Assembly: GCA_963675595.2 (NCBI GenBank) | Contig: CAXXLZ010000002.1 | Span: 608,001 to 672,000, forward strand | Length of the DNA: 64,000 bases | Source of the DNA: Thermodesulfobacteriota bacterium | GTDB lineage: Bacteria; Desulfobacterota; Desulfarculia; JACQYL01 | Reading direction: 5' to 3' | Part shown: positions 1 to 64,000 of the stretch, piece by piece | How positions within the stretch are numbered: the stretch's first letter is position 1 | Layout of the letters: every line of letters begins with the position of its first letter | Program-made: the position numbers and the translations under genes | The notes under the pieces: model-generated | What the model saw: the letters and a program-made list of their open reading frames with translations, nothing else | What the model was told of the DNA's origin: nothing | Databases searched by the model: none

Positions 1-2
1 GG

Positions 3-1448
3 ATTCCGGTCTACACCTATTTCTCAGAAGAAAACCGGTCCTTGTCTCCCACCTATCTCGATGCCTCGGCCGGCTTCCTCAAGCTGTACACCGGGCTTTT
101 CGGCCCCTATCCTTTCGAGAAATTCGCCGTGGTCGAAAATTTCTTCCCCACGGGGTACGGATTCCCATCCTACACTTTGTTGGGCGGCACCGTGATTCGA
201 CTGCCCTTTATCCCCCAAACCAGCCTTGGTCATGAAATCGCCCACTGTTGGTGGGGCAACGGAGTCCGGGTGGACGCCTCCCGGGGTAACTGGTGCGAGG
301 GCCTCACCACTTACGTGTCGGATTATTTGTATGAAGAAAGGAAATCCGAGGAACAAGGCGCGGAGTATCGCCGCAAGCTGCTTCGAGATTACGCCACCCT
401 GGTTCCTCCGGACCGGGATTTCCCGCTCAGCCGCTTTATGGGGCGGGTGGACCCCGCCACCCGCGCGGTGGGGTACGGCAAGGGAGCCATGGTATTTCAC
501 ATGGCCCGTCGAAGGGTGGGCGAGACGGCCTTTTGGGGGGCGCTGAAAAACGTATTTCGAGAAAGATGCTTTCGCGAGGCATCCTGGTCCGACTTCGCCG
601 CCGCGTTCGGGGCCGCCGGCGGGCGGGACCTTCAGCCCTTCTTCGATCAATGGGTTCGGCGAAAGGGGGCGCCCATGGTGCATCTCGAAGCCGTGCGTGA
701 GCAACCCACGGACGGAGGACGACTCGTGACCGGCCGCCTTCGGCAGGATTCCCCGGCTTACGATCTGGAGGTTCCCTTGCGTCTGACCACGGCTTCCGGC
801 TCGATGGATTTCACCGTGACGCTCGATTCCTCCGAAACCGACTTCTCCGTGAAAACGGATGCTCTTCCCGTGGAGCTGGCCGTGGACCCCGATGCTCAGG
901 TCTTCCGCCGCCTTTACGATGAGGAGATCCCCCCGGTGGTGAACTCAATCCGAGGTTCCGAGTCTCTGGTCGCCGTGTTGTCGGACCACGCCGAACCCTG
1001 GCTCGCACCGGCGGGCCGGTTGTTGTTGGATTCCCTGGACCAGGAGGGGGTTCCCTTGATTCCGGAAAAGGATCTTGGAAAGATGGATTTGGAAGGAAAC
1101 GACCTGATCTTTGTGGGTCGTCCCTCCGGGCTCCCACCGGAACTATCTTGGCCCGAAATCCCCGACCTGCCGGACCCGGCTTCCTTCACCCTCCAAGAAC
1201 GGACCTTCGACAATCCGGGAGATTGCCTGTTCGAGGTGGTGCGACGTCCCGGAACGCGAAACAAGGCCATGGCCCTGTTTCTTCCCCTGTCGCGGGAGGC
1301 CGCGCGTTCTGCGCTCCCCAAGATCAAACACTACGGAAAGTACGGATATCTGGTCTTTCGGAAGGGGATGAACCTCGTCAAAGGAACCCGCATACCAAAG
1401 TCCTCACCACTCATACACCGGTTTCAGACCCGGGAGGACACGCATTGA
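3..1448 (+). CDS. M1-family (gluzincin) aminopeptidase, 5'-truncated by the window edge
   Basis: HEIAHCWWGN...NWCEGLTTY zinc motif (HExxH-x18-E) and YGKGAMVFHM; the frame is open from base 3. Confidence 0.85.
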   Translation: MPVYTYFSEENRSLSPTYLDASAGFLKLYTGLFGPYPFEKFAVVENFFPTGYGFPSYTLLGGTVIRLPFIPQTSLGHEIAHCWWGNGVRVDASRGNWCEGLTTYVSDYLYEERKSEEQGAEYRRKLLRDYATLVPPDRDFPLSRFMGRVDPATRAVGYGKGAMVFHMARRRVGETAFWGALKNVFRERCFREASWSDFAAAFGAAGGRDLQPFFDQWVRRKGAPMVHLEAVREQPTDGGRLVTGRLRQDSPAYDLEVPLRLTTASGSMDFTVTLDSSETDFSVKTDALPVELAVDPDAQVFRRLYDEEIPPVVNSIRGSESLVAVLSDHAEPWLAPAGRLLLDSLDQEGVPLIPEKDLGKMDLEGNDLIFVGRPSGLPPELSWPEIPDLPDPASFTLQERTFDNPGDCLFEVVRRPGTRNKAMALFLPLSREAARSALPKIKHYGKYGYLVFRKGMNLVKGTRIPKSSPLIHRFQTREDTH

Positions 1449-2308
1449 CGAAATCCGGAAAGAACACCCGAACAGCCTGCTTGCTCCTTGCGCTGCTGGT
1501 CTTTTCGACTCCCGCCTGTTGGAAAGGGCCATCGGAAGAGCCCCGTCTCCTGCACACGGCGGATGGTCGGGTCCTCACTCTGAACGAGGCCCTGCCGGAT
1601 ATCGTGAAGGCGAAGATCGTGATCATGGGCGAGCTTCATTCCAGGCAAAGCCATCATGAGGCCCAGCTCCAATTGATCCGGCGACTGAAACAAGAAGGCC
1701 TACCCTTGGCGGTGGGCCTCGAAATGTTCGCCGCGCAACATCAGGATACGTTGGACCGGTGGATAACCGGAAACCTGGACGAGTCGGAATTACGGAAGGT
1801 GTTCGACACGGACTGGGGTTTTCCCTGGAAGCTGTACAGAGAAGTTTTCATGTTCGCCCGTGAGCGGAAGATACCTCTGGTGGCTTTGAACGTACCCCGG
1901 GAAATCACACGCCAAGTGGCTTCCCACGGGTTTGGATCCTTGACGAGTGAGCAACTCGCGCAACTCCCTCCGGTGACCTGCGACGTGGACGAGGCCTATC
2001 GGGAATTTCTTCGCAAGGCTCTGGGGGCCCATGGACACGGTTCCCATGATTTCGAACGGTTTTGTGAGGCGCAACTGCTCTGGGATACCGCCATGGCGGT
2101 TCACGCTTTGGGCTACCTCGCCCGATTCCCCGACCGATCCATGGTGATTCTCGCGGGGGAAGCCCACGCCTGGAAGCCGGGAATTCCCAGAAGAATCGCC
2201 CAACACTCGGATATGCCCGTCCGCGTGATCCTGCCGGAGATTCCGGAAAGACTCACCCCGCAAACAGTGGGCGTGGAAGAAGCGGATTATCTTTGGTTGG
2301 GGCTTTGA
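1445..2308 (+). CDS. ChaN-family (EreA/ChaN-like) lipoprotein
   Basis: TTG start overlaps the upstream TGA; hydrophobic signal ending in PAC; MGELH, GLEMF, AQLLWDTAMA and LAGEAH motifs. Confidence 0.75.
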   Translation: MTKSGKNTRTACLLLALLVFSTPACWKGPSEEPRLLHTADGRVLTLNEALPDIVKAKIVIMGELHSRQSHHEAQLQLIRRLKQEGLPLAVGLEMFAAQHQDTLDRWITGNLDESELRKVFDTDWGFPWKLYREVFMFARERKIPLVALNVPREITRQVASHGFGSLTSEQLAQLPPVTCDVDEAYREFLRKALGAHGHGSHDFERFCEAQLLWDTAMAVHALGYLARFPDRSMVILAGEAHAWKPGIPRRIAQHSDMPVRVILPEIPERLTPQTVGVEEADYLWLGL

Positions 2309-2371
2309 TGTGGGAAGGGAAAAAGCCGGTAATCATTTGTGAAACGGGGAAAAGCGCTTCCTTCAGAGCAG

Positions 2372-3226
2372 TTATGAACTCGCGAACCCCGCCCCGCTTT
2401 GGAATGAAACGGGAGCCCCGATTTGTCCGTCCATGCTGCCGCTGCGGAAGCCTTCCAGGTCCAGGGCGACATAGCGAATCCCCAACCCCTTCAGACCGTC
2501 CACCACCGCGTGACGAACGTCCGGCTGGGTGAGGCTTTCCAGGTGATCCGCCGCCACTTCGATGCGGGCCACTTCTCCGTGAACCCGCACTCTCACTTCG
2601 GGAAACCCCAACGAATCCAGGAGCTCCTCAGCCTGATCCACCGTATCGAGGATTTCGCGCGTCAGGTGCGTTCCGTAGGGAAAGCGGGTGGCCAAGCATG
2701 AAATCGGAGGTTTGTCCCAGGTGGGGAGATTCCATCTCCGGCTCAGGATTCGAATCTCTTCACGCCCGAGTCCGGCGTCGGCCAGGGGCGTCACCACGCC
2801 CAGTTCCTCCACCGCCCGTCTGCCGGGCCGATGAACGTTCAGGTCGTCGGCGTTGGTGCCGTCCATGAAGCACTCGAATCCTTGATCCCGACTAATCTCC
2901 AGCCCTTTGCCGTACACCAGTTTCTTGCATTCGTAACAACGCTGCGGAGGGTTGTTCGCCAGAACGGGAACGGACAGCATATCGAGGAAAACCACAAAGT
3001 GGCGCGCTTCCAGACGCTCCGCCGTTTTCGCGGCGGATCTCCGTTCACGCTGTGGAACAAAAGGAGAAACGACCGTGAAGGCGGCCGCGCGTTCCCCCAG
3101 AACGTCACGAGCCGCAGCCAGCAGAAAACTACTGTCCAGCCCTCCCGAGAAAGCCGCCAGCACACTGCGGCGCTCCCGGAGCAGACCCTTCAGCCGGTCC
3201 AGTTTGTGCTCGACGGGATCGGACAT
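2372..3226 (-). CDS. larE: ATP-dependent sulfur transferase LarE
   Basis: PP-loop AFSGGLDSS, RCYECKK, DGTNADD, RPG, SCLATRFPYG, GFRSGSM. Confidence 0.9.
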   Translation of the reverse strand: MSDPVEHKLDRLKGLLRERRSVLAAFSGGLDSSFLLAAARDVLGERAAAFTVVSPFVPQRERRSAAKTAERLEARHFVVFLDMLSVPVLANNPPQRCYECKKLVYGKGLEISRDQGFECFMDGTNADDLNVHRPGRRAVEELGVVTPLADAGLGREEIRILSRRWNLPTWDKPPISCLATRFPYGTHLTREILDTVDQAEELLDSLGFPEVRVRVHGEVARIEVAADHLESLTQPDVRHAVVDGLKGLGIRYVALDLEGFRSGSMDGQIGAPVSFQSGAGFASS

Positions 3227-3431
3227 ACGCCCCCAAGAAATGGTCGGTGAACGAATTCGTCACGTACAGGCGGGGTGAAAGCCGATACAAGGGGTCCGGC
3301 GGTAAGAGCGTTCCCCTTGGGCCCTGTGAATACGAACCAGTTGCCTACCCCGCGAACGCCTACCGAAGGACCGGCCGTAATCCTTTTTCAAAGCGCCTTC
3401 CCCGGCTTCCGCAAAAGGTGCCGAAGCGGAA

Positions 3432-4037
3432 TCAGTCTTCCCAGCCGATTACTTGGTGTCCTTCCTCGTTCAGCCTGGATATGAGGGGATTGAGGTCCGC
3501 CCGTTTCAAGCGGAAAGAGTGGATTTCCCCGTGTTGCGTATTCAGCGTCACGCCGACGCTGATCACGCGCCCCCCATATTCTCTGATGAACCGAGTTACT
3601 TCTTCGAAGGCTCCGGGTTCACGTTTGAGCACGACGTCCAATCGGGAGCTGGCCTCCAGCACGCCCACGAACTCGATAAAGGACTCGAGCACGTCCGCCA
3701 CCGTGATGATGCCCACCAGTCGGTTGTCGTCCACCACGGGCAAGCCCCCGATCTTGTGGCGATAAAGAAGTATCGCGGCCTTTTCCACACTGTCCGTGGA
3801 AGTTACCGTGATGGGTTCCGAGATCATCACGTCTTCTACGGTGATGGTTTCCACCATCGAAGGAATCAGTACACCCCGCAGGTCGCTTTCCGTCACGAAT
3901 CCCACGAACTCTCCGTCCTCCTCCAGCACGGGCAGATGGCGAATGGAGAATTTCTTCATGAGCTGAATGGCTTCCTGGATGGAACTCTTCCTGGACACGG
4001 AAACCAAATCCCTGGTCATGCGGCGTTCTACCCTCAT
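3432..4037 (-). CDS. CBS-pair + ACT domain protein (AcuB-like)
   Basis: Two CBS repeats (IRHLPV, KIGGLPVV) plus a C-terminal ACT-like segment; ATG at 4037 preceded by GAGGAAG. Confidence 0.85.
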   Translation of the reverse strand: MRVERRMTRDLVSVSRKSSIQEAIQLMKKFSIRHLPVLEEDGEFVGFVTESDLRGVLIPSMVETITVEDVMISEPITVTSTDSVEKAAILLYRHKIGGLPVVDDNRLVGIITVADVLESFIEFVGVLEASSRLDVVLKREPGAFEEVTRFIREYGGRVISVGVTLNTQHGEIHSFRLKRADLNPLISRLNEEGHQVIGWED

Positions 4038-4182
4038 TTCTTCCTCCCGAATTCGAAGTCTATGCCTTTTGCGCCCCAAAGACAAGCCTGGAAGATTTCT
4101 GAGTTCTTGTTACGGCTCTTGACTTTTCCCTTCAAAAAAGCTACGGTTCCGGGAAAATCCAGATTAGCAAATTTTGCTGTGA

Positions 4183-5856
<1,674 letters not shown>

Positions 5857-5859
5857 GCC

Positions 5860-6690
5860 ATGGTTGAAACCGTCGACATAGGACCGATTCGCATAGGAGG
5901 GGGGAACCCCCTCGTTTTCATCATGGGTCCCTGCGTCATCGAAAATGAGGCCTTTGCCCTCAAGGTGGCGGAAAAGATTCGGACGTTGGCGGATGAACTG
6001 AAAATTCCCGTTATATTCAAGGCTTCCTACGACAAGGCCAACCGGACTTCCATCGACTCCTTCAGGGGACCCGGTCTGAAGGAAGGGCTGCGTATTCTGG
6101 GCCGTGTTCGTGAAGAATTCGGGCTGTGCGTCACCTCCGACGTGCACCAGGTGTCCGAGGTGAAGGCCGCCGCGGAAGTACTGGACCTGATCCAGATTCC
6201 CGCTTTCCTCTGCCGTCAGACGGACATCATCCTGGAAGCGGCCCAAACGGGCAAACCCTTGAACGTCAAGAAGGGACAGTTCATGGCTCCCGACGACATG
6301 GCGCATGTGGTCGGGAAAGCCAAGTCCGCGGGCAACCCACGGATCCTGTTGACGGAACGTGGAACCTCCTTCGGTTATCATCGTCTGATCGTGGACCTCA
6401 CGTCCCTTTACCTAATGAGAGAGCTGGGCCAACCCGTGGTTTTCGACGCCACCCACAGCGTGCAGATGCCCGGGGCCGGCGACGGCTGCACGGTGGGACG
6501 AAGAGACTTCATACCCGTGATCGCGCGAGGCGCCGTTGCCGCGGGCGTGGACGGGCTGTTCTTCGAAGTCCACCCCAAGCCCGAACGAGCCCTCTGCGAC
6601 GGCGCCAACTCTTTGGCGCTGGACCATGTGGGCGCACTCCTCCGTTCTCTCCTCGACATCCATGAGGCGGCTCATGTCCGGGACAACTGA
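5860..6690 (+). CDS. kdsA: KDO 8-phosphate synthase
   Basis: GPCVIE, KASYDKANRTS, QIPAFLCRQT, DATHSVQ. Confidence 0.97.
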   Translation: MVETVDIGPIRIGGGNPLVFIMGPCVIENEAFALKVAEKIRTLADELKIPVIFKASYDKANRTSIDSFRGPGLKEGLRILGRVREEFGLCVTSDVHQVSEVKAAAEVLDLIQIPAFLCRQTDIILEAAQTGKPLNVKKGQFMAPDDMAHVVGKAKSAGNPRILLTERGTSFGYHRLIVDLTSLYLMRELGQPVVFDATHSVQMPGAGDGCTVGRRDFIPVIARGAVAAGVDGLFFEVHPKPERALCDGANSLALDHVGALLRSLLDIHEAAHVRDN

Positions 6691-7207
6691 AGGGAGATTC
6701 TTTCCACCGGAACTCCTGGAACGGGCCGGGGCCGTCGACGGGCTTATCCTGGACGTGGATGGAACCATGACCGACGGAACCATACTCATTGGTCCCGCGG
6801 GAGAAGAATACAAAGCCTTCGACGTCAAGGACGGTCTGGGAATCCGCCTCGCCATGGAAGCGGGCGTGGTGGTAGCCGTCATATCGGGAAGGGCCGCTTC
6901 CTGCGTCTCCCGAAGGGCGGCCGACCTGGGGATCGAGCACGTTTACCAGGGGATCAAAGACAAGACCAAAGTCCTCAAAGACTTGGCCAAGACGACGGGC
7001 ATCCGGCCCAAGCGTTGGGCCTGCGTGGGGGACGATCTTTTAGACCTTCCCTTGATGCATGCGGTGGGTCTGGCGGTGGGCGTGGCGGACTGCGCTCCGG
7101 AACTGATTCCGGAAGTGCATTACAGGACGGGGAGCCCGGGGGGACGCGGCGCGGTGAGAGAAGTGTGCGAGCTCCTGCTGGCGGCCCGGAAAGCGAGGCG
7201 ATTTTGA
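6674..7207 (+). CDS. kdsC: KDO 8-phosphate phosphatase (HAD)
   Basis: DVDGTMTDG, FDVKDGLG, GDDLLD, GGRGAVRE; ATG at 6674 chosen over the ORF-track start. Confidence 0.92.
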   Translation: MSGTTEGRFFPPELLERAGAVDGLILDVDGTMTDGTILIGPAGEEYKAFDVKDGLGIRLAMEAGVVVAVISGRAASCVSRRAADLGIEHVYQGIKDKTKVLKDLAKTTGIRPKRWACVGDDLLDLPLMHAVGLAVGVADCAPELIPEVHYRTGSPGGRGAVREVCELLLAARKARRF

Positions 7208-7234
7208 CTATCAAAAATCGGGCCGAAAAACTGC

Positions 7235-7264
7235 TTTACATGCAAAATTTAGCTGTACTATACT
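7235..7264 (+). promoter_or_regulatory. Putative sigma70 promoter for lptC
   Basis: TTTACA-18 bp-TATACT in an AT-rich gap; the -10 ends 9 bp before the ATG and no SD is visible. Confidence 0.4.
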
Positions 7265-7273
7265 GAAAAAACG

Positions 7274-7846
7274 ATGCGCAAAGGGAAGTTATGGCCGGCT
7301 CTTGCCTTGGCGGCTATCACAATGACCGCCGTCGTTTTTATTTTTCTTCGGTCCGATCGTGGTGTTCCCCCGACTCCTCCCATGGCCCCCATGGAAGAAC
7401 CGCAGGATGAGGCGCTGCTCAGCCTGGAAGGGATCGACTACGTTCAGAACAAGGATGGCAGGAACGAGTGGCGATTGATCGCGCAAGATGCCTCTTACAC
7501 GAAATCTCAAGATATTACGGAGTTCAGGCAGGTCCACTTTATTTACTATCTGCCTGATGGGCGCGAAATCCACCTGACGGGCGAAGCCGGCGAAATGAAC
7601 CTCCAGGATCGCTCCGTTGAGGTTCACGGAGACGTGAAGGTGGAAGTACCCGGCCGACTGACCCTGGAGACCGACCAGATCACTTACCGCGATGACTCCA
7701 AGGAGTTCCGATCTCCCGGCGAGGTTCGTCTCCAAACAAGGCTTCATCGCATTCGAGGCACCGGACTGAGGGCTTCCGTGGCCGAACGGAAACTGGTAAT
7801 CGAAAACAACGTAACGACCGAACTGTACGTTTCTGATCTCGAGTGA
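7274..7846 (+). CDS. lptC: LPS export protein LptC
   Basis: N-terminal TM anchor, beta-jellyroll-like sequence, position in kdsC-lptC-lptA-lptB. Confidence 0.85.
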   Translation: MRKGKLWPALALAAITMTAVVFIFLRSDRGVPPTPPMAPMEEPQDEALLSLEGIDYVQNKDGRNEWRLIAQDASYTKSQDITEFRQVHFIYYLPDGREIHLTGEAGEMNLQDRSVEVHGDVKVEVPGRLTLETDQITYRDDSKEFRSPGEVRLQTRLHRIRGTGLRASVAERKLVIENNVTTELYVSDLE

Positions 7847-8400
7847 CGCTTATGAGAGAACCGGGCCCCTACTTCCACACGGGCAAGTCTTGCGGAGTCA
7901 AGAGCATCTTATTCATAACGGCCGTGCTTTGCGGGTGGCTGCTGTCGGCTTTCGCTCAAGGGGCATGGGCGCAGCAACCGACCGGTCCCGTCACCATCAC
8001 GTCCGACCGGCTTGAGCTCGACCATCAAGCTCAAAAGGTCATTTTCAGCGGTAAGGTGCATGCCGTTCAGGACGACGTAATCATCGACTGCCGAGAGATG
8101 GAGGTAATCTACGACCCGTCGGCTGTGGAAGGGGAGTTCGGGCCCGAGAGTATTCGGGAGATCCTGGCCAAGGGCGGCGTGGTCATCTCCCAAGGCGCGC
8201 GTCGCGTTACCGGTGACAAAGCCAGATATCTCAATGGAGAGCGAAAGATCGTGGTAACGGGGGACGCGGTGTTCAAGGAAGGACCTCAGAACGTACAAGG
8301 CGCAAGAATCATTTTTTTCCTCGACACGAAACGTTTCGTGGTGGAAGGAAGCGACACCAGGCCGGTGAAGGCCGTGCTGTTTCCCGAGCGCTCGCGGTAA
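7843..8400 (+). CDS. lptA: LPS transport periplasmic protein LptA
   Basis: Signal peptide, ITSDRL, FSGKVHAVQ, AKGGVVISQ; synteny; start uncertain. Confidence 0.85.
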   Translation: MTLMREPGPYFHTGKSCGVKSILFITAVLCGWLLSAFAQGAWAQQPTGPVTITSDRLELDHQAQKVIFSGKVHAVQDDVIIDCREMEVIYDPSAVEGEFGPESIREILAKGGVVISQGARRVTGDKARYLNGERKIVVTGDAVFKEGPQNVQGARIIFFLDTKRFVVEGSDTRPVKAVLFPERSR

Positions 8401-8406
8401 TCTTTC

Positions 8407-9129
8407 TTGGCTCAACTCGTCACCCAGGACTTGGTAAAATCATACCGCCGGCGAGTCGTGGTGGACAAGGCGGCGCTCGTCCTGAAAAGCGGTGAGATCG
8501 TGGGCTTATTGGGTCCCAACGGGGCCGGAAAGACCACCACTTTTTACATGATCGTGGGTCTGATCCACCCCGATTCGGGCTCGGTCTTTCTGAACGACGA
8601 TGAAATCACGCATTGGCCCATGTACCGCAGAGCACGGTTGGGAATCAGCTATCTCCCCCAGGAGCCGTCGGTGTTCCGGAAAATGACGGTGGAGGAGAAC
8701 CTTTCGGCTATCCTGGAAACCATGCAGCTGTCGCGTGAGGCGCGGGAAGAACGTCTCCGGGAGCTGCTGAACGATCTCGGCATCGCATACTTGGCGGAAA
8801 ACAAGGCCTCGTCCCTGTCCGGGGGGGAGCGTCGCAGAGTCGAAATCGCGCGAGCCCTGGTCACGTCGCCGTCGTTCATTCTGTTGGATGAACCGTTCGC
8901 GGGTATTGACCCGTTGGCCATCGCGGACATACAAAATATCGTAATGGAACTTAGGCACAGAGGAATCGGAGTGCTGATTTCCGACCACAACGTACGTGAG
9001 ACCTTGAACGTTTGCGATCGCGCCTATATTCTAAATCAGGGGCAGGTTCTGGAAGAGGGTCCCCCCGAAAAGATCGCCGTCAGCGAAAAGGCTCGTAAGA
9101 TTTACCTGGGTGAGAGGTTCAAGCTCTAA
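8407..9129 (+). CDS. lptB: LPS export ABC ATPase LptB
   Basis: GPNGAGKTT, YLPQEPSVFR, LSGGERRR, DEPFAGIDP. Confidence 0.97.
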   Translation: MAQLVTQDLVKSYRRRVVVDKAALVLKSGEIVGLLGPNGAGKTTTFYMIVGLIHPDSGSVFLNDDEITHWPMYRRARLGISYLPQEPSVFRKMTVEENLSAILETMQLSREAREERLRELLNDLGIAYLAENKASSLSGGERRRVEIARALVTSPSFILLDEPFAGIDPLAIADIQNIVMELRHRGIGVLISDHNVRETLNVCDRAYILNQGQVLEEGPPEKIAVSEKARKIYLGERFKL

Positions 9130-10652
9130 TGGCAATGGAACTGAAGCAAAGCCTGAGATTGTCGCAGCAACTGATCATGACGCCTCAGTTGCAGCAGACG
9201 ATCAAGCTTCTCCAGCTCTCACGCCTCGAGCTGATCGACACGATTCATGAGGAATTGGAAACCAATCCGTTGCTCGACGAGTCCGGACCGGAAATGGACG
9301 CCGGTTCCGAGGACGGTTCGAAACAACCCTCGGAGGACCAGCCGGCAGGCGACCTCACCCAGGCCATGGAATCCCCTTTCCTGCCGGAGTCTCCGCCCGG
9401 GATGGACACTCCGGACCAACACGAACAGCAGACCGGCGAGAGTTTCGACTGGGAAGCCTACAATGATTCCTTCTCTCATAAGGCTCCCTATGAGTTTGAA
9501 GCGTCCGAGGCCCCGTCGTTCGAGAACTTTCTGTCCAAAGAGGAGGACCTTTCCGATCATCTGCTCTGGCAGTTGCGCCTCTCCGACGTATCCGACGACC
9601 AGATGCTCATCGGGGCCGAGATCATCGGGAACCTGAACGAAGACGGCTACCTCATCGCTTCGGTGGAGGAAATCGCGGCCGCGGTGGGACAGCCCGTGGA
9701 GGAAGTGGAAAGGGTTCTCGAAGTGATCCAGGAATTCGATCCACCCGGGGTGGCGGCCAGAAATGTCAGGGAATGTCTCCTGAACCAAATGCGTATTCTG
9801 GAAATCCACAACCCCATCGCCGAGAAGGCCGTAGCGGAACATCTGGACTTGCTGGAAAACAAGAATTATGCCCTATTGAGCAAGAAGCTTCACTGCTCGT
9901 TGGACGACATTCACAGTGCACTGGGGGTCATTACCCACCTTGAACCCAGGCCGGGACGCTTGTACCAGACGGAACCTCCTCGCTACATCACTCCCGACAT
10001 CTACATTCACAAAGTGGAAGACGGATTCGTGATCACGCAAAACGAGGACGGCCTTCCCAAACTCAAAGTGAACAGCCTGTATCGGGAAGCGCTCAGCGGC
10101 TCCCAAGCGGTGGGGCCTGACGCCAAGCAATACATCCAGGAAAAGCTCCGATCCGCCATGTGGCTCATCAAGAGCATCCACCAGAGACAACGAACCATCT
10201 ACAAGGTGGCGGAGAGCATCCTGAAATTCCAGAGGGAATTTTTCGAGCACGGAATCGAACACCTCAGGCCGCTCATTCTCAAAGACGTGGCTGAGGATAT
10301 CAGTATGCACGAATCCACCATCAGCCGAGTTACCTCGAACAAATATGCGCACACTCCCCAAGGCATTTATAATTTGAAGTTCTTCTTCAACAGCGCCATC
10401 GGTCGCTCGGACGGGGACTCCATGGCCTCCGAAAGCGTCAAGGCCAAGATTCGCCAAGTCATCCAAGGAGAAGATCCGGGAAAGCCTTTCAGCGACAATA
10501 GAATCGTGGAGCTGCTTGAAAAGGAAGGGATCAACATCGCCAGACGCACCGTGGCCAAATATCGGGAAGCCATGGGTATCCTGCCGTCAAGCAAGAGAAA
10601 GGATCCCTTCGCAAAAACCGGCAAGGAATCCGGCAAGAAAAGAACTGCGTAA
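9129..10652 (+). CDS. rpoN: RNA polymerase sigma-54
   Basis: MTPQLQQTIKLLQL, HESTISR, RpoN box ARRTVAKYRE. Confidence 0.98.
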   Translation: MAMELKQSLRLSQQLIMTPQLQQTIKLLQLSRLELIDTIHEELETNPLLDESGPEMDAGSEDGSKQPSEDQPAGDLTQAMESPFLPESPPGMDTPDQHEQQTGESFDWEAYNDSFSHKAPYEFEASEAPSFENFLSKEEDLSDHLLWQLRLSDVSDDQMLIGAEIIGNLNEDGYLIASVEEIAAAVGQPVEEVERVLEVIQEFDPPGVAARNVRECLLNQMRILEIHNPIAEKAVAEHLDLLENKNYALLSKKLHCSLDDIHSALGVITHLEPRPGRLYQTEPPRYITPDIYIHKVEDGFVITQNEDGLPKLKVNSLYREALSGSQAVGPDAKQYIQEKLRSAMWLIKSIHQRQRTIYKVAESILKFQREFFEHGIEHLRPLILKDVAEDISMHESTISRVTSNKYAHTPQGIYNLKFFFNSAIGRSDGDSMASESVKAKIRQVIQGEDPGKPFSDNRIVELLEKEGINIARRTVAKYREAMGILPSSKRKDPFAKTGKESGKKRTA

Positions 10653-10744
10653 TTATCTTTCCGGGGATTCGTCATAAGGAGATCGAGCCTCCCCATTGCC
10701 GGAGTTTTCCATTACAATTTCAGTTCTTGAAGGAGGAAGTCCAA

Positions 10745-11281
10745 ATGCAGGTGAATGTCACCTTCAGGCATGTCGAACCTTCGGATGCCATCAAGCAATA
10801 TGCCGTTGACCGTCTGAATCGACTGGATAAGTTCATCGATACGGCGGGTGAAGCTCACGTGGTGTTGAGCGTTGAGAAGTTCAGGCACATGGCCGATGTT
10901 ACGATCAGCTTCAACGGATACAACATCAAAGGAGCTGAAGAAACGGGCGACCTTTACTCGGCCATCGACATGGTCATGGACAAGCTGGAACGACAGGTCA
11001 AGAAATATCGAGGCAAGATCAAGAAGAGAAAAACGGGACACAAGGAAGAATCGATCCGTTACACGATGGACGTCATCTCCACCGAAGGGGAGGAAGAGGA
11101 CAGCCTCAAAATCGTCGAAACCCAGAACGAATCCGCCAAGCCCATGGACGTGGAAGAAGCCGTCATGCAGTTGGACCTGACCGGTTTGGATTTCCTGGTG
11201 TTCAAGAATTCCACCACCCAACAAATTAATGTGATCTATCGGCGCAAGGACGGGCACTTCGGTCTGATTCAGCCCGAGTAA
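10745..11281 (+). CDS. hpf: Ribosome hibernation factor (long HPF/RaiA)
   Basis: VTFRH, DLYSAID, KLERQ, KPMDVEEAVMQ, YRRKDG. Confidence 0.95.
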   Translation: MQVNVTFRHVEPSDAIKQYAVDRLNRLDKFIDTAGEAHVVLSVEKFRHMADVTISFNGYNIKGAEETGDLYSAIDMVMDKLERQVKKYRGKIKKRKTGHKEESIRYTMDVISTEGEEEDSLKIVETQNESAKPMDVEEAVMQLDLTGLDFLVFKNSTTQQINVIYRRKDGHFGLIQPE

Positions 11282-11561
11282 GCCGAACACTGAGCCTTTC
11301 GCCCGGTCTGGGAGGGATTCCGGAGCCGCGGCAAGCCGGCGTCGGCGACATGAGCCGCCGGCGGCCCCGACTCTCCGCAATTACGCGTGGTGATCCCGGT
11401 GCCGTGCCGCCCGACGAACCGAGGACGCCATGGGGAGTTGCTTTCCGGCACCGTGGCCGGGATTCGGTGTGTGAACCCAGCGCGTGGCTCGTGCAGGGTT
11501 CTCTCGTGATCCTGAGGGTCCCGACCCGGGTTTCCGGAAAACCCTCCCAAAGGATGTTTCC

Positions 11562-12023
11562 ATGAAGTTGACCGACCTGCTGAAAGAAGAAAATATCATC
11601 GCGGACATCACTTCCCGCGACAAGAGCGGCGTCCTGCACGAACTGGTGAAGGGCTTCGCGGAGCAGACCGAAGACCTCGGTGAGGAAGAGTTTTTCGAGG
11701 TGCTCTCCGAACGAGAAAAACTCGGGAGTACCGGTATCGGCAACGGAGTCGCCATCCCTCACGGAAAACTGAAGCATTTGAGCAGGCATCTCATTTCATT
11801 CGGGCGAAGCCGCGACGGGATCGAATTCGACAGTATCGACGGGAAACCGGCCAGCCTGTTTTTTGTCCTTGTGGCTCCGGAGAATTCCTCCGGAGAACAC
11901 CTGAAGATACTTGCAAAGATATCGAAGATGCTGAAGAACAAGGACTTTCGTTCGAGACTTATCAAGGCCGAAGACCGCGAAGAAATTCACCGAGTGATCT
12001 CGGACTTCGATCAGGAATTCTGA
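11562..12023 (+). CDS. ptsN: PTS IIA(Ntr)-like protein
   Basis: REKLGSTGIGNGVAIPHG; follows rpoN-hpf. Confidence 0.93.
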   Translation: MKLTDLLKEENIIADITSRDKSGVLHELVKGFAEQTEDLGEEEFFEVLSEREKLGSTGIGNGVAIPHGKLKHLSRHLISFGRSRDGIEFDSIDGKPASLFFVLVAPENSSGEHLKILAKISKMLKNKDFRSRLIKAEDREEIHRVISDFDQEF

Positions 12024-12093
12024 AAAATCCGGACCCGAGGGGCACACGGAACGAATTCGCTTCCCCCTCCGAAGGCGAGAAGAACCGATTCCC

Positions 12094-12963
12094 ATGAGCA
12101 ATTCTCCCATCGTGATCATCACAGGTCTTTCGGGGTCGGGAAAAAGCACCGCCATCAAGGCCTTGGAAGACTCGGGCTTCTTCTGTATCGACAATTTGCC
12201 TCTGGTTCTCCTGCCTAAACTTCTGGACCTGAAAAACGAATTCGCCCAGGGAACCTTCAAGTTGGCCCTCGTAACGGACTTGAGGGAGAAGGATTTCGTG
12301 GATCGGTATCCCGGGACGTTCAAGGAATTGGAACGTCAGGGTTATCATGCGGAGATCATCTTTCTTGAGTCTTCGGACCAATCCCTGATACGCCGCTACA
12401 GCCAAACCCGAAGGCAGCACCCCCTCAGCCGCCCCGGAGTCTCATTGGGCGAGAGTATCCGGGAAGAACGGGGGAGGCTGTCCGATCTCCGTGATATGGC
12501 GAATCGTGTGATCGACACGTCCAACTTGACGATCCACGATTTACGGGCGCTGATCATCGATCACGTAACGAACGTCCCGCTGGCGGAACGCATGCGGATC
12601 GATCTGTTGTCCTTCGGATACAAGTTCGGTCTTCCCTACGAAGCGGACCTGGTGATGGATGTTCGCTTCCTGCCCAACCCATTTTTCGTACAAGAGCTGA
12701 AGAACAAAGATGGAAGGGACCCGGAGGTCGCGAGCTACGCTCTGGGAAAAGATCACGCCGCACCTTTCCTGGAAAAATTCGGAGACCTGCTGCTGACTCT
12801 CATCCCGCTTTATCGGCAGGAAGGCAAGTCGTACCTGACCATAGCGGTAGGTTGTACGGGCGGAAGACATCGGAGTGTGGCGGTCACGGAATCCTTGGCC
12901 GATTTTCTGCACCGGAACAATATTCGAGTCTTCTTAAAGCACCGGGACATCGACAAGGAGTAG
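12094..12963 (+). CDS. rapZ: RNase adapter RapZ
   Basis: GLSGSGKS, CIDNLP, SFGYKFG, DVRFLPNP, GCTGGRHRSV. Confidence 0.96.
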   Translation: MSNSPIVIITGLSGSGKSTAIKALEDSGFFCIDNLPLVLLPKLLDLKNEFAQGTFKLALVTDLREKDFVDRYPGTFKELERQGYHAEIIFLESSDQSLIRRYSQTRRQHPLSRPGVSLGESIREERGRLSDLRDMANRVIDTSNLTIHDLRALIIDHVTNVPLAERMRIDLLSFGYKFGLPYEADLVMDVRFLPNPFFVQELKNKDGRDPEVASYALGKDHAAPFLEKFGDLLLTLIPLYRQEGKSYLTIAVGCTGGRHRSVAVTESLADFLHRNNIRVFLKHRDIDKE

Positions 12964-12967
12964 CCTA

Positions 12968-13375
12968 ATGGTAGGCGTGTTGATCATCACTCATCTGAGA
13001 CTTGCGGAAGAACTGCTGAAGACTGCCGAATTCATCGTGGGAAGAATACAACAGGTGCGTACTCTGTGCTTGGCCCCGGACACCGATGTCGACCATCTGC
13101 ACAAAGACATCGAAAAAGCGATTAAGGAAGTCGACGACGGAGACGGCGTGTTGCTCCTTGTGGACATGCTCGGCGGAACCCCTTCGAATTTGGGGCTTTC
13201 CTTTCTGGAAGAAGGCCGCATCGAAGTGGTCACGGGAGTGAACCTCCCCATGGTGCTGAAACTCGCGAACCGCGGCGATCAATCAACCCTGTCCGAAGTA
13301 GCCGGTGAGATTCTCAACGCGGGACAGCGCGGCATTTCTTTGGCAGGCGACATATTGAACTGGAAGAGCCGATAG
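12968..13375 (+). CDS. PTS mannose/fructose-family IIA
   Basis: IITH phospho-His site, DMLGGTPSN, GVNLPM. Confidence 0.92.
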   Translation: MVGVLIITHLRLAEELLKTAEFIVGRIQQVRTLCLAPDTDVDHLHKDIEKAIKEVDDGDGVLLLVDMLGGTPSNLGLSFLEEGRIEVVTGVNLPMVLKLANRGDQSTLSEVAGEILNAGQRGISLAGDILNWKSR

Positions 13376-13378
13376 CCT

Positions 13379-13864
13379 ATGTCCCTGAGTCTTGTCCGTA
13401 TCGATTGCCGATTGATTCACGGGCAGGTACTGAACGCCTGGGTTCCCCATGTGCGATCGGACCGCATCGTGGTGGCGGATGACGATTTGGCGCTGAACAG
13501 TTTACGTCAAGCGATCATATCCGCTTCGGTGCCTCGGTCCCTGGAGGTCAAAATCGACACGGTGGAAGGCGCCGTGACCGACCTGTTACGGAACGGTTCG
13601 GGGAAGAATAGAGTGCTCCTTCTCTTCTCCGATTGTCGTAATGCCCGGAGGGCCTATTCCCTGGGACTGCATTTTCCCGCAATCAACGTGGGAAACATCC
13701 ATTTTTGTGAAGGAGCGCACGCCGTAACCTCGAGCGTGGCTTTGAGCGCGGCGGATTACAATTGTCTTAAGGAACTTGAGTGGGAAGGCGTGGAAGTTGA
13801 GCTTCGAGCGGTACCCGGAGATCGACGCCTCCGTCTCAAAGATATAGCGTCGATTGCCCAGTAG
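13379..13864 (+). CDS. PTS mannose/sorbose-family IIB
   Basis: RIDCRLIHGQV, INVGN. Confidence 0.92.
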   Translation: MSLSLVRIDCRLIHGQVLNAWVPHVRSDRIVVADDDLALNSLRQAIISASVPRSLEVKIDTVEGAVTDLLRNGSGKNRVLLLFSDCRNARRAYSLGLHFPAINVGNIHFCEGAHAVTSSVALSAADYNCLKELEWEGVEVELRAVPGDRRLRLKDIASIAQ

Positions 13865-13994
13865 CTTCCGGGGGACCGCCCCCCTCCGCCCCGGCCCATC
13901 GAAACACGGTCCCATTCCCCATAGGGCGGTCAGGCCGATTTCTGAAGCCGTCCGGTGTTCTCACATTACGCATACCCGTCCAACGGATGGAAGA

Positions 13995-14678
13995 ATGGTC
14001 TGGTTCTGTCTAAAACTGAGCCTGTTTGGCGCTCTCCTGTGGCTGGACCGTTCCCATGCGTTCCAGTTCATGATCAGTCGTCCCATCGTTGCCGGGCCCC
14101 TTGTGGGTCTATGTCTCGGGAATCCTTTAGACGGGCTGATCGTAGGGGGCATGCTCGAATTGTTGTGGGCTAGAAACCTTCCCTTGGGAAGCAGCGCGCC
14201 GCCTGATGAAACAATGATCGCCCTTCTGCTGCCGGCGGTGGGCGCCCTGGGTGTCGACACCGGGCTGGAAAGCAGGCACGCGGACTTGATGTACGGATTC
14301 TGGATATTCCTGCCCGCGGCCTATTTCAACCGAAGGATGGATATGAAACTTCGCGCGCTGAACAACCGGCTCAACCGGGCCGCCCTGCGCGCCGTGGAGC
14401 GAGGAAACCCGGAGAAAATCGGACGCTACAATCTCGCGGGCATGATTCCGGCCTATTTCACTACCGCTTCAGTCCTGTTTCTGTGCGGACTCGCCGGCCT
14501 CTCCTTCTTTCTTTATACCTTCCCGCTGTTGCCCAAGCCGGTACTCAAAGCACTGGACCTGATGGTTTACGTAGTCCCGCTTCTTGGAGTGGCTTCGGCT
14601 CTCCACAACGTCAAGGGAATCAAGAACGTACTGATCCTTACGGGTTCTTTCGCACTTTTTGTGATTCTGCTGAAATGA
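13995..14678 (+). CDS. PTS mannose-family IIC
   Basis: QFMISRPIVAGPLVG, GGMLELLW, PLGSSAPPD; hydrophobic; ATG at 13995 chosen. Confidence 0.85.
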   Translation: MVWFCLKLSLFGALLWLDRSHAFQFMISRPIVAGPLVGLCLGNPLDGLIVGGMLELLWARNLPLGSSAPPDETMIALLLPAVGALGVDTGLESRHADLMYGFWIFLPAAYFNRRMDMKLRALNNRLNRAALRAVERGNPEKIGRYNLAGMIPAYFTTASVLFLCGLAGLSFFLYTFPLLPKPVLKALDLMVYVVPLLGVASALHNVKGIKNVLILTGSFALFVILLK

Positions 14679-15133
14679 GCCCTCCCCTCCCCTGCAGGAT
14701 CACTCCTGTTGAAGAAGAAGACCTTCCCTGGGTTGCCTCCGTGGCCCGAACCGCTTTCCTCGACCCATGGACCTTGGAGATGTTCCGAGACGAGTTCCGA
14801 AAACCCGAGACCCTCACCTGCAAAGGAAGTTTCGGAGGAGTTCCGGCGGGGTATATTTTCTGTGCCCGAATCCTGGATGAGTGGGAGATCCTGAGTCTGG
14901 CGGTTGAATCCGCGTTCCGTCGCCTCGGTACGGCCCGCGCTCTCCTGGATGAGACGGTACGGCAGGCACGGAATTCTTCCTGTCGCAGGATTCTTCTGGA
15001 GGTGAACGAAGGGAACGCGCCTGCGATCGCCCTGTACGAAGGATTCGGGTTTCAGGCGATGGGGCGTCGCCCCGGGTACTATCCGGAGGACGGTTCGGAC
15101 GCTCTGCTGATGGAACTTCTAATCCACCCTTAA
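14675..15133 (+). CDS. rimI: Ribosomal protein alanine N-acetyltransferase
   Basis: ATGA overlap with IIC; LAVESAFRRLG, LEVNEGN, ALYEGFGF, RRPGYY, DALLM. Confidence 0.88.
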   Translation: MSPPLPCRITPVEEEDLPWVASVARTAFLDPWTLEMFRDEFRKPETLTCKGSFGGVPAGYIFCARILDEWEILSLAVESAFRRLGTARALLDETVRQARNSSCRRILLEVNEGNAPAIALYEGFGFQAMGRRPGYYPEDGSDALLMELLIHP

Positions 15134-15305
15134 AATCGACCTGCAATTGTAACCCCGAAGTCGTTTGTGCTATCCTTTTTATTGATTCTTTTGTCAGGGT
15201 TGAAGACATGATCCTTATATTGCCGGCATGGCGGCCCCGGGGTTGTCGCCGGTACGGACGCGACCGGCGATCGTTTTGTGCCGCAGTACTCGCGGAAGTG
15301 TCGGA

Positions 15306-18300
15306 ATGGATATAAATCCGAAAATCACTCGCAGGCTCAGAGAGATTCCCATTAAATCTCAGGCGCTGGCCGCCAACCTTGCGGCTTGCCCGGTCCATGA
15401 CACCATTAACGATGAGTTCATGGTGCTCCGGAATGTGATCGCCGAATATGCGGGCCTGGTCCAATCCACAAATGAGTTTCTCTGCGAATTGGGCCACCCC
15501 ACCAAGAATTGGCGCTACATTATCGATGAGGCAAAGGCCTACGCCCTGAAGTTTCTTCATCTCATTCGCCGCCATCCCAACGGACCCGAGGCGGCGGAAG
15601 TGTTGGTTTCCGTGTTCCTGAACGCTTCGGCGGAAGCCAAGGACCCCGCTGTACGTGCGGACGCGCTGGATTACCTGATCCTGTTTCTGGAAAGGTTGTC
15701 GGGAGAATTGCAGGGGCCCGCAGACTCCTTTGCTTCCGTGGTGCCGGGCGCCTTATCGAAACTGAAAGCTCTTTCGGACGAGCTGTTCTTGCCGGTTGCG
15801 TCCGGCCTCTATCCCTTGGACAAGGCCGTTCGAGTTTTCGTGGAACGCACCGATTTTCAGGTGGGGACCTCGGTTTGCATCGAGATTCTCATGCGTTATT
15901 ACCGCACCGTATACGACTACTGGTTGGCACAGGAAGACCCCCAACCCTGGCTGGAGAACGAGACCGGCATGCCGGTTTCCGACCCCAAGGCGGCGGAATT
16001 GTTCCGGACGGTATCCCACGAGGCCATTCACAAGCACCTTGAAACCATGCGTCAATTGTCGCACCTGGACGGCACGGCGCGGCTCAAAGGCTTGTTGGCT
16101 CTTCCCGGTTACAAAGCCTGGGTGTCCACCTACCGGACTCTCGCCCTCCGTCTGGCTTCGTCGCAGGATTCGACTCCCGAGGATATGGTTCGAAAGATGA
16201 TCTTCCTGTTCAGGATCATCGACATTCAGGGGCTGGCCAGGATTCACGAAGAAGTTCTCCGCCAACTGAACCGAACACTTGGATGGATTCTCGCGGGTCA
16301 AGACCGTGAAACCGTGGCCGACCTCGTGAAAAAGACCTTCGACGTGCTCAAACGCAGCGCGGACCGATACCCCCAAACCGCTCTGGACTGCATCCAAAGC
16401 ATGGGGCGGAATATCATCTCCTCCGACGATCTCGAATTGGCCGATTTCTTCGTCAGATGGACCGTAGCTTTCGGTTTTCAGTACCCGAGGGTTTCCGGGA
16501 TGAACGAGGATTGGCAGGTTCTGGCCAACGACGCCCATCTGAAAAACATCCGAGTATGGCTGGACCTCATCAAGACCAATCCTTTCAGGACCAAGAGACT
16601 GCTCTCGGCCCTGGTGATCAATTTGGCGCTCGGCGGCGTATTTATTCGAGACACGGACCTTTTTCCCAGAGACGTGACCGATCTGTTGAATGCGGAGGTT
16701 CGCCCCGTATACAACCTGGTAAAGCAGTTCGCCCGACTTCTTCCCGTATATTTCAACGACATCGGAGCCGAAGGGGAGCTCAGGGACATATCTACGGAAA
16801 TGGACGAAGTCCATCGACGGAACGATCGGCTCGTGCACTTCCTGAGAAAACAGACCCACGTGGAAAGCAGCAACCTCACCGTGCTGCTGGCTGAACGGAC
16901 TTTGGGGTTCTGGTTGAACCGGGACAAGGAACCTCTCCGGGAACTGCTGCCGCCTTCCATTTTCGACTGGATCCAGGACTCGGGGCCCTATGTGGACGGA
17001 GCCCACGTGGTTCTTGGAGAACTCATGGAGGGATTGGGCGCCTCAAAGATCCAGGACTTGCAGACGCCCGCGCGAGAGGCCATCGAATCCAGAATTCGCA
17101 ACGTCCGCCAGGTTTCCGAAGGTGAAAAGACACGGGTGCGCCTGGTGATCCGTCTGTATCGGCTTCTCTTCCAGAAGTACAATCTGGGTTTCCAGGACTT
17201 CGCCGCCCAGCTCAAGCCTTACGAAGTCATGGGGTTTCCCCGAATCCCCCAGTTACTCAAAGGCCTCAAGAGCCGTTCCATCGCCGGCCGTCTGGACGCA
17301 GCCATCAGTTACCTCGAAACCCTGCAGGAGACCATTCTGTCCCCCGAGGTGTTCCCCGCCACCGAGGATATCTACCGCAAGCGCCACATCGCCGTGGATA
17401 TTCCCAGCATGTACGGGAGCTATCATGAACGAAAGTTCGACGGCCTGAGCCTGACCTTCCGTCTGGAAAACATGGTCAACGTCTGGTTTGAGGAGCTCAA
17501 TGCTCAGATCAATCTGGGATTCATCACCCACGCCACGTTTTTCGACATCTATAAATATCTCAAGCTGTTCCAGAGAGCCCTGGGGGTCGACGGCATCACC
17601 TCGCGTGAACTCGATCACCAGATGGAATTGCTGAGCCGCGCCATGATGGAGCGGGAGTTCGAGCTTTCCCAGTACATCGACGTGTTCAACGGGCTTTCCG
17701 AGGCGGTAAAAAAAATCTTGGACATCCATTACCACAGCGCCTATACGGAGAACTTGGCCCAGATCATCGAGCGGATGGGTATCGATGATTTTCTGCCGAA
17801 GTACGTAAAGGGTTCGCTGGGGGAGGACCGGGCGGAACTCGAGCAGGCCGTGATCGAGCAGTTCCTTAGGGAACGCATTTTCCGGGCCCTGGCCATGCAG
17901 CCTCTGGACAACTTCCTCAATCGAATCCGGCACACTCTGTACGAGGAACTCGACACGGTGCCTCCGGGACAGGCCCGGTTGCTTCTGAGTTACGACCCGC
18001 GGAAAACCATTTGCCCCATCCATCGTCCCAGGCCTTCGGTGAACGATATCATTCACCTGGGTAACAAGGGGTATAACCTGGTTAAGTTGGCCGCCTTGGA
18101 TGTGCCCGTTCCTCAGGGATTCATCATTACCACGGAAGCATTCCGCTGCCGGAGCGTCATCGAAAGGTTCGGTCCCGCCGCCAAGGACTTCCGCGCCCGT
18201 ATTCGGCGCATGGTCCGGGCCATGGAAAAGCAGACCGGCCTTCGGTACGGCGACCCCGAACGTCCTTTGCTCCTCTCCGTGAGAAGCGGCGCGGCGGTAT

Positions 18301-19517
18301 CACAGCCGGGTATGATGGAGACTTTCCTCAACGTGGGGATCAACGAAAACGTGGCACAAGGTCTTGCCACGACAACCGGGAACGGTTGGTTTGCCTGGGA
18401 CTGTTACCGCAGATTTCTGCAAAGCTGGGGCATGTCTCACGAGCTGGAACGAGACGTTTTCGACCGGCTGATGAGGAAATTCAAGAAATTCAAGGGCGTG
18501 GAGTACAAAAGGGAATTTCGGCCTTCGGACATGCGCGACTTGGCCATGAATTATCGGGAAGTCCTGATCGAAAAAAGAGTGGAACTGCCCGATGATCCCT
18601 ACGAGCAACTTTTCGCCACCATCGGCCGCGTATTGGATTCGTGGGATGCGCCCAGGGCCTCGGCCTATCGAAGAATCATGGGCATGTCGGATAGTTGGGG
18701 GACGGCCGTTACCGTGCTCCGAATGATTTACGGAAATCTCAACGACAGTTCGGGATCGGGCGTGGTGTTTTCTCATAGTCCGTTATATCCTGGGGGCAAC
18801 ATCCGTCTGTGGGGAGACTTCACACTCAGAGATCAGGGCGAGGACGTGGTTTCCGGCCTGGTCAGGACACTGCCCATCAACAGACAACAGGCAAAGATTG
18901 AGGACAGGGAAGACCTCCCTTCCATGGATATTCTTTACCCGGAAGTGTACGAGGCGTTGGAAGCCGTGGTGCGGAATCTTGTGGAAGACCGGAACTGGGG
19001 ACCCCAGGACATTGAGTTCACATTCGAGAACCCGACGAAAGACGGACTTCACATTCTACAGGCCAGGGATATGGGTCTAAGAGAACATCGTGAAGAAGCC
19101 GTATTCAATGTCACCGGGAATCTATCCGGTAAGCTCCTCGCTCGGGGACTCGGCGTCAGCGGAGGCGCCATGAGCGGGCGCGTCGTGTTCAGTCTGGAAG
19201 AAATCGAGCGTTGGCGGAAAGACGAACCCGAGACTTCGCTGATTCTGCTGAGATCCGATACCGTACCGGACGACATCAAGGAAATCTGGGCCGCGGACGG
19301 CCTGCTCACCGCAAGAGGAGGCTCCACCTCCCATGCTTCCATTGTGGCCTATCGATTGGGCAAGACCTGTGTCGTAGGATGCAAGGCGCTGTCGTGCCAC
19401 GAGGATGATCGTTATTGCACACTGGACGGTCTGCGAATCGAAGCCGGGGAAGTGCTGTCCATCGACGGCAGGAGCGGTGAGGTCTACGAGGGAAGGATTC
19501 CCATCTCGGCCTCCTGA
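15306..19517 (+). CDS. Giant PPDK/PEP-synthase-like protein: long N-terminal region + ATP-grasp + phospho-His swivel, no pyruvate-binding barrel
   Basis: LGNKGYNL, VPQGFIITT, LSVRSGA..SQPGMM, QGEDVVSG, QDIEFT, ILQAR, TARGGSTSHA; ends right after the swivel domain. Confidence 0.85.
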   Translation: MDINPKITRRLREIPIKSQALAANLAACPVHDTINDEFMVLRNVIAEYAGLVQSTNEFLCELGHPTKNWRYIIDEAKAYALKFLHLIRRHPNGPEAAEVLVSVFLNASAEAKDPAVRADALDYLILFLERLSGELQGPADSFASVVPGALSKLKALSDELFLPVASGLYPLDKAVRVFVERTDFQVGTSVCIEILMRYYRTVYDYWLAQEDPQPWLENETGMPVSDPKAAELFRTVSHEAIHKHLETMRQLSHLDGTARLKGLLALPGYKAWVSTYRTLALRLASSQDSTPEDMVRKMIFLFRIIDIQGLARIHEEVLRQLNRTLGWILAGQDRETVADLVKKTFDVLKRSADRYPQTALDCIQSMGRNIISSDDLELADFFVRWTVAFGFQYPRVSGMNEDWQVLANDAHLKNIRVWLDLIKTNPFRTKRLLSALVINLALGGVFIRDTDLFPRDVTDLLNAEVRPVYNLVKQFARLLPVYFNDIGAEGELRDISTEMDEVHRRNDRLVHFLRKQTHVESSNLTVLLAERTLGFWLNRDKEPLRELLPPSIFDWIQDSGPYVDGAHVVLGELMEGLGASKIQDLQTPAREAIESRIRNVRQVSEGEKTRVRLVIRLYRLLFQKYNLGFQDFAAQLKPYEVMGFPRIPQLLKGLKSRSIAGRLDAAISYLETLQETILSPEVFPATEDIYRKRHIAVDIPSMYGSYHERKFDGLSLTFRLENMVNVWFEELNAQINLGFITHATFFDIYKYLKLFQRALGVDGITSRELDHQMELLSRAMMEREFELSQYIDVFNGLSEAVKKILDIHYHSAYTENLAQIIERMGIDDFLPKYVKGSLGEDRAELEQAVIEQFLRERIFRALAMQPLDNFLNRIRHTLYEELDTVPPGQARLLLSYDPRKTICPIHRPRPSVNDIIHLGNKGYNLVKLAALDVPVPQGFIITTEAFRCRSVIERFGPAAKDFRARIRRMVRAMEKQTGLRYGDPERPLLLSVRSGAAVSQPGMMETFLNVGINENVAQGLATTTGNGWFAWDCYRRFLQSWGMSHELERDVFDRLMRKFKKFKGVEYKREFRPSDMRDLAMNYREVLIEKRVELPDDPYEQLFATIGRVLDSWDAPRASAYRRIMGMSDSWGTAVTVLRMIYGNLNDSSGSGVVFSHSPLYPGGNIRLWGDFTLRDQGEDVVSGLVRTLPINRQQAKIEDREDLPSMDILYPEVYEALEAVVRNLVEDRNWGPQDIEFTFENPTKDGLHILQARDMGLREHREEAVFNVTGNLSGKLLARGLGVSGGAMSGRVVFSLEEIERWRKDEPETSLILLRSDTVPDDIKEIWAADGLLTARGGSTSHASIVAYRLGKTCVVGCKALSCHEDDRYCTLDGLRIEAGEVLSIDGRSGEVYEGRIPISAS

Positions 19518-19572
19518 GGAGGCACACTATAATCCGTTGCGAACCATCATTAGCCAAGGAGGAAACCCTGTA

Positions 19573-20820
19573 ATGGAAAGTGGACGTAAGATCGGCATCA
19601 ACGGATTGGGAAGAATTGGAAAAATGACTCTTTGGCACCTCCTGGCCGATTCCCATTTCAGCGAAATCGTCGTCAACATCGGACGTGAAGTGGGAACCGC
19701 ATTCAAGGACCTGATACATTTTGTCGAAAAGGATTCCACCTACGGACAACTTTCCACCTACCTGTATGGATGTAAAGGGGGACCGGTGGTCACGGAGGTG
19801 GACGAGGCCGACAAGCGGTTGGTGATGAACGATATCTCCGTCAAGTTTCTTATGAACGCGCGTAATCCCAGAGAAATCGCCTGGGCGGACCACGAGGTTT
19901 CCCTGGTGCTGGACGCTACGGGTCGATTCCTGGACCCGACCCTTCCGCCGGAGGACCCCAAGGGCTCGTGTAGAGGACACCTGGAAGCCGGTGCTCACAA
20001 AGTCATCACCTCCGCCCCGTTCAAAATTAAGGACAAGACCAAACCCATGCCGGACGACGCGGTAACCCTGGTCATGGGAGTGAATGAGCACAAATTCGAT
20101 CCGGCAGTGCACTCGGTGGTTTCCAATGCCTCCTGCACCACGAATTGCCTGGCCCACATGGTGAAGCCGCTTCTCGACCACTTCGGGATCAAACGGGTGC
20201 TCAGCGCGTCCATGGCTACGGTACACGCCGCAACGGGCAGCCAGAACGTCCTGGACCGGCTTCCGGGCACCGGCGACACGGACTTGCGGAAATCCCGCAG
20301 CATCATGAACAACATCATCCTGACCTCCACGGGAGCCGCCAGAGCTTTGGCCCTGGTGATCCCCGAAATGAAGAAGATCGGGTTCATGGCGGAGTCCGTG
20401 CGCATTCCCACCAGCACCGGGTCCCTCATCATCCTGGTGGTGAATCTCCAGGAAGAGGAAGGAGAACCCATCCGCAGGGATACCATCAACCGCATTTATC
20501 AGGAAGCCTCATTACGGGATAGCCGAGGCTACCTCCGTTATACGGAGGAACAAAACGTCTCGTCCGACATCATCGCTTATCCCAAGGCCACCACGATCAT
20601 CGAAGGCCACGAAACCCATACTCGGACCGCCATGGCCATGGTGGACCTGTCCAAAGTTCGTGCCTGTCCCGCATCTTTGCTGGAATCGCTGGCGGAGACC
20701 CATATTGAGGTCCCCATCACTCAAACGGTGATCTACGGCTGGTACGACAACGAGTTGGCGAGCTACGTGCGGGCTCTGTGCGACTGCGCCGTGTATGTGG
20801 ACCAGTTGATGGAGACTTAA
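19573..20820 (+). CDS. Divergent long GAPDH-family dehydrogenase
   Basis: [39 protein letters not shown]; several insertions. Confidence 0.85.
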   Translation: MESGRKIGINGLGRIGKMTLWHLLADSHFSEIVVNIGREVGTAFKDLIHFVEKDSTYGQLSTYLYGCKGGPVVTEVDEADKRLVMNDISVKFLMNARNPREIAWADHEVSLVLDATGRFLDPTLPPEDPKGSCRGHLEAGAHKVITSAPFKIKDKTKPMPDDAVTLVMGVNEHKFDPAVHSVVSNASCTTNCLAHMVKPLLDHFGIKRVLSASMATVHAATGSQNVLDRLPGTGDTDLRKSRSIMNNIILTSTGAARALALVIPEMKKIGFMAESVRIPTSTGSLIILVVNLQEEEGEPIRRDTINRIYQEASLRDSRGYLRYTEEQNVSSDIIAYPKATTIIEGHETHTRTAMAMVDLSKVRACPASLLESLAETHIEVPITQTVIYGWYDNELASYVRALCDCAVYVDQLMET

Positions 20821-21171
20821 CGGGAGGAATTGCCGCGTTGCTCGAGCAAAGAGAGGCACCACAACAAAGAGGAGGGTGCATGCAACAAACCGTATCCCGG
20901 TTCGGTTGATCTCCCTCTTCGCCTTGCTGCATGAACTTCGAACGGCAATCATGCTCGACTCGATTGCCGTCGGGGACAGATCCGGCGTCTCGTTATCCTG
21001 ATCGCGACCATTCAAGTCCGCCCAAAGATGATAACGGCTGCTTAACGAATTTGAGCCGATATCTAGTTGCGCGAAATCAAACAGAAAGAAGTTGACGGCC
21101 CCCGGATTTCGTGGTTCAAGTACCCGAACTATTTTGTATTATTCTTCAGTACGAAGGAAAGGGACGCAAAA

Positions 21172-22185
21172 ATGGCTACCAGAATAGCAATCAATGGATT
21201 TGGAAGGATCGGCAGGAATGTTGCCCGAGCCATCCTGCAACGGGATGCCGACGTGGAAATCGTGGCGGTAAACGATTTGGGGAGCGCCGCGGAGTTGGCC
21301 CATCTGTTGAAATATGATTCCGTCCACGGTACGATCAAGGACGAGGTGGCGGCGGAAGGCGATTCCATTCGCGTGGGGAAACGGGTTTTCAAGTGCCTGC
21401 GCGTTACGGATGATCTGCGTAATCTGCCCTGGGGAGATCTGGAGGTGGACGTGGTTCTGGAATGCACGGGCATCTTCCGGGATCGTGAAAACGCGGGAAA
21501 GCACATTGAAGCCGGCGCCCGCAAAGTCATCATCAGCGCACCGGGCAAGGGAGTCGACACCACCATCGTGATGGGGGTCAACCACACTTCGTACAATCCA
21601 ATGGAACACCACGTGGTGTCCAATGCGTCCTGCACGACCAATTGCCTTGCCCCCGTGGCGAAAGTCCTGCACGAAACTTTCGTGATTCTGAGGGGCCTCA
21701 TGACCACGGTGCATTCCTACACCATGGATCAGCGCATTCTGGACACCATGCATAAGGATTGGCGTCGGGCAAGAGCGGCGGCCTTATCCATGATTCCCAC
21801 GACCACGGGCGCGGCCACGGCGGTGGCTTTGGTGATTCCCGAGCTCAAGGGAAGACTCGACGGCATGTCCATCCGTGTTCCCACTCCCAACGTAAGCGTG
21901 GTCGACCTCGTGGCCGAGCTCGGACGAGACGTCACGGCCGATGAGGTGAACAAGGCCCTCAAATCCGCGGCCGAGGGGCCCATGAAGGGCATTCTGCAAT
22001 TTTGCGAGGAGCCGCTGGTCAGCGCCGATTTCAATACCAACAACCATTCTTCCATCGTGGACGCGGAGCTCACCAAGGTCATTGAGAAGCGCATGGTCAA
22101 GGTGATCTCATGGTATGATAACGAGTTCGGCTACTCGAACCGAACGGTGGATCTGGCCTTGTACATGGGCGGCATGCTGGATTAG
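21172..22185 (+). CDS. gap: Type I glyceraldehyde-3-phosphate dehydrogenase
   Basis: [36 protein letters not shown]. Confidence 0.97.
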
Positions 22186-22266
22186 AGGTACAACCCCAAA
22201 AACCGATCACGGGCCCGAGGATCGGTTCAGGCTCGTAGGATCGTCCTTCCGAGGAGGGGGATCGGG

Positions 22267-23445
22267 ATGAACAACATCGAGCAAATGGAACTCGAAGGCA
22301 AGCGGGTGTTCCTGAGGGTGGACTTCAACGTGCCTCTGGACTCCGCCGGCAAAATCACCGACGACAATCGGATCCGCATGGTGCTCCCCACCATCCGGTA
22401 CGCTTTGGATCACGGGGCCTGCTTGGCCTTGGCTTCGCATATGGGAAGACCCAAAGGAGAACGCAAGCTCGAGTTCAGCTTGAGGCCCGCTGCGGATCGC
22501 TTAGGTGAGATTTTAGGCAGGCCGGTGGACTTGGCTCCGGATTGCATCGGCCCGGAGAAGGAGTCTCTCATTCGCGAGATGAAGGCCGGCGACCTGGTCC
22601 TGCTTGAAAACCTGCGTTTTCATCCCGGGGAAACCAAGAACGACGAGTCCTTCGCCAGGGAGCTTTCCCTGGGTACCGAGGTATTCATCAACGACGCCTT
22701 TGCCGCGTGCCACCGGGCTCACGCCTCGGTAGCCGCCATCGTGAAGTTCTACAAAGAAAAGGGAGCGGGATTTCTGCTCCGCAAAGAGATGGAGACCTTC
22801 GAACAGTCGGTGAAAAAACCCGAACGTCCTTTCGCGGCCATCATCGGCGGGGCCAAGGTTTCCGATAAGCTGGGCGTCCTCGACAACCTGATCAACCTGG
22901 TGGATATCCTGTTGATCGGAGGCGCCATGGCCAACACCTTCCTGCGCGCCCAGGGTTATAACACGGGCAAGTCCCTGGTTGAGGAAGACCTGGTCGAGAC
23001 CGCGGCCAAGTTGATGAAGCGGGCCGAAAGCCTGGGCAAGGTATTGCTTGTGCCTACGGACGCGGTGACCGGCGCGGAACTGAGCGCGGATACTTCCACG
23101 CGGCTGACATCGGTGAAGGACGTCCGATCGGATGAGATGATCCTGGACATCGGTCCGGATACGGTGGATCGTTACAAGAAGGCCCTCGTGGGCGCCAAGA
23201 CCATTGTTTGGAACGGTCCCGTGGGAGCTTTCGAGCTCGAGCCCTTCAGCAAGGGGACTTTCGCTCTGGTGGATGCCGTGGCCGCTTCCTCGGCCTTTTC
23301 GGTCATCGGAGGAGGAGACACGGGCGCGGCCGTAGCCCGTTCCGGAAAGAAGGAACAGGTTTCCTATATTTCAACGGGTGGGGGGGCCTTCCTCGAACTT
23401 CTCGAAGGCAAGACCCTGCCGGGCGTGGCCGCATTGGAAGAATAG
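22267..23445 (+). CDS. pgk: Phosphoglycerate kinase
   Basis: [30 protein letters not shown]. Confidence 0.98.
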
Positions 23446-23478
23446 AACCGCACACCATCACAGGCTTGGGGAGTCATT

Positions 23479-24249
23479 ATGTCCGAACCTCGCGTCCCGC
23501 TCATCGCGGGCAACTGGAAGATGAACAAGACCATCGGAGAGGCGAAGGATCTAGCTCGAGAAGTCGTCGGCGGCGGTCGCCCCTCCGGAGTGCAGGTTAT
23601 GCTTGCGCCTCCTTTTACCGCTCTTTCGGCCGTTGCGGAGGTGGTAAACAACACCGACGTGGTCCTGGCTGCTCAGAACATGCATTGGGAGGATTCGGGA
23701 GCGTTTACCGGAGAGATTTCACCGGTCATGCTCACGGATCTGGGCGCAAAAATGGTGATCGTTGGACATTCTGAGCGACGTCACGTGTTCCATGAAACGG
23801 ACGAAGCGATCAACCACAAGGTCCAAAGCGCTCTGAATCATGGTTTGACGCCCATTCTCTGCATCGGTGAAACCCTCGAAGAGCGAAAGGCGGATAAGGT
23901 GTTCGGCGTGATCGCCGCCCAACTCGAAGGGGGACTTTCGGGATTGGACGCCGAGAGGATGGCCCGCGTGATCATCGCCTACGAGCCGGTATGGGCCATC
24001 GGCACGGGCGTGAACGCCACTCCCGAACAGGCTCAGACCGTCCATCAGCTCATCAGAGAACAACTGTCGGAACTATTCAATAAAGGGCTTGCCATGAATA
24101 CGCGGATATTATATGGTGGCTCTGCTAAAGCGGCCAACGCGGCGGAACTCATGGCCCAACCGGACGTGGACGGGCTCCTTGTGGGAGGAGCCGCACTGAA
24201 TGCCCAAGAGTTTTTGGGCATCATCAATTTTGAGCATAGGGGAAGTTGA
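23479..24249 (+). CDS. tpiA: Triosephosphate isomerase
   Basis: AGNWKM, GHSERR, AYEPVWAIGTG, LYGGS. Confidence 0.98.
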   Translation: MSEPRVPLIAGNWKMNKTIGEAKDLAREVVGGGRPSGVQVMLAPPFTALSAVAEVVNNTDVVLAAQNMHWEDSGAFTGEISPVMLTDLGAKMVIVGHSERRHVFHETDEAINHKVQSALNHGLTPILCIGETLEERKADKVFGVIAAQLEGGLSGLDAERMARVIIAYEPVWAIGTGVNATPEQAQTVHQLIREQLSELFNKGLAMNTRILYGGSAKAANAAELMAQPDVDGLLVGGAALNAQEFLGIINFEHRGS

Positions 24250-24257
24250 CCCAACCG

Positions 24258-24713
24258 ATGCAAATCGCCATCACTTTGATTCATATAATCGCCTGCGTGA
24301 CGATTATCTTCGTGATCCTGCTCCAAACGAGCAAAGGATCGAGTATCGGCTCCGCATTCGGCGGCGCCAGCCAAACATTATTCGGAAGCACCGGTGCGGC
24401 CACGTTTCTGAGCAAGGTCACCACATCCGTGGCCGTGGTTTTCATGTTGACTTCGCTGGGTCTTTCCATCCTTTCTTCTTCGCGGCCCACGGAGTCCCTC
24501 ATGAATGAGGTGGAAACACCCGCGGCCGTCCAAGAAGAACAGGTTCCCGCGGCGCCTCCCGCAGAGGGGACACAACCGGTGAGCCCGATCTCCCAAGGCG
24601 GTGCGGACCAGCAGGCGCAACCCGCGCAGGCGGCGGCCGTAGCGCCGGCCCCAACGGAGAGCGCCGCACCGGCGGAAGCCCCCGCACCGGCGGGACAAGG
24701 ACAAAATCAATAG
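24258..24713 (+). CDS. secG: Preprotein translocase SecG with an Ala/Pro-rich tail
   Basis: ILLQTSKG..IGSAFGG..QTLFGS..TFLSKVT; tpiA-secG-tRNA-Leu synteny. Confidence 0.93.
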   Translation: MQIAITLIHIIACVTIIFVILLQTSKGSSIGSAFGGASQTLFGSTGAATFLSKVTTSVAVVFMLTSLGLSILSSSRPTESLMNEVETPAAVQEEQVPAAPPAEGTQPVSPISQGGADQQAQPAQAAAVAPAPTESAAPAEAPAPAGQGQNQ

Positions 24714-24834
24714 ACGGCATGCCCGGCATGCTTGAGGGCTCCGAAAGCAATCCCTGCGTCCTCTCTGCTTTGCATGGGATGAGACTGCTTCGGTTCCCTG
24801 CATGAAACGGACTTAAGAGAAATCTGATCTACTT

Positions 24835-24921
24835 GCCGAAGTGGTGGAAATTGGTAGACACGCCATCTTGAGGGGGTGGTGGGCGACGCCCGTGCGGGTT
24901 CAAATCCCGCCTTCGGCACCA
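24835..24921 (+). tRNA. tRNA-Leu (anticodon GAG)
   Basis: GCCGAAG/CTTCGGC acceptor stem, TGGTAGAC D-loop, CCATC-TTGAGGG-GGTGG anticodon arm, long variable arm, GGTTCAAATCC, encoded CCA. Confidence 0.95.
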
Positions 24922-24932
24922 TAGAATAGAAA

Positions 24933-24968
24933 GCGGCGTAATCCTTATGGGTTACGCCGTTTGTTTTC
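24933..24968 (+). terminator. Rho-independent terminator after tRNA-Leu
   Basis: GCGGCGTAATCC-TTAT-GGGTTACGCCGT hairpin followed by TTGTTTTC. Confidence 0.75.
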
Positions 24969-25321
24969 TTGCTCGATTTTCCGCCCTACCGGCTTTTCCC
25001 AATTTTCCCGGTTGACCGCAAGCCCCCTTGGGAGAGGTGTGATTCCAGCCGATTCCCGGTGCCGTTCCTTGCCGAAGGACATGCTGTTGGCAATCGGTAT
25101 CCTCACAGTGTATTCTTTTGGATACTCTCGTTCCCCGGCCCTTGAATCTTCAGATCGCGCGTATTGTAGAGCTTACACCGTGAACGCCTGCAATCGATCC
25201 TCGCTTTGAAACACCGGGTGATACAATAATTAGCGCGGCACCGAATAGTTGCTTCAGCCGCGTTTCTCGCTCATGAATCGTCTTTGCGTTTTCCGTAACA
25301 CTCCACTGGGGGAACTTTTCG

Positions 25322-28300
25322 ATGAACGACGGCCTCCACGATGATGGTCTTGAACGAGCGGCCCACACGGATCGGCTGGGGGAACTGAGGGCCCTCAACC
25401 TGTTCGGCCAAAGAATTCACGAGAGCCTTGAGGAGGAGGAAATTCTCCGTCTCGGTATTGATGCGGTTTTCCAGACATTGGCGCCCAATCTGGCTGTGAT
25501 CTACCGTCTCGAAGGAGAGGACCTCGTGGTTCGTGCGCACCGAGCTCGAGAAATCATCATGGAAGACTTGGAGAAGTTCGCGCACAAGAAAGGAGATTGC
25601 CTTTGCGGCATCGCCGCGGAGCGCGGAGAATCCGTCTTCTCCCTCAATATCTTCGACGACCCTCGCTGTACCCTCCCGGAGTGCAAATCCGCCGGGCTGC
25701 AATCCTTCGCTAGTGTTCCTCTTCGCTTCCGTAACGAACTCATTGGAGTCCTCGCGGTGGGCTCGACAAGAGAGCGTGACCTCACTCTTCATGTCGAGTT
25801 CCTCCAGTCGTTGGCTTCCATGCTTTCCATCGGCCTTCATCGGGCTCATATGCATCGGGAACTCACCCGTCGTGCGGACGACCTGCAGCAGGCGGTTCGC
25901 GCTCGGACTTCCGAACTGGAGGCGGCACATCATCGACTTCGCCAAGACCTCGAAGAAAGAAAGCGTCTCGAACTGGAAAGGGAGCGATCCGGTTCGCTCT
26001 TGTCGGCAATCCTGGACTCCCTTCCTCAGAACATCGCAGTTCTGGATTCCTCGGGCGTCATCACCCTGGTGAATCGATCCTGGTGCGAGTTCGCGGAAAC
26101 AAACGGTCCCGTGGATCCGGCAAAAACCGGAGCCGGGACGAACTATCTGGAGATCGCGCGCAGCGCAACGGGGCCCGACGCTTCCGTCGCCCATGATACG
26201 GCTCGCGGCATCGCGCAGGTTCTATCCGGTTCGATCCCTTCCTTCAGTATGGAATATCCGTGCCATTCACCCGACACGAAACGATGGTTTCTTTTTCAGG
26301 CCGTTCCTCTCAAGGCTGCAAACAAAATCAAAGGGGTTGTGGTTTCACACCTGGACATCACCAAACGAAAGTTCACCGAGGAAGCGCTCCGAGCCAGCGA
26401 GGAACGTTTCATACAGATCACCCGTCAAAGCCGTGAGATGGTGTGGGAGGTTGATTCCGAGGGACTCTACACTTATGTAGGCGACGCTTCGGAGTCGGTT
26501 CTCGGTTACCTGCCCGATGAATTGATCGGCAAGGTGCATTTCTATGATCTTCACCCTGAGGAGGGCCGTGAAGCTTTCAAGAAATGCGCCTTTGAAATTT
26601 TCGCTCGAAAGGAAGGCTTCAAAGAATTCTTGAACCCCGCCCTGACCAAAGACGGACAATGGGTCTGGCTTTCCACCAGCGGAATACCCATTTTGGACCG
26701 GTCCGGCAACTTGTCCGGTTACCGAGGGTCCGACAGCGACATCACCGAGCGGAAACACAACGAAGAAGCTCTGCGGATCAGCGAGGAAAACTATCGCACC
26801 ATCTTCAACTCGGTGGGGGATGCCATCGCAATTTTGGATATCGAAACCGGGGATTTCCTGGACCTCAACGAGCGCGTTACGGACCTCCTCGGATATTCCG
26901 TTGCAGAAGCCAAAGAGCTGGGGAACCGCCTAAGTCTGGGATCGGTAGAGCAAGCGGACCTATTGCGGGATCGTGCCGTGTGGGAAGGGCCTCAATCCTT
27001 CGAATGGCCCCTCGCGAATAAGGAAGGGCAAACCGTTTGGGTCGAAGTTCATCTGGAGAAAGTCAGACTCCAAGGTGTGGACCGTCTGTTGGCCGTGGCA
27101 CGGGACATCGACGAAAGAAAGCGTGCTGAACGGATTGTCAAAAAGAACGAGGCCCGCCTTCAGGCTTTGATGAACTTGAATCTCATGCAACAGACCTCTG
27201 AAAGAGACTTCGCCGAGTACGCCTTGGAAGAAATTGTGCGGATTTCGGACAGCAGGGTCGCCTACTTTCATTTCGTGCACGCGGAGCAAGAAACCGTTTC
27301 CCTGTTTGCCTGGTCCCGTGCCGCCAGGGAAGGCTGCATTCTCCCCAAGACGCCCCACTATTCTCTGTCTATCGCCGGCATTTGGGCGGATTGCGTCAGA
27401 ACAGGTCAACCCACCGTGCATAACGATTACGCGAATCACCCGGACAGAAAGGGACTGCCCCCGGGTCACACGCCTCTCACGCGGCACATGAGCGTTCCCA
27501 TTTTCGACGAAGGCGGTGTGGTGGCCGTTGTCGGAGTAGGCGATAAGAAGGAGCCCTACGACGCGGTCGACGCACAGCAGCTGAGCGAGTTCGCGGTCAA
27601 GATGTGGGACACGCTCAAACAGAAGAAAGCACAACAGGCCTTGCGTGAAAGTGAAGAAACGCTCCGGACCGTGACATCCTCAACCCATGACGCCATTTTC
27701 ATCGTGGATGAACAAGGCCGCATCACCTTCTGGAATTATGCGGCGGAGAAGCTGTTCGGTTATGGCGCCTCGGAAATACTGGGACAGGAACTGTTCCTGG
27801 TCTTTCCTTCGCTTGTCAATGTGCGCGACGCCGCTTCCGATGAAGTTTTCTCGGCACATTACGCAGGCAAAGCCACGGAGCTGCCCGCACGGCATAAGAA
27901 CGGGCGGGAACTCTCGGTTGAGTTGTCCCTGGCGCAGGCCTTGCTCAAGGACGCACGTTGCGGAATCGGCATCGCCCGGGACATCAGCCAACGTAAGGAG
28001 ATGGAACGACTGCGCGAAGACGTGGATCGGGTTATGCGCCATGATCTGAAGTCCCCCCTGAACTGCGTCATTGGATTTCCTCAGATCCTTATGATGGACG
28101 ACAATCTCACGCCCAGACAGGAGGAAATGCTCAAGCTCATTGAGGAGGCCGGTTATCAGTTGCTGAATCAAATAAATATGTCCCTGGATCTGTACAAAAT
28201 GGAAACCGGACAGTATCAATACCAACCCAAGCGCGTCGACATCGTCAAACTTCTCAACCGATTGATCCGGGAGTTCACCCCCAAATGCGGCTATCGGATG

Positions 28301-28687
28301 GTTTCTCTGAAAGGAAACATCAACGGTACTCCCATCGAGCATCACGATCGGCTGTTCATCCAGTCCGAGGAACTGCTTTGTTACACCATGCTGTCGAACC
28401 TCATCGACAATGCCATCGAAGCTTCTCCTTCGGGAGAGTCCGTTAGCATCGATGTTGCCGAGCGAAACCGCGGGGTTTCCATATCCATTCACAACCATGG
28501 GCAAGTTCCCGAGCCCGTACGCGACAAATTTTTCGAGAAATATACGACCCACGGCAAGGTCAAAGGAACGGGTCTGGGAACCTATAGTGCCAAACTCATT
28601 GCGGAGGTTCAGGGCGGCACCATCGGTTTCGAAACATCCAGGGATCGAGGCACCACGGTGAGCGTTCTTCTGCCCCGAGACCAGTAA
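25322..28687 (+). CDS. Cytoplasmic GAF/PAS multi-sensor histidine kinase
   Basis: GAF, repeated PAS/PAC (DITKRK, DITERK, DIDERK, DISQRK), second GAF, RHDLKSPL H-box, NLIDNAIEA, GTGLG. Confidence 0.92.
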   Translation: MNDGLHDDGLERAAHTDRLGELRALNLFGQRIHESLEEEEILRLGIDAVFQTLAPNLAVIYRLEGEDLVVRAHRAREIIMEDLEKFAHKKGDCLCGIAAERGESVFSLNIFDDPRCTLPECKSAGLQSFASVPLRFRNELIGVLAVGSTRERDLTLHVEFLQSLASMLSIGLHRAHMHRELTRRADDLQQAVRARTSELEAAHHRLRQDLEERKRLELERERSGSLLSAILDSLPQNIAVLDSSGVITLVNRSWCEFAETNGPVDPAKTGAGTNYLEIARSATGPDASVAHDTARGIAQVLSGSIPSFSMEYPCHSPDTKRWFLFQAVPLKAANKIKGVVVSHLDITKRKFTEEALRASEERFIQITRQSREMVWEVDSEGLYTYVGDASESVLGYLPDELIGKVHFYDLHPEEGREAFKKCAFEIFARKEGFKEFLNPALTKDGQWVWLSTSGIPILDRSGNLSGYRGSDSDITERKHNEEALRISEENYRTIFNSVGDAIAILDIETGDFLDLNERVTDLLGYSVAEAKELGNRLSLGSVEQADLLRDRAVWEGPQSFEWPLANKEGQTVWVEVHLEKVRLQGVDRLLAVARDIDERKRAERIVKKNEARLQALMNLNLMQQTSERDFAEYALEEIVRISDSRVAYFHFVHAEQETVSLFAWSRAAREGCILPKTPHYSLSIAGIWADCVRTGQPTVHNDYANHPDRKGLPPGHTPLTRHMSVPIFDEGGVVAVVGVGDKKEPYDAVDAQQLSEFAVKMWDTLKQKKAQQALRESEETLRTVTSSTHDAIFIVDEQGRITFWNYAAEKLFGYGASEILGQELFLVFPSLVNVRDAASDEVFSAHYAGKATELPARHKNGRELSVELSLAQALLKDARCGIGIARDISQRKEMERLREDVDRVMRHDLKSPLNCVIGFPQILMMDDNLTPRQEEMLKLIEEAGYQLLNQINMSLDLYKMETGQYQYQPKRVDIVKLLNRLIREFTPKCGYRMVSLKGNINGTPIEHHDRLFIQSEELLCYTMLSNLIDNAIEASPSGESVSIDVAERNRGVSISIHNHGQVPEPVRDKFFEKYTTHGKVKGTGLGTYSAKLIAEVQGGTIGFETSRDRGTTVSVLLPRDQ

Positions 28688-28912
28688 ACTCGGTCGGAAG
28701 GCGCCTCCATCCTCGTGTGTCTCGGGTACCCCGGTCCCGCCTCCGTTTGATGCGCGGTCCGTTTTCGCTTGGTTTAACGTAGCCGTAATTTTTAAGATGT
28801 GCTAACTTCCTTTCGAACCCGCTCTCGATAGGACACTCGATCGGAATCAAGAGACTCGGGAATATTTCAAGGTTCGCGTTCTCAAATGGAACAAGCCCCA
28901 AGAAGGTGTTCC

Positions 28913-30898
28913 GTGCATCGCAGTCGGATTCTTGAACTCAGCCTCACGGAAGTCGCCGGTCTCGTGCTGGTGCTGTTCGGTCTCTACCTCACAAGCCTCT
29001 ACAGCTTTCATCTGTTTCATACCTCGGTGGAACTGTTCAGCATTGTGGTGGCTGCCGGTATCTTCATCGTGGCTTGGAACACGAGGAGAATCAGTTCCAA
29101 CCCCTACATTCTGTTCATCGGCGTCGCCTATCTTTTCGTAGGCCTCCTGGACCTGCTGCATACCACCACCTACACAGGCATGGGGGTTTTCAAAAGGTTG
29201 GGTTCCGACCCACCTATCCAGTTCTGGATCGCGGCCCGTTACTTGGAATCCTTATCTCTGCTCGCGGCCCTGCCTCTTTCAAGGCGCAATTTCTCCGCAG
29301 TGCGCCTGCTCGCGGCTTTCTTCACCGTCACGGCCCTGACCACCGCCGCAATTTTCGGAAACGTCTTCCCCTCCTGTTATGAAGACGGCTTGGGAGTAAC
29401 CCGGTTCAAAACAGTAAGCGAATACCTGATCACCGTCATCCTTCTGATGACCATGGCTCTGACCTGGAAAAACCGGGAAAGCTTCCACACTCCGGTATTC
29501 CGCTGCATGATACTTGCCATGCTTACCACGGCCGCGGCTGAGCTATCCTTCTCCAATTACGTCGGCTTATTCGGCTTTTTCAATAAATTCGGCCACTATA
29601 TGAAGGTTCTATCATTTTATTACATCTACAAGGCCACGATCCAATCCAGCCTCCAAAATCCCTATGAAGTACTCTTTGCCGACCTGAGGCGAAACCAGGA
29701 GGAACTCGCCCGCGCCAAACAGATCGCCGAAAACGCCGACAAGTCCAAGAGCGACTTCATCGCACATACCAGCCACGAGGTACGTACTCCATTAAACGCG
29801 ATCAGCGGTCTCCTGCAATTGCTTCAGGACACCCCGCTGACGCGGCAGCAGCGAGAGTACGTGCGCTTGGCCTCGGCTTCGTCCGCCAGTTTAATCCTTA
29901 TCTTGAACGATATCCTCGATATTTCCCGCGTTGAAGCGGGTAAACTGGAAATCAACGAAGCCCCCTTCTCTTTCGAGGCCGCCGTTGAGCACGTGCTCTC
30001 CATGTTTCGTTTTCAGGCCGAGGCCGGCGGCATTCGAATCGTCTACTCGGCTCAATCCCCCATTCCGGATCGACTGGTGGGAGACGTCGAACGGTTGAAG
30101 CAAGTGCTGGCAAACCTGGTGGGTAATGCGGTCAAGTTCACGGAAAGAGGCAGGGTGGAAATACACGCCAAGGTCCAAAGCCTGAACGAAAACCCCGGCG
30201 AAGCGCTCCTGCGATTCTCCGTGACGGACAGCGGACCTGGAATCCCCGCCAACAGACTGGAGGCGATCTTTGAACCTTTTACCCAACTGGGGGGGCCTTT
30301 ATCTAAGAAAAAGAAAGGCGCAGGACTCGGCTTGGCCATCGTTAAACGTCTCACTAGTGCCATGGGGGGTGATATCAAAGTGGAAAGCCGACTTGGCATG
30401 GGAACAACCTTTCGAGTGGAGCTTCCTTTGATTTTACCGAAGGGTGAAGAGGCTCCACAACCCTCTCGTGAACCGACTATCGAGGCATCGATTGAAGTCC
30501 CCCCGCTGAATATCCTCGTAGCGGAGGACGACTCCGTGAACCGTTTGGTGCTCACCCGAATGCTGGAAAACGCCGGCCACACGGTAACCGCCGTGGAGGA
30601 CGGACGCGACGTGATGGAGGCTCTTGAAAAGGAGCCCTTCGATGTGCTCTTTCTCGATATCGAGATGGAAGAAATGGGCGGCATCGAAACAACGCGGATC
30701 GTCCGGGCATCGTCCAGAGAGGACTTGAGACAGGTCCGTATCGTGGCCTTAACGGGACATTCCATGGAAGGGGATCGGGAACGCTTCCTGGCGGAGGGCA
30801 TGGATGACTATGCCGCCAAGCCCATAGGCAAGGAGGAACTGGCTCGTGTCCTGGCAAGAGTGGTTGCGGATGAGTCCACCGGGGACTCTCGCGAGTAA
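28913..30898 (+). CDS. MASE3-type membrane hybrid histidine kinase with receiver domain
   Basis: N-terminal TMs (LFHTSVELFS, DLLHT, QFWIAARY), SHEVRTPL, NLVGNAVKFT, GAGLGL, receiver VAEDD..DIEM..KP; start GTG 28913 or ATG 28886. Confidence 0.9.
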   Translation: MHRSRILELSLTEVAGLVLVLFGLYLTSLYSFHLFHTSVELFSIVVAAGIFIVAWNTRRISSNPYILFIGVAYLFVGLLDLLHTTTYTGMGVFKRLGSDPPIQFWIAARYLESLSLLAALPLSRRNFSAVRLLAAFFTVTALTTAAIFGNVFPSCYEDGLGVTRFKTVSEYLITVILLMTMALTWKNRESFHTPVFRCMILAMLTTAAAELSFSNYVGLFGFFNKFGHYMKVLSFYYIYKATIQSSLQNPYEVLFADLRRNQEELARAKQIAENADKSKSDFIAHTSHEVRTPLNAISGLLQLLQDTPLTRQQREYVRLASASSASLILILNDILDISRVEAGKLEINEAPFSFEAAVEHVLSMFRFQAEAGGIRIVYSAQSPIPDRLVGDVERLKQVLANLVGNAVKFTERGRVEIHAKVQSLNENPGEALLRFSVTDSGPGIPANRLEAIFEPFTQLGGPLSKKKKGAGLGLAIVKRLTSAMGGDIKVESRLGMGTTFRVELPLILPKGEEAPQPSREPTIEASIEVPPLNILVAEDDSVNRLVLTRMLENAGHTVTAVEDGRDVMEALEKEPFDVLFLDIEMEEMGGIETTRIVRASSREDLRQVRIVALTGHSMEGDRERFLAEGMDDYAAKPIGKEELARVLARVVADESTGDSRE

Positions 30899-31182
30899 CC
30901 TTCCAACCGTGGAGAGGTCCGGCGAGACTTCCAACCGCTCCCCCCGGCGGTCGGCTCAAATCATCTCGAAGCCGGTCTCCCGACATATTTCCTCAGTTAC
31001 TTCGTGTATCCCTTCGGAGGTCGTCGACGCCGAGATGTGATTCTTCCGCCCTTCCAACCAAGCTCCCCGCCTTCTCTGTCGGAATCCGGCGACGACGGGG
31101 CGTTGAACGACCGCAAAAGTAGGCGAATCCCATGGTAAGTCCGGAATATGGGCGCTCCCGCGAGAGGAGAGAGTTTTCTTTC

Positions 31183-31213
31183 TTGACACCCAACATTGTA
31201 TACATTATACAAT
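31183..31213 (+). promoter_or_regulatory. Sigma70 -35 (TTGACA) with an overlapping palindromic GntR-type operator
   Basis: TTGACA at 31183; inverted repeat ATTGTATA-CAT-TATACAAT at 31195-31213 directly upstream of a GntR gene. Confidence 0.7.
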
Positions 31214-31259
31214 TTGACCGTCAACGTTCCACCACTGCCCCCCCGCATAGGAGACCGCA

Positions 31260-31946
31260 TTGAACCGAATCGACGTTCGCGTTCTTCATCAAGACGTTGC
31301 GGGCAAATTGCGGGATATGATCCGAAAAGGCGAACTGGTCCGGGGCCAACGAGTCATCGAAGCCGATATTTGCGCCCGGATCGGAGTCAGCCGCACTCCC
31401 CTGCGTGAAGCCCTACGAGTCCTCGAGACGGAAGGATTGGTGGAGCTTATTCCCCACAAAGGCGTGCACATCCGCCAGCCCTCCATGAGGGAAATCCAAG
31501 AAATGTTCGAAGTCATGGGTGTACTGGAGGGGACTTGCGCCCGACTGACGGCTCGGGAACCGACCGATTCCGGCTTGCGCAGGCTCGAGCGTCTCCACGG
31601 GAAGTTGGAAACGCATTATGCCGAAGGCAACCGAGATAAATATATCGCGGCCAATCACGAGTTTCATACCCTGGTTCAGGAACTGGCGGGTAACCTCGTG
31701 CTGGACGACATCTTACGCAGGCTGCGGGCGAAGGTCGCCCTTTACAGACACCAGCAAATCTATGAGGCCGGGCGTTTCGACTGTTCCATCCAAGAGCATC
31801 GAGAAATCCTGGAGGCGTTTCGCCGTCGCGATCCCGATGCAGCGGAAGCATGCATGAAACGCCATCTCGACATGCAGTGCAAGGCCCTGGTTCATCTTTA
31901 TGAAAGGCGTGACGAGGAAGGGGAACCAAGCGGTTCTCAACCCTGA
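31260..31946 (+). CDS. GntR/FadR-family regulator (FCD domain), MatR-like
   Basis: GVSRTPLREAL wHTH; NHEFH and EHREIL FCD motifs. Confidence 0.93.
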   Translation: MNRIDVRVLHQDVAGKLRDMIRKGELVRGQRVIEADICARIGVSRTPLREALRVLETEGLVELIPHKGVHIRQPSMREIQEMFEVMGVLEGTCARLTAREPTDSGLRRLERLHGKLETHYAEGNRDKYIAANHEFHTLVQELAGNLVLDDILRRLRAKVALYRHQQIYEAGRFDCSIQEHREILEAFRRRDPDAAEACMKRHLDMQCKALVHLYERRDEEGEPSGSQP

Positions 31947-31991
31947 AGAGCCCCCCCGGGGGATTCCATTTAGCCCGAAGGAGATGAGAGA

Positions 31992-33002
31992 ATGGAGCCG
32001 AGAAGAGCATGCAGACGAAGATTTGCCATGATTGCGGCCGTATTGTGTGCGGGGATGTTGACGATCGCATCCTCAATGGTAAGCGCCGCCGAGCTGAAAA
32101 TCTCTCACCAGTTTTCTGAGTCCGACGCCCGCCATCATCTTGCCGTCGAATTTGCGAAAAAAGTGGAGAAAGCAACGGCCGGGGCCGTTTCGTTCAAAAT
32201 TTTCCCGTCCTCCTCCCTTTTCAAGGCTGGAGCGCAGTATGAAGCCATGCTCAAAGGCGCATTGGACTTGTCCGTCTACCCTCTGGCCTACGCATCCGGC
32301 AAAGTGCCGGAACTCGACATCACGCTCATGCCCTGCATCATCGCGGACGTGGACGAAGGAATGGCTTGGCGCAACAAGGAAATCGGGCGTCGTGTGGAGA
32401 AAATCTGCGAAGACAAGGGGATGAAGATTCTGACATGGCTCTGGTGCGGCGGGGGCATCGGCAGCCGGGGAAAACCAGTGATTCTACCCTCGGACGTGGC
32501 CCAACTCAAATTCCGCGCGGCCGGCAAGATGTTCGAGCGCATGCTCAATGCGCAAGGAGCTTCCATCACCAGTATGCCCTCCTCGGAAGTCTACATGGCG
32601 CTTCAGACCCGCGTTCTTGACGCTTGTTTGACTTCCGCCGAATCGTTCATTTCCTACCGCCTCTATGAGCAATTGGACTACTTCAACTCACCCGAAAATT
32701 ACGCCATCTGGTACATGTGCGAGCCGCTGGTGATCAGCATGAAGACCTGGGCCTCCCTGTCTCCGGAGCAGCGGGCGATATTCGAAACCGCCGGTCTCGA
32801 GATGGAAAAGAAGGCTCGGGACGACGCCGTTGCCGCCAATCAGGAAGTGACCAAGGTCTTCACGGAAAGAGGCGTCAACGTGCATCTGATGACCAAAGAG
32901 GAGTGGAACGCCTGGGCGGAAAAGGCCAAAGATTCGGCATGGAAAGCCTTCGAAGAAGCCGTTCCTTCGGGCAAGGAGCTGTTGAACCTGGCCGTGAATT
33001 AG
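31992..33002 (+). CDS. dctP: TRAP transporter solute-binding protein
   Basis: Signal peptide, LKISHQF, KFRAAG, MPSSEVYMALQT. Confidence 0.92.
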   Translation: MEPRRACRRRFAMIAAVLCAGMLTIASSMVSAAELKISHQFSESDARHHLAVEFAKKVEKATAGAVSFKIFPSSSLFKAGAQYEAMLKGALDLSVYPLAYASGKVPELDITLMPCIIADVDEGMAWRNKEIGRRVEKICEDKGMKILTWLWCGGGIGSRGKPVILPSDVAQLKFRAAGKMFERMLNAQGASITSMPSSEVYMALQTRVLDACLTSAESFISYRLYEQLDYFNSPENYAIWYMCEPLVISMKTWASLSPEQRAIFETAGLEMEKKARDDAVAANQEVTKVFTERGVNVHLMTKEEWNAWAEKAKDSAWKAFEEAVPSGKELLNLAVN

Positions 33003-33335
33003 CGCATGCCCGCATGAATTCAGCGGAGTGGGGACGTTTGTCCTTCGCGGGCCGACCTCCCCACACCCCGGGACGTCCAAACATGAGCTCGCTCGCATCC
33101 CACGGCGTGCAGGTCCCTGTTTGGAGGATCTCCGGGGAAACCAGAGAGACGGCGTGTAAGTCGCGTGTCCGCTCCGTTGCTTCGAACAAGCGGGAAATCC
33201 CGCAAACAGGACATGCTTCTTGGCCGTTTGGTCGCGCCGCCGTGTCGGCCGGAGCTTCCAGTTCCATCTTTCCGGAATACGGTCCGACTCCGGACGTCCA
33301 AACCATGATCGAACCATGCCCGGGGAGAAGCGCCC

Positions 33336-33854
33336 ATGTCCACGCATCGAACCCCTTTTTTCCGTCTGATTGAATGTCTGTCACAAATCTCCGGATACGC
33401 GGCGGCTCTATCCATCCTCGCAGCAACCCTGATTATCGTCGAGCAGGTAGTCGTACGCTATGTTTTCAGGGCTCCCACCATTTGGCAGGTGGAAATCGCC
33501 GTCTACCTACTCATCGCCGCGACTTTTCTGGGAGCTCCCTACGGGTTGAAGGAGAATGCCCATATCAACATCGATATGATCATCATCAACATCCCGACCG
33601 ACGCACGTCGAAAACTCGACATCTTAACCTCAACCATCGCCATGCTGTTTTGTTTCTTCTTGGCCTACCGGGGCGGAGTCATGTGGTGGGAAGCCTATGA
33701 AGGCGGTTGGCGTTCCTCGTCCCTGCTTTCGGTACCGCTGATCTATCCTTACGCGCTCATCCCCGTAGGCATGTTCCTCACCGGGCTTCAATACACCGAA
33801 AAGATATGTCGCATGCTCTCTCCGGACAAAGGCAAGGCCCCCCGTTCCGGGTAG
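33336..33854 (+). CDS. dctQ: TRAP transporter small permease
   Basis: Four TMs; VVRYVF, W..EIA.YL, HINID. Confidence 0.92.
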   Translation: MSTHRTPFFRLIECLSQISGYAAALSILAATLIIVEQVVVRYVFRAPTIWQVEIAVYLLIAATFLGAPYGLKENAHINIDMIIINIPTDARRKLDILTSTIAMLFCFFLAYRGGVMWWEAYEGGWRSSSLLSVPLIYPYALIPVGMFLTGLQYTEKICRMLSPDKGKAPRSG

Positions 33855-33908
33855 TGCGTCGTGCGGCGGCAACCGGTTCGCAGGTTCGAAACAGGGAGGA
33901 AATCATTC

Positions 33909-35234
33909 ATGGATCCACTCGTCGTCGGCGGTATCGTCATTCTCATTGCCACCGTGTTCCTGTTCAGCGGCATGCCCATCGCCTTTGCTTTAGGAGTGAC
34001 CTCCCTCGCGGCCATGTTGTTGTTCATGGATTCGTATCAGATCAGCGTCTTGGCGGAAACGACCTTTGAAGGAGTCAACGACTTCGGAATGCTCGCAATC
34101 CCCCTGTTTATCTTTATGGGTATGATTGCGGCCCTTACCCGTGTCGGGTCGGACCTTTACGAGTGTTTCCATCGCTGGCTGTACAAGGTGCCCGGCGGCT
34201 TGGGCATCGGCAACATCGCCGCCTGCTCCATTTTCGCGGCTCTTACGGGATCCAGTCCGGCCTGCGCCGCCGCCATAGGCACCATGGGAATTCCCGAAAT
34301 GCAAAAACGCGGTTATCCCGACGGCCTCGCCACGGGAATTATTACCGCGGGAGGCACCCTCGGTATCTTGATCCCGCCCAGCGTAACCATGATCGTCTAT
34401 GGAATGGCCACGGAAACCTCCATCGGCAAGCTCTTCATCGCGGGGATCCTCCCCGGGCTGTTGATGACCGTACTTTTCGCTTCCTGGGTTCCTTTCTCCT
34501 ATTTGCGGAATCGGAAGTCACAAACGGCCGCCGGTCTTGAAACGCCCCCCGAAAAAGCCTACGGACTCGCGGAGCGCCTCTCCATCACCATCAAAATTCT
34601 TCCACTGGTCATCGTGGTGGTGTTGGTACTCTCTTCCCTTTACACGGGCTGGGCCACGCCCAGCGAGGCCGCAGGAGTCGGGGCTTTCCTGGTGCTCGTC
34701 GTGGCCATGGTCTTCTACCGCATTTACAGAGTCCGGGATTTGAAGGCCATCCTGATGCGTACGTGCAAAGAAAGCACCATGCTCATGATGATCATCGCCA
34801 CCTCGTTTCTTTTCGGTTCGGTGTTGACGAATCTGTACGTCGCACAGACACTCGCCCAAATCATCGTGGAGCTCGACGTCAACCGATGGGTCATCATGGC
34901 GTTGATCAATGTGCTGCTCCTCATGGGGGGATGCTTTCTCCCGCCCGTGGCCATCATTCTGATCATCTGTCCTATACTGCACCCCATCATCACGGGATTG
35001 GGATTCGACCCGATCTGGTTCGGCGTCGTCATCACCTTGAACTTGGAGGCGGGTCTCATTACGCCCCCCGTGGGGCTGAACCTTTACGTGGTGCAGGGCA
35101 TCGCGCCACAAATTCCCTTGTACCGGGTACTGCGGGGCTCGATCCCTTTCGTGTTGCTCCTGTTGCTCGGAATCGTCGTCCTGTCCGTCTTTCCACAAAT
35201 CGCTACCTGGCTGCCGAACAAAATGATCGGCTGA
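33909..35234 (+). CDS. dctM: TRAP transporter large permease
   Basis: AIPLFIFMG, GSSPA, GGTLGILIPPS, ITPPVGLNLYV. Confidence 0.95.
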   Translation: MDPLVVGGIVILIATVFLFSGMPIAFALGVTSLAAMLLFMDSYQISVLAETTFEGVNDFGMLAIPLFIFMGMIAALTRVGSDLYECFHRWLYKVPGGLGIGNIAACSIFAALTGSSPACAAAIGTMGIPEMQKRGYPDGLATGIITAGGTLGILIPPSVTMIVYGMATETSIGKLFIAGILPGLLMTVLFASWVPFSYLRNRKSQTAAGLETPPEKAYGLAERLSITIKILPLVIVVVLVLSSLYTGWATPSEAAGVGAFLVLVVAMVFYRIYRVRDLKAILMRTCKESTMLMMIIATSFLFGSVLTNLYVAQTLAQIIVELDVNRWVIMALINVLLLMGGCFLPPVAIILIICPILHPIITGLGFDPIWFGVVITLNLEAGLITPPVGLNLYVVQGIAPQIPLYRVLRGSIPFVLLLLLGIVVLSVFPQIATWLPNKMIG

Positions 35235-35262
35235 GACCGCTCTTTCAACGAAGGATGCATCC

Positions 35263-36795
35263 ATGAACGCAGCACAACTCCTTAACGAGTCCGCTTGTCG
35301 ACGGCCGCAAAAGCCGGCCGTTGTCTTTGAAGGCCGGCTCTGGACATACGAAGCCGTTGACCGGGAGGTGGAACGTTACGCGGGCATGCTCGATGCCCTG
35401 GGAATCCGCAAAGGCGACCGTGTGGCCCTCCAATTGCCCAAGCGCATGGAGTTCCTCTTCCTGCATTTCGCCGCCGTCTCTTTGGGAGCCGTATCCCTTC
35501 CCCTGAATTCCGACTACCGTGCCGAGGAAATCCACTATTTCCTCACCGATTCGGAAAGCTCGATCTTCATCACCGACCCGGAACGATTCGCTCGTTCCCA
35601 AGCACGCCTGAGAGAAATCGAAGGACTACGGACGTTCCTGGTGGACGGAGAAGAGCAAGGCGCCGTCGGTATGGAGAAAGCCCTGGAAGCCGCACCGGAA
35701 GGCTTTTCCAGGCCCTATGCAGCCGGAGGCCGTGAAACCGCCATGATCTGCTATACTTCCGGCACCACGGGTCGCTCCAAAGGAGCCATGATCACCCACG
35801 AGAACCTGATTTCCAACAGCCGGGCGCTGGCTCAGGCCTGGCAATGGACGGAAGACGACGTTCTGCTGCACGTCCTGCCCCTGTTTCACGTTCACGGCCT
35901 GAATGTGGCCGTCCTCGGCAGCCTCCTGGTGGGAGCCTCCATCCATATGCATGAGAAATTCAATCCTTCCCGAGCGTGGAAGGAAATCGAACGTCAACGG
36001 TGCACGCTCCTTATGGGCGTTCCCACCATTTACCAGCGGCTGGTTAACGAATGGGAAACCATGGACGCCAAGCCCGACCTCTCGGCCATGCGTGTTTTCA
36101 TTTCCGGTTCCGCTCCGCTTTCGGACAACTTGTTTCACCGTTTCGAAGAACTCACCGGTTTTCGCATCATGGAACGCTACGGCATGAGCGAAACCGGCAT
36201 GAACACCAGCAACCTCATGGATCCCGCCGGGCGCAAGGCCAAGAGCGTCGGCTTCCCGCTGCCCAGGGTTTCCATCCGGGTGGTGGGAGAAGACGGCTCG
36301 GACGCGGCTCCCGGAGCCGTGGGGGAGGTGTGGATCAAAGGGCCCAACGTGTTTTCGGGCTATTGGCGGATGCCGGAGAAGACGCGCGAGTCTTTCTCCG
36401 GTGAATACTTCAAGTCCGGGGACCTGGGCTACCTGGATCCTGCGGACGACGACCGGCTCTACCTGGTGGGCCGCTGCAAGGAACTCATCATTACCGGAGG
36501 GTACAACGTCTATCCGAAAGAAATCGAAAACGTGTTGGAAAGCCACGAAGCTGTTCGGGAATCCGCCGTGGTGGGACTCCCGGACGAAGACTTCGGAGAA
36601 CGGGTCACCGCGGTGGTGGTCCTCAAAGAAGGAATGACGGTAACCGAAGAAGAGCTCACGGCTTTGTGCAAGAGCCGCCTGGCGGGCTACAAGTGCCCCA
36701 AGCGAGTTTGTTTCGTGGAGGCTCTGCCCCGCAACGCCATGGGCAAGATTCAGAAAAACGTGATCACCAAAGAGCTGATAGACCGCCGTCCTTGA
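35263..36795 (+). CDS. matB: Acyl-CoA synthetase, malonyl-CoA synthetase (MatB)-like
   Basis: YTSGTTGRSKGAM, LPLFHVHGL, ERYGMSETGMNTSN, KGPNVFSGYWRMPEKT, LPRNAMGKIQK. Confidence 0.82.
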   Translation: MNAAQLLNESACRRPQKPAVVFEGRLWTYEAVDREVERYAGMLDALGIRKGDRVALQLPKRMEFLFLHFAAVSLGAVSLPLNSDYRAEEIHYFLTDSESSIFITDPERFARSQARLREIEGLRTFLVDGEEQGAVGMEKALEAAPEGFSRPYAAGGRETAMICYTSGTTGRSKGAMITHENLISNSRALAQAWQWTEDDVLLHVLPLFHVHGLNVAVLGSLLVGASIHMHEKFNPSRAWKEIERQRCTLLMGVPTIYQRLVNEWETMDAKPDLSAMRVFISGSAPLSDNLFHRFEELTGFRIMERYGMSETGMNTSNLMDPAGRKAKSVGFPLPRVSIRVVGEDGSDAAPGAVGEVWIKGPNVFSGYWRMPEKTRESFSGEYFKSGDLGYLDPADDDRLYLVGRCKELIITGGYNVYPKEIENVLESHEAVRESAVVGLPDEDFGERVTAVVVLKEGMTVTEEELTALCKSRLAGYKCPKRVCFVEALPRNAMGKIQKNVITKELIDRRP

Positions 36796-37012
36796 ACTCT
36801 CCGGTTTGTTTGAAACGCTCCCGCAAGCCGCGAGGGATTCCCCTGGAACCGCCCATGAACTCTCAAGCACGGGGTCGCCCTATGTTGCGGCCCTCGTTGC
36901 GTCGCCTATTCCGGGAGCACGGCGGAGGTCACAGGAAGGAACAAGGTTTCAACTAATATCCGTTGCTGCGCCCCCGGGCGCAACGAGAATCCGCAAAGAG
37001 GCGCCGGACCAT

Positions 37013-37459
37013 TTACTCATGCTCATTGTGGGCTGTTTGGTTTTCCACCTCAGCACGCAGAAACCCTTCCAGCTTTTCCAGCAGCGCCTCCGGTTTTCGG
37101 GTTTCGCATTCCCAGACCACGAGTACCTTCCAACCCTGCTCCTCCAGTTCGCGCCGGTTCCGATGGTCCCGCTCCATGTTGCCGTCGAGCTTCTTGTTCC
37201 AGAATTCCCGTCGTGTGGACGGACGACCGGAGCGAGGGCATCCTTCGTGCCCGTGCCAGAAACACCCGTGCACAAAGATCACCTTGCGGTGACGAGGCAA
37301 CACGATATCCGGGTTGCCGGGCAAGTCCCGCCGATGAATACGAAATCGAAACCCCAGGCGGTGAATGACCGATCGAACGAGAATTTCGGGTTTGGTGTCG
37401 CGTCCCTTGACGCGCCCCATGATCCAGCTTCGCTTGTCCTTGGAGAAGACGTCGGTCAT
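37013..37459 (-). CDS. vsr: Very short patch repair endonuclease
   Basis: DVFSKDKRSWIM, DTKPE, LPGNPDIV, FVHGCFWHGH, VVWECE. Confidence 0.95.
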   Translation of the reverse strand: MTDVFSKDKRSWIMGRVKGRDTKPEILVRSVIHRLGFRFRIHRRDLPGNPDIVLPRHRKVIFVHGCFWHGHEGCPRSGRPSTRREFWNKKLDGNMERDHRNRRELEEQGWKVLVVWECETRKPEALLEKLEGFLRAEVENQTAHNEHE

Positions 37460-37460
37460 C

Positions 37461-38663
37461 TCAATGGTCGTTCGTCGTCAGCAATTCATACACCACGTCG
37501 GCGATGCGGGCGGCCAACAACGGGGGCACGGCGTTACCGATTTGTTTGGCGATTTCCACTTTGGTCCCTTTGAAGGTGAAATCGTCGGGGAATGATTGAA
37601 GCCGCGCCGCTTCCCGGTGCGTGATGGGGCGATGCTGTTCGGGGTGAAGATATCGACCCTTTTCCGGTTTGAAGAATTCCGTTCGAATGGTGAACGCGGG
37701 ACGATCCCACCACAACCGACCGAAGAGGTCCGTCCCGCCGGACTTTTTTCGAATCCAACAGCCCGGAGTGATTTCCGGGGCTCTCCTCTGAAGGTCGAAG
37801 CGATTCATTCCCTCCTCGGGAATCGCCTGATATCGCATCAGGCTGACGGCCGTGGGATTGCGGCCGAAATGCAGGTCCAAGGGTGCGGACCCGTGTCTGA
37901 TTTCCGTTCCCGCGGGCGGCGGCAGGTCCTGTACGGCGTGGCGGACCGTGCGCCAACGGACCGCGCCGGGGAGATATCCGCCCGTCTCCGAGGCGAACGG
38001 CTCGCCCCCATCGGAAGGATCGTAATGCGATCTGAGCGGCGGGAACACCGTCTCCGGATCGCGGAACCTGCAACCGATAAGAATCGCTCGTCGGCGCGTT
38101 TGCGGAACCCCGTAGTCCGCCGCGCACAGGACCTCTCCGCAAATCCGAAACCCCATGGCTCGGGCGGCCCGTAGAATTTCGTCGTGTTCCCGTGTGCCCA
38201 GCAGCTGAGGCACGTTCTCCATGACGAAAACGCTCGCCCCCGATCTTTCCACAATGTCCAGAAACGGGCGCCAAAGCTGTTTACGCGGATCCCCTTCCTT
38301 CTTCTTGTTCAAGAGGCTGAAGCCCTGACACGGCGGCCCCCCGACCACCACCTCGGCCTTCGGAATCACAAGCCCCGGATCATTCAACAAATCCACGACA
38401 TCGCCGCAGACACAATGATCACCGAAGTTCGCTTTGTAGGTTTCCACACAATACGCGTTGGAATCGTTGGCCCAAACCGGATCGAAGGGCCGGCCGAAGC
38501 GATGGGAGAATCCCAAGGACATCCCCCCCGCCCCGCAAAAGGCGTCAATGAGCCGGAAGCGCTCCGTCTTGCTTTCGTTCGATGGAGTGCGTTGCTCCTC
38601 CACCATGGGATTATCCGGATTTTCGGCCTTACCGCTTTGTGATGACATATCGTTGTTGTTCAT
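37461..38663 (-). CDS. dcm: C5-cytosine DNA methyltransferase
   Basis: FCGAGG (motif I), GGPPCQGFS (IV), ENV (VI), YGVPQTRRR (VIII), REAARLQSFPD, QIGNAVPP (X). Confidence 0.95.
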   Translation of the reverse strand: MNNNDMSSQSGKAENPDNPMVEEQRTPSNESKTERFRLIDAFCGAGGMSLGFSHRFGRPFDPVWANDSNAYCVETYKANFGDHCVCGDVVDLLNDPGLVIPKAEVVVGGPPCQGFSLLNKKKEGDPRKQLWRPFLDIVERSGASVFVMENVPQLLGTREHDEILRAARAMGFRICGEVLCAADYGVPQTRRRAILIGCRFRDPETVFPPLRSHYDPSDGGEPFASETGGYLPGAVRWRTVRHAVQDLPPPAGTEIRHGSAPLDLHFGRNPTAVSLMRYQAIPEEGMNRFDLQRRAPEITPGCWIRKKSGGTDLFGRLWWDRPAFTIRTEFFKPEKGRYLHPEQHRPITHREAARLQSFPDDFTFKGTKVEIAKQIGNAVPPLLAARIADVVYELLTTNDH

Positions 38664-38762
38664 CGGAGATCAATAAAGAGGGAATCCTCCGCCATGCCCC
38701 TTTCGTGGATCAATAGGCGCTCGGCCTCGTGAACCGACGCACCCCCGGATACGCTTCCTACA

Positions 38763-40055
38763 CTACTCGTTCTTTGCATGCCAGCGAGTCATGTGATCCG
38801 CGTGGGTTCTCAGGTAGGAACCCGGCTCGTAGAACCGATCGTAGAAGTCCAAGTCCAGGTGGTGAGCCTGAAGATAGGTGATTACGTAGATCGAAGGAAC
38901 CGTTGCGGGGAACTTGCCGAAAGTGTCCAGAACGTATTGCGCCTGGAGGGCCACGCATTCTTTGAACTCTTCGCTGTGAATCTGCGCCGCGGACCGAACC
39001 TTGGCCGACTCTTTCCAGGGACCCGGCGTGTCAGGGTGAAAGGGTCCGCCCGGTCCGAACTTTCGTCGGCAGACCGCTTCCACCGCCGCGTGCATGTCGG
39101 GGTAGCGGGGAGGACAGAAGCCCTCCATGACGCCTTCCAGGCCGGTGACATTCGGGTAAGGCTTGCCGGGTTGGGTATCGAACCGGAACCCTAGTCCGGG
39201 CACTTGAGGATCGCCCGACGCACCGAGCACGCCCAAGGGGTCCATACCGTTGAACATCCAACCTCCGAGTCCCATGGCCTGCAGCATCAGCGCACCGGCG
39301 TAACACGACGTGGACAGCTCCGAGGTCATCTCTCCCAGGGAAACTTGTTCCACAAAGGTCAGGGGCCAATAGTTGTCTTCGTCCGCCAAATGCTTGTAGC
39401 GCTCAATGCCCGGAATCGGTCCATCGTGAATATCGTCCCACAGAAGAATCCCGTTTTGAAGCATGTAGAACAGATTCAGGAGCACATGCTGCGCCAGGTC
39501 GCCCACGGGAATCACCAGTAAGGTGCCCGGATGGTTGACCACCCAGGTGTTGTGCGCCTCGACGTAAGGCGGTTTCATGGGTACTCCGAGCCTGCCGTCC
39601 TGGAGCTTGCGTATCCGGCTTTTCAATTGGGACAGGATTTCCTCGATCTCCATGGAACCGTCCGGGTTCCGATCGGCAAAGGAAGGGGCGTCGCGGGCGT
39701 CCAGAACATAGACTCCGTCGTCGTCGGTGAAGAAAGTCCGGCTCGTATGAAAACCCGCGGCGGAGGGGAAGGTACGGCCTCCGGCGGCGGCCGCGTAATT
39801 GGACAAATAGGGGGCGTACCGGGCGCCGCGATAAATCAGGTAATGCCAGTTGGTGTTGGTCCCGCAAGCCCCCACCACCAACAGCTTCTCCAGGTCGGTC
39901 AACGGCAGCACTTCCCGTTTGGACTTGTAGGCGAACACGCCGTCCTTGATTTCAGCACCCTGAAAAACCCGGCGTGAGCGACGTCCCAGAAGGGCTTCCA
40001 CCAATCCGAATCCAAGCATGTCCTGAAACCCGGGGGGAAGGGAAAATTTCTTCAT
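38763..40055 (-). CDS. Hypothetical protein, probable nitroreductase-like FMN fold
   Basis: LLGRRSRR and RTFPSAAG resemble FMN-binding motifs; QAMGLGGW; good SD (GGGAGG). Confidence 0.55.
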   Translation of the reverse strand: MKKFSLPPGFQDMLGFGLVEALLGRRSRRVFQGAEIKDGVFAYKSKREVLPLTDLEKLLVVGACGTNTNWHYLIYRGARYAPYLSNYAAAAGGRTFPSAAGFHTSRTFFTDDDGVYVLDARDAPSFADRNPDGSMEIEEILSQLKSRIRKLQDGRLGVPMKPPYVEAHNTWVVNHPGTLLVIPVGDLAQHVLLNLFYMLQNGILLWDDIHDGPIPGIERYKHLADEDNYWPLTFVEQVSLGEMTSELSTSCYAGALMLQAMGLGGWMFNGMDPLGVLGASGDPQVPGLGFRFDTQPGKPYPNVTGLEGVMEGFCPPRYPDMHAAVEAVCRRKFGPGGPFHPDTPGPWKESAKVRSAAQIHSEEFKECVALQAQYVLDTFGKFPATVPSIYVITYLQAHHLDLDFYDRFYEPGSYLRTHADHMTRWHAKNE

Positions 40056-40367
40056 AACAAGCCTCCCTCTCGCACTGGTCGGTTATGGGTCAACGCGGCC
40101 TCACACCCGCTGCTCGGCTCTTCTCCGGAGGTCGCCCCTCTCGCAAGCGACGCCGTTCCTTTTCCGTATCTACGAAAACATCCACAGGCACCGGCGGATC
40201 GCCCGTATTCCAATGGGCCGACCTGCGCTCGAAAGGCGGGGTCGCATGATTTCACTATTCCGAGGAATGGTCGGGCGCCTTCTTTCCCCATTCGGGAAAA
40301 AGGTAGTTTTGCGGTCCAGCTTAGTATACGACGCGGAGATGCACGAAACCAAGGGAACTTGTCTCAT

Positions 40368-40493
40368 CAGGCTGTTGAAAAGCGCGATCCGCGACGTTGC
40401 GCTTCATCCCTCGTCACTGCGACGCACTCTATTATGTCCGTCTCGTTCCTCGGGATTTGCGCGCCTTGCATCTCATCGTTTTTCAGCAGCCTG
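40368..40493. mobile_element. MITE-like element (126 bp) with IS-type terminal inverted repeats
   Basis: CAGGCTGTTGAAAA ... TTTTCAGCAGCCTG (13/14 IR); no coding capacity. Confidence 0.6.
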
Positions 40494-40760
40494 CCGCAAC
40501 CGGCTTTTTTCAACGGGTTGCCGGGGACGAATGTGCGGCATCGGGATTGGATCACACGCTCGGCGGCTTCGTGTGGCAGCTTCGAAGGAACATGGGGAAA
40601 GAAACGGATATGGGAATCACCGGGAGATGAATGCCGGAAGAGACGTCCTCATCTTTCTTTGACTACAGACGTGCAAGCTACCGAGGAGATTCCCGCAAAC
40701 GACCCACGGAATCCGGTTTTGCTCTTCATTGAAAGGCCGATACCCCTTCGCGGTTTCAAA

Positions 40761-41891
40761 TCAGACCACGGCTTCGCCGCGAGTGACTTCGGCTTCCTGG
40801 AACGTAAGCACTTCCGACATCAAACGAGAAGCCGCCCCCAGAATGCCCATGGCCAAAACCGCTCCGGTGCCCTCTCCCAGGCGCATGCCCAAATCCAGGA
40901 TGGGCGAAAGCCCCAAATGCTCGAGCATGATTCGATGAGCCGGTTCCTGTGAGCAGTGACCCGCAAAGAGGTAATCGGTTACCGAAGGGCACAGGGCCTG
41001 AGCAACCAGCGCACCGGCCGTGGAAATCAACCCGTCGATGATCACGGGTCTTCGGCGGTGAGCACCTGCCAGGACCAATCCCGCAATGCCGCCGATTTCC
41101 AATCCGCCCACTTTGCTCAACACGTCCCAACCGTCCTTGGGGTCCGGCTTGTTGCATTCCAGAATCCGATGGAGAACCTCGGCCTTACGATCCAGCCCTT
41201 CCCGGTCCAGCCCCGTGCCCCGGCCCACCAACCCATCCGGAGAACGACCCGTAAGGGCCATCGCCACGGCGGTGGAAGAAGTGGTATTGGCGATCCCCAT
41301 ATCTCCCGTGGCAATCACGTCCGCCCCTCCGTCAATGATTCGCGCACCCACAAGGCAGCCCACCGCGACGGATCGCCGGGCCTGGGACAAGGTCATCGCC
41401 GGGCCGTTGCTCATGTCCGCCGTTCCCCGCGCCACTTTGAGGGCCAGAAATCCGCCCTGTTCGGTGGGCCGGGAGTCTCCGAGGTCCGGAATGATTCCCG
41501 CATCCACCACCCATACCCGTGCGCCCGCCTCTCTGGCCAAAGCGTTGACACTCGCCCCTCCGGCCAGGAAGTTGCGCACCATCTCACCGGTGACCTCCTG
41601 TGGAAAGGCGCTCACCCCTTGGGCGGCCACGCCGTGGTCCCCGGCCATGACCACTACGGCCCGATTTTCGGTCCGGGGAGTCAGCGTCTCGCGAACGGCG
41701 CAGAGTTGTTCCGAAAACTCGTGAAGCCGTCCCAATGCCCGAGGCGGAATCGCCAGCGCCGTGGTGCGACTTTTCGCAGCCTCCAACCATAATTTGTTTG
41801 TGGGTCGAATTTCATCGAGGGTCTTGGACAGAAGATTCCGGATATCCTCATCCGTCATCCGCGTTATTTCATCGTAGTACACGTCAAACAT
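40761..41891 (-). CDS. cobT: Nicotinate-nucleotide:benzimidazole phosphoribosyltransferase
   Basis: PPRALGRL, AGDHGV, VSAFPQEVT, GDMGIANTT, GRGTG, VGGLEIGG, MRLGEGTGA. Confidence 0.95.
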   Translation of the reverse strand: MFDVYYDEITRMTDEDIRNLLSKTLDEIRPTNKLWLEAAKSRTTALAIPPRALGRLHEFSEQLCAVRETLTPRTENRAVVVMAGDHGVAAQGVSAFPQEVTGEMVRNFLAGGASVNALAREAGARVWVVDAGIIPDLGDSRPTEQGGFLALKVARGTADMSNGPAMTLSQARRSVAVGCLVGARIIDGGADVIATGDMGIANTTSSTAVAMALTGRSPDGLVGRGTGLDREGLDRKAEVLHRILECNKPDPKDGWDVLSKVGGLEIGGIAGLVLAGAHRRRPVIIDGLISTAGALVAQALCPSVTDYLFAGHCSQEPAHRIMLEHLGLSPILDLGMRLGEGTGAVLAMGILGAASRLMSEVLTFQEAEVTRGEAVV

Positions 41892-41945
41892 CCTGGTTTC
41901 CTCTTCAGGGCTCCTAATCATCCACATTTGTTCGCGAGTCGACGG

Positions 41946-43499
41946 TTATTCCGAATCCGCCGGTGCACCGGCGGAGCCGATGCCCACGCTGATTTCCTCA
42001 GCGCCCGTTCCACTCGGTGCCGCCCGGACTTCGGACCGACATGCACGTTCCAGCGCTTCCGCCTCACGGGGATCCGGTGTTGAAGGCCATTTGCCGACCC
42101 AGTCGAGCATCTCGCGGAACTTCTCCACGAGACGACGGTTGAGGGTCCGATACGGTTCGGCGTCCGTAGCCTCCCGCCCCCACCACAAGCAGTTTTCCCG
42201 GTCCCCCATCTTCCTGAGAACGTCCAGGCACAAACGACGCGCAGCCCCGGACAGCCAGCGAACCCTTGGATCGTCGTAAAACAACTCTCCTTCGAAGCCC
42301 GCCACTCCCTTGGGTCTCAGCTTACCCTCGGCCTTGGCCTGCTCATAAAGGCGTGTACCTTTCAACGCGATTTGATCGTGATAGAGAAGATTGGCCGTAC
42401 GCCCCAGGCGATCCAGCAGCCCGGCTTCCATCAGAAAGTTCAGGTTCTCCTCGATCTGCGCGAGGGAACTCGTCCGTTCGAACATGATGAAACCGACCTC
42501 CGGTTCCAGACCCGCGTTTCTCACCGTTTCCACGGCCTTCAAGTTGTCCGAGGTGTCGGTGTTCTTGCCCAAGCGTTCCAGCACCCGCCGACTGCCGCTT
42601 TCCAGCCCGATGAGCAGCGAGGTGAGGCCGCAGTCCGCCAGCTCCTGCATGACTTCCGGCGTGAGGTCGTCGGCACGGGTTTCCATTCCCCATGTGACGC
42701 CCGGACTTGCGAGCATTCGAGCGATGCGCATGCCTCGTTCCCGCCCTCGTCGTCCGGGTCCGAAAAAATTCGGGTCCACGAAGTAGAAGTCCCTTTTCCC
42801 GGCTTGCTTCAGATTCGTGATTTCATGGATCACTCCTTCGGGACTTCGACCCCGCCACAAGGTCTTTCCTCCATTCAGAGCGGGAATCAGACAAAAGGAA
42901 CAGCCGTTGTAGCACCCGCGAGAGGCCAGAACGCTCACCGTGTCTTCCGAATCCAGCCCGGGACGCACCGGTTCGGGCAGACGGTCCAGGACGGGCGGCG
43001 GGGTCCCGATCCCGTCGAGGCAGGGTTCCCCGTTCTTCCTTCCCGCACAACCGGGTCCCTCTGGGGAAAGACCGGACAAAATCCTCCGGACGGCTTCAAT
43101 CGCCGTAAGCTCGGGTTCCCCCACCCAGATCAGGTCCACCGCGTCATAGGCCTCCAACAACTCTTTCCACACAAGGCTCGGAAAGAAGCCGAAAAGGCAA
43201 ACGACGCCCCCATATCCCCCGCTTTTCAGGTCCTCCAAAAAGCGGAACAACAACGGCGTATGCTCCCAGAAATAGACCGCGTGCACCGCGAGAATCACGG
43301 GATTGAGCCGCAATACGGTTTCAAGGACTTCGGAGAAGCCCATCCGACGAGCGTCCATCAGATCGACGTCGAATCCCGCTTCCCGCAAAGCCGAGCACGT
43401 ATACCCGGCCATGAGACAGGACCAGAGCGGTGTATTGGCGATGTCGTTGAACCGTTCGGGTGAGGGCAACCTCGGATGTTCGAGCACCAGGACGTCCAT
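41946..43499 (-). CDS. bzaE: B12-binding radical SAM enzyme, BzaE-like
   Basis: N-terminal B12-binding region, SRGCYNGCSFC; second of two radical SAM genes in the bza operon (D/E assigned by gene order). Confidence 0.7.
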   Translation of the reverse strand: MDVLVLEHPRLPSPERFNDIANTPLWSCLMAGYTCSALREAGFDVDLMDARRMGFSEVLETVLRLNPVILAVHAVYFWEHTPLLFRFLEDLKSGGYGGVVCLFGFFPSLVWKELLEAYDAVDLIWVGEPELTAIEAVRRILSGLSPEGPGCAGRKNGEPCLDGIGTPPPVLDRLPEPVRPGLDSEDTVSVLASRGCYNGCSFCLIPALNGGKTLWRGRSPEGVIHEITNLKQAGKRDFYFVDPNFFGPGRRGRERGMRIARMLASPGVTWGMETRADDLTPEVMQELADCGLTSLLIGLESGSRRVLERLGKNTDTSDNLKAVETVRNAGLEPEVGFIMFERTSSLAQIEENLNFLMEAGLLDRLGRTANLLYHDQIALKGTRLYEQAKAEGKLRPKGVAGFEGELFYDDPRVRWLSGAARRLCLDVLRKMGDRENCLWWGREATDAEPYRTLNRRLVEKFREMLDWVGKWPSTPDPREAEALERACRSEVRAAPSGTGAEEISVGIGSAGAPADSE

Positions 43500-43514
43500 T
43501 CCGTTAACTCCTTC

Positions 43515-44840
43515 CTAACCACATGCCCGCTCCAAACCGTCGAACGAGGCGATGTCCTCCAGGGCGAGTGCATTCAACTCGTGGCGAAGACCGTCGTAGG
43601 GCGGCGGATTATAATAAGCCGGATAGAGCAGGTCTTTTCGTGCATCCCACAGCCCTTCGGCCGATAGTCGACGGGTCAGGGCGGTTCCGGGCAGAACGCG
43701 CAGGTTGTTGAACACAAAGGCCGCCGGGTTGCCGGCCCGTCGATGTTCCGCGCAGAGTCGTCCCACCAGTTCCCTGGTGTGTCGTACGGTCCGTGCGGTT
43801 TCTCCCGGAAGGTTGCACAAAAAATGGTGGACCGTGACGATACCGCTGGCCGCGGCCAAGCCGGCGGCCTGGATGACCCGGTCCATGTCGGTTGCTTTGT
43901 TCAACAGGGCCAAGGCCTCGGGAGACGCTCCATCCGCCGAAAAGTAGATCGCGTTAAGACCGGCGCGACCATAGAGTTTCAGGCAGGACGGACGAAGCGC
44001 GTCCTCGCGAAAGAAGCCCGTCCATCCCACCTGTAGGTCTCTACGGAGGATTTCCTCGCATATGGCGTCCAGATGGTGGGCGGGCTCGTTCACCACGGGA
44101 TCCGTGAAGTGAAAGAGCCGCACACCGAATCTACTGTGAGCCTCGAACATCTCTTCCACCACGACCTCGGGCTCTCTCAGCCTGAGTCCGCGCCCCTGCA
44201 ATTCGGGGTAAAGGCAATAGGAGCAGGCGTGAGGACACCCGCGTTTCCCCTCGATGCCCATGAACGCCACATAGCTGTTGCGTGCGGAATAGTCGCCGGG
44301 AGGGAACAGGTCCCAGTCCGGCAGCGACCATCTGCCGGTTTGCGAACGGCGAGCCCAGGAATCCATGGTTTGCCCGGCGCCGTCACGCGTCAACACGCCG
44401 GGAAGTCCTTCGGCCTGATCCAAACGTTCAAGAAGGTCGGGAAAGACGTCTTCGCCTTCGCCTCGAACCCCCAGGTCCACCTCGGGCAACTCGCGCATCA
44501 GGCGCCGTGCGAACAGGGAAAAGCCGGAACCGCCCAGCACGATCGTCGCACGGGGAGCGTAGCGCTTGACCAAAGTCAGGGAGGCTTTCAGTTGAGGCAC
44601 GAATGAATGCAGCATGCCGGCCAAAGGATCCAGGTTTCGAAAAGAGACGCCCACCACGTCGGGCCGGAACTCTTCGAGGCTTCGCCGTAACACGGGCCAG
44701 GGAAAGGAATGGAGGTTCATGTCCAATGCCCCGACGGTGTGATCGCCCTTCAAGGAAGCGGCGATGCGTGCCAGGCCCAAAGGGTAGACCAGTTCGCCGC
44801 CTTCCATCCGTGATATGGCCTGCAACAACAGAATTCGCAT
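43515..44840 (-). CDS. bzaD: B12-binding radical SAM methyltransferase, BzaD-like
   Basis: YPLGLA, GVSFRNLD, GGSGFSLF, KRGCPHACSYC; follows bzaC. Confidence 0.72.
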   Translation of the reverse strand: MRILLLQAISRMEGGELVYPLGLARIAASLKGDHTVGALDMNLHSFPWPVLRRSLEEFRPDVVGVSFRNLDPLAGMLHSFVPQLKASLTLVKRYAPRATIVLGGSGFSLFARRLMRELPEVDLGVRGEGEDVFPDLLERLDQAEGLPGVLTRDGAGQTMDSWARRSQTGRWSLPDWDLFPPGDYSARNSYVAFMGIEGKRGCPHACSYCLYPELQGRGLRLREPEVVVEEMFEAHSRFGVRLFHFTDPVVNEPAHHLDAICEEILRRDLQVGWTGFFREDALRPSCLKLYGRAGLNAIYFSADGASPEALALLNKATDMDRVIQAAGLAAASGIVTVHHFLCNLPGETARTVRHTRELVGRLCAEHRRAGNPAAFVFNNLRVLPGTALTRRLSAEGLWDARKDLLYPAYYNPPPYDGLRHELNALALEDIASFDGLERACG

Positions 44841-44868
44841 AATTCGCCGTATCCCTTCACGGGATATC

Positions 44869-44918
44869 CGGGAGAATCTTTTGAAAAAGGTTCTCCCGAA
44901 CCCTTTCCCAAACTTTTT
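44869..44918. repeat. REP-like palindromic element upstream of bzaD
   Basis: CGGGAGAATCTTT-TGAA-AAAGGTTCTCCCG hairpin followed by AACCCTTTCCCAAACTTTTT. Confidence 0.45.
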
Positions 44919-45218
44919 AGGAGAGTTGCTCGCTTCCGCTCCGCAACCGAGGCATAGGGATGTCCGTGAACAGGTTGTCAGGTCCGCAACGACCGGAACT
45001 CTCGGCCAAGGCTTAGACGTTTGAATGCTCCGGATCGGAGAAGAATCTTACCTGTTCGGCTTCGTCTATTTTGAGATGGAGCCCGCATAAGAACGCTTAT
45101 CCAGCGTCTCTCCGCTCTCGCCGTCGTCCACGGCATAAATGGAAACACATCGTCCGTACGCGCCGTACGCATGGTTTTGGTGACGCGGTGAACGGACGAC
45201 CTGGTTCTATTCCACTAG

Positions 45219-46768
45219 CTAGAGTTTAGAGTCTGGCGACCCTTGGTATAGGAAAAATGCGAATAAAGACAACAAAGTACTTGACATTGCCGCGCGGATG
45301 CGCGGCCGCCTTTGGCGGCCCTTTAAGGAAAGAAACCTTTCCTTGGGGGTCAACCAATGGATTCGACGGCTCAAGCACTTATGCTCCTATCGCAGTGGAT
45401 TTCCTTTCTATTTCAGGCCGTTCCGTGCAGAATAGCTCCGACTCTTCTGGAACTCCTGATGGGATGTATGGTCTGCCGCGGCGGCCATATTTCTTCCGCG
45501 CTTCTGGCCGTTCGGCCCCAGTTGTCCTGGACCGCCTATTACAAGGCCATCGAAAAGGGCCGATTCCAATGGCTTGCGCTAGCCCGGCAATGGATGCGCC
45601 TGATCCTGAAACGGATTCCAAACCGATCCATCGAGTTCGCCATAGACGACTTCCCTTTGCCCAGATCGTCCAAGAAAGCTCCCTGCGCCGGTTGGCATTA
45701 CGATCACGCGCACCGGCCCAACCGCCCCAAATTCCTGTGGGGACAGCTTCGGGTTTCTCTGGCTGTCATCTGCCGCCACAAGGGCCGGGTAGCCGCGTTT
45801 CCCCTCTTGTTTCGGCTCATCCGCAAAAAAGGGAACACCACCAAACTGGACGCGGCGCGGCTCTTGATGTCCGTTCTCATGACTTGGCTGCCGGATCGCT
45901 TTCTCATTATTCTGCTGCTCGATGCCTGGTATATGAAAAGCTCCCTGGTGGTTCCCCTGATTCGCGATGGTGTGACGGTCATCGGCCAAGTCCGCAAAGA
46001 TACCGCCCTGTTTTTGCCTCCGGACAATCCGCCTCGGAAGAAACGGGGCAGACCCAGAAAGTATGGGGAAAAACTCACGTTGGAAAACATCGGACGATTC
46101 TGTCGTCCGGTGGAGAAAACCCTCTTTGCCTACGGCTCGGAACGAGTTTTCCAGTTCTACCAAACCAAAGCCAAAGTCCGCTTCCTGGACGGCCGGTTGT
46201 GCAAGATCGTGTGGTGCCGGTTTATGTCCGACAACCCCTCTTGGTCCGATTGGCATCTTCTGATCAGTACCGATCCCGACATGGACGGCGCGGAAGTGAT
46301 TACACGCTATGCACGACGATGGTGGACCGAGCCCATGTTCAACGAGATCAAGCACCTGTTCGGACTGAAAAATGCTTGGCAGCAGACACGGCAGACATTG
46401 GCTCGATGGAGCATGATCTTGTGCCTGGCCTACGGCTTGCCACGGCTCTTGGCGCTCTGCCTGGGTCCCAACGCGGCCTATACGATGTTTCCAATCCCTT
46501 GGAGAAAGAACAGGCCCGCCACCGCCGGCTGGATGGCCGCAGCCATCGGTCGTCTTTTCGGCAACTTAAACGTGCGAGCCATGTGGAACCGGAAATCCAA
46601 AAAATTCCAACCGGAATTCACCGATTCTCCGGAAGACTTGGGGCGCGCTGCCTGATATCCGTGTTCAGTCAATCATCTCAAAGCCTTACGTCAACGGTAT
46701 TCAACCCGTCTTGGAGAACTATGCTCTTCTATACAAACTTGGCTGCCCCGCATGGCTCTAAACTCTAG
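45219..46768 (+). mobile_element. Insertion sequence, IS4/IS701-like, 1550 bp
   Basis: Perfect 13-bp terminal IRs CTAGAGTTTAGAG (45219-45231) / CTCTAAACTCTAG (46756-46768); 9-bp direct repeat TTCCACTAG at 45210-45218 and 46769-46777. Confidence 0.92.
45357..46655 (+). CDS. DDE transposase (IS4/IS701-like)
   Basis: AIDD, LLDAWY, KKRGRPRKYG, YARRWWTEPMFNEIK (YREK-like). Confidence 0.9.
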   Translation: MDSTAQALMLLSQWISFLFQAVPCRIAPTLLELLMGCMVCRGGHISSALLAVRPQLSWTAYYKAIEKGRFQWLALARQWMRLILKRIPNRSIEFAIDDFPLPRSSKKAPCAGWHYDHAHRPNRPKFLWGQLRVSLAVICRHKGRVAAFPLLFRLIRKKGNTTKLDAARLLMSVLMTWLPDRFLIILLLDAWYMKSSLVVPLIRDGVTVIGQVRKDTALFLPPDNPPRKKRGRPRKYGEKLTLENIGRFCRPVEKTLFAYGSERVFQFYQTKAKVRFLDGRLCKIVWCRFMSDNPSWSDWHLLISTDPDMDGAEVITRYARRWWTEPMFNEIKHLFGLKNAWQQTRQTLARWSMILCLAYGLPRLLALCLGPNAAYTMFPIPWRKNRPATAGWMAAAIGRLFGNLNVRAMWNRKSKKFQPEFTDSPEDLGRAA

Positions 46769-48328
46769 TTCCACTAGAATTAGACCTAGATAATGCACAA
46801 ACCCGTGAGCGTCGGCCACCGGTGCGAGACTCCAGCCCGCGGCCGCAGCGGTGCCGTAGACATCCACACCGCAGGCTTCCAGGGCCGGTCGCGCCTGGTC
46901 TGGCCTGGAACACGCCCCCGAGGGATCGCAGGTCTTGCACAACGTGCAGGGTCCCGCGCCGAAAGCCAACGCTTTAGGATGACCCGCCAGGAAGATTTCC
47001 CGTTCGAGCTTCAATAGTCGTTGATGAAACTCCCGGCCCGGCGGCTCCCCTTGAACCAGCAAGCCCCAATCATAAGCGGCGAGCACTTTGTTCATTTCCC
47101 GCTCGTCCGGCGAGTGAGGAGGACATTGCAGGTTCCGTCCGAAGCCGGAACAGCCGTAGGCGCATTTCAGGCGCACCCAGGGAGCGGTGACGACCCGGTC
47201 CGCGTGCATGGGGGTCGCCTTTCGAAAACCCATCTTCCGGGCCCGGAAAGCCCAAAGGCCTTTTCGTCCTTGTTCCGGGCGAGGTGACGGCCCTCGGCCC
47301 GCCGCCAGAAGCATGGTATCCGTATCCAGGGAATGAGGAAGCCACGGATTCAGGCCGGCGCGGCGCAGCATGTCCTCAACCGCTTCGCGTTCGTGGATGC
47401 GGCCGTTATAGGTATTGAGGAGCATGTGCAGGTCATACAACTTGCCCTTCAGCGGGTCCGCTCCCAATCCTTCGTAATCGTAATCGTGAACGACCAGAAT
47501 TCCGTCCGAGTTCAGGAGAGAAGCGGCGGTTTGGACAAGGGCGCCGGCTTCCTCGGTTCCATAGGCGTGCAGCACATTGGACAGCAGCACGAGATCGAAG
47601 CAGGCTTCGCGCAGCGGCGGTTTACGAACGTCACAGGCCAAGCGGGCAACACCCTGCCAGTCTTCGCTTAGGGGATATCTCCGCGACCCCGCTTCGATCA
47701 CTTCGGGCAGGTCCGCCAAAACGGCCCGACAGTCCGGCCACCGCCGGACCATGGAACGCGCCCACGCCCCCGCTCCTCCTCCGAAGTCGAGAACGCGTTT
47801 CGGAGAACGATCCGTCCACCAATCCAGGACATCGACGGCTTCCTCCGCTTTGAGCCGGGCCTGTGCGTCCAATGCTTCCACATATTCGAAAACCCGACGA
47901 CGATAAGCCTCGGAAGACTCCGAGGCGTTCCGCTGGTTGACCTCCACTCCGACGCGGACCCTGCCGGCAAGCCGTTTCCAGTGAGGGGCGAAGTAGTTCC
48001 GATACTTCAGAAAACGGCCCAAATATTCCGGAGCGCCCTCCACCAGGTGTTTGGCCGCCAGCGGTCCGTTCTCCCAGTCATGGGGAGATCCGACGAGCAA
48101 TCCCACGGCGCCCAAGGCCTCACACAGCCGTGCGAGCGCGTCCCCGTCCCAGCCCGATTCCGGAGCCCACTCGTCGATCCGCCCTCCGTTCCTGTGGATG
48201 AGGGTGAACAAGTCGAGGTCCAACGCCGCGAACAGCACTTCGGAATACCAGTGCGCCGTGGCCAGGTCCTCGAGATACTGGTAGGAGTTTTGAGCCGGAT
48301 CGGCTTGTTTCGTGAGAGTCTGCATCAT
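46691..48328 (-). CDS. bzaC: O-methyltransferase + Cys-rich DUF2284-like domain (BzaC), with a 25-aa IS-derived C-terminal extension
   Basis: Dimerisation domain, LDFGGGAG SAM motif, LSNVLH; LKCAYGC..CPP, GPCTLC, EACGVDV; bza context. Confidence 0.82.
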   Translation of the reverse strand: MMQTLTKQADPAQNSYQYLEDLATAHWYSEVLFAALDLDLFTLIHRNGGRIDEWAPESGWDGDALARLCEALGAVGLLVGSPHDWENGPLAAKHLVEGAPEYLGRFLKYRNYFAPHWKRLAGRVRVGVEVNQRNASESSEAYRRRVFEYVEALDAQARLKAEEAVDVLDWWTDRSPKRVLDFGGGAGAWARSMVRRWPDCRAVLADLPEVIEAGSRRYPLSEDWQGVARLACDVRKPPLREACFDLVLLSNVLHAYGTEEAGALVQTAASLLNSDGILVVHDYDYEGLGADPLKGKLYDLHMLLNTYNGRIHEREAVEDMLRRAGLNPWLPHSLDTDTMLLAAGRGPSPRPEQGRKGLWAFRARKMGFRKATPMHADRVVTAPWVRLKCAYGCSGFGRNLQCPPHSPDEREMNKVLAAYDWGLLVQGEPPGREFHQRLLKLEREIFLAGHPKALAFGAGPCTLCKTCDPSGACSRPDQARPALEACGVDVYGTAAAAGWSLAPVADAHGFVHYLGLILVELEFRAMRGSQVCIEEHSSPRRVEYR

Positions 48329-48484
48329 CCGTCCCACCGGTCGTTGAAGAACTTCCGGAGTATCGTCATCGGGTAAGCCCCGAAAAGCGTTCGGTTCCCA
48401 TGTCCAACGGTTGCATGGAATGTGGAGGGCGTCCGTTAAAGACGGCCGCCCTTCGCCGTAATCAACTTTGCCGGATACCGGACG

Positions 48485-49798
48485 TCAGGCTTTGGCCGAA
48501 GCGCACAGAGCATCCTGGAAAAGTTCCATGCTTCCCTTGTTGGCGCAGAACTTTCCGCACATGGTGCAGGAAGTCAGGTCTTCGGGAGATCGCTCCATTC
48601 GGATGGCCCGGGCATCTTCCGCGAAAAGCGCAAGGTCGAACTGCTTTTCCCAGTCGGAGTCTCTCCTGGCCTTGCTCATGGCCAAGTCCCGTTGTCTTCC
48701 TCGTTCCGGATATTTGGCCGTGTCCCCGATGTACGCCGCCACGCGAGCCGCTTTGACTCCTTCCACCACGTCCTTTTCGTTGGGAAGCGCCAAGTGTTCT
48801 GCGGGAGTAATGTAGCAGATGAGGTCCGCGCCGAAACGCGCGCTCTGAGCCGCGCCGATGGCGGCGGTCACATGGTCCCAGCCCGCCGTCACATCGCTGG
48901 GAATGGGACCCAACATGTAGTAGGGAGCGTGGTTGCTCATCTGTTTTTGCAGGATGATGTTGGCCTCGATCTGATCCAGAGGCACATGGCCCGGCCCTTC
49001 CACCATCATTTGGCATCCCATGGCGCAACCGATCTCCGCCAATTCGCAATTGATGAGCAGTTCCTGAACCATGGCCCGGTCGAAGGAATCGTGAATGGCG
49101 CCGGCCCTTAGACCGTTACCCAAAGACAGCACCACGTCGTATTTCTTCAGGATTTCCACCACCCGATCGAACTTCTCATACAGGGGGTTTTCGCGGTTAT
49201 TCCGCTTCATCCACGCCACCATACTGGTGCCGCCCTTGCTCACAAGTCCTCCGTAGCGATAGCCCTGCTTCTCAAGCCGCTCGATGGTGTAGCGATTGAT
49301 ACCGCAATGGATGGCCATGAAGGCGAGACCGTCGGCGCACTGCGCTTCAATGAGGTCGAAAAGCAGCTCCTCATCCAGTTTGTTGGGGTCGCCGTACTTG
49401 TGTGCCGCCTCACAAAAGGCCTGGTAGAGCGGGACGTTTCCCACGGGGATTTGGACCGCTGCCAGGACCCCTCGCCGAATCCGGTCCAGGTCTCCTCCCA
49501 CGGAGAGTTCCATGAGGGTATCCGCTCCCGCGTTCTCCGCGGCCACGGCTTTGCGGACCTCGGCGTCCAGGTCCACGATGTCCGTGGAGGTACCGATGCT
49601 GGCGTTGATCTTGGTTCGGAGCCCGAGGCCGATGCCCACGGGTTTGGGGGGGTGATTGAGGTTGAAGGGAATCACCACTCGGCCGGCGGCCGTCAGTTCG
49701 CGGATGCTCTCGGCATCGAGCCCCTCCGCCGCGGCGATTTCCTTCATCTGCGGGGTTATGACGCCCTTCTTGGCGTATTCCACCTGCGTTGCCACCAT
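48485..49798 (-). CDS. bzaF: ThiC-family 5-hydroxybenzimidazole synthase (BzaF-like)
   Basis: TKINASIGTS, GADTLMELS, SKGG, EGPGHVP, YITPAEHL, CTMCGKFC; cobalamin riboswitch and cobT context argue against thiamine ThiC; SD AGGAGGA before ATG 49798. Confidence 0.85.
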   Translation of the reverse strand: MVATQVEYAKKGVITPQMKEIAAAEGLDAESIRELTAAGRVVIPFNLNHPPKPVGIGLGLRTKINASIGTSTDIVDLDAEVRKAVAAENAGADTLMELSVGGDLDRIRRGVLAAVQIPVGNVPLYQAFCEAAHKYGDPNKLDEELLFDLIEAQCADGLAFMAIHCGINRYTIERLEKQGYRYGGLVSKGGTSMVAWMKRNNRENPLYEKFDRVVEILKKYDVVLSLGNGLRAGAIHDSFDRAMVQELLINCELAEIGCAMGCQMMVEGPGHVPLDQIEANIILQKQMSNHAPYYMLGPIPSDVTAGWDHVTAAIGAAQSARFGADLICYITPAEHLALPNEKDVVEGVKAARVAAYIGDTAKYPERGRQRDLAMSKARRDSDWEKQFDLALFAEDARAIRMERSPEDLTSCTMCGKFCANKGSMELFQDALCASAKA

Positions 49799-49854
49799 TC
49801 TCCTCCTTTTCTTTAGAAGAATCGGTTCAAGCCGGCGGGTCGCCCGTCCGAGAC

Positions 49855-49890
49855 AAAAAAAATCCTCGGACGCGGAACGCCCAAGGATTT
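49855..49890 (-). terminator. Riboswitch expression-platform terminator
   Basis: Minus strand AAATCCTTGGGCG-TTCCG-CGTCCGAGGATTT followed by a T run, between the aptamer and bzaF. Confidence 0.75.
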
Positions 49891-49908
49891 GCCATCTCCT
49901 GGTAACGC

Positions 49909-50078
49909 CGACTGACGGCAGGTCTTCTGACTCTTGGATCATCCTACTTCCCGCGCCTTCCCACTCCATTGACATGAAGCAGTGACATTCTGCGGGTTTC
50001 GTCCCCAATCACAGCGGCGGGTCCGTACCGGATTTTCGCCGGTTTCCCCATTAAGGCCTTACGGCCGCCGATCAGTCG
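49909..50078 (-). ncRNA. Cobalamin riboswitch
   Basis: Minus strand: GGGGAAACCGGCGAAAATCCGGTACGGACCCGCCGCTGTGA, CACTG...GGGAAGG, B12 box GAGTCAGAAGACCTGCC, closing helix CGACTGA/TCAGTCG. Confidence 0.93.
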
Positions 50079-50182
50079 CCCTATTCAATTGTGCGGAGAA
50101 AGTTAGTCCGTACCCACCTTTCCAGTCAAGTGAAAAACGACCGGCTTCAATCCTCGGTACGACACGGCCGCCCCGAAGCGGC

Positions 50183-50983
50183 TCAATTCCGCCTCGAAAT
50201 TCCGTGTTCGTCGAGCAGTCGATCGAAACTTTGCCTGGCATGTTGATACAACGCCAGATCGAGTTGGTTGCGTTCAAGAATGAGCCTGGGTACCACGTCG
50301 AAGTCGATGGACTGGAATACTTCTTTCTTCACTTCGGATACCGCCGCGTTCATACGTCCCGTGGACTCGACATCGGAGAACCCCAGAATCCTTTTCATAA
50401 GCTCAAGGGAACGGGGATATTCCTCCATCAGGCCGATACAGGAAAAATGGCCGTCCAGATGATGAATCGCCCGGTTCAGGTCCGCCGGCTCAAGCTTGGG
50501 CCGAAAATCCGGGGTTCCGTCCTCCGTGCAAAGCAACCGTACCTGGCAGTTCTCGACCTCCACCGTGAGGTCCGACTGAACGAACTCTTCGATGGGCATC
50601 GGCTTTTCGGGGTTCCGGTGGACTTCAGAATAAAGGTAATGATTGGACCAAGTCCTGGCGTGAATATAAAAAGAAATCACTCGATCCACCGGATGACGGA
50701 GAAAAGTAACATAGGAACATCGTTCTCCGAAACGCTTGTGCCAACCGAAGGAAATATGGCCTTCAATACAGTCATACTTGCGAAGCAGGTCCGGGGGCAG
50801 CCGCTTGAGTCCGTTGACCGGATCGTCGTAAGTCGCCGTAAAAATTCGTTCCTCGTTGATGTTCTTCCGAATTACGGCACTGAATGTTGTTCCACCCGTC
50901 TTGGGTATATGAAGGAAGATGAGTTTCCGGCCGGGATTCAGACGTCCCAATACACAATTCTTAAGTCTCTGGAAGTAATTCAT
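50183..50983 (-). CDS. Sulfotransferase family protein
   Basis: FLHIPKTGGTT (5'-PSB), TFLRHPVDRVISFY (3'-PB), NQLDLALY. Confidence 0.88.
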   Translation of the reverse strand: MNYFQRLKNCVLGRLNPGRKLIFLHIPKTGGTTFSAVIRKNINEERIFTATYDDPVNGLKRLPPDLLRKYDCIEGHISFGWHKRFGERCSYVTFLRHPVDRVISFYIHARTWSNHYLYSEVHRNPEKPMPIEEFVQSDLTVEVENCQVRLLCTEDGTPDFRPKLEPADLNRAIHHLDGHFSCIGLMEEYPRSLELMKRILGFSDVESTGRMNAAVSEVKKEVFQSIDFDVVPRLILERNQLDLALYQHARQSFDRLLDEHGISRRN

Positions 50984-52311
50984 AAGAACACACCAATCAC
51001 GGCTGGGGGATAATGAATGTTCATACTCGTAACGGGAATATTCTAAGAAGTCTAGCGTCTTCTCTTCTTGGCGTTATTCCTATTTCAAATCTTAATCTTC
51101 CCGACTGTATCTTGCATGCGACGAGACCACAATCCGTTACCGGCTGATCCTCGCATACACACTTATTCATATTCCATAATATCAATACGGAACCGAGTGT
51201 AGCCTCTCATCCGTATCTTGGCGGCATCCGTATTTCATGAATGTGCCGGACGGATTCTCCAGCGCACAGAGCGAAATTTCATTTGGTTCTCCGGCACGGT
51301 CCGTGTCTGCGATACTCAACATTAGAGAGACGAGTCCATGAATACATCCTGCTTGCTTGCACAAACAAAGCCGCTCTTCGTATTCGTCACGGAACCGTCA
51401 AAAACAATGCAGTCTTTGGAGAATCGGTGACATTCTTATTTCAAATCTGCGGCGCTTTCAAGCCTTTTTGCAAGTACCGGACATATTCGAGGAGGCCGCC
51501 TGGTCGGATGAATCCGCCGGTCCACCGAGGAAGACCCGAGACAAACGGCCTCTCGGGAGGTCGTTGAAAAGAGCGATCTACGGGCCATGAGAGAATTGCC
51601 GAGCGAGCAAGGTCATCGTCCGGTCTCAGGCTCGGATACCGGATACCGCTCATCGGACGTAACGGTTCATCATCCCGGCATACGATACTCCGGGGTTTGC
51701 ACGCCTATTGATCTCACTGTGGGCATCCGGATCCATCCGTAATTTCGGTTCGATCTTGAAGCAGTCATTACGATTCAAGAATTAAGATATATTGTTTCGC
51801 AGATATTCATAGACTCGAACTACTCATTAAATCGGAGCTAATTGACGATTTGCCGGAAAAGGAAGGCAGGTCGGTCCGTAGTGAGGCTGAGACGCTGCGA
51901 GAGAGACGTTTCTCGGACGAGCGAACGAAGCAGGCCCGGCTCGGAACGGCATTCAAGCCGGCCCACCGGGGAAGTGGGGTGCGAGGCGCCGGCTGCGTTC
52001 AAAGGCCTTCTTTCAAGAAACGAGAGGATTTCATCAACGGAGTGATACGTGTCTTCGAGGTAATGAACGATGTGACAGGTCAAGCGGGACTTGATGGAAA
52101 CCGAATACAACAACGTTTCCCGAACGATGAAACCCGTGTGGAAAAGGGCACCCGCCCGGCTCCCCTTCCCGCCCGGTCATTCTCTACAATCGCCGTCCTT
52201 TCGACTTCATGATACGGCGCGCCGGGCCCGTCCATGCGACCTTGCCTTGGCCGGCGTATCCGATCAGCGTTCTGCATTTGCATTTCAACAAGGAAACAAC
52301 ACCCCTGTGCT

Positions 52312-55300
52312 CTACGATGTTCTCCTTCGCCGTAAGCGTGAAAGGGCCGCCACAGCCGCCAGAATCATCAGGACGGCGGCGCCCCGGGTGGTGAGGGTGG
52401 GGACGTGCGAAATCCGGGAATACGCCTCTGCGCCGGAGGATGTGTCGGGCGCGCAGGGGCCGCTCGGGTCCGTAATCGTTGTGTCGACTGCGTCGGTGTC
52501 GTAGGGCCCCCCTTCGGTCAGTTGAATGGTGATTTTGGTCTTATCGGGCACAGTGTCATGATCCACGGTCGTGGCAATGTCTTCCCATGCGCCGGTGTTT
52601 TTGTTTTCGTCGAAATAGCCCGTTATCGAAGCGTCCCTGGGAGTGAATACATCAATGGTTACCTTCTGGCCGGCCGTGACGCCGTGAACCTCGAAACTGA
52701 AGGCGCCGAAGGGCATTTGGAGATTGGAAGGCGCACCCACTGCGGTCGGAGAGAAGGCCGAAACGTTTTGAAGACTGATTCCTTCGTTGGCCCGGCAATC
52801 GAAGGTAACATATCCGGAGTCGTCATGGGTCGGCAGGGATGTGACATCGACCTGGTCTTGGTCCGGGATACCATCTCCGTTCCCGTCACCGGTACCGCCG
52901 CCCGGGGTAGGCACATTGGCCTCCGTTCCCGGAGCTACGCCGTCATTGTCGTCCGAGTCTCCGTTGAGGGTCAGGTCATAGGGATTTTCGTCGTCGTCAT
53001 TGTTGTCAATGGAGATGACGGCGGTTTTGTCGCCTGCGGACGTGGGGCTGAAGCGCACCGTAAAGTCGGTGGAACCGGACGCGGCCACGGGTGACGTGGG
53101 TTGCGACCGGATGCTGAATTGATCGGAGTCCGCGCCGCCCACCGAGAGGGGAGTGGTAAATGTCAGATTCGAGGTTCCGGTGTTTTCAATGGTAAACACC
53201 ACGTCCATATCCGTACCTGTAACCCGGCTTCCGAAGTCGTGCGCGCCGCCGTCCGTTATGGGGTTGATTCCCTGCTTGAGGGCGATTTCGGGCGCGGTCC
53301 CTTTACCGTTGAGGGTCAGGTCATAGGGATTTTCGTCGTCGTCATTGTTGTCAATGGAGATGACGGCGGTTTTGTCGCCTGCGGACGTGGGGCTGAAGCG
53401 CACCGTAAAGTCGGTGGAACCGGACCCGGCCACGGGTGACGTGGGTTGCGACCGGATGCTGAATTGATCGGAGTCCGCGCCGCCCACCGAAAGGGGAGTG
53501 GTAAATGTCAGATTCGAGGTTCCGGTGTTTTCAATGGTAAACACCACGTCCGTATCCGTACCTGTAACCCGGCTTCCGAAGTCGTGCGCGCCGCCGTCCG
53601 CTATGGGGTTGATTCCCTGCTTGAGGGTGATTTCGGGCGCGGTCCCTTTACCGTTGAGGGTCAGGTCATAAGGATTTTCGTCGTCGTCATTGTTGTCAAT
53701 GGAGATAACGGCGGTCTTGTCGCCTGTGGACGTGGGGCTGAAGCGCACCGTAAAGTCGGTGGAACCGGACGCGGCCACGGGTGACGTGGGTTGCGACCGG
53801 ATGCTGAATTGATCGGAGTCCGCGCCGCCCACCGAGAGGGGAGTGGTAAATGTCAGATTCGAGGTTCCGGTGTTTTCAATGGTAAACACCACGTCCGTAT
53901 CCGTACCTGTAACCCGGCTTCCGAAGTCGTGCGCGCCGCCGTCCGCTATGGGGTTGATTCCCTGCTTGAGACCCATTTCCGGTGGAGGAAGCTCGGAATA
54001 AGCACCAATGCTGATGGGACTTTCGGGTTCGATCTCAGCCCCACGCTGGTCATAGTAATTGCCTCCCGAAGTGGTGGCGCCGTTCCAAACACCGTTTCCC
54101 GAGTCGGCATATGGAATGGCATCAAGGGCAATACTGCCGCTTTCCAATGCCAGAGTTTGGGTGGGGCCGCCGTTGTCGGCCAATGTCTGGGTGGCTTTGC
54201 CGCTTCCGAAAAGATTCTCCATGCCGGAATAGATATTTGTGCTGTTGGTGAAGGTTTTGCCTGCCCCGGTTGTATCGCCGTTCTGCACGTAAACGATATT
54301 ATATCCCATGTCGTACAGAGTACCATATCCCACGTAGTAATAGTCCTCATCAGAATTCCCGGCTATAATCGTATTCCGTACGGTCATTGTGGAGCGAGGG
54401 GTACCAATGTTTTGATAGAAATACACTCCTCTTCCATAATTTGTTGCAGTATTTCCTGTTATTGTACAGTTCTCTATAGTAGAATAGATCGCTTTGAATG
54501 TCTGACCATAGGCTGCAACACCTCCTCCCCCGCTATTTCCGGCGGTGTTGTTACATATAGTTGATCTTCTGATGACTAAGTCTACGGAAGAAGTGCTTAG
54601 TTCGGCATTGACGATAGTATATATACCGTGTCCCGATTGGATTCCCGTATTGTTGTTTATGGTACACGCATCCACGCTCAAGTTGGAATTTTGGGCAAAT
54701 ACGCCTGAAGCACTGTATTGCGTGACGTTTTGGGAGACCGTGCAGTCCGTCATAGTGGCGGTGGACAGGTCGACGAACAGGCCTCCGACTTGATAGGTTG
54801 CCGTATTCCCTTTCAGGTCCGTTTGATCAAGATGAACGGTGCAGCCGGTGGCGTAGATGCCGCCCCCTTTATAGGACTTGGAGTCTGAAATCACGGAATT
54901 GTTGATGTTCACCGTTCCGGCGGAAATATAGACCGCGCCGCCATATCCGTTTTCAGTATCCCCATTTCCCGATATATCTCCGCCCTTGATCGTCATGTTG
55001 TCGAGCGTGACGGTTTTATCCGCGCCACTGATATGGAACACACGAAACGCGGACGCTCCGGGCGTCGTCACCTGCACGGTCACCGGGTTGGCGTTGCCCG
55101 TGTTGGCACCGTCTATGGTCAGACTTTTCGTGATTGCAAGCTCCGAAAGGATGGTGATGGTTTCATTTCCCGATGCCAGGTTGAAGGTGATGGCATCGTC
55201 TTCCGCGGCATCGGCGATGGCTTGACGCAGGGACCCTGCGCCGGAGTCTGCGTTGCCGGTCACCACGTGTTCGGCGGCGAACGCGGGAAGTATCGGCAAC

Positions 55301-55365
55301 AGGCAACAGCAAAGGGTACAAACGATGCGGATACTGATTCTTAAGCACGGATTGGCAACAATCAT
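52312..55365 (-). CDS. Secreted surface protein: beta-helix-like region, three Ig-like repeats, acidic domain, IPTL-CTERM sorting signal
   Basis: Signal peptide ending AFA; DSGAGSLRQAI; GGA-x repeats; LADNGGPTQT..DQRG..IGAY; GDGNGDG; C-terminal VPTL + TM + RRRR. Confidence 0.85.
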   Translation of the reverse strand: MIVANPCLRISIRIVCTLCCCLLPILPAFAAEHVVTGNADSGAGSLRQAIADAAEDDAITFNLASGNETITILSELAITKSLTIDGANTGNANPVTVQVTTPGASAFRVFHISGADKTVTLDNMTIKGGDISGNGDTENGYGGAVYISAGTVNINNSVISDSKSYKGGGIYATGCTVHLDQTDLKGNTATYQVGGLFVDLSTATMTDCTVSQNVTQYSASGVFAQNSNLSVDACTINNNTGIQSGHGIYTIVNAELSTSSVDLVIRRSTICNNTAGNSGGGGVAAYGQTFKAIYSTIENCTITGNTATNYGRGVYFYQNIGTPRSTMTVRNTIIAGNSDEDYYYVGYGTLYDMGYNIVYVQNGDTTGAGKTFTNSTNIYSGMENLFGSGKATQTLADNGGPTQTLALESGSIALDAIPYADSGNGVWNGATTSGGNYYDQRGAEIEPESPISIGAYSELPPPEMGLKQGINPIADGGAHDFGSRVTGTDTDVVFTIENTGTSNLTFTTPLSVGGADSDQFSIRSQPTSPVAASGSTDFTVRFSPTSTGDKTAVISIDNNDDDENPYDLTLNGKGTAPEITLKQGINPIADGGAHDFGSRVTGTDTDVVFTIENTGTSNLTFTTPLSVGGADSDQFSIRSQPTSPVAGSGSTDFTVRFSPTSAGDKTAVISIDNNDDDENPYDLTLNGKGTAPEIALKQGINPITDGGAHDFGSRVTGTDMDVVFTIENTGTSNLTFTTPLSVGGADSDQFSIRSQPTSPVAASGSTDFTVRFSPTSAGDKTAVISIDNNDDDENPYDLTLNGDSDDNDGVAPGTEANVPTPGGGTGDGNGDGIPDQDQVDVTSLPTHDDSGYVTFDCRANEGISLQNVSAFSPTAVGAPSNLQMPFGAFSFEVHGVTAGQKVTIDVFTPRDASITGYFDENKNTGAWEDIATTVDHDTVPDKTKITIQLTEGGPYDTDAVDTTITDPSGPCAPDTSSGAEAYSRISHVPTLTTRGAAVLMILAAVAALSRLRRRRTS
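52961..53970 (-). repeat. About 2.9 near-identical 345-bp tandem repeats (115-aa Ig-like domains)
   Basis: Unit start CCGTTGAGGGTCAGGTCATA at 52961, 53306 and 53651; only scattered substitutions. Confidence 0.95.
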
Positions 55366-55756
55366 GAAGAAACCTCTTTTTCCATTGTCATTTCAGATGC
55401 CTCGTTTGGTCGCGAGACGCTCGACAGGCTCCACATGTGCTCTTTGAAGGCCCGAAAGGTACTTGAAGCCGCTCTAAGCACTCCCAATGCGATCTCTGCC
55501 CGGCTTGAAAAGTTCTTCACGTACATTTCAGAAATACCTCTCCTACCGGAATCCCGCAACCCGTTTTTGAGATCATGCGTCTTCAATGCCGCCGGCCGAC
55601 GGATCCATCCGTGATTGCGGCTTGACTTTGAAGCGGTCACTACGATACAAAAAATTAAGACGTATTGTTTCGCAGACATTCATAGGTCGGCGGCTGAAGG
55701 ATGATATTTCCAAGCCGTACTCAGCTTACACGCACATTCGCAGATAGGAATCGACC

Positions 55757-56281
55757 ATGCAGGATACGCCCCGGACCAAGTCTACGCCGGATGAAAACAT
55801 CAGTCGTCGCAAGATACTCAAAGCGGTTGCCGCTCTTGGAGGGGCATTTGCCGGAACCGCCCTGGTACCCGGGAAATGGTCGTCTCCGGTCGTTGACTTG
55901 GGAGTCGTGCCGGCCCATGCGCAGGCCAATTCAGACCCTCTGGAGCTTATCGGAGAATTGGAGATTCATGAAGCCTCTCCCGACGTATTCGACGAGATAG
56001 CACCTCTGGACAACGCGATCTCCTATTCGGCTCAATGCGAATACAAGGATCCTCTCCGATCATTGACCTCCGCCAACACCACGGCTACCGGCAAGACCAA
56101 CTGCAGCGCCAGTGTCCCCACCAGCGTGAGCTATGTCTCTCCCGAACGGGCCTCTCAAGGCTATATCGGCTTCCTGTTCCAGACCGCGCTGTGCAATCTG
56201 ACGTCCACCGAATTCTGTGTGAAGATCAATTCCGGCAGTCGTTACAGCAATGAGAAATGCGCCCTCATCACGCATGAATGA
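55757..56281 (+). CDS. Tat-signal protein with WxxPxV...PAHAQ leader and a Ser/Thr/Cys-rich mature region; candidate modification substrate
   Basis: SRRKILK + hydrophobic stretch + PGKWSSPVVDLGVVPAHAQA; SD-like AGGA before ATG. Confidence 0.75.
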   Translation: MQDTPRTKSTPDENISRRKILKAVAALGGAFAGTALVPGKWSSPVVDLGVVPAHAQANSDPLELIGELEIHEASPDVFDEIAPLDNAISYSAQCEYKDPLRSLTSANTTATGKTNCSASVPTSVSYVSPERASQGYIGFLFQTALCNLTSTEFCVKINSGSRYSNEKCALITHE

Positions 56282-56365
56282 CGCCTCGTTTGTCCAAAGT
56301 CCGGGACCGGGTCCATTCGTGAACCTCCGGCTTCTCTCGTAAGGGACAAGTAGGGCAGGCGGCGA

Positions 56366-59300
56366 ATGGCGAAAATCGTCCTGTATACCTCCGGAACATT
56401 GGGAGATCACCTGCCGTTCATCGCTCTGGGTCGGGCGTTGGCGGAAGGCGGCCATGAGGTGCGCTTGGCCGCCAACAAAGCCATGCACTCCCATGTTCGG
56501 CGATCCGGTCTTGAGGCCGTCTCCCTGGGAGAGGAAGACTTAGGCCCACAAGAAGCCCGGCGTGACGCCTGGGCCTGGGACTTCTGGAAGTGTCCCGATC
56601 CGAGTTCCCATCCGCAAGCTCCTTCAGTCCCCTTCGAAAGCTACATGGTACAGGTGCACAATCTGCTGGAATTGTGCAAGGGAGCGGATATCCTGATTTC
56701 CACCGCCATCCGGCTGCAAGGTTTCATTGTCGCCCGTGCCCTCAAAATGCCCTGGCTTACCGCCTCACTGAACCCCTACACTTTCTGGGCGCCCGCCACG
56801 CCCAAGCAGGCACGAGATCAGTACCAACTTCGTCAAAAGGAATACCGCCGTTTCAGCGTAGTCGCGAACTTGGCCTTTGAGGAATTGGGCGTGGATGAAC
56901 GCGTCGGGGCCTGGTCGCCCGGCTGGCTCTATGCACGCCACATACTGCTCGCCGCCGGCGCTCATTTCGGCAAACCCGACCTCGATCAATTTCAGCCCAA
57001 CACCAGCATAGATATGACCGGATTCTGGTTTTACCAGGACCCCCGATGGTCGGAATGGAGACCGGATGAGGACCTGCTGCGGGTGTGCGAACCGGCGGAT
57101 CCGAACCGGAAGCCCATTGTTTTGTCTTTCAGCAGCCAACCCCTGCTGGAAGCGGAAAGCATCCTACAACGGCACGTTCGGGCGGCCGCCGCTCTGAATC
57201 GCCCTCTCGTGATCCAGCGTGGCTGGGCCGACTTCTCGGAATCCCAATTGCCGCCGGACGTGGACTCCGGGAACGTACTGTTTACCGATTTCATCCCCCA
57301 CGACTGGCTTTTTGCCCGGGCCGCCTGCACAATCCAGCATGGCGGCATCGGATCCATCGCCCGCGCACTGGCCCATGGCTGTCCCGTTCTAGTGGAACCT
57401 TTCGGCAACGATCAATTATTCAACGCAAACCTGGTTGAGAGGCTCGGTGTGGGAGCCGCACTCCATCCGTACGAAAGCGAGATCGAAGACCTGGTGGATG
57501 CCGTGCGGAACAAAGTGCTCACGCCCGACTGTCGGCACCGGGCAAAGACTTTGGGGGAGAAGATCAAGACCGAACACGGCCTGGAAACCGCCTGTGAAAT
57601 GATCGAGCGCTATCTCGGGCGTATCGGCCCCGACGGCGACCTCCCGAAGATATACGGACGCTTCGCTCCGCCCCTCGGCCGAAGGCCGCGACGCCCCATG
57701 AGCGCGGGAACCGACATTCAAGGCGGAGCCGTCTCAACGGTTGCGCCCACCGATGAGACCAAGAACGCCATTCCAAAAATCATCCATCAGACTTGGCAAA
57801 ACCACAACCTACCGCAGGACATGGCCGCCTGGCAGCGCACCTGGCTGAAGCATCACCCGGATTGGACGTATTACCTGTGGACGGATGAGGATAAACGCCG
57901 ATTCCTGAATGATCACTATTCCTGGTTCCTGCCTGTGTACGACGGGTATCCCGAGGAGATCATGCGGGTCGACGCCGTGCGATACTTTCTACTCCACCAT
58001 TACGGCGGGGTTTACGTAGACCTCGACTTCGAATGTTTCCGTCCTTTGGAGCCTCTTCTATCCGGCAAGACATTGTTTTTCGGCCTTGAACCCGAGGAAC
58101 ACGCCAGGCTTCAATCCACGGACCGCCACCGCGTCAGCTGGATCGTGTGCAACGCGTTCATGGCCTCGGTACCCGGACATCCTTTCTGGGAGCATTCGTT
58201 CAAGCAATTGATCGCTTATCACAAAGCCCCCGGAGTACTGGACGCAACAGGTCCTTTCTTTCTGACCCGGACCTGCCGAACCTACGCGAATCAGTCCGAA
58301 ATTCACCTCGAACCCCCGGAAACGCTGTACCCGATCCACAACCGACAGAAATGGGACAACCTGCCGGCCGAGGAACGGGAGCGCATCCGTGGAACCGCGT
58401 ATGGTGTTCATCATTGGAGCGGCGTTTGGTGGCGTCCAATCGTCGCGCAACAAGCCAATCAGGCTTCCGTGTTATTGGCCGACAAAGGCATGCAACTGGC
58501 CCAGGCCACCGCGGACCTCGAAGGCTGCCGCGCGTCTCTCTCACAATCGAGCGCCCCGCCGCTCATCTCCTGCCTGATGGTGACCCGAAATCGCCCGCAT
58601 TTGGCACAACGGGCGATCACCTGCTTTCAAAGGCAAACCTACCCTCAAAGAGAGTTGGTCATTGTGGACGACAGTCCGGATGACGCCCTCCAAGTCCGGG
58701 TCGACCGATTGCAGGATGAGCGCATCCGCTACCTGCGCCTGCTTCCCGGAGGCGCATCGCTCGGTGAGCTGCGCAACATTGCCGTTTGGAAGGCGGCCGG
58801 CGAGTATGTCGCCCAATGGGACGACGACGATCTCTCCGACCCCCTGCGGCTGGAAAACCAGATGGCCCTGATTCGGGCTTATCAGGTCGAAGCCTGCATG
58901 CTTGCCCGCCAAATTCTCTGGTGGCCTTCGAGACGCCGCTTGGCCGTCTCGACGCCTCGTATCTGGGAAGGCTCCTTTGTCTGCCGGCGAAAGGCTCTGC
59001 CTCCCTATCCTCATCAACGCAAGGGAGAGGACACCCCGGTCATCAACCGAATCGTCTCGGAGGAGAGGGTCGTTCTTCTGAATCTCCCCCAAATGTATGT
59101 GTACGTTTTTCACGGTGAAAACACTTTCGACGAAAGCCATTGGGAGAAGCTGTGGGCCGCCGCGGACGAATGGTATGAAGGCGATCATTACGACATCCGG
59201 ATACGGGAATTGGAAGAGCGCCTCAATTTGGACCTGAGTGGAAACGGGGAGCCTCCGACAACCGAGGCGTCCTCTCCGCGAGTCCCCTCTTCTTCCGAAG

Positions 59301-60181
59301 CTCCGGCCGTTGGAGAGACGGACGAGAGCCGACCGGCCCCCGGACCGCTGATGGAAGCGGAGGAAGCGGGTCCCCCGCACCCCATAAGCTCTCCACCCTC
59401 CCCCGAAAATCGACCTGCGGTGCTCATCCTCGTCCCCGTCAAGGATGCCGAGCCTTACCTGCCGTCCTTCCTGGACGGATTGGATGCCCTGACCTATCCC
59501 CCGAGGCGGCTGTCCCTCGCTTTTCTGGAGGGCGACAGCACGGACGACACGTATGGACAGGTCCAAAGGCTGCTGCCCAAACTGAGGGAAAGGTATGCCG
59601 GAGTGGCGCTCTATAAAAGAGACTACGCCTACCGCGTCGACAAGCCGCGCTGGGAACCCGGCGAGCAGATCAAACGCCGATCAATTTTGGCTGGAAGCCG
59701 CAATTATCTACTGTCGCGCGCCCTGGGCGAGGAGGACTGGGTGCTTTGGATGGACGTGGACCTGGCGCGATGGCCCAAAGACGTCATTGAGCGACTGCTG
59801 GCCCCCGGCAAGGAAATCGTGGTTCCCAACTGCCTCCGTCTGGGAAGCGGCGCCACCTTCGACATGAACAGCTTCAAACTCAAACCAAATGCCGAAAACC
59901 TGGATTGGGATTCCCATTTGATCAACGGCATTCTTCAGCCGCCGGCCGGTTACGGGCGACTTTATCTGAACGATCTGCGCGAGCATTCCATTGTCGAGCT
60001 CGACGCCGTGGGCGGGACCATGCTGCTGGTAAAGGCGGACCTGCACCGCGAGGGACTGGTCTTTCCGACTTTCCCCTACAAGCGACACATTGAAACCGAG
60101 GGACTGGCCATGATGGCCCGGGATATGGGCTATTCGTGCTGGGGCCTGCCGAACCTGGAAATCCACCACCCCCCAACCTAA
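56366..60181 (+). CDS. Four-domain glycosyltransferase (GT1-like + GT32-like + GT2 + GT62/Anp1-like)
   Basis: GTLGDHLPF/HGGIGS/GNDQ; IPKIIHQTW/RYFLLHHYGGVYVDLD; ISCLMVTRNR/QWDDDD; SRNYLL/WMDVD/LDAVGG/IETEG. Confidence 0.88.
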   Translation: MAKIVLYTSGTLGDHLPFIALGRALAEGGHEVRLAANKAMHSHVRRSGLEAVSLGEEDLGPQEARRDAWAWDFWKCPDPSSHPQAPSVPFESYMVQVHNLLELCKGADILISTAIRLQGFIVARALKMPWLTASLNPYTFWAPATPKQARDQYQLRQKEYRRFSVVANLAFEELGVDERVGAWSPGWLYARHILLAAGAHFGKPDLDQFQPNTSIDMTGFWFYQDPRWSEWRPDEDLLRVCEPADPNRKPIVLSFSSQPLLEAESILQRHVRAAAALNRPLVIQRGWADFSESQLPPDVDSGNVLFTDFIPHDWLFARAACTIQHGGIGSIARALAHGCPVLVEPFGNDQLFNANLVERLGVGAALHPYESEIEDLVDAVRNKVLTPDCRHRAKTLGEKIKTEHGLETACEMIERYLGRIGPDGDLPKIYGRFAPPLGRRPRRPMSAGTDIQGGAVSTVAPTDETKNAIPKIIHQTWQNHNLPQDMAAWQRTWLKHHPDWTYYLWTDEDKRRFLNDHYSWFLPVYDGYPEEIMRVDAVRYFLLHHYGGVYVDLDFECFRPLEPLLSGKTLFFGLEPEEHARLQSTDRHRVSWIVCNAFMASVPGHPFWEHSFKQLIAYHKAPGVLDATGPFFLTRTCRTYANQSEIHLEPPETLYPIHNRQKWDNLPAEERERIRGTAYGVHHWSGVWWRPIVAQQANQASVLLADKGMQLAQATADLEGCRASLSQSSAPPLISCLMVTRNRPHLAQRAITCFQRQTYPQRELVIVDDSPDDALQVRVDRLQDERIRYLRLLPGGASLGELRNIAVWKAAGEYVAQWDDDDLSDPLRLENQMALIRAYQVEACMLARQILWWPSRRRLAVSTPRIWEGSFVCRRKALPPYPHQRKGEDTPVINRIVSEERVVLLNLPQMYVYVFHGENTFDESHWEKLWAAADEWYEGDHYDIRIRELEERLNLDLSGNGEPPTTEASSPRVPSSSEAPAVGETDESRPAPGPLMEAEEAGPPHPISSPPSPENRPAVLILVPVKDAEPYLPSFLDGLDALTYPPRRLSLAFLEGDSTDDTYGQVQRLLPKLRERYAGVALYKRDYAYRVDKPRWEPGEQIKRRSILAGSRNYLLSRALGEEDWVLWMDVDLARWPKDVIERLLAPGKEIVVPNCLRLGSGATFDMNSFKLKPNAENLDWDSHLINGILQPPAGYGRLYLNDLREHSIVELDAVGGTMLLVKADLHREGLVFPTFPYKRHIETEGLAMMARDMGYSCWGLPNLEIHHPPT

Positions 60182-60190
60182 GGTGCTTTG

Positions 60191-60511
60191 ATGGAGACGA
60201 CGAACAATCCCGGCGGTCACCACGTACGAGACGACGACTATCCCACTCGGGAAAGCGACTTCACGCTCGAACAGCTGGACGGCGAGCTGCTTCTTTACCA
60301 CCCCACGGAGACCACCATTCTTTATCTCAACCAGACCGCTTCGATGATCTGGGGACTCTGCGACGGCAGCAGGAACGTGCGTCGGATCATCCAACTGCTC
60401 ATCGAGGCCTATCCCGATGGCGCTGAGGCCATCCCTTCGGAAGTGACCTCCACGCTGGAGAAATTCCTCGAAGCCGGCAGTATCCGTTTGGAGAACGAGC
60501 CAAAAGATTGA
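60191..60511 (+). CDS. Stand-alone PqqD-family RiPP recognition element (RRE)
   Basis: LDGELLLY..YLNQTASMIWGLCDGSR...L.EAY...V...LEKFLEAGSI pattern. Confidence 0.9.
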   Translation: METTNNPGGHHVRDDDYPTRESDFTLEQLDGELLLYHPTETTILYLNQTASMIWGLCDGSRNVRRIIQLLIEAYPDGAEAIPSEVTSTLEKFLEAGSIRLENEPKD

Positions 60512-60737
60512 AGGAACCGTGGGCTCGCTTTCTTTCTCAAGGGATTTCGTCCAAAATTCGTAACTCCCGGTCCTCTCCGCCCCGAGGGGATGCCGGATGT
60601 CAAGATCACGGAGCTTCGCCTGTGGATCCGGCGGTACTACGGAGTGCAATCGTCGGTCGGGATCGGTGTCGAAGGATGAACATACCCCACACGAGATGGA
60701 ATAAATCAAAGGACCGGTCAGTGAACCCGGAGAGGCC

Positions 60738-61601
60738 ATGAGATCGCGATGGGTACGATTTGCGGGAGTCATCCTCCGAATCGACTACGAAGGTGAAGCC
60801 GCTTCGCGCCTTGTGGACGTCCTTTATCGTCATCTCCCCGATGCTTCGGTTGCCGGCCGATTCCAGGCCCCCCATGTCGCGTATCGATTGATCGGCCACG
60901 ATGAAACCGGCGAACTGTGTCTCTTCATCGGGCAGGAAACCGAGGTGCGCTTCACCGAGCCGAGCGACATGGCGGCCTATTTGATGCATCAAACCTCCTA
61001 CGATCCGGCCTATCACTGCAAGGCCGGAATCATGCTCCACAGCGCCTGCATTTGCCGCCACAGGCGAGGCCTGCTGCTGCCCGGCGCTTCCGGCAGCGGA
61101 AAGACCACCCTCAGCGCTCGACTACTAAGCAGCGGATTCGATTTTCTGAGCGACGAACTGATTTTTGTCGGCCATGGAACCAACGAAGGCCAAGGGCTCA
61201 CGCTGCCCTTCAATTTCAAACCCTCCGCCCGGCCCTTGTGGGAAACCGCCTTCGGCATTCGACCTTCCGACCCGGCCATACTGAGCAACTCCGATTTGGA
61301 TCTCGTGCCGCCGGACCTGTTGAAAGGCGGCTCCACGGTCGAACAATCCACCCTGCACGCGGTCGTGTTCCCACACTTCACTCCCGAAGCAAAGAACGGC
61401 TTGCCCGAGCTGAAGCCCATGTCCAAAGCGCGGGCCGGTCTCAGACTCATGGAAGTGCTTCTTAACGCGCGCAATCTGCCGGGACACGGCTTCCCGGAGA
61501 TCAGCCGTCTGGCGCGGGACCTGCCCGCATACGAAATGGTTTATGGGGGGTTCGACGGAGTCGAACGGGCCGTCGGCAGTCTCCTTCCAACGGAAGGTTG
61601 A
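60738..61601 (+). CDS. HprK-related P-loop kinase
   Basis: LHSACI..GLLLPGASGSGKTTL..GFDFLSDE. Confidence 0.85.
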   Translation: MRSRWVRFAGVILRIDYEGEAASRLVDVLYRHLPDASVAGRFQAPHVAYRLIGHDETGELCLFIGQETEVRFTEPSDMAAYLMHQTSYDPAYHCKAGIMLHSACICRHRRGLLLPGASGSGKTTLSARLLSSGFDFLSDELIFVGHGTNEGQGLTLPFNFKPSARPLWETAFGIRPSDPAILSNSDLDLVPPDLLKGGSTVEQSTLHAVVFPHFTPEAKNGLPELKPMSKARAGLRLMEVLLNARNLPGHGFPEISRLARDLPAYEMVYGGFDGVERAVGSLLPTEG

Positions 61602-61706
61602 ACACCGCCGCCGTCTTTGTTCAACCCGTGTGAGGACAAGGGTCCGGCCGGCAACTCAAAATCGTCTGATCGGGGGTAAACCGAACCCCGACGGCCGCCC
61701 GGACCA

Positions 61707-62849
61707 TCACGATTCCAGTGCACCCTGCACAAGACGACGCCCTATTCTTCCGGTCATATGTAAGGGGTGGATCAGGCAACGGTGGGGCCATGCGCTCCTG
61801 TTCGGACCCAACCCGTGGTAAAGTCTCAGCCACCAGTCGGATGGAAAAAACAGCTCCTTGTAAGAACGGAAGGCTCCCAGCCGCCTTACTACTTCCTTCC
61901 AGGGTGGAGAGCAGTCACGGAGGTCGGGCGTCATCGGTGGTCCGTCGGAAAAGCCGAGCAAATGCCTCAACTCATCCGGCAAAGGCCAACTCCGGTCGAG
62001 CAGTTCGAGCGTGTTCACTACCAGAGGCGACTCCTCCGCCGTCTTTGTCCAATCAATCCGACGGTAATAGCGCCGAGCCGTGAGCACAATGTCCAGCAAC
62101 CAGATCAGGGGAATCTTGAATACGGCATGGTCACACAAGTGGTGGCAAAGGTGCCACAGCATCCATTCCGGAGGCAGGGTTCGGGCGGGGACCCCACCCC
62201 GGGAAAGCTCGAAGTTCAAGGCGCGGTCCGGGCGACGATCCGGTACACGGCTACCGGGCACCTGCGGACGGGAAAGGCTGTGATGCAACTCGACCACCAC
62301 CTTCAACCCGTTCACCTCACATTGAAGCTCGGGAAGGTGTCTTTCGCGGTGTAAGCCGCCCAAACCATGTTCCAGCGGAAAGACATCGATACCGATGCCG
62401 GATAAGACCTCTTTGGCCTGCTCCAGTTGGGACGGATGAATCAACAGATCCAGATCGCTCATGGGCCGTAAATGCGGGTGATCGTAGACCAGATGCCCCA
62501 GTGCCGCACCCTTCAGCAGAAGAACATCGAGTCCCACCTCTGCGGCCGGCCTCAGAATGCGCCTCAGCACCGTGTTTTGCGCTTCGGACAAATCCCGCCG
62601 CCGCAAGTAGACCCCCTGCAAAGCGAGCCGAAGTTCGGGCTTCAGCTCCGCCTTCAGGTGCCGCACCAAATGATAGAGCAGGGCCCCCAATCCGTGCCTT
62701 TCGGCAACGCTTAGAAAGGCCACGGGGTCCACTTGATTCAGGCCGGAAACCAAGGCTTCCAAAGCCTGCTCCGGGGGCGAATCGAGCGGCACCAATCCTG
62801 CGGCCGTTATCAGCAGTTCCTCATGCGTTCGGCGAATATCATCGTGCAA
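61707..62849 (-). CDS. Nucleotidyltransferase family protein (NTP_transf_5-like)
   Basis: LLLKGAAL..Y...RPMSDLDLLI, VELHH, HLCHH, WLLDI. Confidence 0.87.
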   Translation of the reverse strand: MHDDIRRTHEELLITAAGLVPLDSPPEQALEALVSGLNQVDPVAFLSVAERHGLGALLYHLVRHLKAELKPELRLALQGVYLRRRDLSEAQNTVLRRILRPAAEVGLDVLLLKGAALGHLVYDHPHLRPMSDLDLLIHPSQLEQAKEVLSGIGIDVFPLEHGLGGLHRERHLPELQCEVNGLKVVVELHHSLSRPQVPGSRVPDRRPDRALNFELSRGGVPARTLPPEWMLWHLCHHLCDHAVFKIPLIWLLDIVLTARRYYRRIDWTKTAEESPLVVNTLELLDRSWPLPDELRHLLGFSDGPPMTPDLRDCSPPWKEVVRRLGAFRSYKELFFPSDWWLRLYHGLGPNRSAWPHRCLIHPLHMTGRIGRRLVQGALES

Positions 62850-62894
62850 AGATGCGATCTCCGTGCGTGCAGGGATTGCGCTCCGAGGGACCCG

Positions 62895-62924
62895 GCAGGC
62901 TGCCGCAACCGGCTTTTTTCAACG
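62895..62924. repeat. Partial copy of the MITE right end and flank seen near 40487-40515
   Basis: GCAGGCTGCCGCAACCGGCTTTTTTCAACG vs GCAGCCTGCCGCAACCGGCTTTTTTCAACG (one mismatch). Confidence 0.7.
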
Positions 62925-63315
62925 AGCGGATAGAGTCGCGGATGGTCCTCGCGCTCCTTCCAACCTGGACTCGAAAAGGCGCACTTTGTGAACGGCCGGT
63001 ATCTCGGGCATCTTCAAGCCTTGCCGATCGGTGAGCCGACTATGGGCGAAAGCGAAGCATCTCTCGGGAAGACCGCCGGGGCCCGTGCCGAGATTTCAAT
63101 ACTTCTTAGACCGGCTCACTCTTGTCTGCAAACGCAAAATACTCAAGGCGAAAGCGTCTACTGCGGTTTGAGGGGGTCCAGGCTCAATTCGGTTCCGGAT
63201 TCGCTGAGCCCGCGATCCGAATCCCCGAGTGTTTTGGGAGGGTGAGCCGCGACGGCCGCGGCAGGAGAAAGGAAAAGGAAGGGAACAAAGGAAAGGATAC
63301 GAACAAGGGATGCGC

Positions 63316-63582
63316 TCAGCCGCCGTCCAACACTGGGAACAAGCCCACGAGATCCCCCTCCGTCAGTAGGCGATCCGATGGGGACGGTTCACGATTGACC
63401 AAGATCATCGTCACTTCTTCCGGCGGCAACCCGAGAATTTCGATAAGGCGCTTCACGGTGCACCCTTCCTCGACTTCGACTTCCAGGTCTCCATCGGGTG
63501 GGGGAAACGGCAGATGTCTCTTCAGGGAAGGAGCGATATCCACACGGATGGAAGGGCGTTTTCGCGGATTATCTTCAGACAT
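63316..63582 (-). CDS. MoaD/ThiS-family sulfur carrier
   Basis: Ubiquitin-like size, ILVN, GDLVGLFP, C-terminal GG. Confidence 0.88.
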   Translation of the reverse strand: MSEDNPRKRPSIRVDIAPSLKRHLPFPPPDGDLEVEVEEGCTVKRLIEILGLPPEEVTMILVNREPSPSDRLLTEGDLVGLFPVLDGG

Positions 63583-63756
63583 GTTCCTTCCGCATAACGG
63601 ACCGTCGGGAACGCGACCCGAAACGTTACACTTCGTCGCTCGGCGGTGTTGAAGCGGGTTCCTTCAGGCAGGCACTCAAAAGGAAACCGGCTGAAGTCGT
63701 TCCGATTCTTCCGGAGGAACGGCAGACAATATTTCCCGACCTACGGACTTGAGAGT

Positions 63757-63999
63757 CTATTTCTCGGGAGGCACGCCCTGATCATCCCAGCCTCGAACAC
63801 GGTAGTAGTCTTTCATCAACCGCTTCATCTGATCCTCGGTAATGACTTTGCCGGTTTCAGGCAAGGCTTCCGCATAAAAGCGTTTGGGCAGCAAATCCTC
63901 TTCCGGTGTCAGGCCCTCTCTCAAGTTGAAGCGACGCGTGTCATCGGTGATTCCCCCGGCCACGCCCCTTAGTTCCTCTTTGGTGAAATGCAGGCCGGT
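63757..63999 (-). CDS. Aldehyde:ferredoxin oxidoreductase, C-terminal part (runs off the window)
   Basis: TGLHFTKEEL..RRFNLREG..EDLLPKRF..YYRVRGWDDQGVP; adjacent MoaD. Confidence 0.85.
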   Translation of the reverse strand, partial: TGLHFTKEELRGVAGGITDDTRRFNLREGLTPEEDLLPKRFYAEALPETGKVITEDQMKRLMKDYYRVRGWDDQGVPPEK

Positions 64000-64000
64000 G

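Follow-up and report, generated by a model that had tools for sequence, protein, structure and literature searches.

A candidate RiPP-type tailoring module built around a twin-arginine signal protein in a Thermodesulfobacteriota bacterium

In the 64,000-nt stretch of Thermodesulfobacteriota DNA analysed here (the window), five genes at 55757-62849 are, as judged by sequence comparison, the conserved unit. They encode a protein with a twin-arginine (Tat) signal, a four-domain glycosyltransferase (GT), a stand-alone PqqD-type RiPP recognition element (RRE), an HprK-like kinase and a PF14907 (NTP_transf_5) nucleotidyltransferase (NTase). Their association is observed in other genomes, and we propose, with a probability of about 0.6, that they act as one module for modifying the 174-aa Tat-signal protein in the cytoplasm and exporting it afterwards, through steps that we infer. 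A more specific and more tentative reading, to which we give slightly less than even odds, is that the Tat signal doubles as a RiPP leader: the RRE would dock on a WxxP motif in the c-region of the signal and hold the folded Ig-like cargo in the cytoplasm like a Tat proofreading chaperone; the kinase, NTase and GT would build a phosphoglycan on the third residue past the signal-peptidase site; and the general Tat translocon and signal peptidase I would then export and trim the product.

Four genes of the unit lie on the plus strand, namely those for the candidate precursor (55757-56281), the 1271-aa GT, predicted to be cytoplasmic (56366-60181), the 107-aa RRE (60188-60511; PF05402, 43 bits) and the 287-aa P-loop kinase (60738-61601). 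The gene for the 380-aa NTase (61707-62849; Pfam, 133 bits) is on the minus strand, convergent with the kinase gene. Also on the minus strand are a Sulfotransfer_2 gene (50183-50983; Pfam, 39 bits vs. a cut-off of 22) and the gene for a 1017-aa surface protein with choice-of-anchor D/U/Q domains (52312-55365; NCBIfam). All seven reading frames named in a preliminary description of this DNA are open, and their domains were found by HMM scan.

The candidate precursor matches TIGR01409 (TAT_signal_seq) at 19.9-22.2 bits (cut-off 16.7) and contains the elements of a Tat signal (S/T-R-R-x-x-L-K, an h-region and AxA); TatC is encoded in the genome (257 bits), and export by this route is predicted. 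In the leader (residues 1-55, nt 55757-55921), R17-R18 and the h-region are followed by W41-x-x-P44 and G49-x-x-P52-A-H-A55, and then by Q56. An alignment of 16 family members shows R17, R18, W41, P44, P52, A55 and Q56 to be invariant; W41 and P44, which the preliminary description had singled out, are thus located in the conserved part of the protein. The family leader can be written as RR, 23-24 residues to WxxP, and then G-x-LPAHAQ-x-S. Mean identity among the 16 proteins is 55% over leader residues 16-59 and 19% in the mature parts. A conserved leader joined to a divergent mature part is typical of RiPP precursors; ordinary secreted proteins show the reverse. Searched against its own genome, the leader HMM has a single match (E = 2.5e-22), the next having E > 1.

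In a larger set of 72 family proteins, 66 fit the RR..WxxP..AQ pattern and six are without the AQ motif in that form. The spacing from RR to W is 23 residues in 62 of the 66 pattern-fitting proteins, and Ser occupies the second position past Q in 57 of them, Thr in seven (64/66 together). The window protein has Asn58 at this position and Ser59, its candidate acceptor, one residue later, giving a W-to-Ser spacing of 18 residues vs. 17 in the family. No common Ser was found at the C-termini of the 16 precursor proteins. The c-region of 18 residues is unusual for a signal-peptidase site, so that cleavage between A-H-A and Q is a guess on our part.

Related loci were collected from other genomes using the kinase as a seed (n = 27; the scan was built on a 12-row alignment, a 36-row alignment having no sufficiently conserved stretch) and from metagenomes using the GT (n = 33), 60 loci in all, with hosts in Chloroflexota, Pseudomonadota, Acidobacteriota and Thermodesulfobacteriota in addition to this genome. 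The RRE, kinase and NTase genes are found together in 17 of the 27 kinase-seeded loci, and 15 encode a protein with the same leader, its gene usually lying at one end of the operon or the other; most of the others are cut by contig ends. The NTase homologue adjoins the kinase in 19/27 loci, and the window PqqD protein is 35-58% identical to its counterparts in 19 kinase-seeded loci. The co-occurrence of the three enzymes with a Tat-signal protein, which the preliminary description had proposed, is therefore seen in other genomes as well.

The same loci bear on the reading that the RRE, kinase and NTase act on another target (a short peptide that was overlooked, for example, or a polysaccharide or lipid intermediate), with the Tat protein as a co-regulated neighbour. 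Annotations of the TIGR04352-type cassette have long named no substrate for it, and the full-length loci L018, L025/26, L028 and L029 keep the trio or two of its genes (the kinase with NTase and/or PqqD) and contain no recognisable precursor; where a locus had no leader match, a regular-expression search for other precursors with [W/Y]xxP returned nothing convincing. However, the leader occurs in this genome only beside the trio, carries [Y/W]xxP, the motif known to be bound by PqqD-type RREs, and is where the conservation of the family is concentrated. Furthermore, a check of the 226-nt gap between the PqqD and kinase genes for long ORFs gave no plausible coding one: the single long ORF there (77 aa, TTG start) is Arg-rich and non-coding in appearance. 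We consider this reading very unlikely.

The best PDB sequence match of the window PqqD protein is 9x8z_B, the LppB protein of the LPP pathway discussed below (E = 0.0018), and TbiB1 is the second. Co-folding with leader residues 12-66 gave an ipSAE of 0.52 vs. 0.00 for the best of three controls, with at least 90% of contacts agreeing between runs and a partner pLDDT of at least 59, which we count as weak support; of 157 solved complexes 116 attained the co-folding mark, as did 2 of 215 mismatches, yet values of 0.60 or less were obtained for just 18 of these complexes and for both mismatches that passed. Since RRE-leader complexes have already been solved, likeness to them may drive the score. 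The kinase, which is single-copy in the genome, contains a Walker A motif (G116-x4-G121-K122-T-T124) followed by D139-E140, residues that vary little or not at all among 36 homologues, and its best PDB match is the HPr(Ser) kinase 3tqf (E = 0.004). Its score against TIGR04352, the HprK-related kinase A equivalog (76.5 bits, E = 1.8e-21, positions 90-274 of 280; 72.6 bits in the genome search), is below the 200-bit cut-off, and the protein is thus a relative and not a member. In the HPr-rel-A cassette, which is linked to exosortase loci, a TIGR04352 kinase is accompanied by an NTase and a protein of the PqqD family. All three enzyme types recur here, although the window kinase falls far below the family cut-off. 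The NTase has a pol-beta-type motif, K-G-x-A-L ... D-L-D-L-L, and a search for an informative solved relative of it found none.

The kinase, NTase and RRE are also of the types found in paeninodin and pseudomycoidin clusters, as would be expected of tailoring enzymes for a lasso peptide with its cyclase, peptidase and precursor elsewhere in the genome. These systems resemble the window module in that an HPr-kinase homologue (PadeK or PsmK) phosphorylates a precursor Ser, a B1-type RRE is used, and a PF14907-type NTase, PsmN in pseudomycoidin, is required for hexose addition on the phospho-Ser (PMC6993621). The acceptor Ser is C-terminal in these lasso peptides, whereas the candidate acceptor here is near the N-terminus of the core, and the window locus has neither a cyclase nor a B2 peptidase. 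As the preliminary description had noted, no asparagine-synthetase-like, transglutaminase-like, radical SAM or YcaO gene occurs between 50183 and 62849. PF13471, the lasso B2 peptidase family, is unmatched in the 98%-complete genome, so that no lasso machinery elsewhere explains the RRE and the kinase; none of the eight Asn_synthase matches of the genome is inside the locus, and both families are absent from 171 neighbouring ORFs of 19 related loci. A lasso origin of these enzymes is extremely improbable.

A lasso-free pathway in which an RRE, an HprK-like kinase and an NTase act on precursors of 35-200 aa is already published, namely that of the linear polyphosphorylated peptide (LPP) clusters of Bacillota, lppA-K-B-S-D-N (Popov et al., Nat Commun 2026, PMC13381572). 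LPP is the closest published system to the window module. The two share: i) a discrete PqqD-type RRE, an HprK-like kinase and a PF14907 NTase with no macrolactam cyclase, ii) a precursor of 35-200 aa that is conserved at its N-terminus and varies at its C-terminus, iii) a [Y/W]xxP motif 17-18 residues ahead of a conserved Ser at position 3 past the leader cut, and iv) clusters that are often embedded among glycosyltransferases. In LppA the motif reads YxxPxVLxHQxIxFETxxS, with 18 residues from Tyr to the core Ser3 that is polyphosphorylated by LppK; the role of the RRE is to present the leader to the peptidase (PMC13381572).

The differences from LPP concern both the precursor and its processing. 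The window leader has a twin-arginine signal at its start and an AxA-type site at its end, and the Popov paper makes no mention of Tat signals (PMC13381572); the motif of the window family has W where LPP has Y, and its cores are folded domains of 110-230 aa. The SpI-like (SipW-type) peptidase and MsbA-like exporter of LPP are missing from the window locus, and neither is conserved in related loci. No peptidase gene was found in 50183-62849, the best genome-wide score for the archaeal-type SpI (TIGR02228) was 24 bits vs. a cut-off of 51.85, and no SpI-like peptidase was found among the 171 neighbouring ORFs of the 19 related loci. There is no MsbA-like ABC exporter in the window locus, and ABC_membrane exporters are found near only two related loci (L016 and L066). 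Our literature search, in which LPP was known from the Popov paper only, returned no relevant paper joining twin-arginine with a RiPP recognition element.

Taken with the likeness to LPP, these observations suggest the following sequence of events. The PqqD-type RRE would bind W41-x-x-P44 in the unusually long c-region of the Tat signal, and the HprK-like kinase would phosphorylate, perhaps repeatedly, the conserved Ser just past the A-H-A signal-peptidase site, i.e. Ser59 in the window protein and, in most relatives, the third residue past the cut. The NTase may then place a sugar or a nucleotide on this phosphate, comparable to the PsmN-dependent hexosylation in pseudomycoidin, and the four-domain GT could build a glycan either on that primer or on the Ig-like domain. 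The finished protein would be exported by the Tat translocon, and its leader would be taken off by the housekeeping signal peptidase I; the two presumably stand in for the SpI-like peptidase and ABC exporter of LPP. The order of phosphate, sugar, elongation and Tat export is proposed by analogy. The role of the NTase is the weakest step, because LppN had no effect in the heterologous system of the LPP study (PMC13381572).

The proposed role of the RRE also invites comparison, by analogy, with a second group of proteins. Tat proofreading chaperones of the TorD/DmsD/NapD type stay bound to Tat signal peptides while the cargo is being completed. Like them, the RRE would be a small cytoplasmic protein that binds the Tat signal of one cognate cargo; unlike them, it has the PqqD/RRE winged-helix fold, which is unrelated, and its proposed purpose is the recruitment of enzymes and not the insertion of a cofactor. 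We know of no precedent for the Tat export of a glycosylated protein.

The GT contains a GT1/EryCIII-like domain (residues 4-417), a Gly_transf_sug (GT32-like) domain (486-621), a GT2 domain (735-845) and an Anp1 (GT62-like) domain (1012-1237), all assigned by Pfam. Full-length identity to the GT of locus L010, from an Anaerolinea MAG, is 51-53%, and the DxD motifs D552/D554, D768/D769, D819-D822 and D1130/D1132 are invariant between the two. Homologues in the 33 metagenome loci are 34-61% identical by best segment, mostly about 50-55%. When these loci are grouped into 28 clusters, 26 have 700 nt or more of upstream sequence, and in 20 of those a precursor of the leader family lies right before the GT; the RRE/kinase/NTase trio is present where the flanks allow. 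The linkage of the GT to this type of precursor is therefore tight, which agrees with the preliminary description. Among the kinase-seeded loci the four-domain GT is found in just one of 27, with other GTs in three more.

The GT travels with one mature-domain family, which is homologous over its full length and 26-39% identical to the window protein, and leaders joined to other mature domains occur without it. The mature part of the window precursor (approximately residues 60-174) is predicted to form an Ig-like beta-sandwich: an AF2 model from 20 aligned GT-type homologues has a mean pLDDT of 72, with 10-residue blocks over residues 61-170 at 72-91 and one at 61. A run on 16 mixed-family rows (pLDDT 51) was set aside for this alignment. 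Foldseek against the PDB gave only generic Ig-like matches, none at E <= 0.001. In the kinase tree, which omits matches shorter than 220 residues (L024, L031-L036, L055, L063 and others) and one identical duplicate, the GT-linked loci do not form one clade but require four changes, at least two of them forced by well-supported branches. As the GT-linked loci are spread over several kinase lineages, the GT and the Ig-like domain seem to move as a unit.

This linkage can be explained by a variant of the module in which the GT glycosylates the Ig-like domain directly, on Ser/Thr or on the recurring N-x-S/T motifs, with no dependence on the phospho-Ser that the kinase and NTase produce. The tie to a single mature-domain family and the spread over kinase lineages both favour it, as do the N-x-S/T motifs that recur near the conserved Cys, e.g. 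C-N-L-T-S-T in the window protein. However, the N-x-S/T columns are not invariant, and elongation from the phosphate fits the data too. The GT may be an accessory that acts on the Ig-like domain rather than on phospho-Ser; direct glycosylation is possible if somewhat doubtful.

If the five genes act as one module as we propose, LPP-type logic would operate on full-size exported proteins, with export and leader removal left to the Tat system and signal peptidase of the cell, and the widespread orphan cassette of kinase, PqqD and NTase would gain a defined and testable substrate. This would also be a case of a RiPP recognition element reading an export signal, and would open a route to phosphoglycosylated bacterial proteins. 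The window locus and the 60 related loci suggest the use of this enzyme logic well outside Bacillota, to which LPP is said to be restricted (PMC13381572). If, in addition, the Tat signal serves as a RiPP leader, RiPP-type machinery that needs no dedicated peptidase or exporter would phosphoglycosylate secreted proteins in several phyla. The Ig-like domain family tightly paired with the four-domain GT would provide a compact system for studying the role of the NTase, which was beyond the reach of the LPP study.

The preliminary description had also included the sulfotransferase and the surface protein, treating all seven genes as one system in which the Tat protein's glycan receives a sulfate cap. 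In favour of this, the genes are near neighbours in this genome, the sulfotransferase belongs to a carbohydrate-type Pfam family, and sulfotransferases are present in some phosphorylated-lasso clusters. A search of 60 relatives found no close homologue of the sulfotransferase or of the kinase, which would agree with a joint arrival of the block. In addition, an 85-nt element located 72 nt upstream of the precursor start (55600..55685, plus strand) has a second copy, 84% identical, between the surface-protein and sulfotransferase genes (51728-51812), and these are the only two copies in the genome. On the other hand, no homologue of either protein was found in the 27 kinase-seeded and 33 GT-seeded loci, even at E <= 1, which leaves sulfate capping and a role of the surface protein resting on proximity in one genome. 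The related loci contain different accessory enzymes (GT10 in 6 of 14 scanned, plus Stealth, PMT_2, GT4 and FkbM), and between the sulfotransferase gene and the operon lie the surface-protein gene and a gap of 1.3 kb. We find a seven-gene system unlikely; the two genes do not appear to be conserved parts of the module and are best described as its neighbours. From the preliminary model, the conserved association of leader, RRE, kinase, NTase and GT is thus retained, and the sulfate cap and the surface protein are dropped.

The surface protein itself has a Sec-like N-terminus, a gene with three 345-nt tandem repeats, and a C-terminal tail resembling a sorting signal (VPTLT, a transmembrane segment and RRRR). 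Its earlier label as an IPTL-CTERM protein did not hold: the tail scores 11.3 bits (E = 0.33) on TIGR04174 (IPTL_CTERM) against a cut-off of 20.5, has weak VPLPA and MYXO-CTERM matches too, and is not among the 13 IPTL_CTERM matches of the genome.

Two relatives with a ThiC-like orthologue (75-76% identity) share no other gene of the 40-64 kb part of the window on the side compared. A promoter and terminator scan gave fewer matches than in shuffled sequences. The radical SAM genes at 43515-50008 form a B12 lower-ligand operon behind a cobalamin riboswitch, which was the sole match in an Rfam scan.

The five genes between 55757 and 62849 form a real and conserved module, whose best interpretation is a Tat-leader variant of the linear polyphosphorylated peptide (LPP) pathway with a dedicated multi-domain glycosyltransferase (GT). 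On the plus strand, a Tat-signal protein of 174 aa (55757-56281; TIGR01409, 19.9-22.2 bits versus a cut-off of 16.7) is followed by a 1271-aa protein with four GT domains (56366-60181; GT1/EryCIII-like, Gly_transf_sug, GT2 and Anp1), a 107-aa PqqD protein (60188-60511) and a 287-aa HprK-like P-loop kinase (60738-61601). A 380-aa PF14907 nucleotidyltransferase (NTase; 61707-62849) lies on the minus strand, convergent with the kinase. A choice-of-anchor surface protein of 1017 aa (52312-55365) and a Sulfotransfer_2 gene (50183-50983), both on the minus strand and 1.3 kb apart, diverge from the plus-strand genes. Every gene named in the preliminary description is present in the interval, although two of its labels hold less firmly: the kinase reaches 76.5 bits on TIGR04352, below the 200-bit cut-off, and the tail of the surface protein, which had been called IPTL-CTERM, scores only 11.3 bits on IPTL_CTERM against a cut-off of 20.5, so that this label is not retained.

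Homologues of the kinase, at most 45% identical and without names in databases, were scanned in one genome per species, which yielded 27 loci, mostly from Chloroflexota with a few from Pseudomonadota, Acidobacteriota and Thermodesulfobacteriota. By tblastn with the window proteins, NTase, PqqD and kinase occur together in 17 of these loci. The Tat protein was matched in 13, and 11 of the 13 matches are confined to residues ~12-60, the signal region. An HMM of this region detects the leader in 15 of the 27 loci, as a single copy in each, and has one match in the window's own genome (E 2.5e-22; next E > 1). Conservation of the gene neighbourhood, which had been proposed as a check, is borne out by these counts for the trio of NTase, PqqD and kinase and for the leader-bearing protein. 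The 12 loci with no leader match are mainly short contigs; the full-length exceptions are L018, L025, L026, L028 and L029, in which a motif search for an alternative precursor found none. In most related loci the PqqD and kinase genes abut or overlap, and in the window they are separated by 226 nt (60512-60737) with no convincing ORF.

Comparison of 171 of the 198 ORFs from 19 loci with Pfam (the remainder being cassette genes already identified or small ORFs) revealed surroundings of unrelated housekeeping genes. No cyclase, B2 peptidase or signal peptidase was found among these 171 neighbours, and an ABC exporter occurs in a single locus (L016); the module itself contains no lasso, SpI or exporter genes. 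GTs are present in just four of the 19 loci, namely the four-domain GT in L010, GT32 and GT4 in L025 and L026, and PMT_2 in L027. In one locus from Thermoanaerobaculia, an IS21-type element (IstB and transposase; L030:13652-16336) parts an NTase remnant from the other cassette genes, and this copy of the cassette may be disrupted.

The enzymes had initially been described as lasso tailoring enzymes lacking a lasso core, and a lasso system located elsewhere in the genome was a rival explanation for them. The kinase is single-copy in the 6.79-Mb, 98%-complete genome, which has no match to the lasso B2 peptidase family PF13471, and none of its eight Asn_synthase matches falls inside the locus. 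These searches reveal no lasso system elsewhere in the 98%-complete genome.

RiPP precursors are characterized by a conserved leader and a variable core. Among 16 precursors compared here, mean identity is 55% over leader residues 16-59 and 19% over the rest, and M1, R17, R18, A30, W41, P44, P52, A55 and Q56 are common to all. A profile search over 5.8 billion proteins expanded the family to 72 members of 92-292 aa, none of which contains a Pfam domain. The pattern RR...WxxP...AQ fits 66 of the 72, with RR and W 23 residues apart in 62 of these, and the position two after the Gln is occupied by Ser in 57 and by Thr in seven. The window protein is one of two exceptions, its A-H-A-Q-A-N-S sequence having the Ser shifted one place later. 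An AF2 model built on rows of the GT-type precursors predicts a beta-sandwich of ~8 strands at residues 61-170 (block pLDDT 72-91, with one block at 61), for which Foldseek returned generic Ig-like matches only.

The closest published counterpart is the LPP pathway, described as restricted to Bacillota (Popov et al., Nat Commun 2026, PMC13381572). According to this account, the products of LPP clusters are LppB, a discrete RRE; the HprK-like kinase LppK; LppN, an uncharacterised NTP transferase; LppS, a leader peptidase of the SpI-like type; and the MsbA-like exporter LppD. The precursors (35-200 aa) combine a conserved N-terminal YxxPxVLxHQxIxFETxxS with variable C-termini. The RRE is reported to bind a [Y/W]xxP motif and LppK to place several phosphates on core Ser3, whereas no effect of LppN was detected in the heterologous host; Tat does not appear in the paper. 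For pseudomycoidin, the homologous NTase PsmN is reported to be required for hexose addition on phospho-Ser (PMC6993621).

Judged against these descriptions, the Tat-leader family shares with LPP the same trio of RRE, HprK-like kinase and NTase, and its WxxP corresponds to the [Y/W]xxP bound by the LPP RRE. The W-to-Ser distance is 17 residues in the family and 18 in the window, as compared with 18 in LppA, and the family's Ser would be the third residue after a predicted AxA-type cut (AHA|Q-x-S), like the core Ser3 of LppA. Of all solved structures, LppB (9x8z_B, E 0.0018) matches the window PqqD best, and the lasso RRE TbiB1 comes next. Unlike the LPP clusters as published, with their LppS and LppD, the Tat-leader family lacks both a dedicated peptidase and a dedicated exporter; it also differs in a twin-arginine signal ahead of the RRE motif, in cores that are folded domains and in its occurrence outside Bacillota. 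The core idea, in which an RRE guides a kinase and an NTase to a Tat protein and a GT is attached, is backed by this comparative evidence; the claim of a wholly new system is tempered by the LPP publication, and what stands of it is a Tat-leader variant with a dedicated GT.

Three runs in which PqqD was co-folded with leader residues 12-66, each partner entered as an alignment, gave an ipSAE of 0.52 (best of three controls, 0.00; contact agreement of at least 90%; partner pLDDT of at least 59). In the calibration, 116 of 157 solved complexes attained the mark, as did 2 of 215 mismatched pairs, and values of at most 0.60 came from only 18 of the 157 solved complexes plus both mismatches that passed. 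This model lends weak support to binding of the leader by PqqD. Since solved RRE-leader complexes already exist, the score may mirror likeness to them rather than binding by the window copy.

If LPP and pseudomycoidin are taken as models, the RRE would bind the WxxP of the leader, the kinase would phosphorylate Ser59 and the NTase would add to the phosphate. The glycan would be elongated in the cytoplasm, because N-terminal signal or TM segments are absent from all four GT domains. The architecture further suggests that Tat would export the product and that signal peptidase I would cut at AHA|Q. TatC is present in the genome and no archaeal-type signal peptidase scores over the cut-off there, from which we infer that Tat and the housekeeping signal peptidase I replace LppD and LppS.

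Within the kinase-seeded set, the four-domain GT occurs only in L010, from Anaerolinea, where its full-length identity is 51-53% and every DxD motif is kept; in the kinase tree, the window kinase is sister to the L010 kinase (support 97/91). A GT-seeded search of metagenome contigs retrieved 33 loci, which form 28 clusters at 95% nucleotide identity. In 26 clusters the sequence before the GT extends for at least 700 nt, and in 20 of them a leader-family precursor immediately precedes the GT, typically across a gap of 70-250 nt. These precursors are full-length homologues of the window protein (26-39% identity), and the stretches F-x-Y-x-D-P, D-S-A-T-L, P-C-G and R-x-S-N are conserved in their mature domain. 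Given this adjacency and the full-length homology, the four-domain GT is, on sequence grounds, a genuine partner of the window's precursor subtype. PqqD, kinase and NTase are present where the flanks suffice (L054, L055, L060, L062, L064, L067), and the set is partial in L057, L063, L068, L069 and L071. One locus has tandem precursors of 176 and 171 aa, both leader-bearing, followed downstream by a single GT10 and the four-domain GT (L053:3690-5012).

GT-linked loci are dispersed on the kinase tree, where they require 4 changes (at least 2 forced). A scan covered 47 of 96 ORFs in 14 GT-seeded loci, chosen as near the GT and not yet identified; it placed a GT10 fucosyltransferase adjacent to the precursor or GT in six of the 14 (L053, L054, L055, L071, L073, L082), a Stealth hexose-1-phosphate transferase gene at L068:1004-2449 and, in a single case, a PqqD domain fused to an FkbM-type methyltransferase (L055:12530-13885). 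This scatter, together with the other sugar enzymes found elsewhere, shows that the glycan part is modular. The GT may extend from phospho-Ser or decorate the Ig-like domain.

The sulfation step and the surface-protein link of the preliminary description are not supported, since neither protein has a homologue in the 27 kinase-seeded and 33 GT-seeded loci (60 in all), even at E <= 1. Close homologues of the sulfotransferase, and also of the kinase, are lacking in 60 relatives of the genome, which may make the entire block accessory. A direct repeat of 85 nt (51728-51812 and 55600-55685; 81-89% identical), with only these two copies in the 6.79-Mb genome, flanks the surface-protein gene, one copy preceding the precursor start by 72 nt and the other lying between the surface-protein and sulfotransferase genes. 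It is compatible with a shared regulatory element and also with a trace left when the surface-protein gene was inserted between the sulfotransferase gene and the operon; sulfation is linked to the product by neither reading. The interval between these two genes (50984-52311, 1.3 kb) has a low G+C content of ~0.51 and no ORF with a family match. Three 345-nt tandem copies within the surface-protein gene (52961-53950), 98-100% identical over 300 nt, encode its three choice-of-anchor D Ig-like repeats, and their near-identity suggests recent duplication or gene conversion.

The flanking genes are unrelated to the module. MoaD-like and aldehyde-oxidoreductase genes lie past 63.3 kb. On the other side, a cobalamin riboswitch (49900-50088, minus strand; 109 bits) heads a gene set at 43515-50008 on the same strand, comprising a ThiC/BzaB-like gene, a methyltransferase-DUF2284 gene and a BzaD-like B12-radical SAM gene, which together resemble an operon for the B12 lower ligand (benzimidazole). 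The riboswitch extends over the ThiC-like ORF's most upstream TTG, which places the true start further inside this ORF.

Follow-up and report, generated by a model that had tools for sequence, protein, structure and literature searches.

Gene cassettes that lack a lasso core and join a RiPP recognition element (RRE) to an HprK-like kinase and a PF14907 nucleotidyltransferase are common, and outside Bacillota they have no assigned substrate. The 64,000-nt stretch of DNA analysed here (the window) carries such a cassette beside a gene for a 174-aa protein, raising the question of whether this protein is what the cassette acts on. We consider it probable, rather than certain, that the cassette has the 174-aa protein as its substrate, that the leader of this protein serves both as a twin-arginine (Tat) signal and as an RRE-docking tag, and that the protein is modified and then exported. 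The locus and its relatives would thereby supply a candidate substrate in the form of a large Tat-leader family in which both the docking motif and the candidate modification site are defined.

The translated open reading frame contained the elements that an earlier note had read from the DNA, namely SRRKILK, an h-region and a long c-region ahead of an A-x-A site (Table 1). The c-region reads PGKWSSPVVDLGVVPAHA and is followed by Q, with Q56-A57 coming directly after A55. The sequence features of a Tat signal were present (an S/T-R-R-x-F-L-K-type motif, the h-region, the basic K40 and the A-x-A site), and the NCBIfam model TAT_signal_seq (TIGR01409) matched aa 15–39 with 19.9 bits at a cut-off of 16.7, while a Pfam scan of the 174-aa precursor returned no family match. 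At 18 residues, the c-region is longer than usual for a Tat signal and long for signal peptidase I. A regular-expression search of the window's own 6.8-Mb genome revealed exactly one open reading frame with this leader, and a leader HMM gave a best E of 2.4e-22 followed by 0.36 for the next hit. Scanning positions 55300–56450 for promoters and terminators yielded nothing above shuffled controls.

Table 1 Features of the precursor gene and the neighbouring cassette (positions in the window)
Feature	Position	Strand	Basis or remark
Precursor ORF	55757..56281	+	174 aa; ATG start, AGGA 10–13 nt upstream
Leader, aa 1–55 (n-region, twin-arginine motif, h-region, long conserved c-region)	55757..55921	+	TIGR01409
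Twin-arginine motif S-R-R-K-I-L-K, aa 16–22	55802..55822	+	R17 invariant; R18, L21, K22 at least 90% conserved (94 relatives)
h-region A23–V37, Ala/Gly-rich	55823–55867	+	ORF translation
c-region P38–A55, 18 residues	55868–55921	+	ORF translation
W-S-S-P-V-V, aa 41–46, candidate RRE-docking motif of the [Y/W]xxPx[L/V] type	55877..55894	+	W and P invariant (94-sequence alignment)
A53-H54-A55, predicted signal peptidase I site, cleavage after 55921	55913..55921	+	Predicted cleavage
Q56-A-N-S59, predicted mature start and candidate phosphorylation site	55922..55933	+	Family conservation of +1/+3
Mature domain, 119 aa and stop	55922..56281	+	Predicted seven-strand Ig-like beta-sandwich, five Cys (AlphaFold2)
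1271-aa fusion of four glycosyltransferase domains (GT1/GT28-like, Gly_transf_sug, GT2, Anp1)	56366..60181	+	Domain matches
PqqD-family RRE	60188..60511, likely ATG start 60191	+	PF05402, E 4.7e-11
HprK-related kinase, P-loop G-x-S-G-x-G-K-T	60738..61601	+	TIGR04352, 76.5 bits, under the 200-bit cut-off
PF14907 (NTP_transf_5) nucleotidyltransferase, convergent with the kinase gene	61707..62849	-	PF14907, E 2.1e-38

The leader is a conserved module and not a one-off. A word-based homology search found three proteins, the query included; a profile search with the leader returned 1808 cluster representatives at E ≤ 1e-3 and 118 at E ≤ 1e-10, most of which aligned only over profile positions ~7–60. 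In an alignment of 94 relatives, A55 was invariant along with R17, W41 and P44, and A26, G29, P38, G49, P52, H54 and Q56 were conserved in at least 90% of the sequences. The invariance of W41 and P44 bears out the claim that WSSPVV fits the (Y/W)xxPx(L/V) motif bound by lasso-type RREs, and for so short a motif this conservation among relatives argues that the match is more than chance. The leader pattern proposed in the earlier note occurred literally in 64 of 151 family proteins and, in a relaxed form, in 130 of 151. From the best 151 of the 1808 matches we selected 146 sequences by W(−15), P(−12), P(−4), H(−2) and A(−1), so those residues are fixed by the selection; among these proteins, 139 had Gln at +1 and 139 had Ser/Thr at +3, as did 29 of 30 in each case among the fetched loci. 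Lys or Arg was frequent at two positions of the family c-region. Beyond the Q-x-S/T at +1 to +3 conservation stopped abruptly, and mean pairwise identity (alignment A2) was 60% over aa 14–58 versus 19% in the mature part, a comparison that is partly circular because the relatives were retrieved through the leader. The window copy departs from the family, with Asn at +3 and Ser at +4, as in locus L014. A C-terminal Ser as the phosphorylation site, in the manner of paeninodin, was considered and rejected: the C-termini are unconserved, with Ser as the last residue in 7 of 151 proteins.

The family also bears on whether the leader is an export signal at all. TIGR01409 scored above its cut-off in the window and matched 14 of 14 relatives tested, whereas the Pfam TAT_signal model matched 8 of 94 relatives only. 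The latter count would suit a RiPP-style leader that merely resembles a Tat signal, in which case the cassette would modify the protein, Tat export would play no part, the leader would be cut by another protease or kept, and the protein would stay inside or leave otherwise. Four tandem paralogues in genome G409 likewise lean this way, as they keep W..P and Q-x-S and have A-H-A replaced by K/R/M-N-L/F/Y, so that the AxA cut is not a family constant; the same can be said of the atypically long c-region and of the linear polyphosphorylated peptide (LPP) family of Bacillota, whose leaders are not export signals and which uses a dedicated exporter, according to the sections of Popov et al. (Nat Commun 2026, PMC13381572) drawn on here. 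We nevertheless regard this explanation as unlikely: the twin-arginine residues are followed by an Ala/Gly-rich h-region and are among the most conserved positions of the leader (Table 1), 126 of the 146 proteins chosen by P-x-H-A have Ala after P(−4), giving P-A-H-A, and no exporter or peptidase gene recurred across the 10 annotated loci. The window cluster and 7 annotated related loci contained no LppS-like peptidase gene, and together with the lack of a PF13471 match in the genome this agrees with the earlier note that a dedicated leader peptidase is missing. The two S26 genes of the window's own genome lie on another contig, and TIGR02228 gave no match there at cut-off. No ABC exporter lies next to the window cassette, and related loci carried unrelated ABC genes only. 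TatC is encoded in the window's own genome, and 5 of 5 further genomes with the leader that were tested have it as well, meaning that the machinery is present and nothing more.

Downstream of A55, the protein had been described as a Ser/Thr-rich part of ~119 aa with five Cys that looks like a small folded domain. We counted 26 Ser and Thr (22% of the 119 aa) and Cys at positions 94, 116, 146, 154 and 168, and AlphaFold2 likewise predicted a folded domain, a beta-sandwich with a mean pLDDT of 84.1 and values of 87–98 for ten-residue blocks from residue 61 onwards. Structure comparison retrieved generic Ig-like or FN3-like beta-sandwiches (Foldseek best E 8.3e-4, TM 0.36; VIA best Z 7.9), and because these matches are only generic no function can be drawn from them. 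A protein atlas search gave no match at or above 0.9.

The genes that follow have the composition of a modification cassette. The RRE model reached a pLDDT of 91.4, and its top Foldseek matches were TbiB1–leader complexes (TM 0.73–0.76, target-normalised); the nearest structures were the lasso RRE–leader complexes 5v1v/5v1u and 6jx3, and the best PDB match by sequence was 9x8z_B, which is LppB. The P-loop and D-E columns of the kinase were invariant in 10 relatives, and within NCBIfam the window kinase, like 10 of 10 relatives, was matched best by TIGR04352. The four-domain glycosyltransferase fusion directly follows the leader gene in 4 of 10 annotated loci (the window, L010, L013 and L027), and the nucleotidyltransferase gene adjoins kinase and PqqD genes in related loci. 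The leader ORF, the PqqD protein (the sole PqqD match), the strong kinase copy and the PF14907 nucleotidyltransferase each occur once in the window's own genome, all within the cluster. The cluster also adjoins a large surface protein gene and a sulfotransferase gene.

To follow the leader beyond the window, related loci were fetched from 14 closer leader sequences, and their flanks were searched with local HMMs for kinase, nucleotidyltransferase and PqqD. Of 24 loci fetched, 12 had at least one of these three genes in the flank, in many cases immediately next to the leader gene. Six of the 12 remaining loci belong to the genome assembly of L027, itself a locus with all three, and loci without any of the trio came from genomes that encode the kinase elsewhere in 5 of 5 cases (E ≤ 3.3e-92). 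Among 201 genomes of the class of G305, which as related genomes are not independent samples, 10 contained the kinase, 9 the leader and 8 both, and leader and kinase lay within about 6 kb of each other in 7 of these 8. In the window's phylum, with 301 genomes searched, the leader family was clear only in G000, G140 and G160, and the kinase was found at E ≤ 1e-100 in the same three; both loci of this phylum besides the window carried a matching gene set. Exceptions occurred in both directions: G483 had a leader match and no kinase at E ≤ 1e-20, with a PqqD domain beside the leader gene, and G322 and G410 had weak kinase matches and no leader. The leader genes are thus strongly linked to the genes of the cassette trio (PqqD, kinase and nucleotidyltransferase), and the association with PqqD and kinase loci that the earlier note had predicted was borne out (12 of 24 loci, 8 of 201 genomes with both, and 3 of 301).

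In another reading, the PqqD protein would chiefly proofread this Tat signal peptide as a chaperone, like TorD or NapD, and the kinase, nucleotidyltransferase and glycosyltransferases would act elsewhere, for example on a surface glycan. Cytoplasmic chaperones that bind Tat signal peptides are established (TorD, DmsD and NapD), and the surface protein and sulfotransferase genes beside the window cluster would be in keeping with such a role, as would the location of LPP clusters in capsule loci (PMC13381572, in the sections used). This is somewhat less likely again than a leader that is only Tat-like, since outside the window the kinase and nucleotidyltransferase accompany the leader gene and PqqD in unrelated neighbourhoods, the conserved Ser/Thr at +3 matches the site phosphorylated by LppK and BsfK, and the RRE speeds phosphorylation in the Bsf system (PMC10368454, likewise used in part). 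That an ordinary Tat-exported periplasmic protein lies beside an unrelated cassette by chance would be compatible with a mature part that belongs to no known family and is predicted to fold as a generic Ig-like beta-sandwich; the linkage data contradict it, with co-occurrence and adjacency over two phyla, and the conserved c-region and Q-x-S/T exceed what export needs, making this very improbable. A lasso peptide precursor with its cyclase and protease encoded elsewhere has next to no probability: the earlier label 'lasso-type' stands for the [Y/W]xxPx[L/V] motif and the lasso-like discrete RRE and for nothing else, because the genome, rated 98% complete, lacks a PF13471 (lasso B2-type) match, none of the 18 ORFs scanned from 45257 to 20 kb past the window end has a macrolactam-cyclase-like domain, and the 'core' is a 119-aa predicted seven-strand domain in place of a threadable short peptide.

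Docking of the leader to the RRE, as proposed in the earlier note, was weakly supported in silico. Modelled in complex, the leader and the RRE (60191–60511) had an ipSAE of 0.54, compared with 0.01 for the best of three controls, and runs agreed in at least 91% of contacts with a partner pLDDT of at least 64. In benchmarking, 58 of 80 solved complexes and 2 of 110 mismatched pairs attained the mark that this complex passed, and scores at or below 0.60 among those reaching it came from 7 of the 80 solved complexes and from both passing mismatches; these counts hold only roughly for the window, whose runs used their own alignments. Because similar complexes have already been solved, the pass may come from the predictor having memorised them.

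Guided by these observations, we propose the following order of events. SRRxLLK and the h-region would constitute the Tat signal, and W-x-x-P-x-V in the long c-region the RRE dock. In the cytoplasm, the RRE would bind the c-region and recruit the kinase, which would phosphorylate a Ser/Thr near the leader end, at +3 in the family and probably Ser59 (+4) in the window copy. The nucleotidyltransferase and the glycosyltransferase fusion could then build a phospho-linked glycan, and the folded, decorated beta-sandwich would leave through Tat, with general signal peptidase I presumably cutting between A-H-A and Q. Under this proposal, the cassette together with the general signal peptidase and Tat would suffice, so that no dedicated leader peptidase or exporter would be needed. 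That one leader could serve both RRE docking and Tat export, as the earlier note had put it, finds support in conservation and linkage, and LppS, a signal-peptidase-I-like enzyme (PMC13381572, in the sections used), offers by analogy a precedent for a signal peptidase standing in as leader peptidase. More tentatively, and with the balance tipping somewhat against it, the Tat signal might be a true RiPP leader, with the RRE both recruiting the line of kinase, nucleotidyltransferase and glycosyltransferases and holding back export until phosphoglycosylation is done, and the housekeeping signal peptidase acting as the leader peptidase.

If the proposed mechanism holds, an export signal can at the same time mark a protein for modifying enzymes, modification guided by a leader covers folded proteins as well as peptides, and general cell machinery can take the place of the dedicated peptidase and exporter found in LPP systems. 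Should the Tat signal be a true RiPP leader, the logic of RiPP leaders would extend to whole exported proteins, and the locus would represent a cytoplasmic route of protein glycosylation that depends on Tat because its cargo is folded and bulky.

Comparison with known systems places the locus among several precedents. Like TorD, DmsD and NapD, the RRE would be a cytoplasmic protein that binds a Tat signal before export and could delay export until maturation; in contrast, the folds of TorD and NapD are unrelated to its winged helix, and its proposed contact is the c-region, for recruiting modifying enzymes. With the HPr-rel-A system (TIGR04352 HprK-related kinase A and TIGR04353 PqqD family chaperone), the cassette shares the pairing of kinase and PqqD. 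However, the window kinase scored 76.5 bits against a cut-off of 200, and the window PqqD had no TIGR04353 match at E ≤ 0.01, with 2 of 11 relatives matching weakly, which makes the cassette a sister subfamily of HPr-rel-A and not its equivalog. We know of no substrate described for HPr-rel-A. Literature searches returned nothing relevant on HprK-related kinase, HPr-rel-A, TIGR04352 or a PAHAQ-type leader, phosphonate work only on PF14907/NTP_transf_5, nothing from 2024 onwards joining polyphosphorylated, PqqD and kinase, and, among the matches listed, no relevant report joining twin-arginine with RiPP recognition element.

Phosphorylated and phosphoglycosylated lasso peptides (paeninodin, Bsf and pseudomycoidin) share with the locus a B1-type RRE, an HPr-kinase homologue, a nucleotidyltransferase and a YxxPxL/WxxP leader motif, and differ from it in having a macrolactam cyclase, a B2 protease and a short core. 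From the parts of the respective papers used here, BsfK phosphorylates core Ser3 and accepts Thr (PMC10368454), and the pseudomycoidin nucleotidyltransferase adds hexoses to the phosphate (PMC8498205). Single, double or triple Ala replacements of Y, P and L in BsfA left phosphorylation going (PMC10368454), so the docking motif may not be the sole determinant.

The closest published system is the LPP family of Bacillota, comprising LppA, LppB, LppK, LppS, LppN and LppD. As described in the same sections of PMC13381572, it combines an RRE, an HprK-like kinase and an NTP transferase with precursors of 35–200 aa, whose [Y/W]xxPxV leader is conserved and whose C-termini vary, LppK phosphorylates core Ser3, the leader is removed by LppS, a dedicated archaeal-type, signal-peptidase-I-like enzyme, and LppD is an MsbA-like exporter. 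RREs of both lasso and LPP systems bind a [Y/W]xxPx[L/V]-type motif (PMC13381572; PMC10368454). LppN showed no detectable activity in a heterologous host (PMC13381572), which makes the chemistry proposed for the nucleotidyltransferase tentative. The paper restricts LPP to Bacillota, and its text contains none of the terms Tat, twin-arginine, signal peptide or Chloroflex; its supplementary precursor lists could hold Tat-like leaders. The window locus resembles LPP in its discrete RRE, HprK-like kinase and NTP transferase (PF14907, matched to LppN by enzyme description), its conserved [Y/W]xxPxV leader with a variable C-terminal part, predicted signal-peptidase-type leader removal and a glycan-rich gene context. 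At the level of the family, though not in the window copy with its Asn at +3, a hydroxyl residue stands three positions past the leader, where LPP has the phosphorylated Ser3. The spacing from the aromatic residue to Ser is 18 in LPP, 19 in Bsf, 17 in the window family and 18 in the window copy (W41 to S59). Unlike LPP, the window family has a twin-arginine leader with Trp instead of Tyr in the motif, hosts that are Chloroflexota-labelled genomes and members of the window's own phylum, cargo that is mostly a folded domain and a four-domain glycosyltransferase fused into the operon, and its cluster has neither an LppS-like peptidase nor an MsbA-like exporter. With a Tat signal for a leader and neither a peptidase nor an exporter of its own, the locus would represent a new variant of the LPP-type system.

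Translation of the precursor gene confirmed the residue layout that the earlier note had read at 55757: a twin-arginine motif (S16-R-R-K-I-L-K22), an h-region rich in Ala and Gly (aa 23–37) and a c-region of 18 residues (P38-G-K-W-S-S-P-V-V-D-L-G-V-V-P-A-H-A55) that ends in an AxA site and is followed by Q56. The 119 residues past A55 include 26 Ser and Thr residues and five Cys, matching the Ser/Thr-rich, five-Cys mature part described there. The precursor passed the NCBIfam Tat-signal model (19.9 bits versus a cut-off of 16.7), and a Pfam scan of its 174 residues gave no family match. In the 6.8-Mb genome, whose completeness is rated 98%, the leader ORF and each member of a gene trio (a PqqD-type RRE, a strongly matching HprK-related kinase and a PF14907 nucleotidyltransferase) occur once, all within this cluster, and the genome also encodes TatC and two S26 signal peptidases. 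A gap of about 227 bp separates the PqqD and kinase genes (60512–60737); these genes abut or overlap in most related loci.

Features of the leader locus and its surroundings, in window coordinates
Feature	Coordinates	Strand	Remarks
tRNA gene	24835-24918	+	Rfam RF00005, 48.6 bits
Long ThiC-like ORF	48485-50008	-	
Cobalamin riboswitch	49900-50088	-	Rfam RF00174, 109 bits; inside 5′ end of ThiC-like ORF
Sulfotransferase (PF03567)	50183-50983	-	4.8 kb upstream of leader gene
Surface protein	52312-55365	-	1017 aa; divergent from leader gene
Precursor ORF	55757..56281	+	174 aa; leader (aa 1–55) at start
1271-aa fusion of four glycosyltransferase domains	56366..60181	+	downstream of leader gene
PqqD-family protein (RRE)	60188..60511	+	
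HprK-related kinase	60738..61601	+	
PF14907 nucleotidyltransferase	61707..62849		convergent with glycosyltransferase fusion, PqqD and kinase genes

Since the 5′ end of the ThiC-like ORF contains the riboswitch, the true start of this ORF must be further in; its control by cobalamin suggests a benzimidazole-synthase-type paralogue rather than a thiamine ThiC. The surface protein carries three near-identical repeats of ~115 aa (choice-of-anchor D) together with choice-of-anchor Q and U domains, and ends in a hydrophobic stretch and an Arg-rich tail, which we take to resemble an exosortase-type sorting signal. The ~1.3 kb at 51000–52300 lacks any long ORF and gave no Rfam hit reaching the gathering score. 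The sulfotransferase gene has a putative link to the cassette; a review places such genes at the head of some Firmicutes lasso clusters that likewise include kinase and nucleotidyltransferase genes (PMC8498205).

A word-based homology search returned only two relatives, with leaders near-identical to that of the window and diverged mature parts. Of 1.84 billion representatives searched with a profile, 1808 reached E≤1e-3; 118 of these reached ≤1e-10, and 3 reached ≤1e-30. Most of the best 150 matches aligned over profile positions ~7–60 only, which correspond to the leader. Judged from these profiles, the leader is a widespread module, for which Pfam and NCBIfam hold no model other than the generic Tat signal (TIGR01409 matched 14 of 14 relatives, and PF10518 8 of 94). 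R17, W41, P44 and A55 are invariant in a 94-sequence alignment, in which R18, L21, K22, A26, G29, P38, G49, P52, H54 and Q56 are conserved to at least 90%. Among 146 of 151 family proteins, chosen for W..P followed by P.HA and numbered from the predicted cut after A55, position −7 is Gly in 142, +1 is Gln in 139 and +3 is Ser or Thr in 139, past which conservation drops sharply. Mean pairwise identity is 60% in the leader versus 19% in the mature part, a contrast that partly reflects retrieval of the proteins via the leader.

The earlier note had proposed testing the motif for association with PqqD/kinase loci, and the association held in three samples. Among 301 genomes of the same phylum, the leader family is clear only in the window's own genome and in two others, G140 and G160, two more weak matches covering the generic Tat part only; kinase matches at E≤1e-100 came from the identical three genomes, and 16 further genomes hold weaker kinase relatives only (E 1e-32 to 1e-16). 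The gene order is leader gene, PF14907, PqqD and kinase in G140, and PqqD, leader gene, a 1462-aa multi-domain glycosyltransferase, kinase and PF14907 in G160. The named genome collection yielded 24 leader loci, one labelled Desulfobacteraceae and 23 Chloroflexota (Anaerolineae, Caldilineaceae and Promineifilaceae). HMMs from the three Desulfobacterota-type cassettes detected one or more trio genes in the fetched flanks of 12 of the 24, often directly adjoining the leader gene. Six of the 12 trio-less loci share an assembly with a locus that holds the whole trio (L027), two are contigs of <5 kb and four belong to genomes with the kinase at another place; the kinase was found elsewhere in 5/5 genomes tested (those four and the assembly of locus L012), each at E≤3.3e-92. 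In a sample of 201 genomes from the class to which G305 (ten leader matches) belongs, ten carry the kinase (E≤1e-20), nine carry the leader (E≤1e-8) and eight carry both; in seven of these eight, leader and kinase are at most about 6 kb apart. The two kinase-only genomes gave weak matches (1e-23 and 1e-28), and in the sole leader-only genome, G483, a divergent leader adjoins an ORF ending in a PqqD domain. We give no P value for co-occurrence because related genomes are not independent; at the subfamily level, the leader–kinase pattern is one-to-one among the sampled, related genomes.

The frame directly before the divergent leader gene of G483 (L036, G483:C42, 8669–9916) spans 416 aa, with the PqqD domain at its C terminus and an upstream part that by eye resembles a polysaccharide deacetylase, and is a putative fusion or two genes. 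Some genomes, such as G305, combine many leader genes with one cassette; in G409, a tandem array of four leader genes adjoins the trio (L037, G409:C5, 8669–14223). At locus L013, the intact leader gene is closely preceded by a second copy (9406–9745) that is divided between two frames and seems to be broken. Of 10 annotated loci, four (the window, L010, L013 and L027) have the four-domain glycosyltransferase fusion after the leader gene; the fusion recurs as an accessory rather than belonging to the core. Across the ten loci, there is no recurring peptidase or exporter gene.

The mature part was predicted with high confidence as a seven-strand beta-sandwich (ten-residue blocks from residue 61 score 87–98), in agreement with its earlier reading as a small folded domain rather than a short core peptide. 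Structure searches matched it to generic Ig-like or FN3-like folds only, and a G-x-R-x-S-N motif near the C terminus is common to a large subfamily. Across 136 family proteins, the mature parts contain more N-x-S/T sequons than their shuffled counterparts (212, versus 160 ± 11 with a maximum of 200 in 500 shuffles), several of them between conserved Cys residues; those of the window copy are at aa 107, 115 and 147. This enrichment may point to N-glycosylation as well, and the mature protein is probably a small exported, glycan-bearing protein.

The PqqD protein model (pLDDT 91.4) has the RRE fold, strands followed by three helices, and its best structural matches are TbiB1–leader peptide complexes (TM 0.73–0.76, normalised to target), followed by PqqD and TfuB1. 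A profile of 11 cassette PqqDs matches TbiB1 (1e-5) and 9x8z_B (7.1e-5), the latter being the top match of the window sequence alone (0.0023); 9X8Z is the LppB–LppA leader complex (PMC13381572). The predicted complex of the RRE with leader residues 12–62 scored 0.54 in all three runs versus 0.01 for the best of three controls, with contacts agreeing to at least 91% and partner pLDDT of at least 64. The score passes a mark that 58 of 80 solved complexes clear, as do 2 of 110 mismatched pairs; passing scores of ≤0.60 came from only 7 of the solved complexes and from both mismatches. These counts are only roughly valid here because own alignments were used, and the pass may also reflect likeness alone because similar complexes are already solved. 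The prediction lends weak support to the proposed RRE–leader docking for aa 12–62 as a whole, within which the W..P stretch is the candidate docking part.

Comparative tests support the proposal that one leader serves both RRE docking and Tat export, with signal peptidase acting as leader peptidase; its physical steps we infer. The RRE would bind the c-region around W41–V46, the kinase would phosphorylate a Ser/Thr shortly after the leader, the phosphate would be extended by the nucleotidyltransferase and the glycosyltransferase fusion into a phospho-linked glycan, Tat would export the folded, decorated protein and signal peptidase I would cleave after A-H-A. Bulky cytoplasmic modification of a folded beta-sandwich would explain both a Tat rather than a Sec signal and the lack of dedicated peptidase and exporter genes. 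This scheme has four weak points: at 18 residues, the c-region exceeds the length usual for signal peptidase I; position +3 is Asn in the window copy, with Ser following at +4 (S59); the G409 paralogues have K/R/M-N-L/F/Y in place of A-H-A, although W..PVVE and Q-A/T-S are kept; and the Y/P/L residues of BsfA are reported to be dispensable for phosphorylation (PMC10368454).

A lasso peptide identity was rejected, as the genome, 98% complete, has no match to a B2-type lasso protease, no cyclase-like ORF was seen among the other ORFs scanned from 45257 to 20 kb beyond the window end, and the mature part has 119 residues. The closest parallel is offered by the linear polyphosphorylated peptides (LPP), for which the main text of Popov et al. 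2026 (PMC13381572) describes, as core genes in Bacillota, a discrete RRE (LppB), an HprK-like kinase (LppK), an uncharacterised NTP transferase (LppN; inactive in a heterologous host), a signal-peptidase-I-like leader peptidase (LppS) whose cleavage requires LppB, and an MsbA-like exporter. LPP precursors (35–200 aa) have a conserved N-terminal Y-x-x-P-x-V-L... leader and variable C termini, core Ser3 receives several phosphates from LppK, WxxP is found in paeninodin-type lasso leaders, and the authors describe LPP and paeninodins as restricted to Bacillota (PMC13381572). In the Bsf lasso system, the kinase is reported to phosphorylate core Ser3 and to accept Thr, the RRE speeding the reaction (PMC10368454), and the pseudomycoidin nucleotidyltransferase to add one or two hexoses onto the phosphate (PMC8498205). 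The main text of the LPP paper mentions no Tat, twin-arginine, signal peptide or Chloroflex (PMC13381572), and the literature searched gave no description of a Tat-leader RRE/kinase/nucleotidyltransferase system. Like LPP, the present system has the enzyme trio, a docking motif also seen in lasso leaders, and, across the leader family, a conserved hydroxyl residue at the position equivalent to that of LPP and Bsf. The aromatic-to-target-Ser distance is 18 in LPP, 19 in Bsf and 17 in the leader family; from W41 to S59 of the window copy it is 18. Unlike LPP, its leader is a Tat signal, its cargo is usually a folded domain, it has no dedicated peptidase and exporter, and its hosts are Chloroflexota and the window's phylum. 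Strictly speaking, it is no LPP cluster but a Tat-leader variant of the LPP, or phosphorylated-RiPP, kind.
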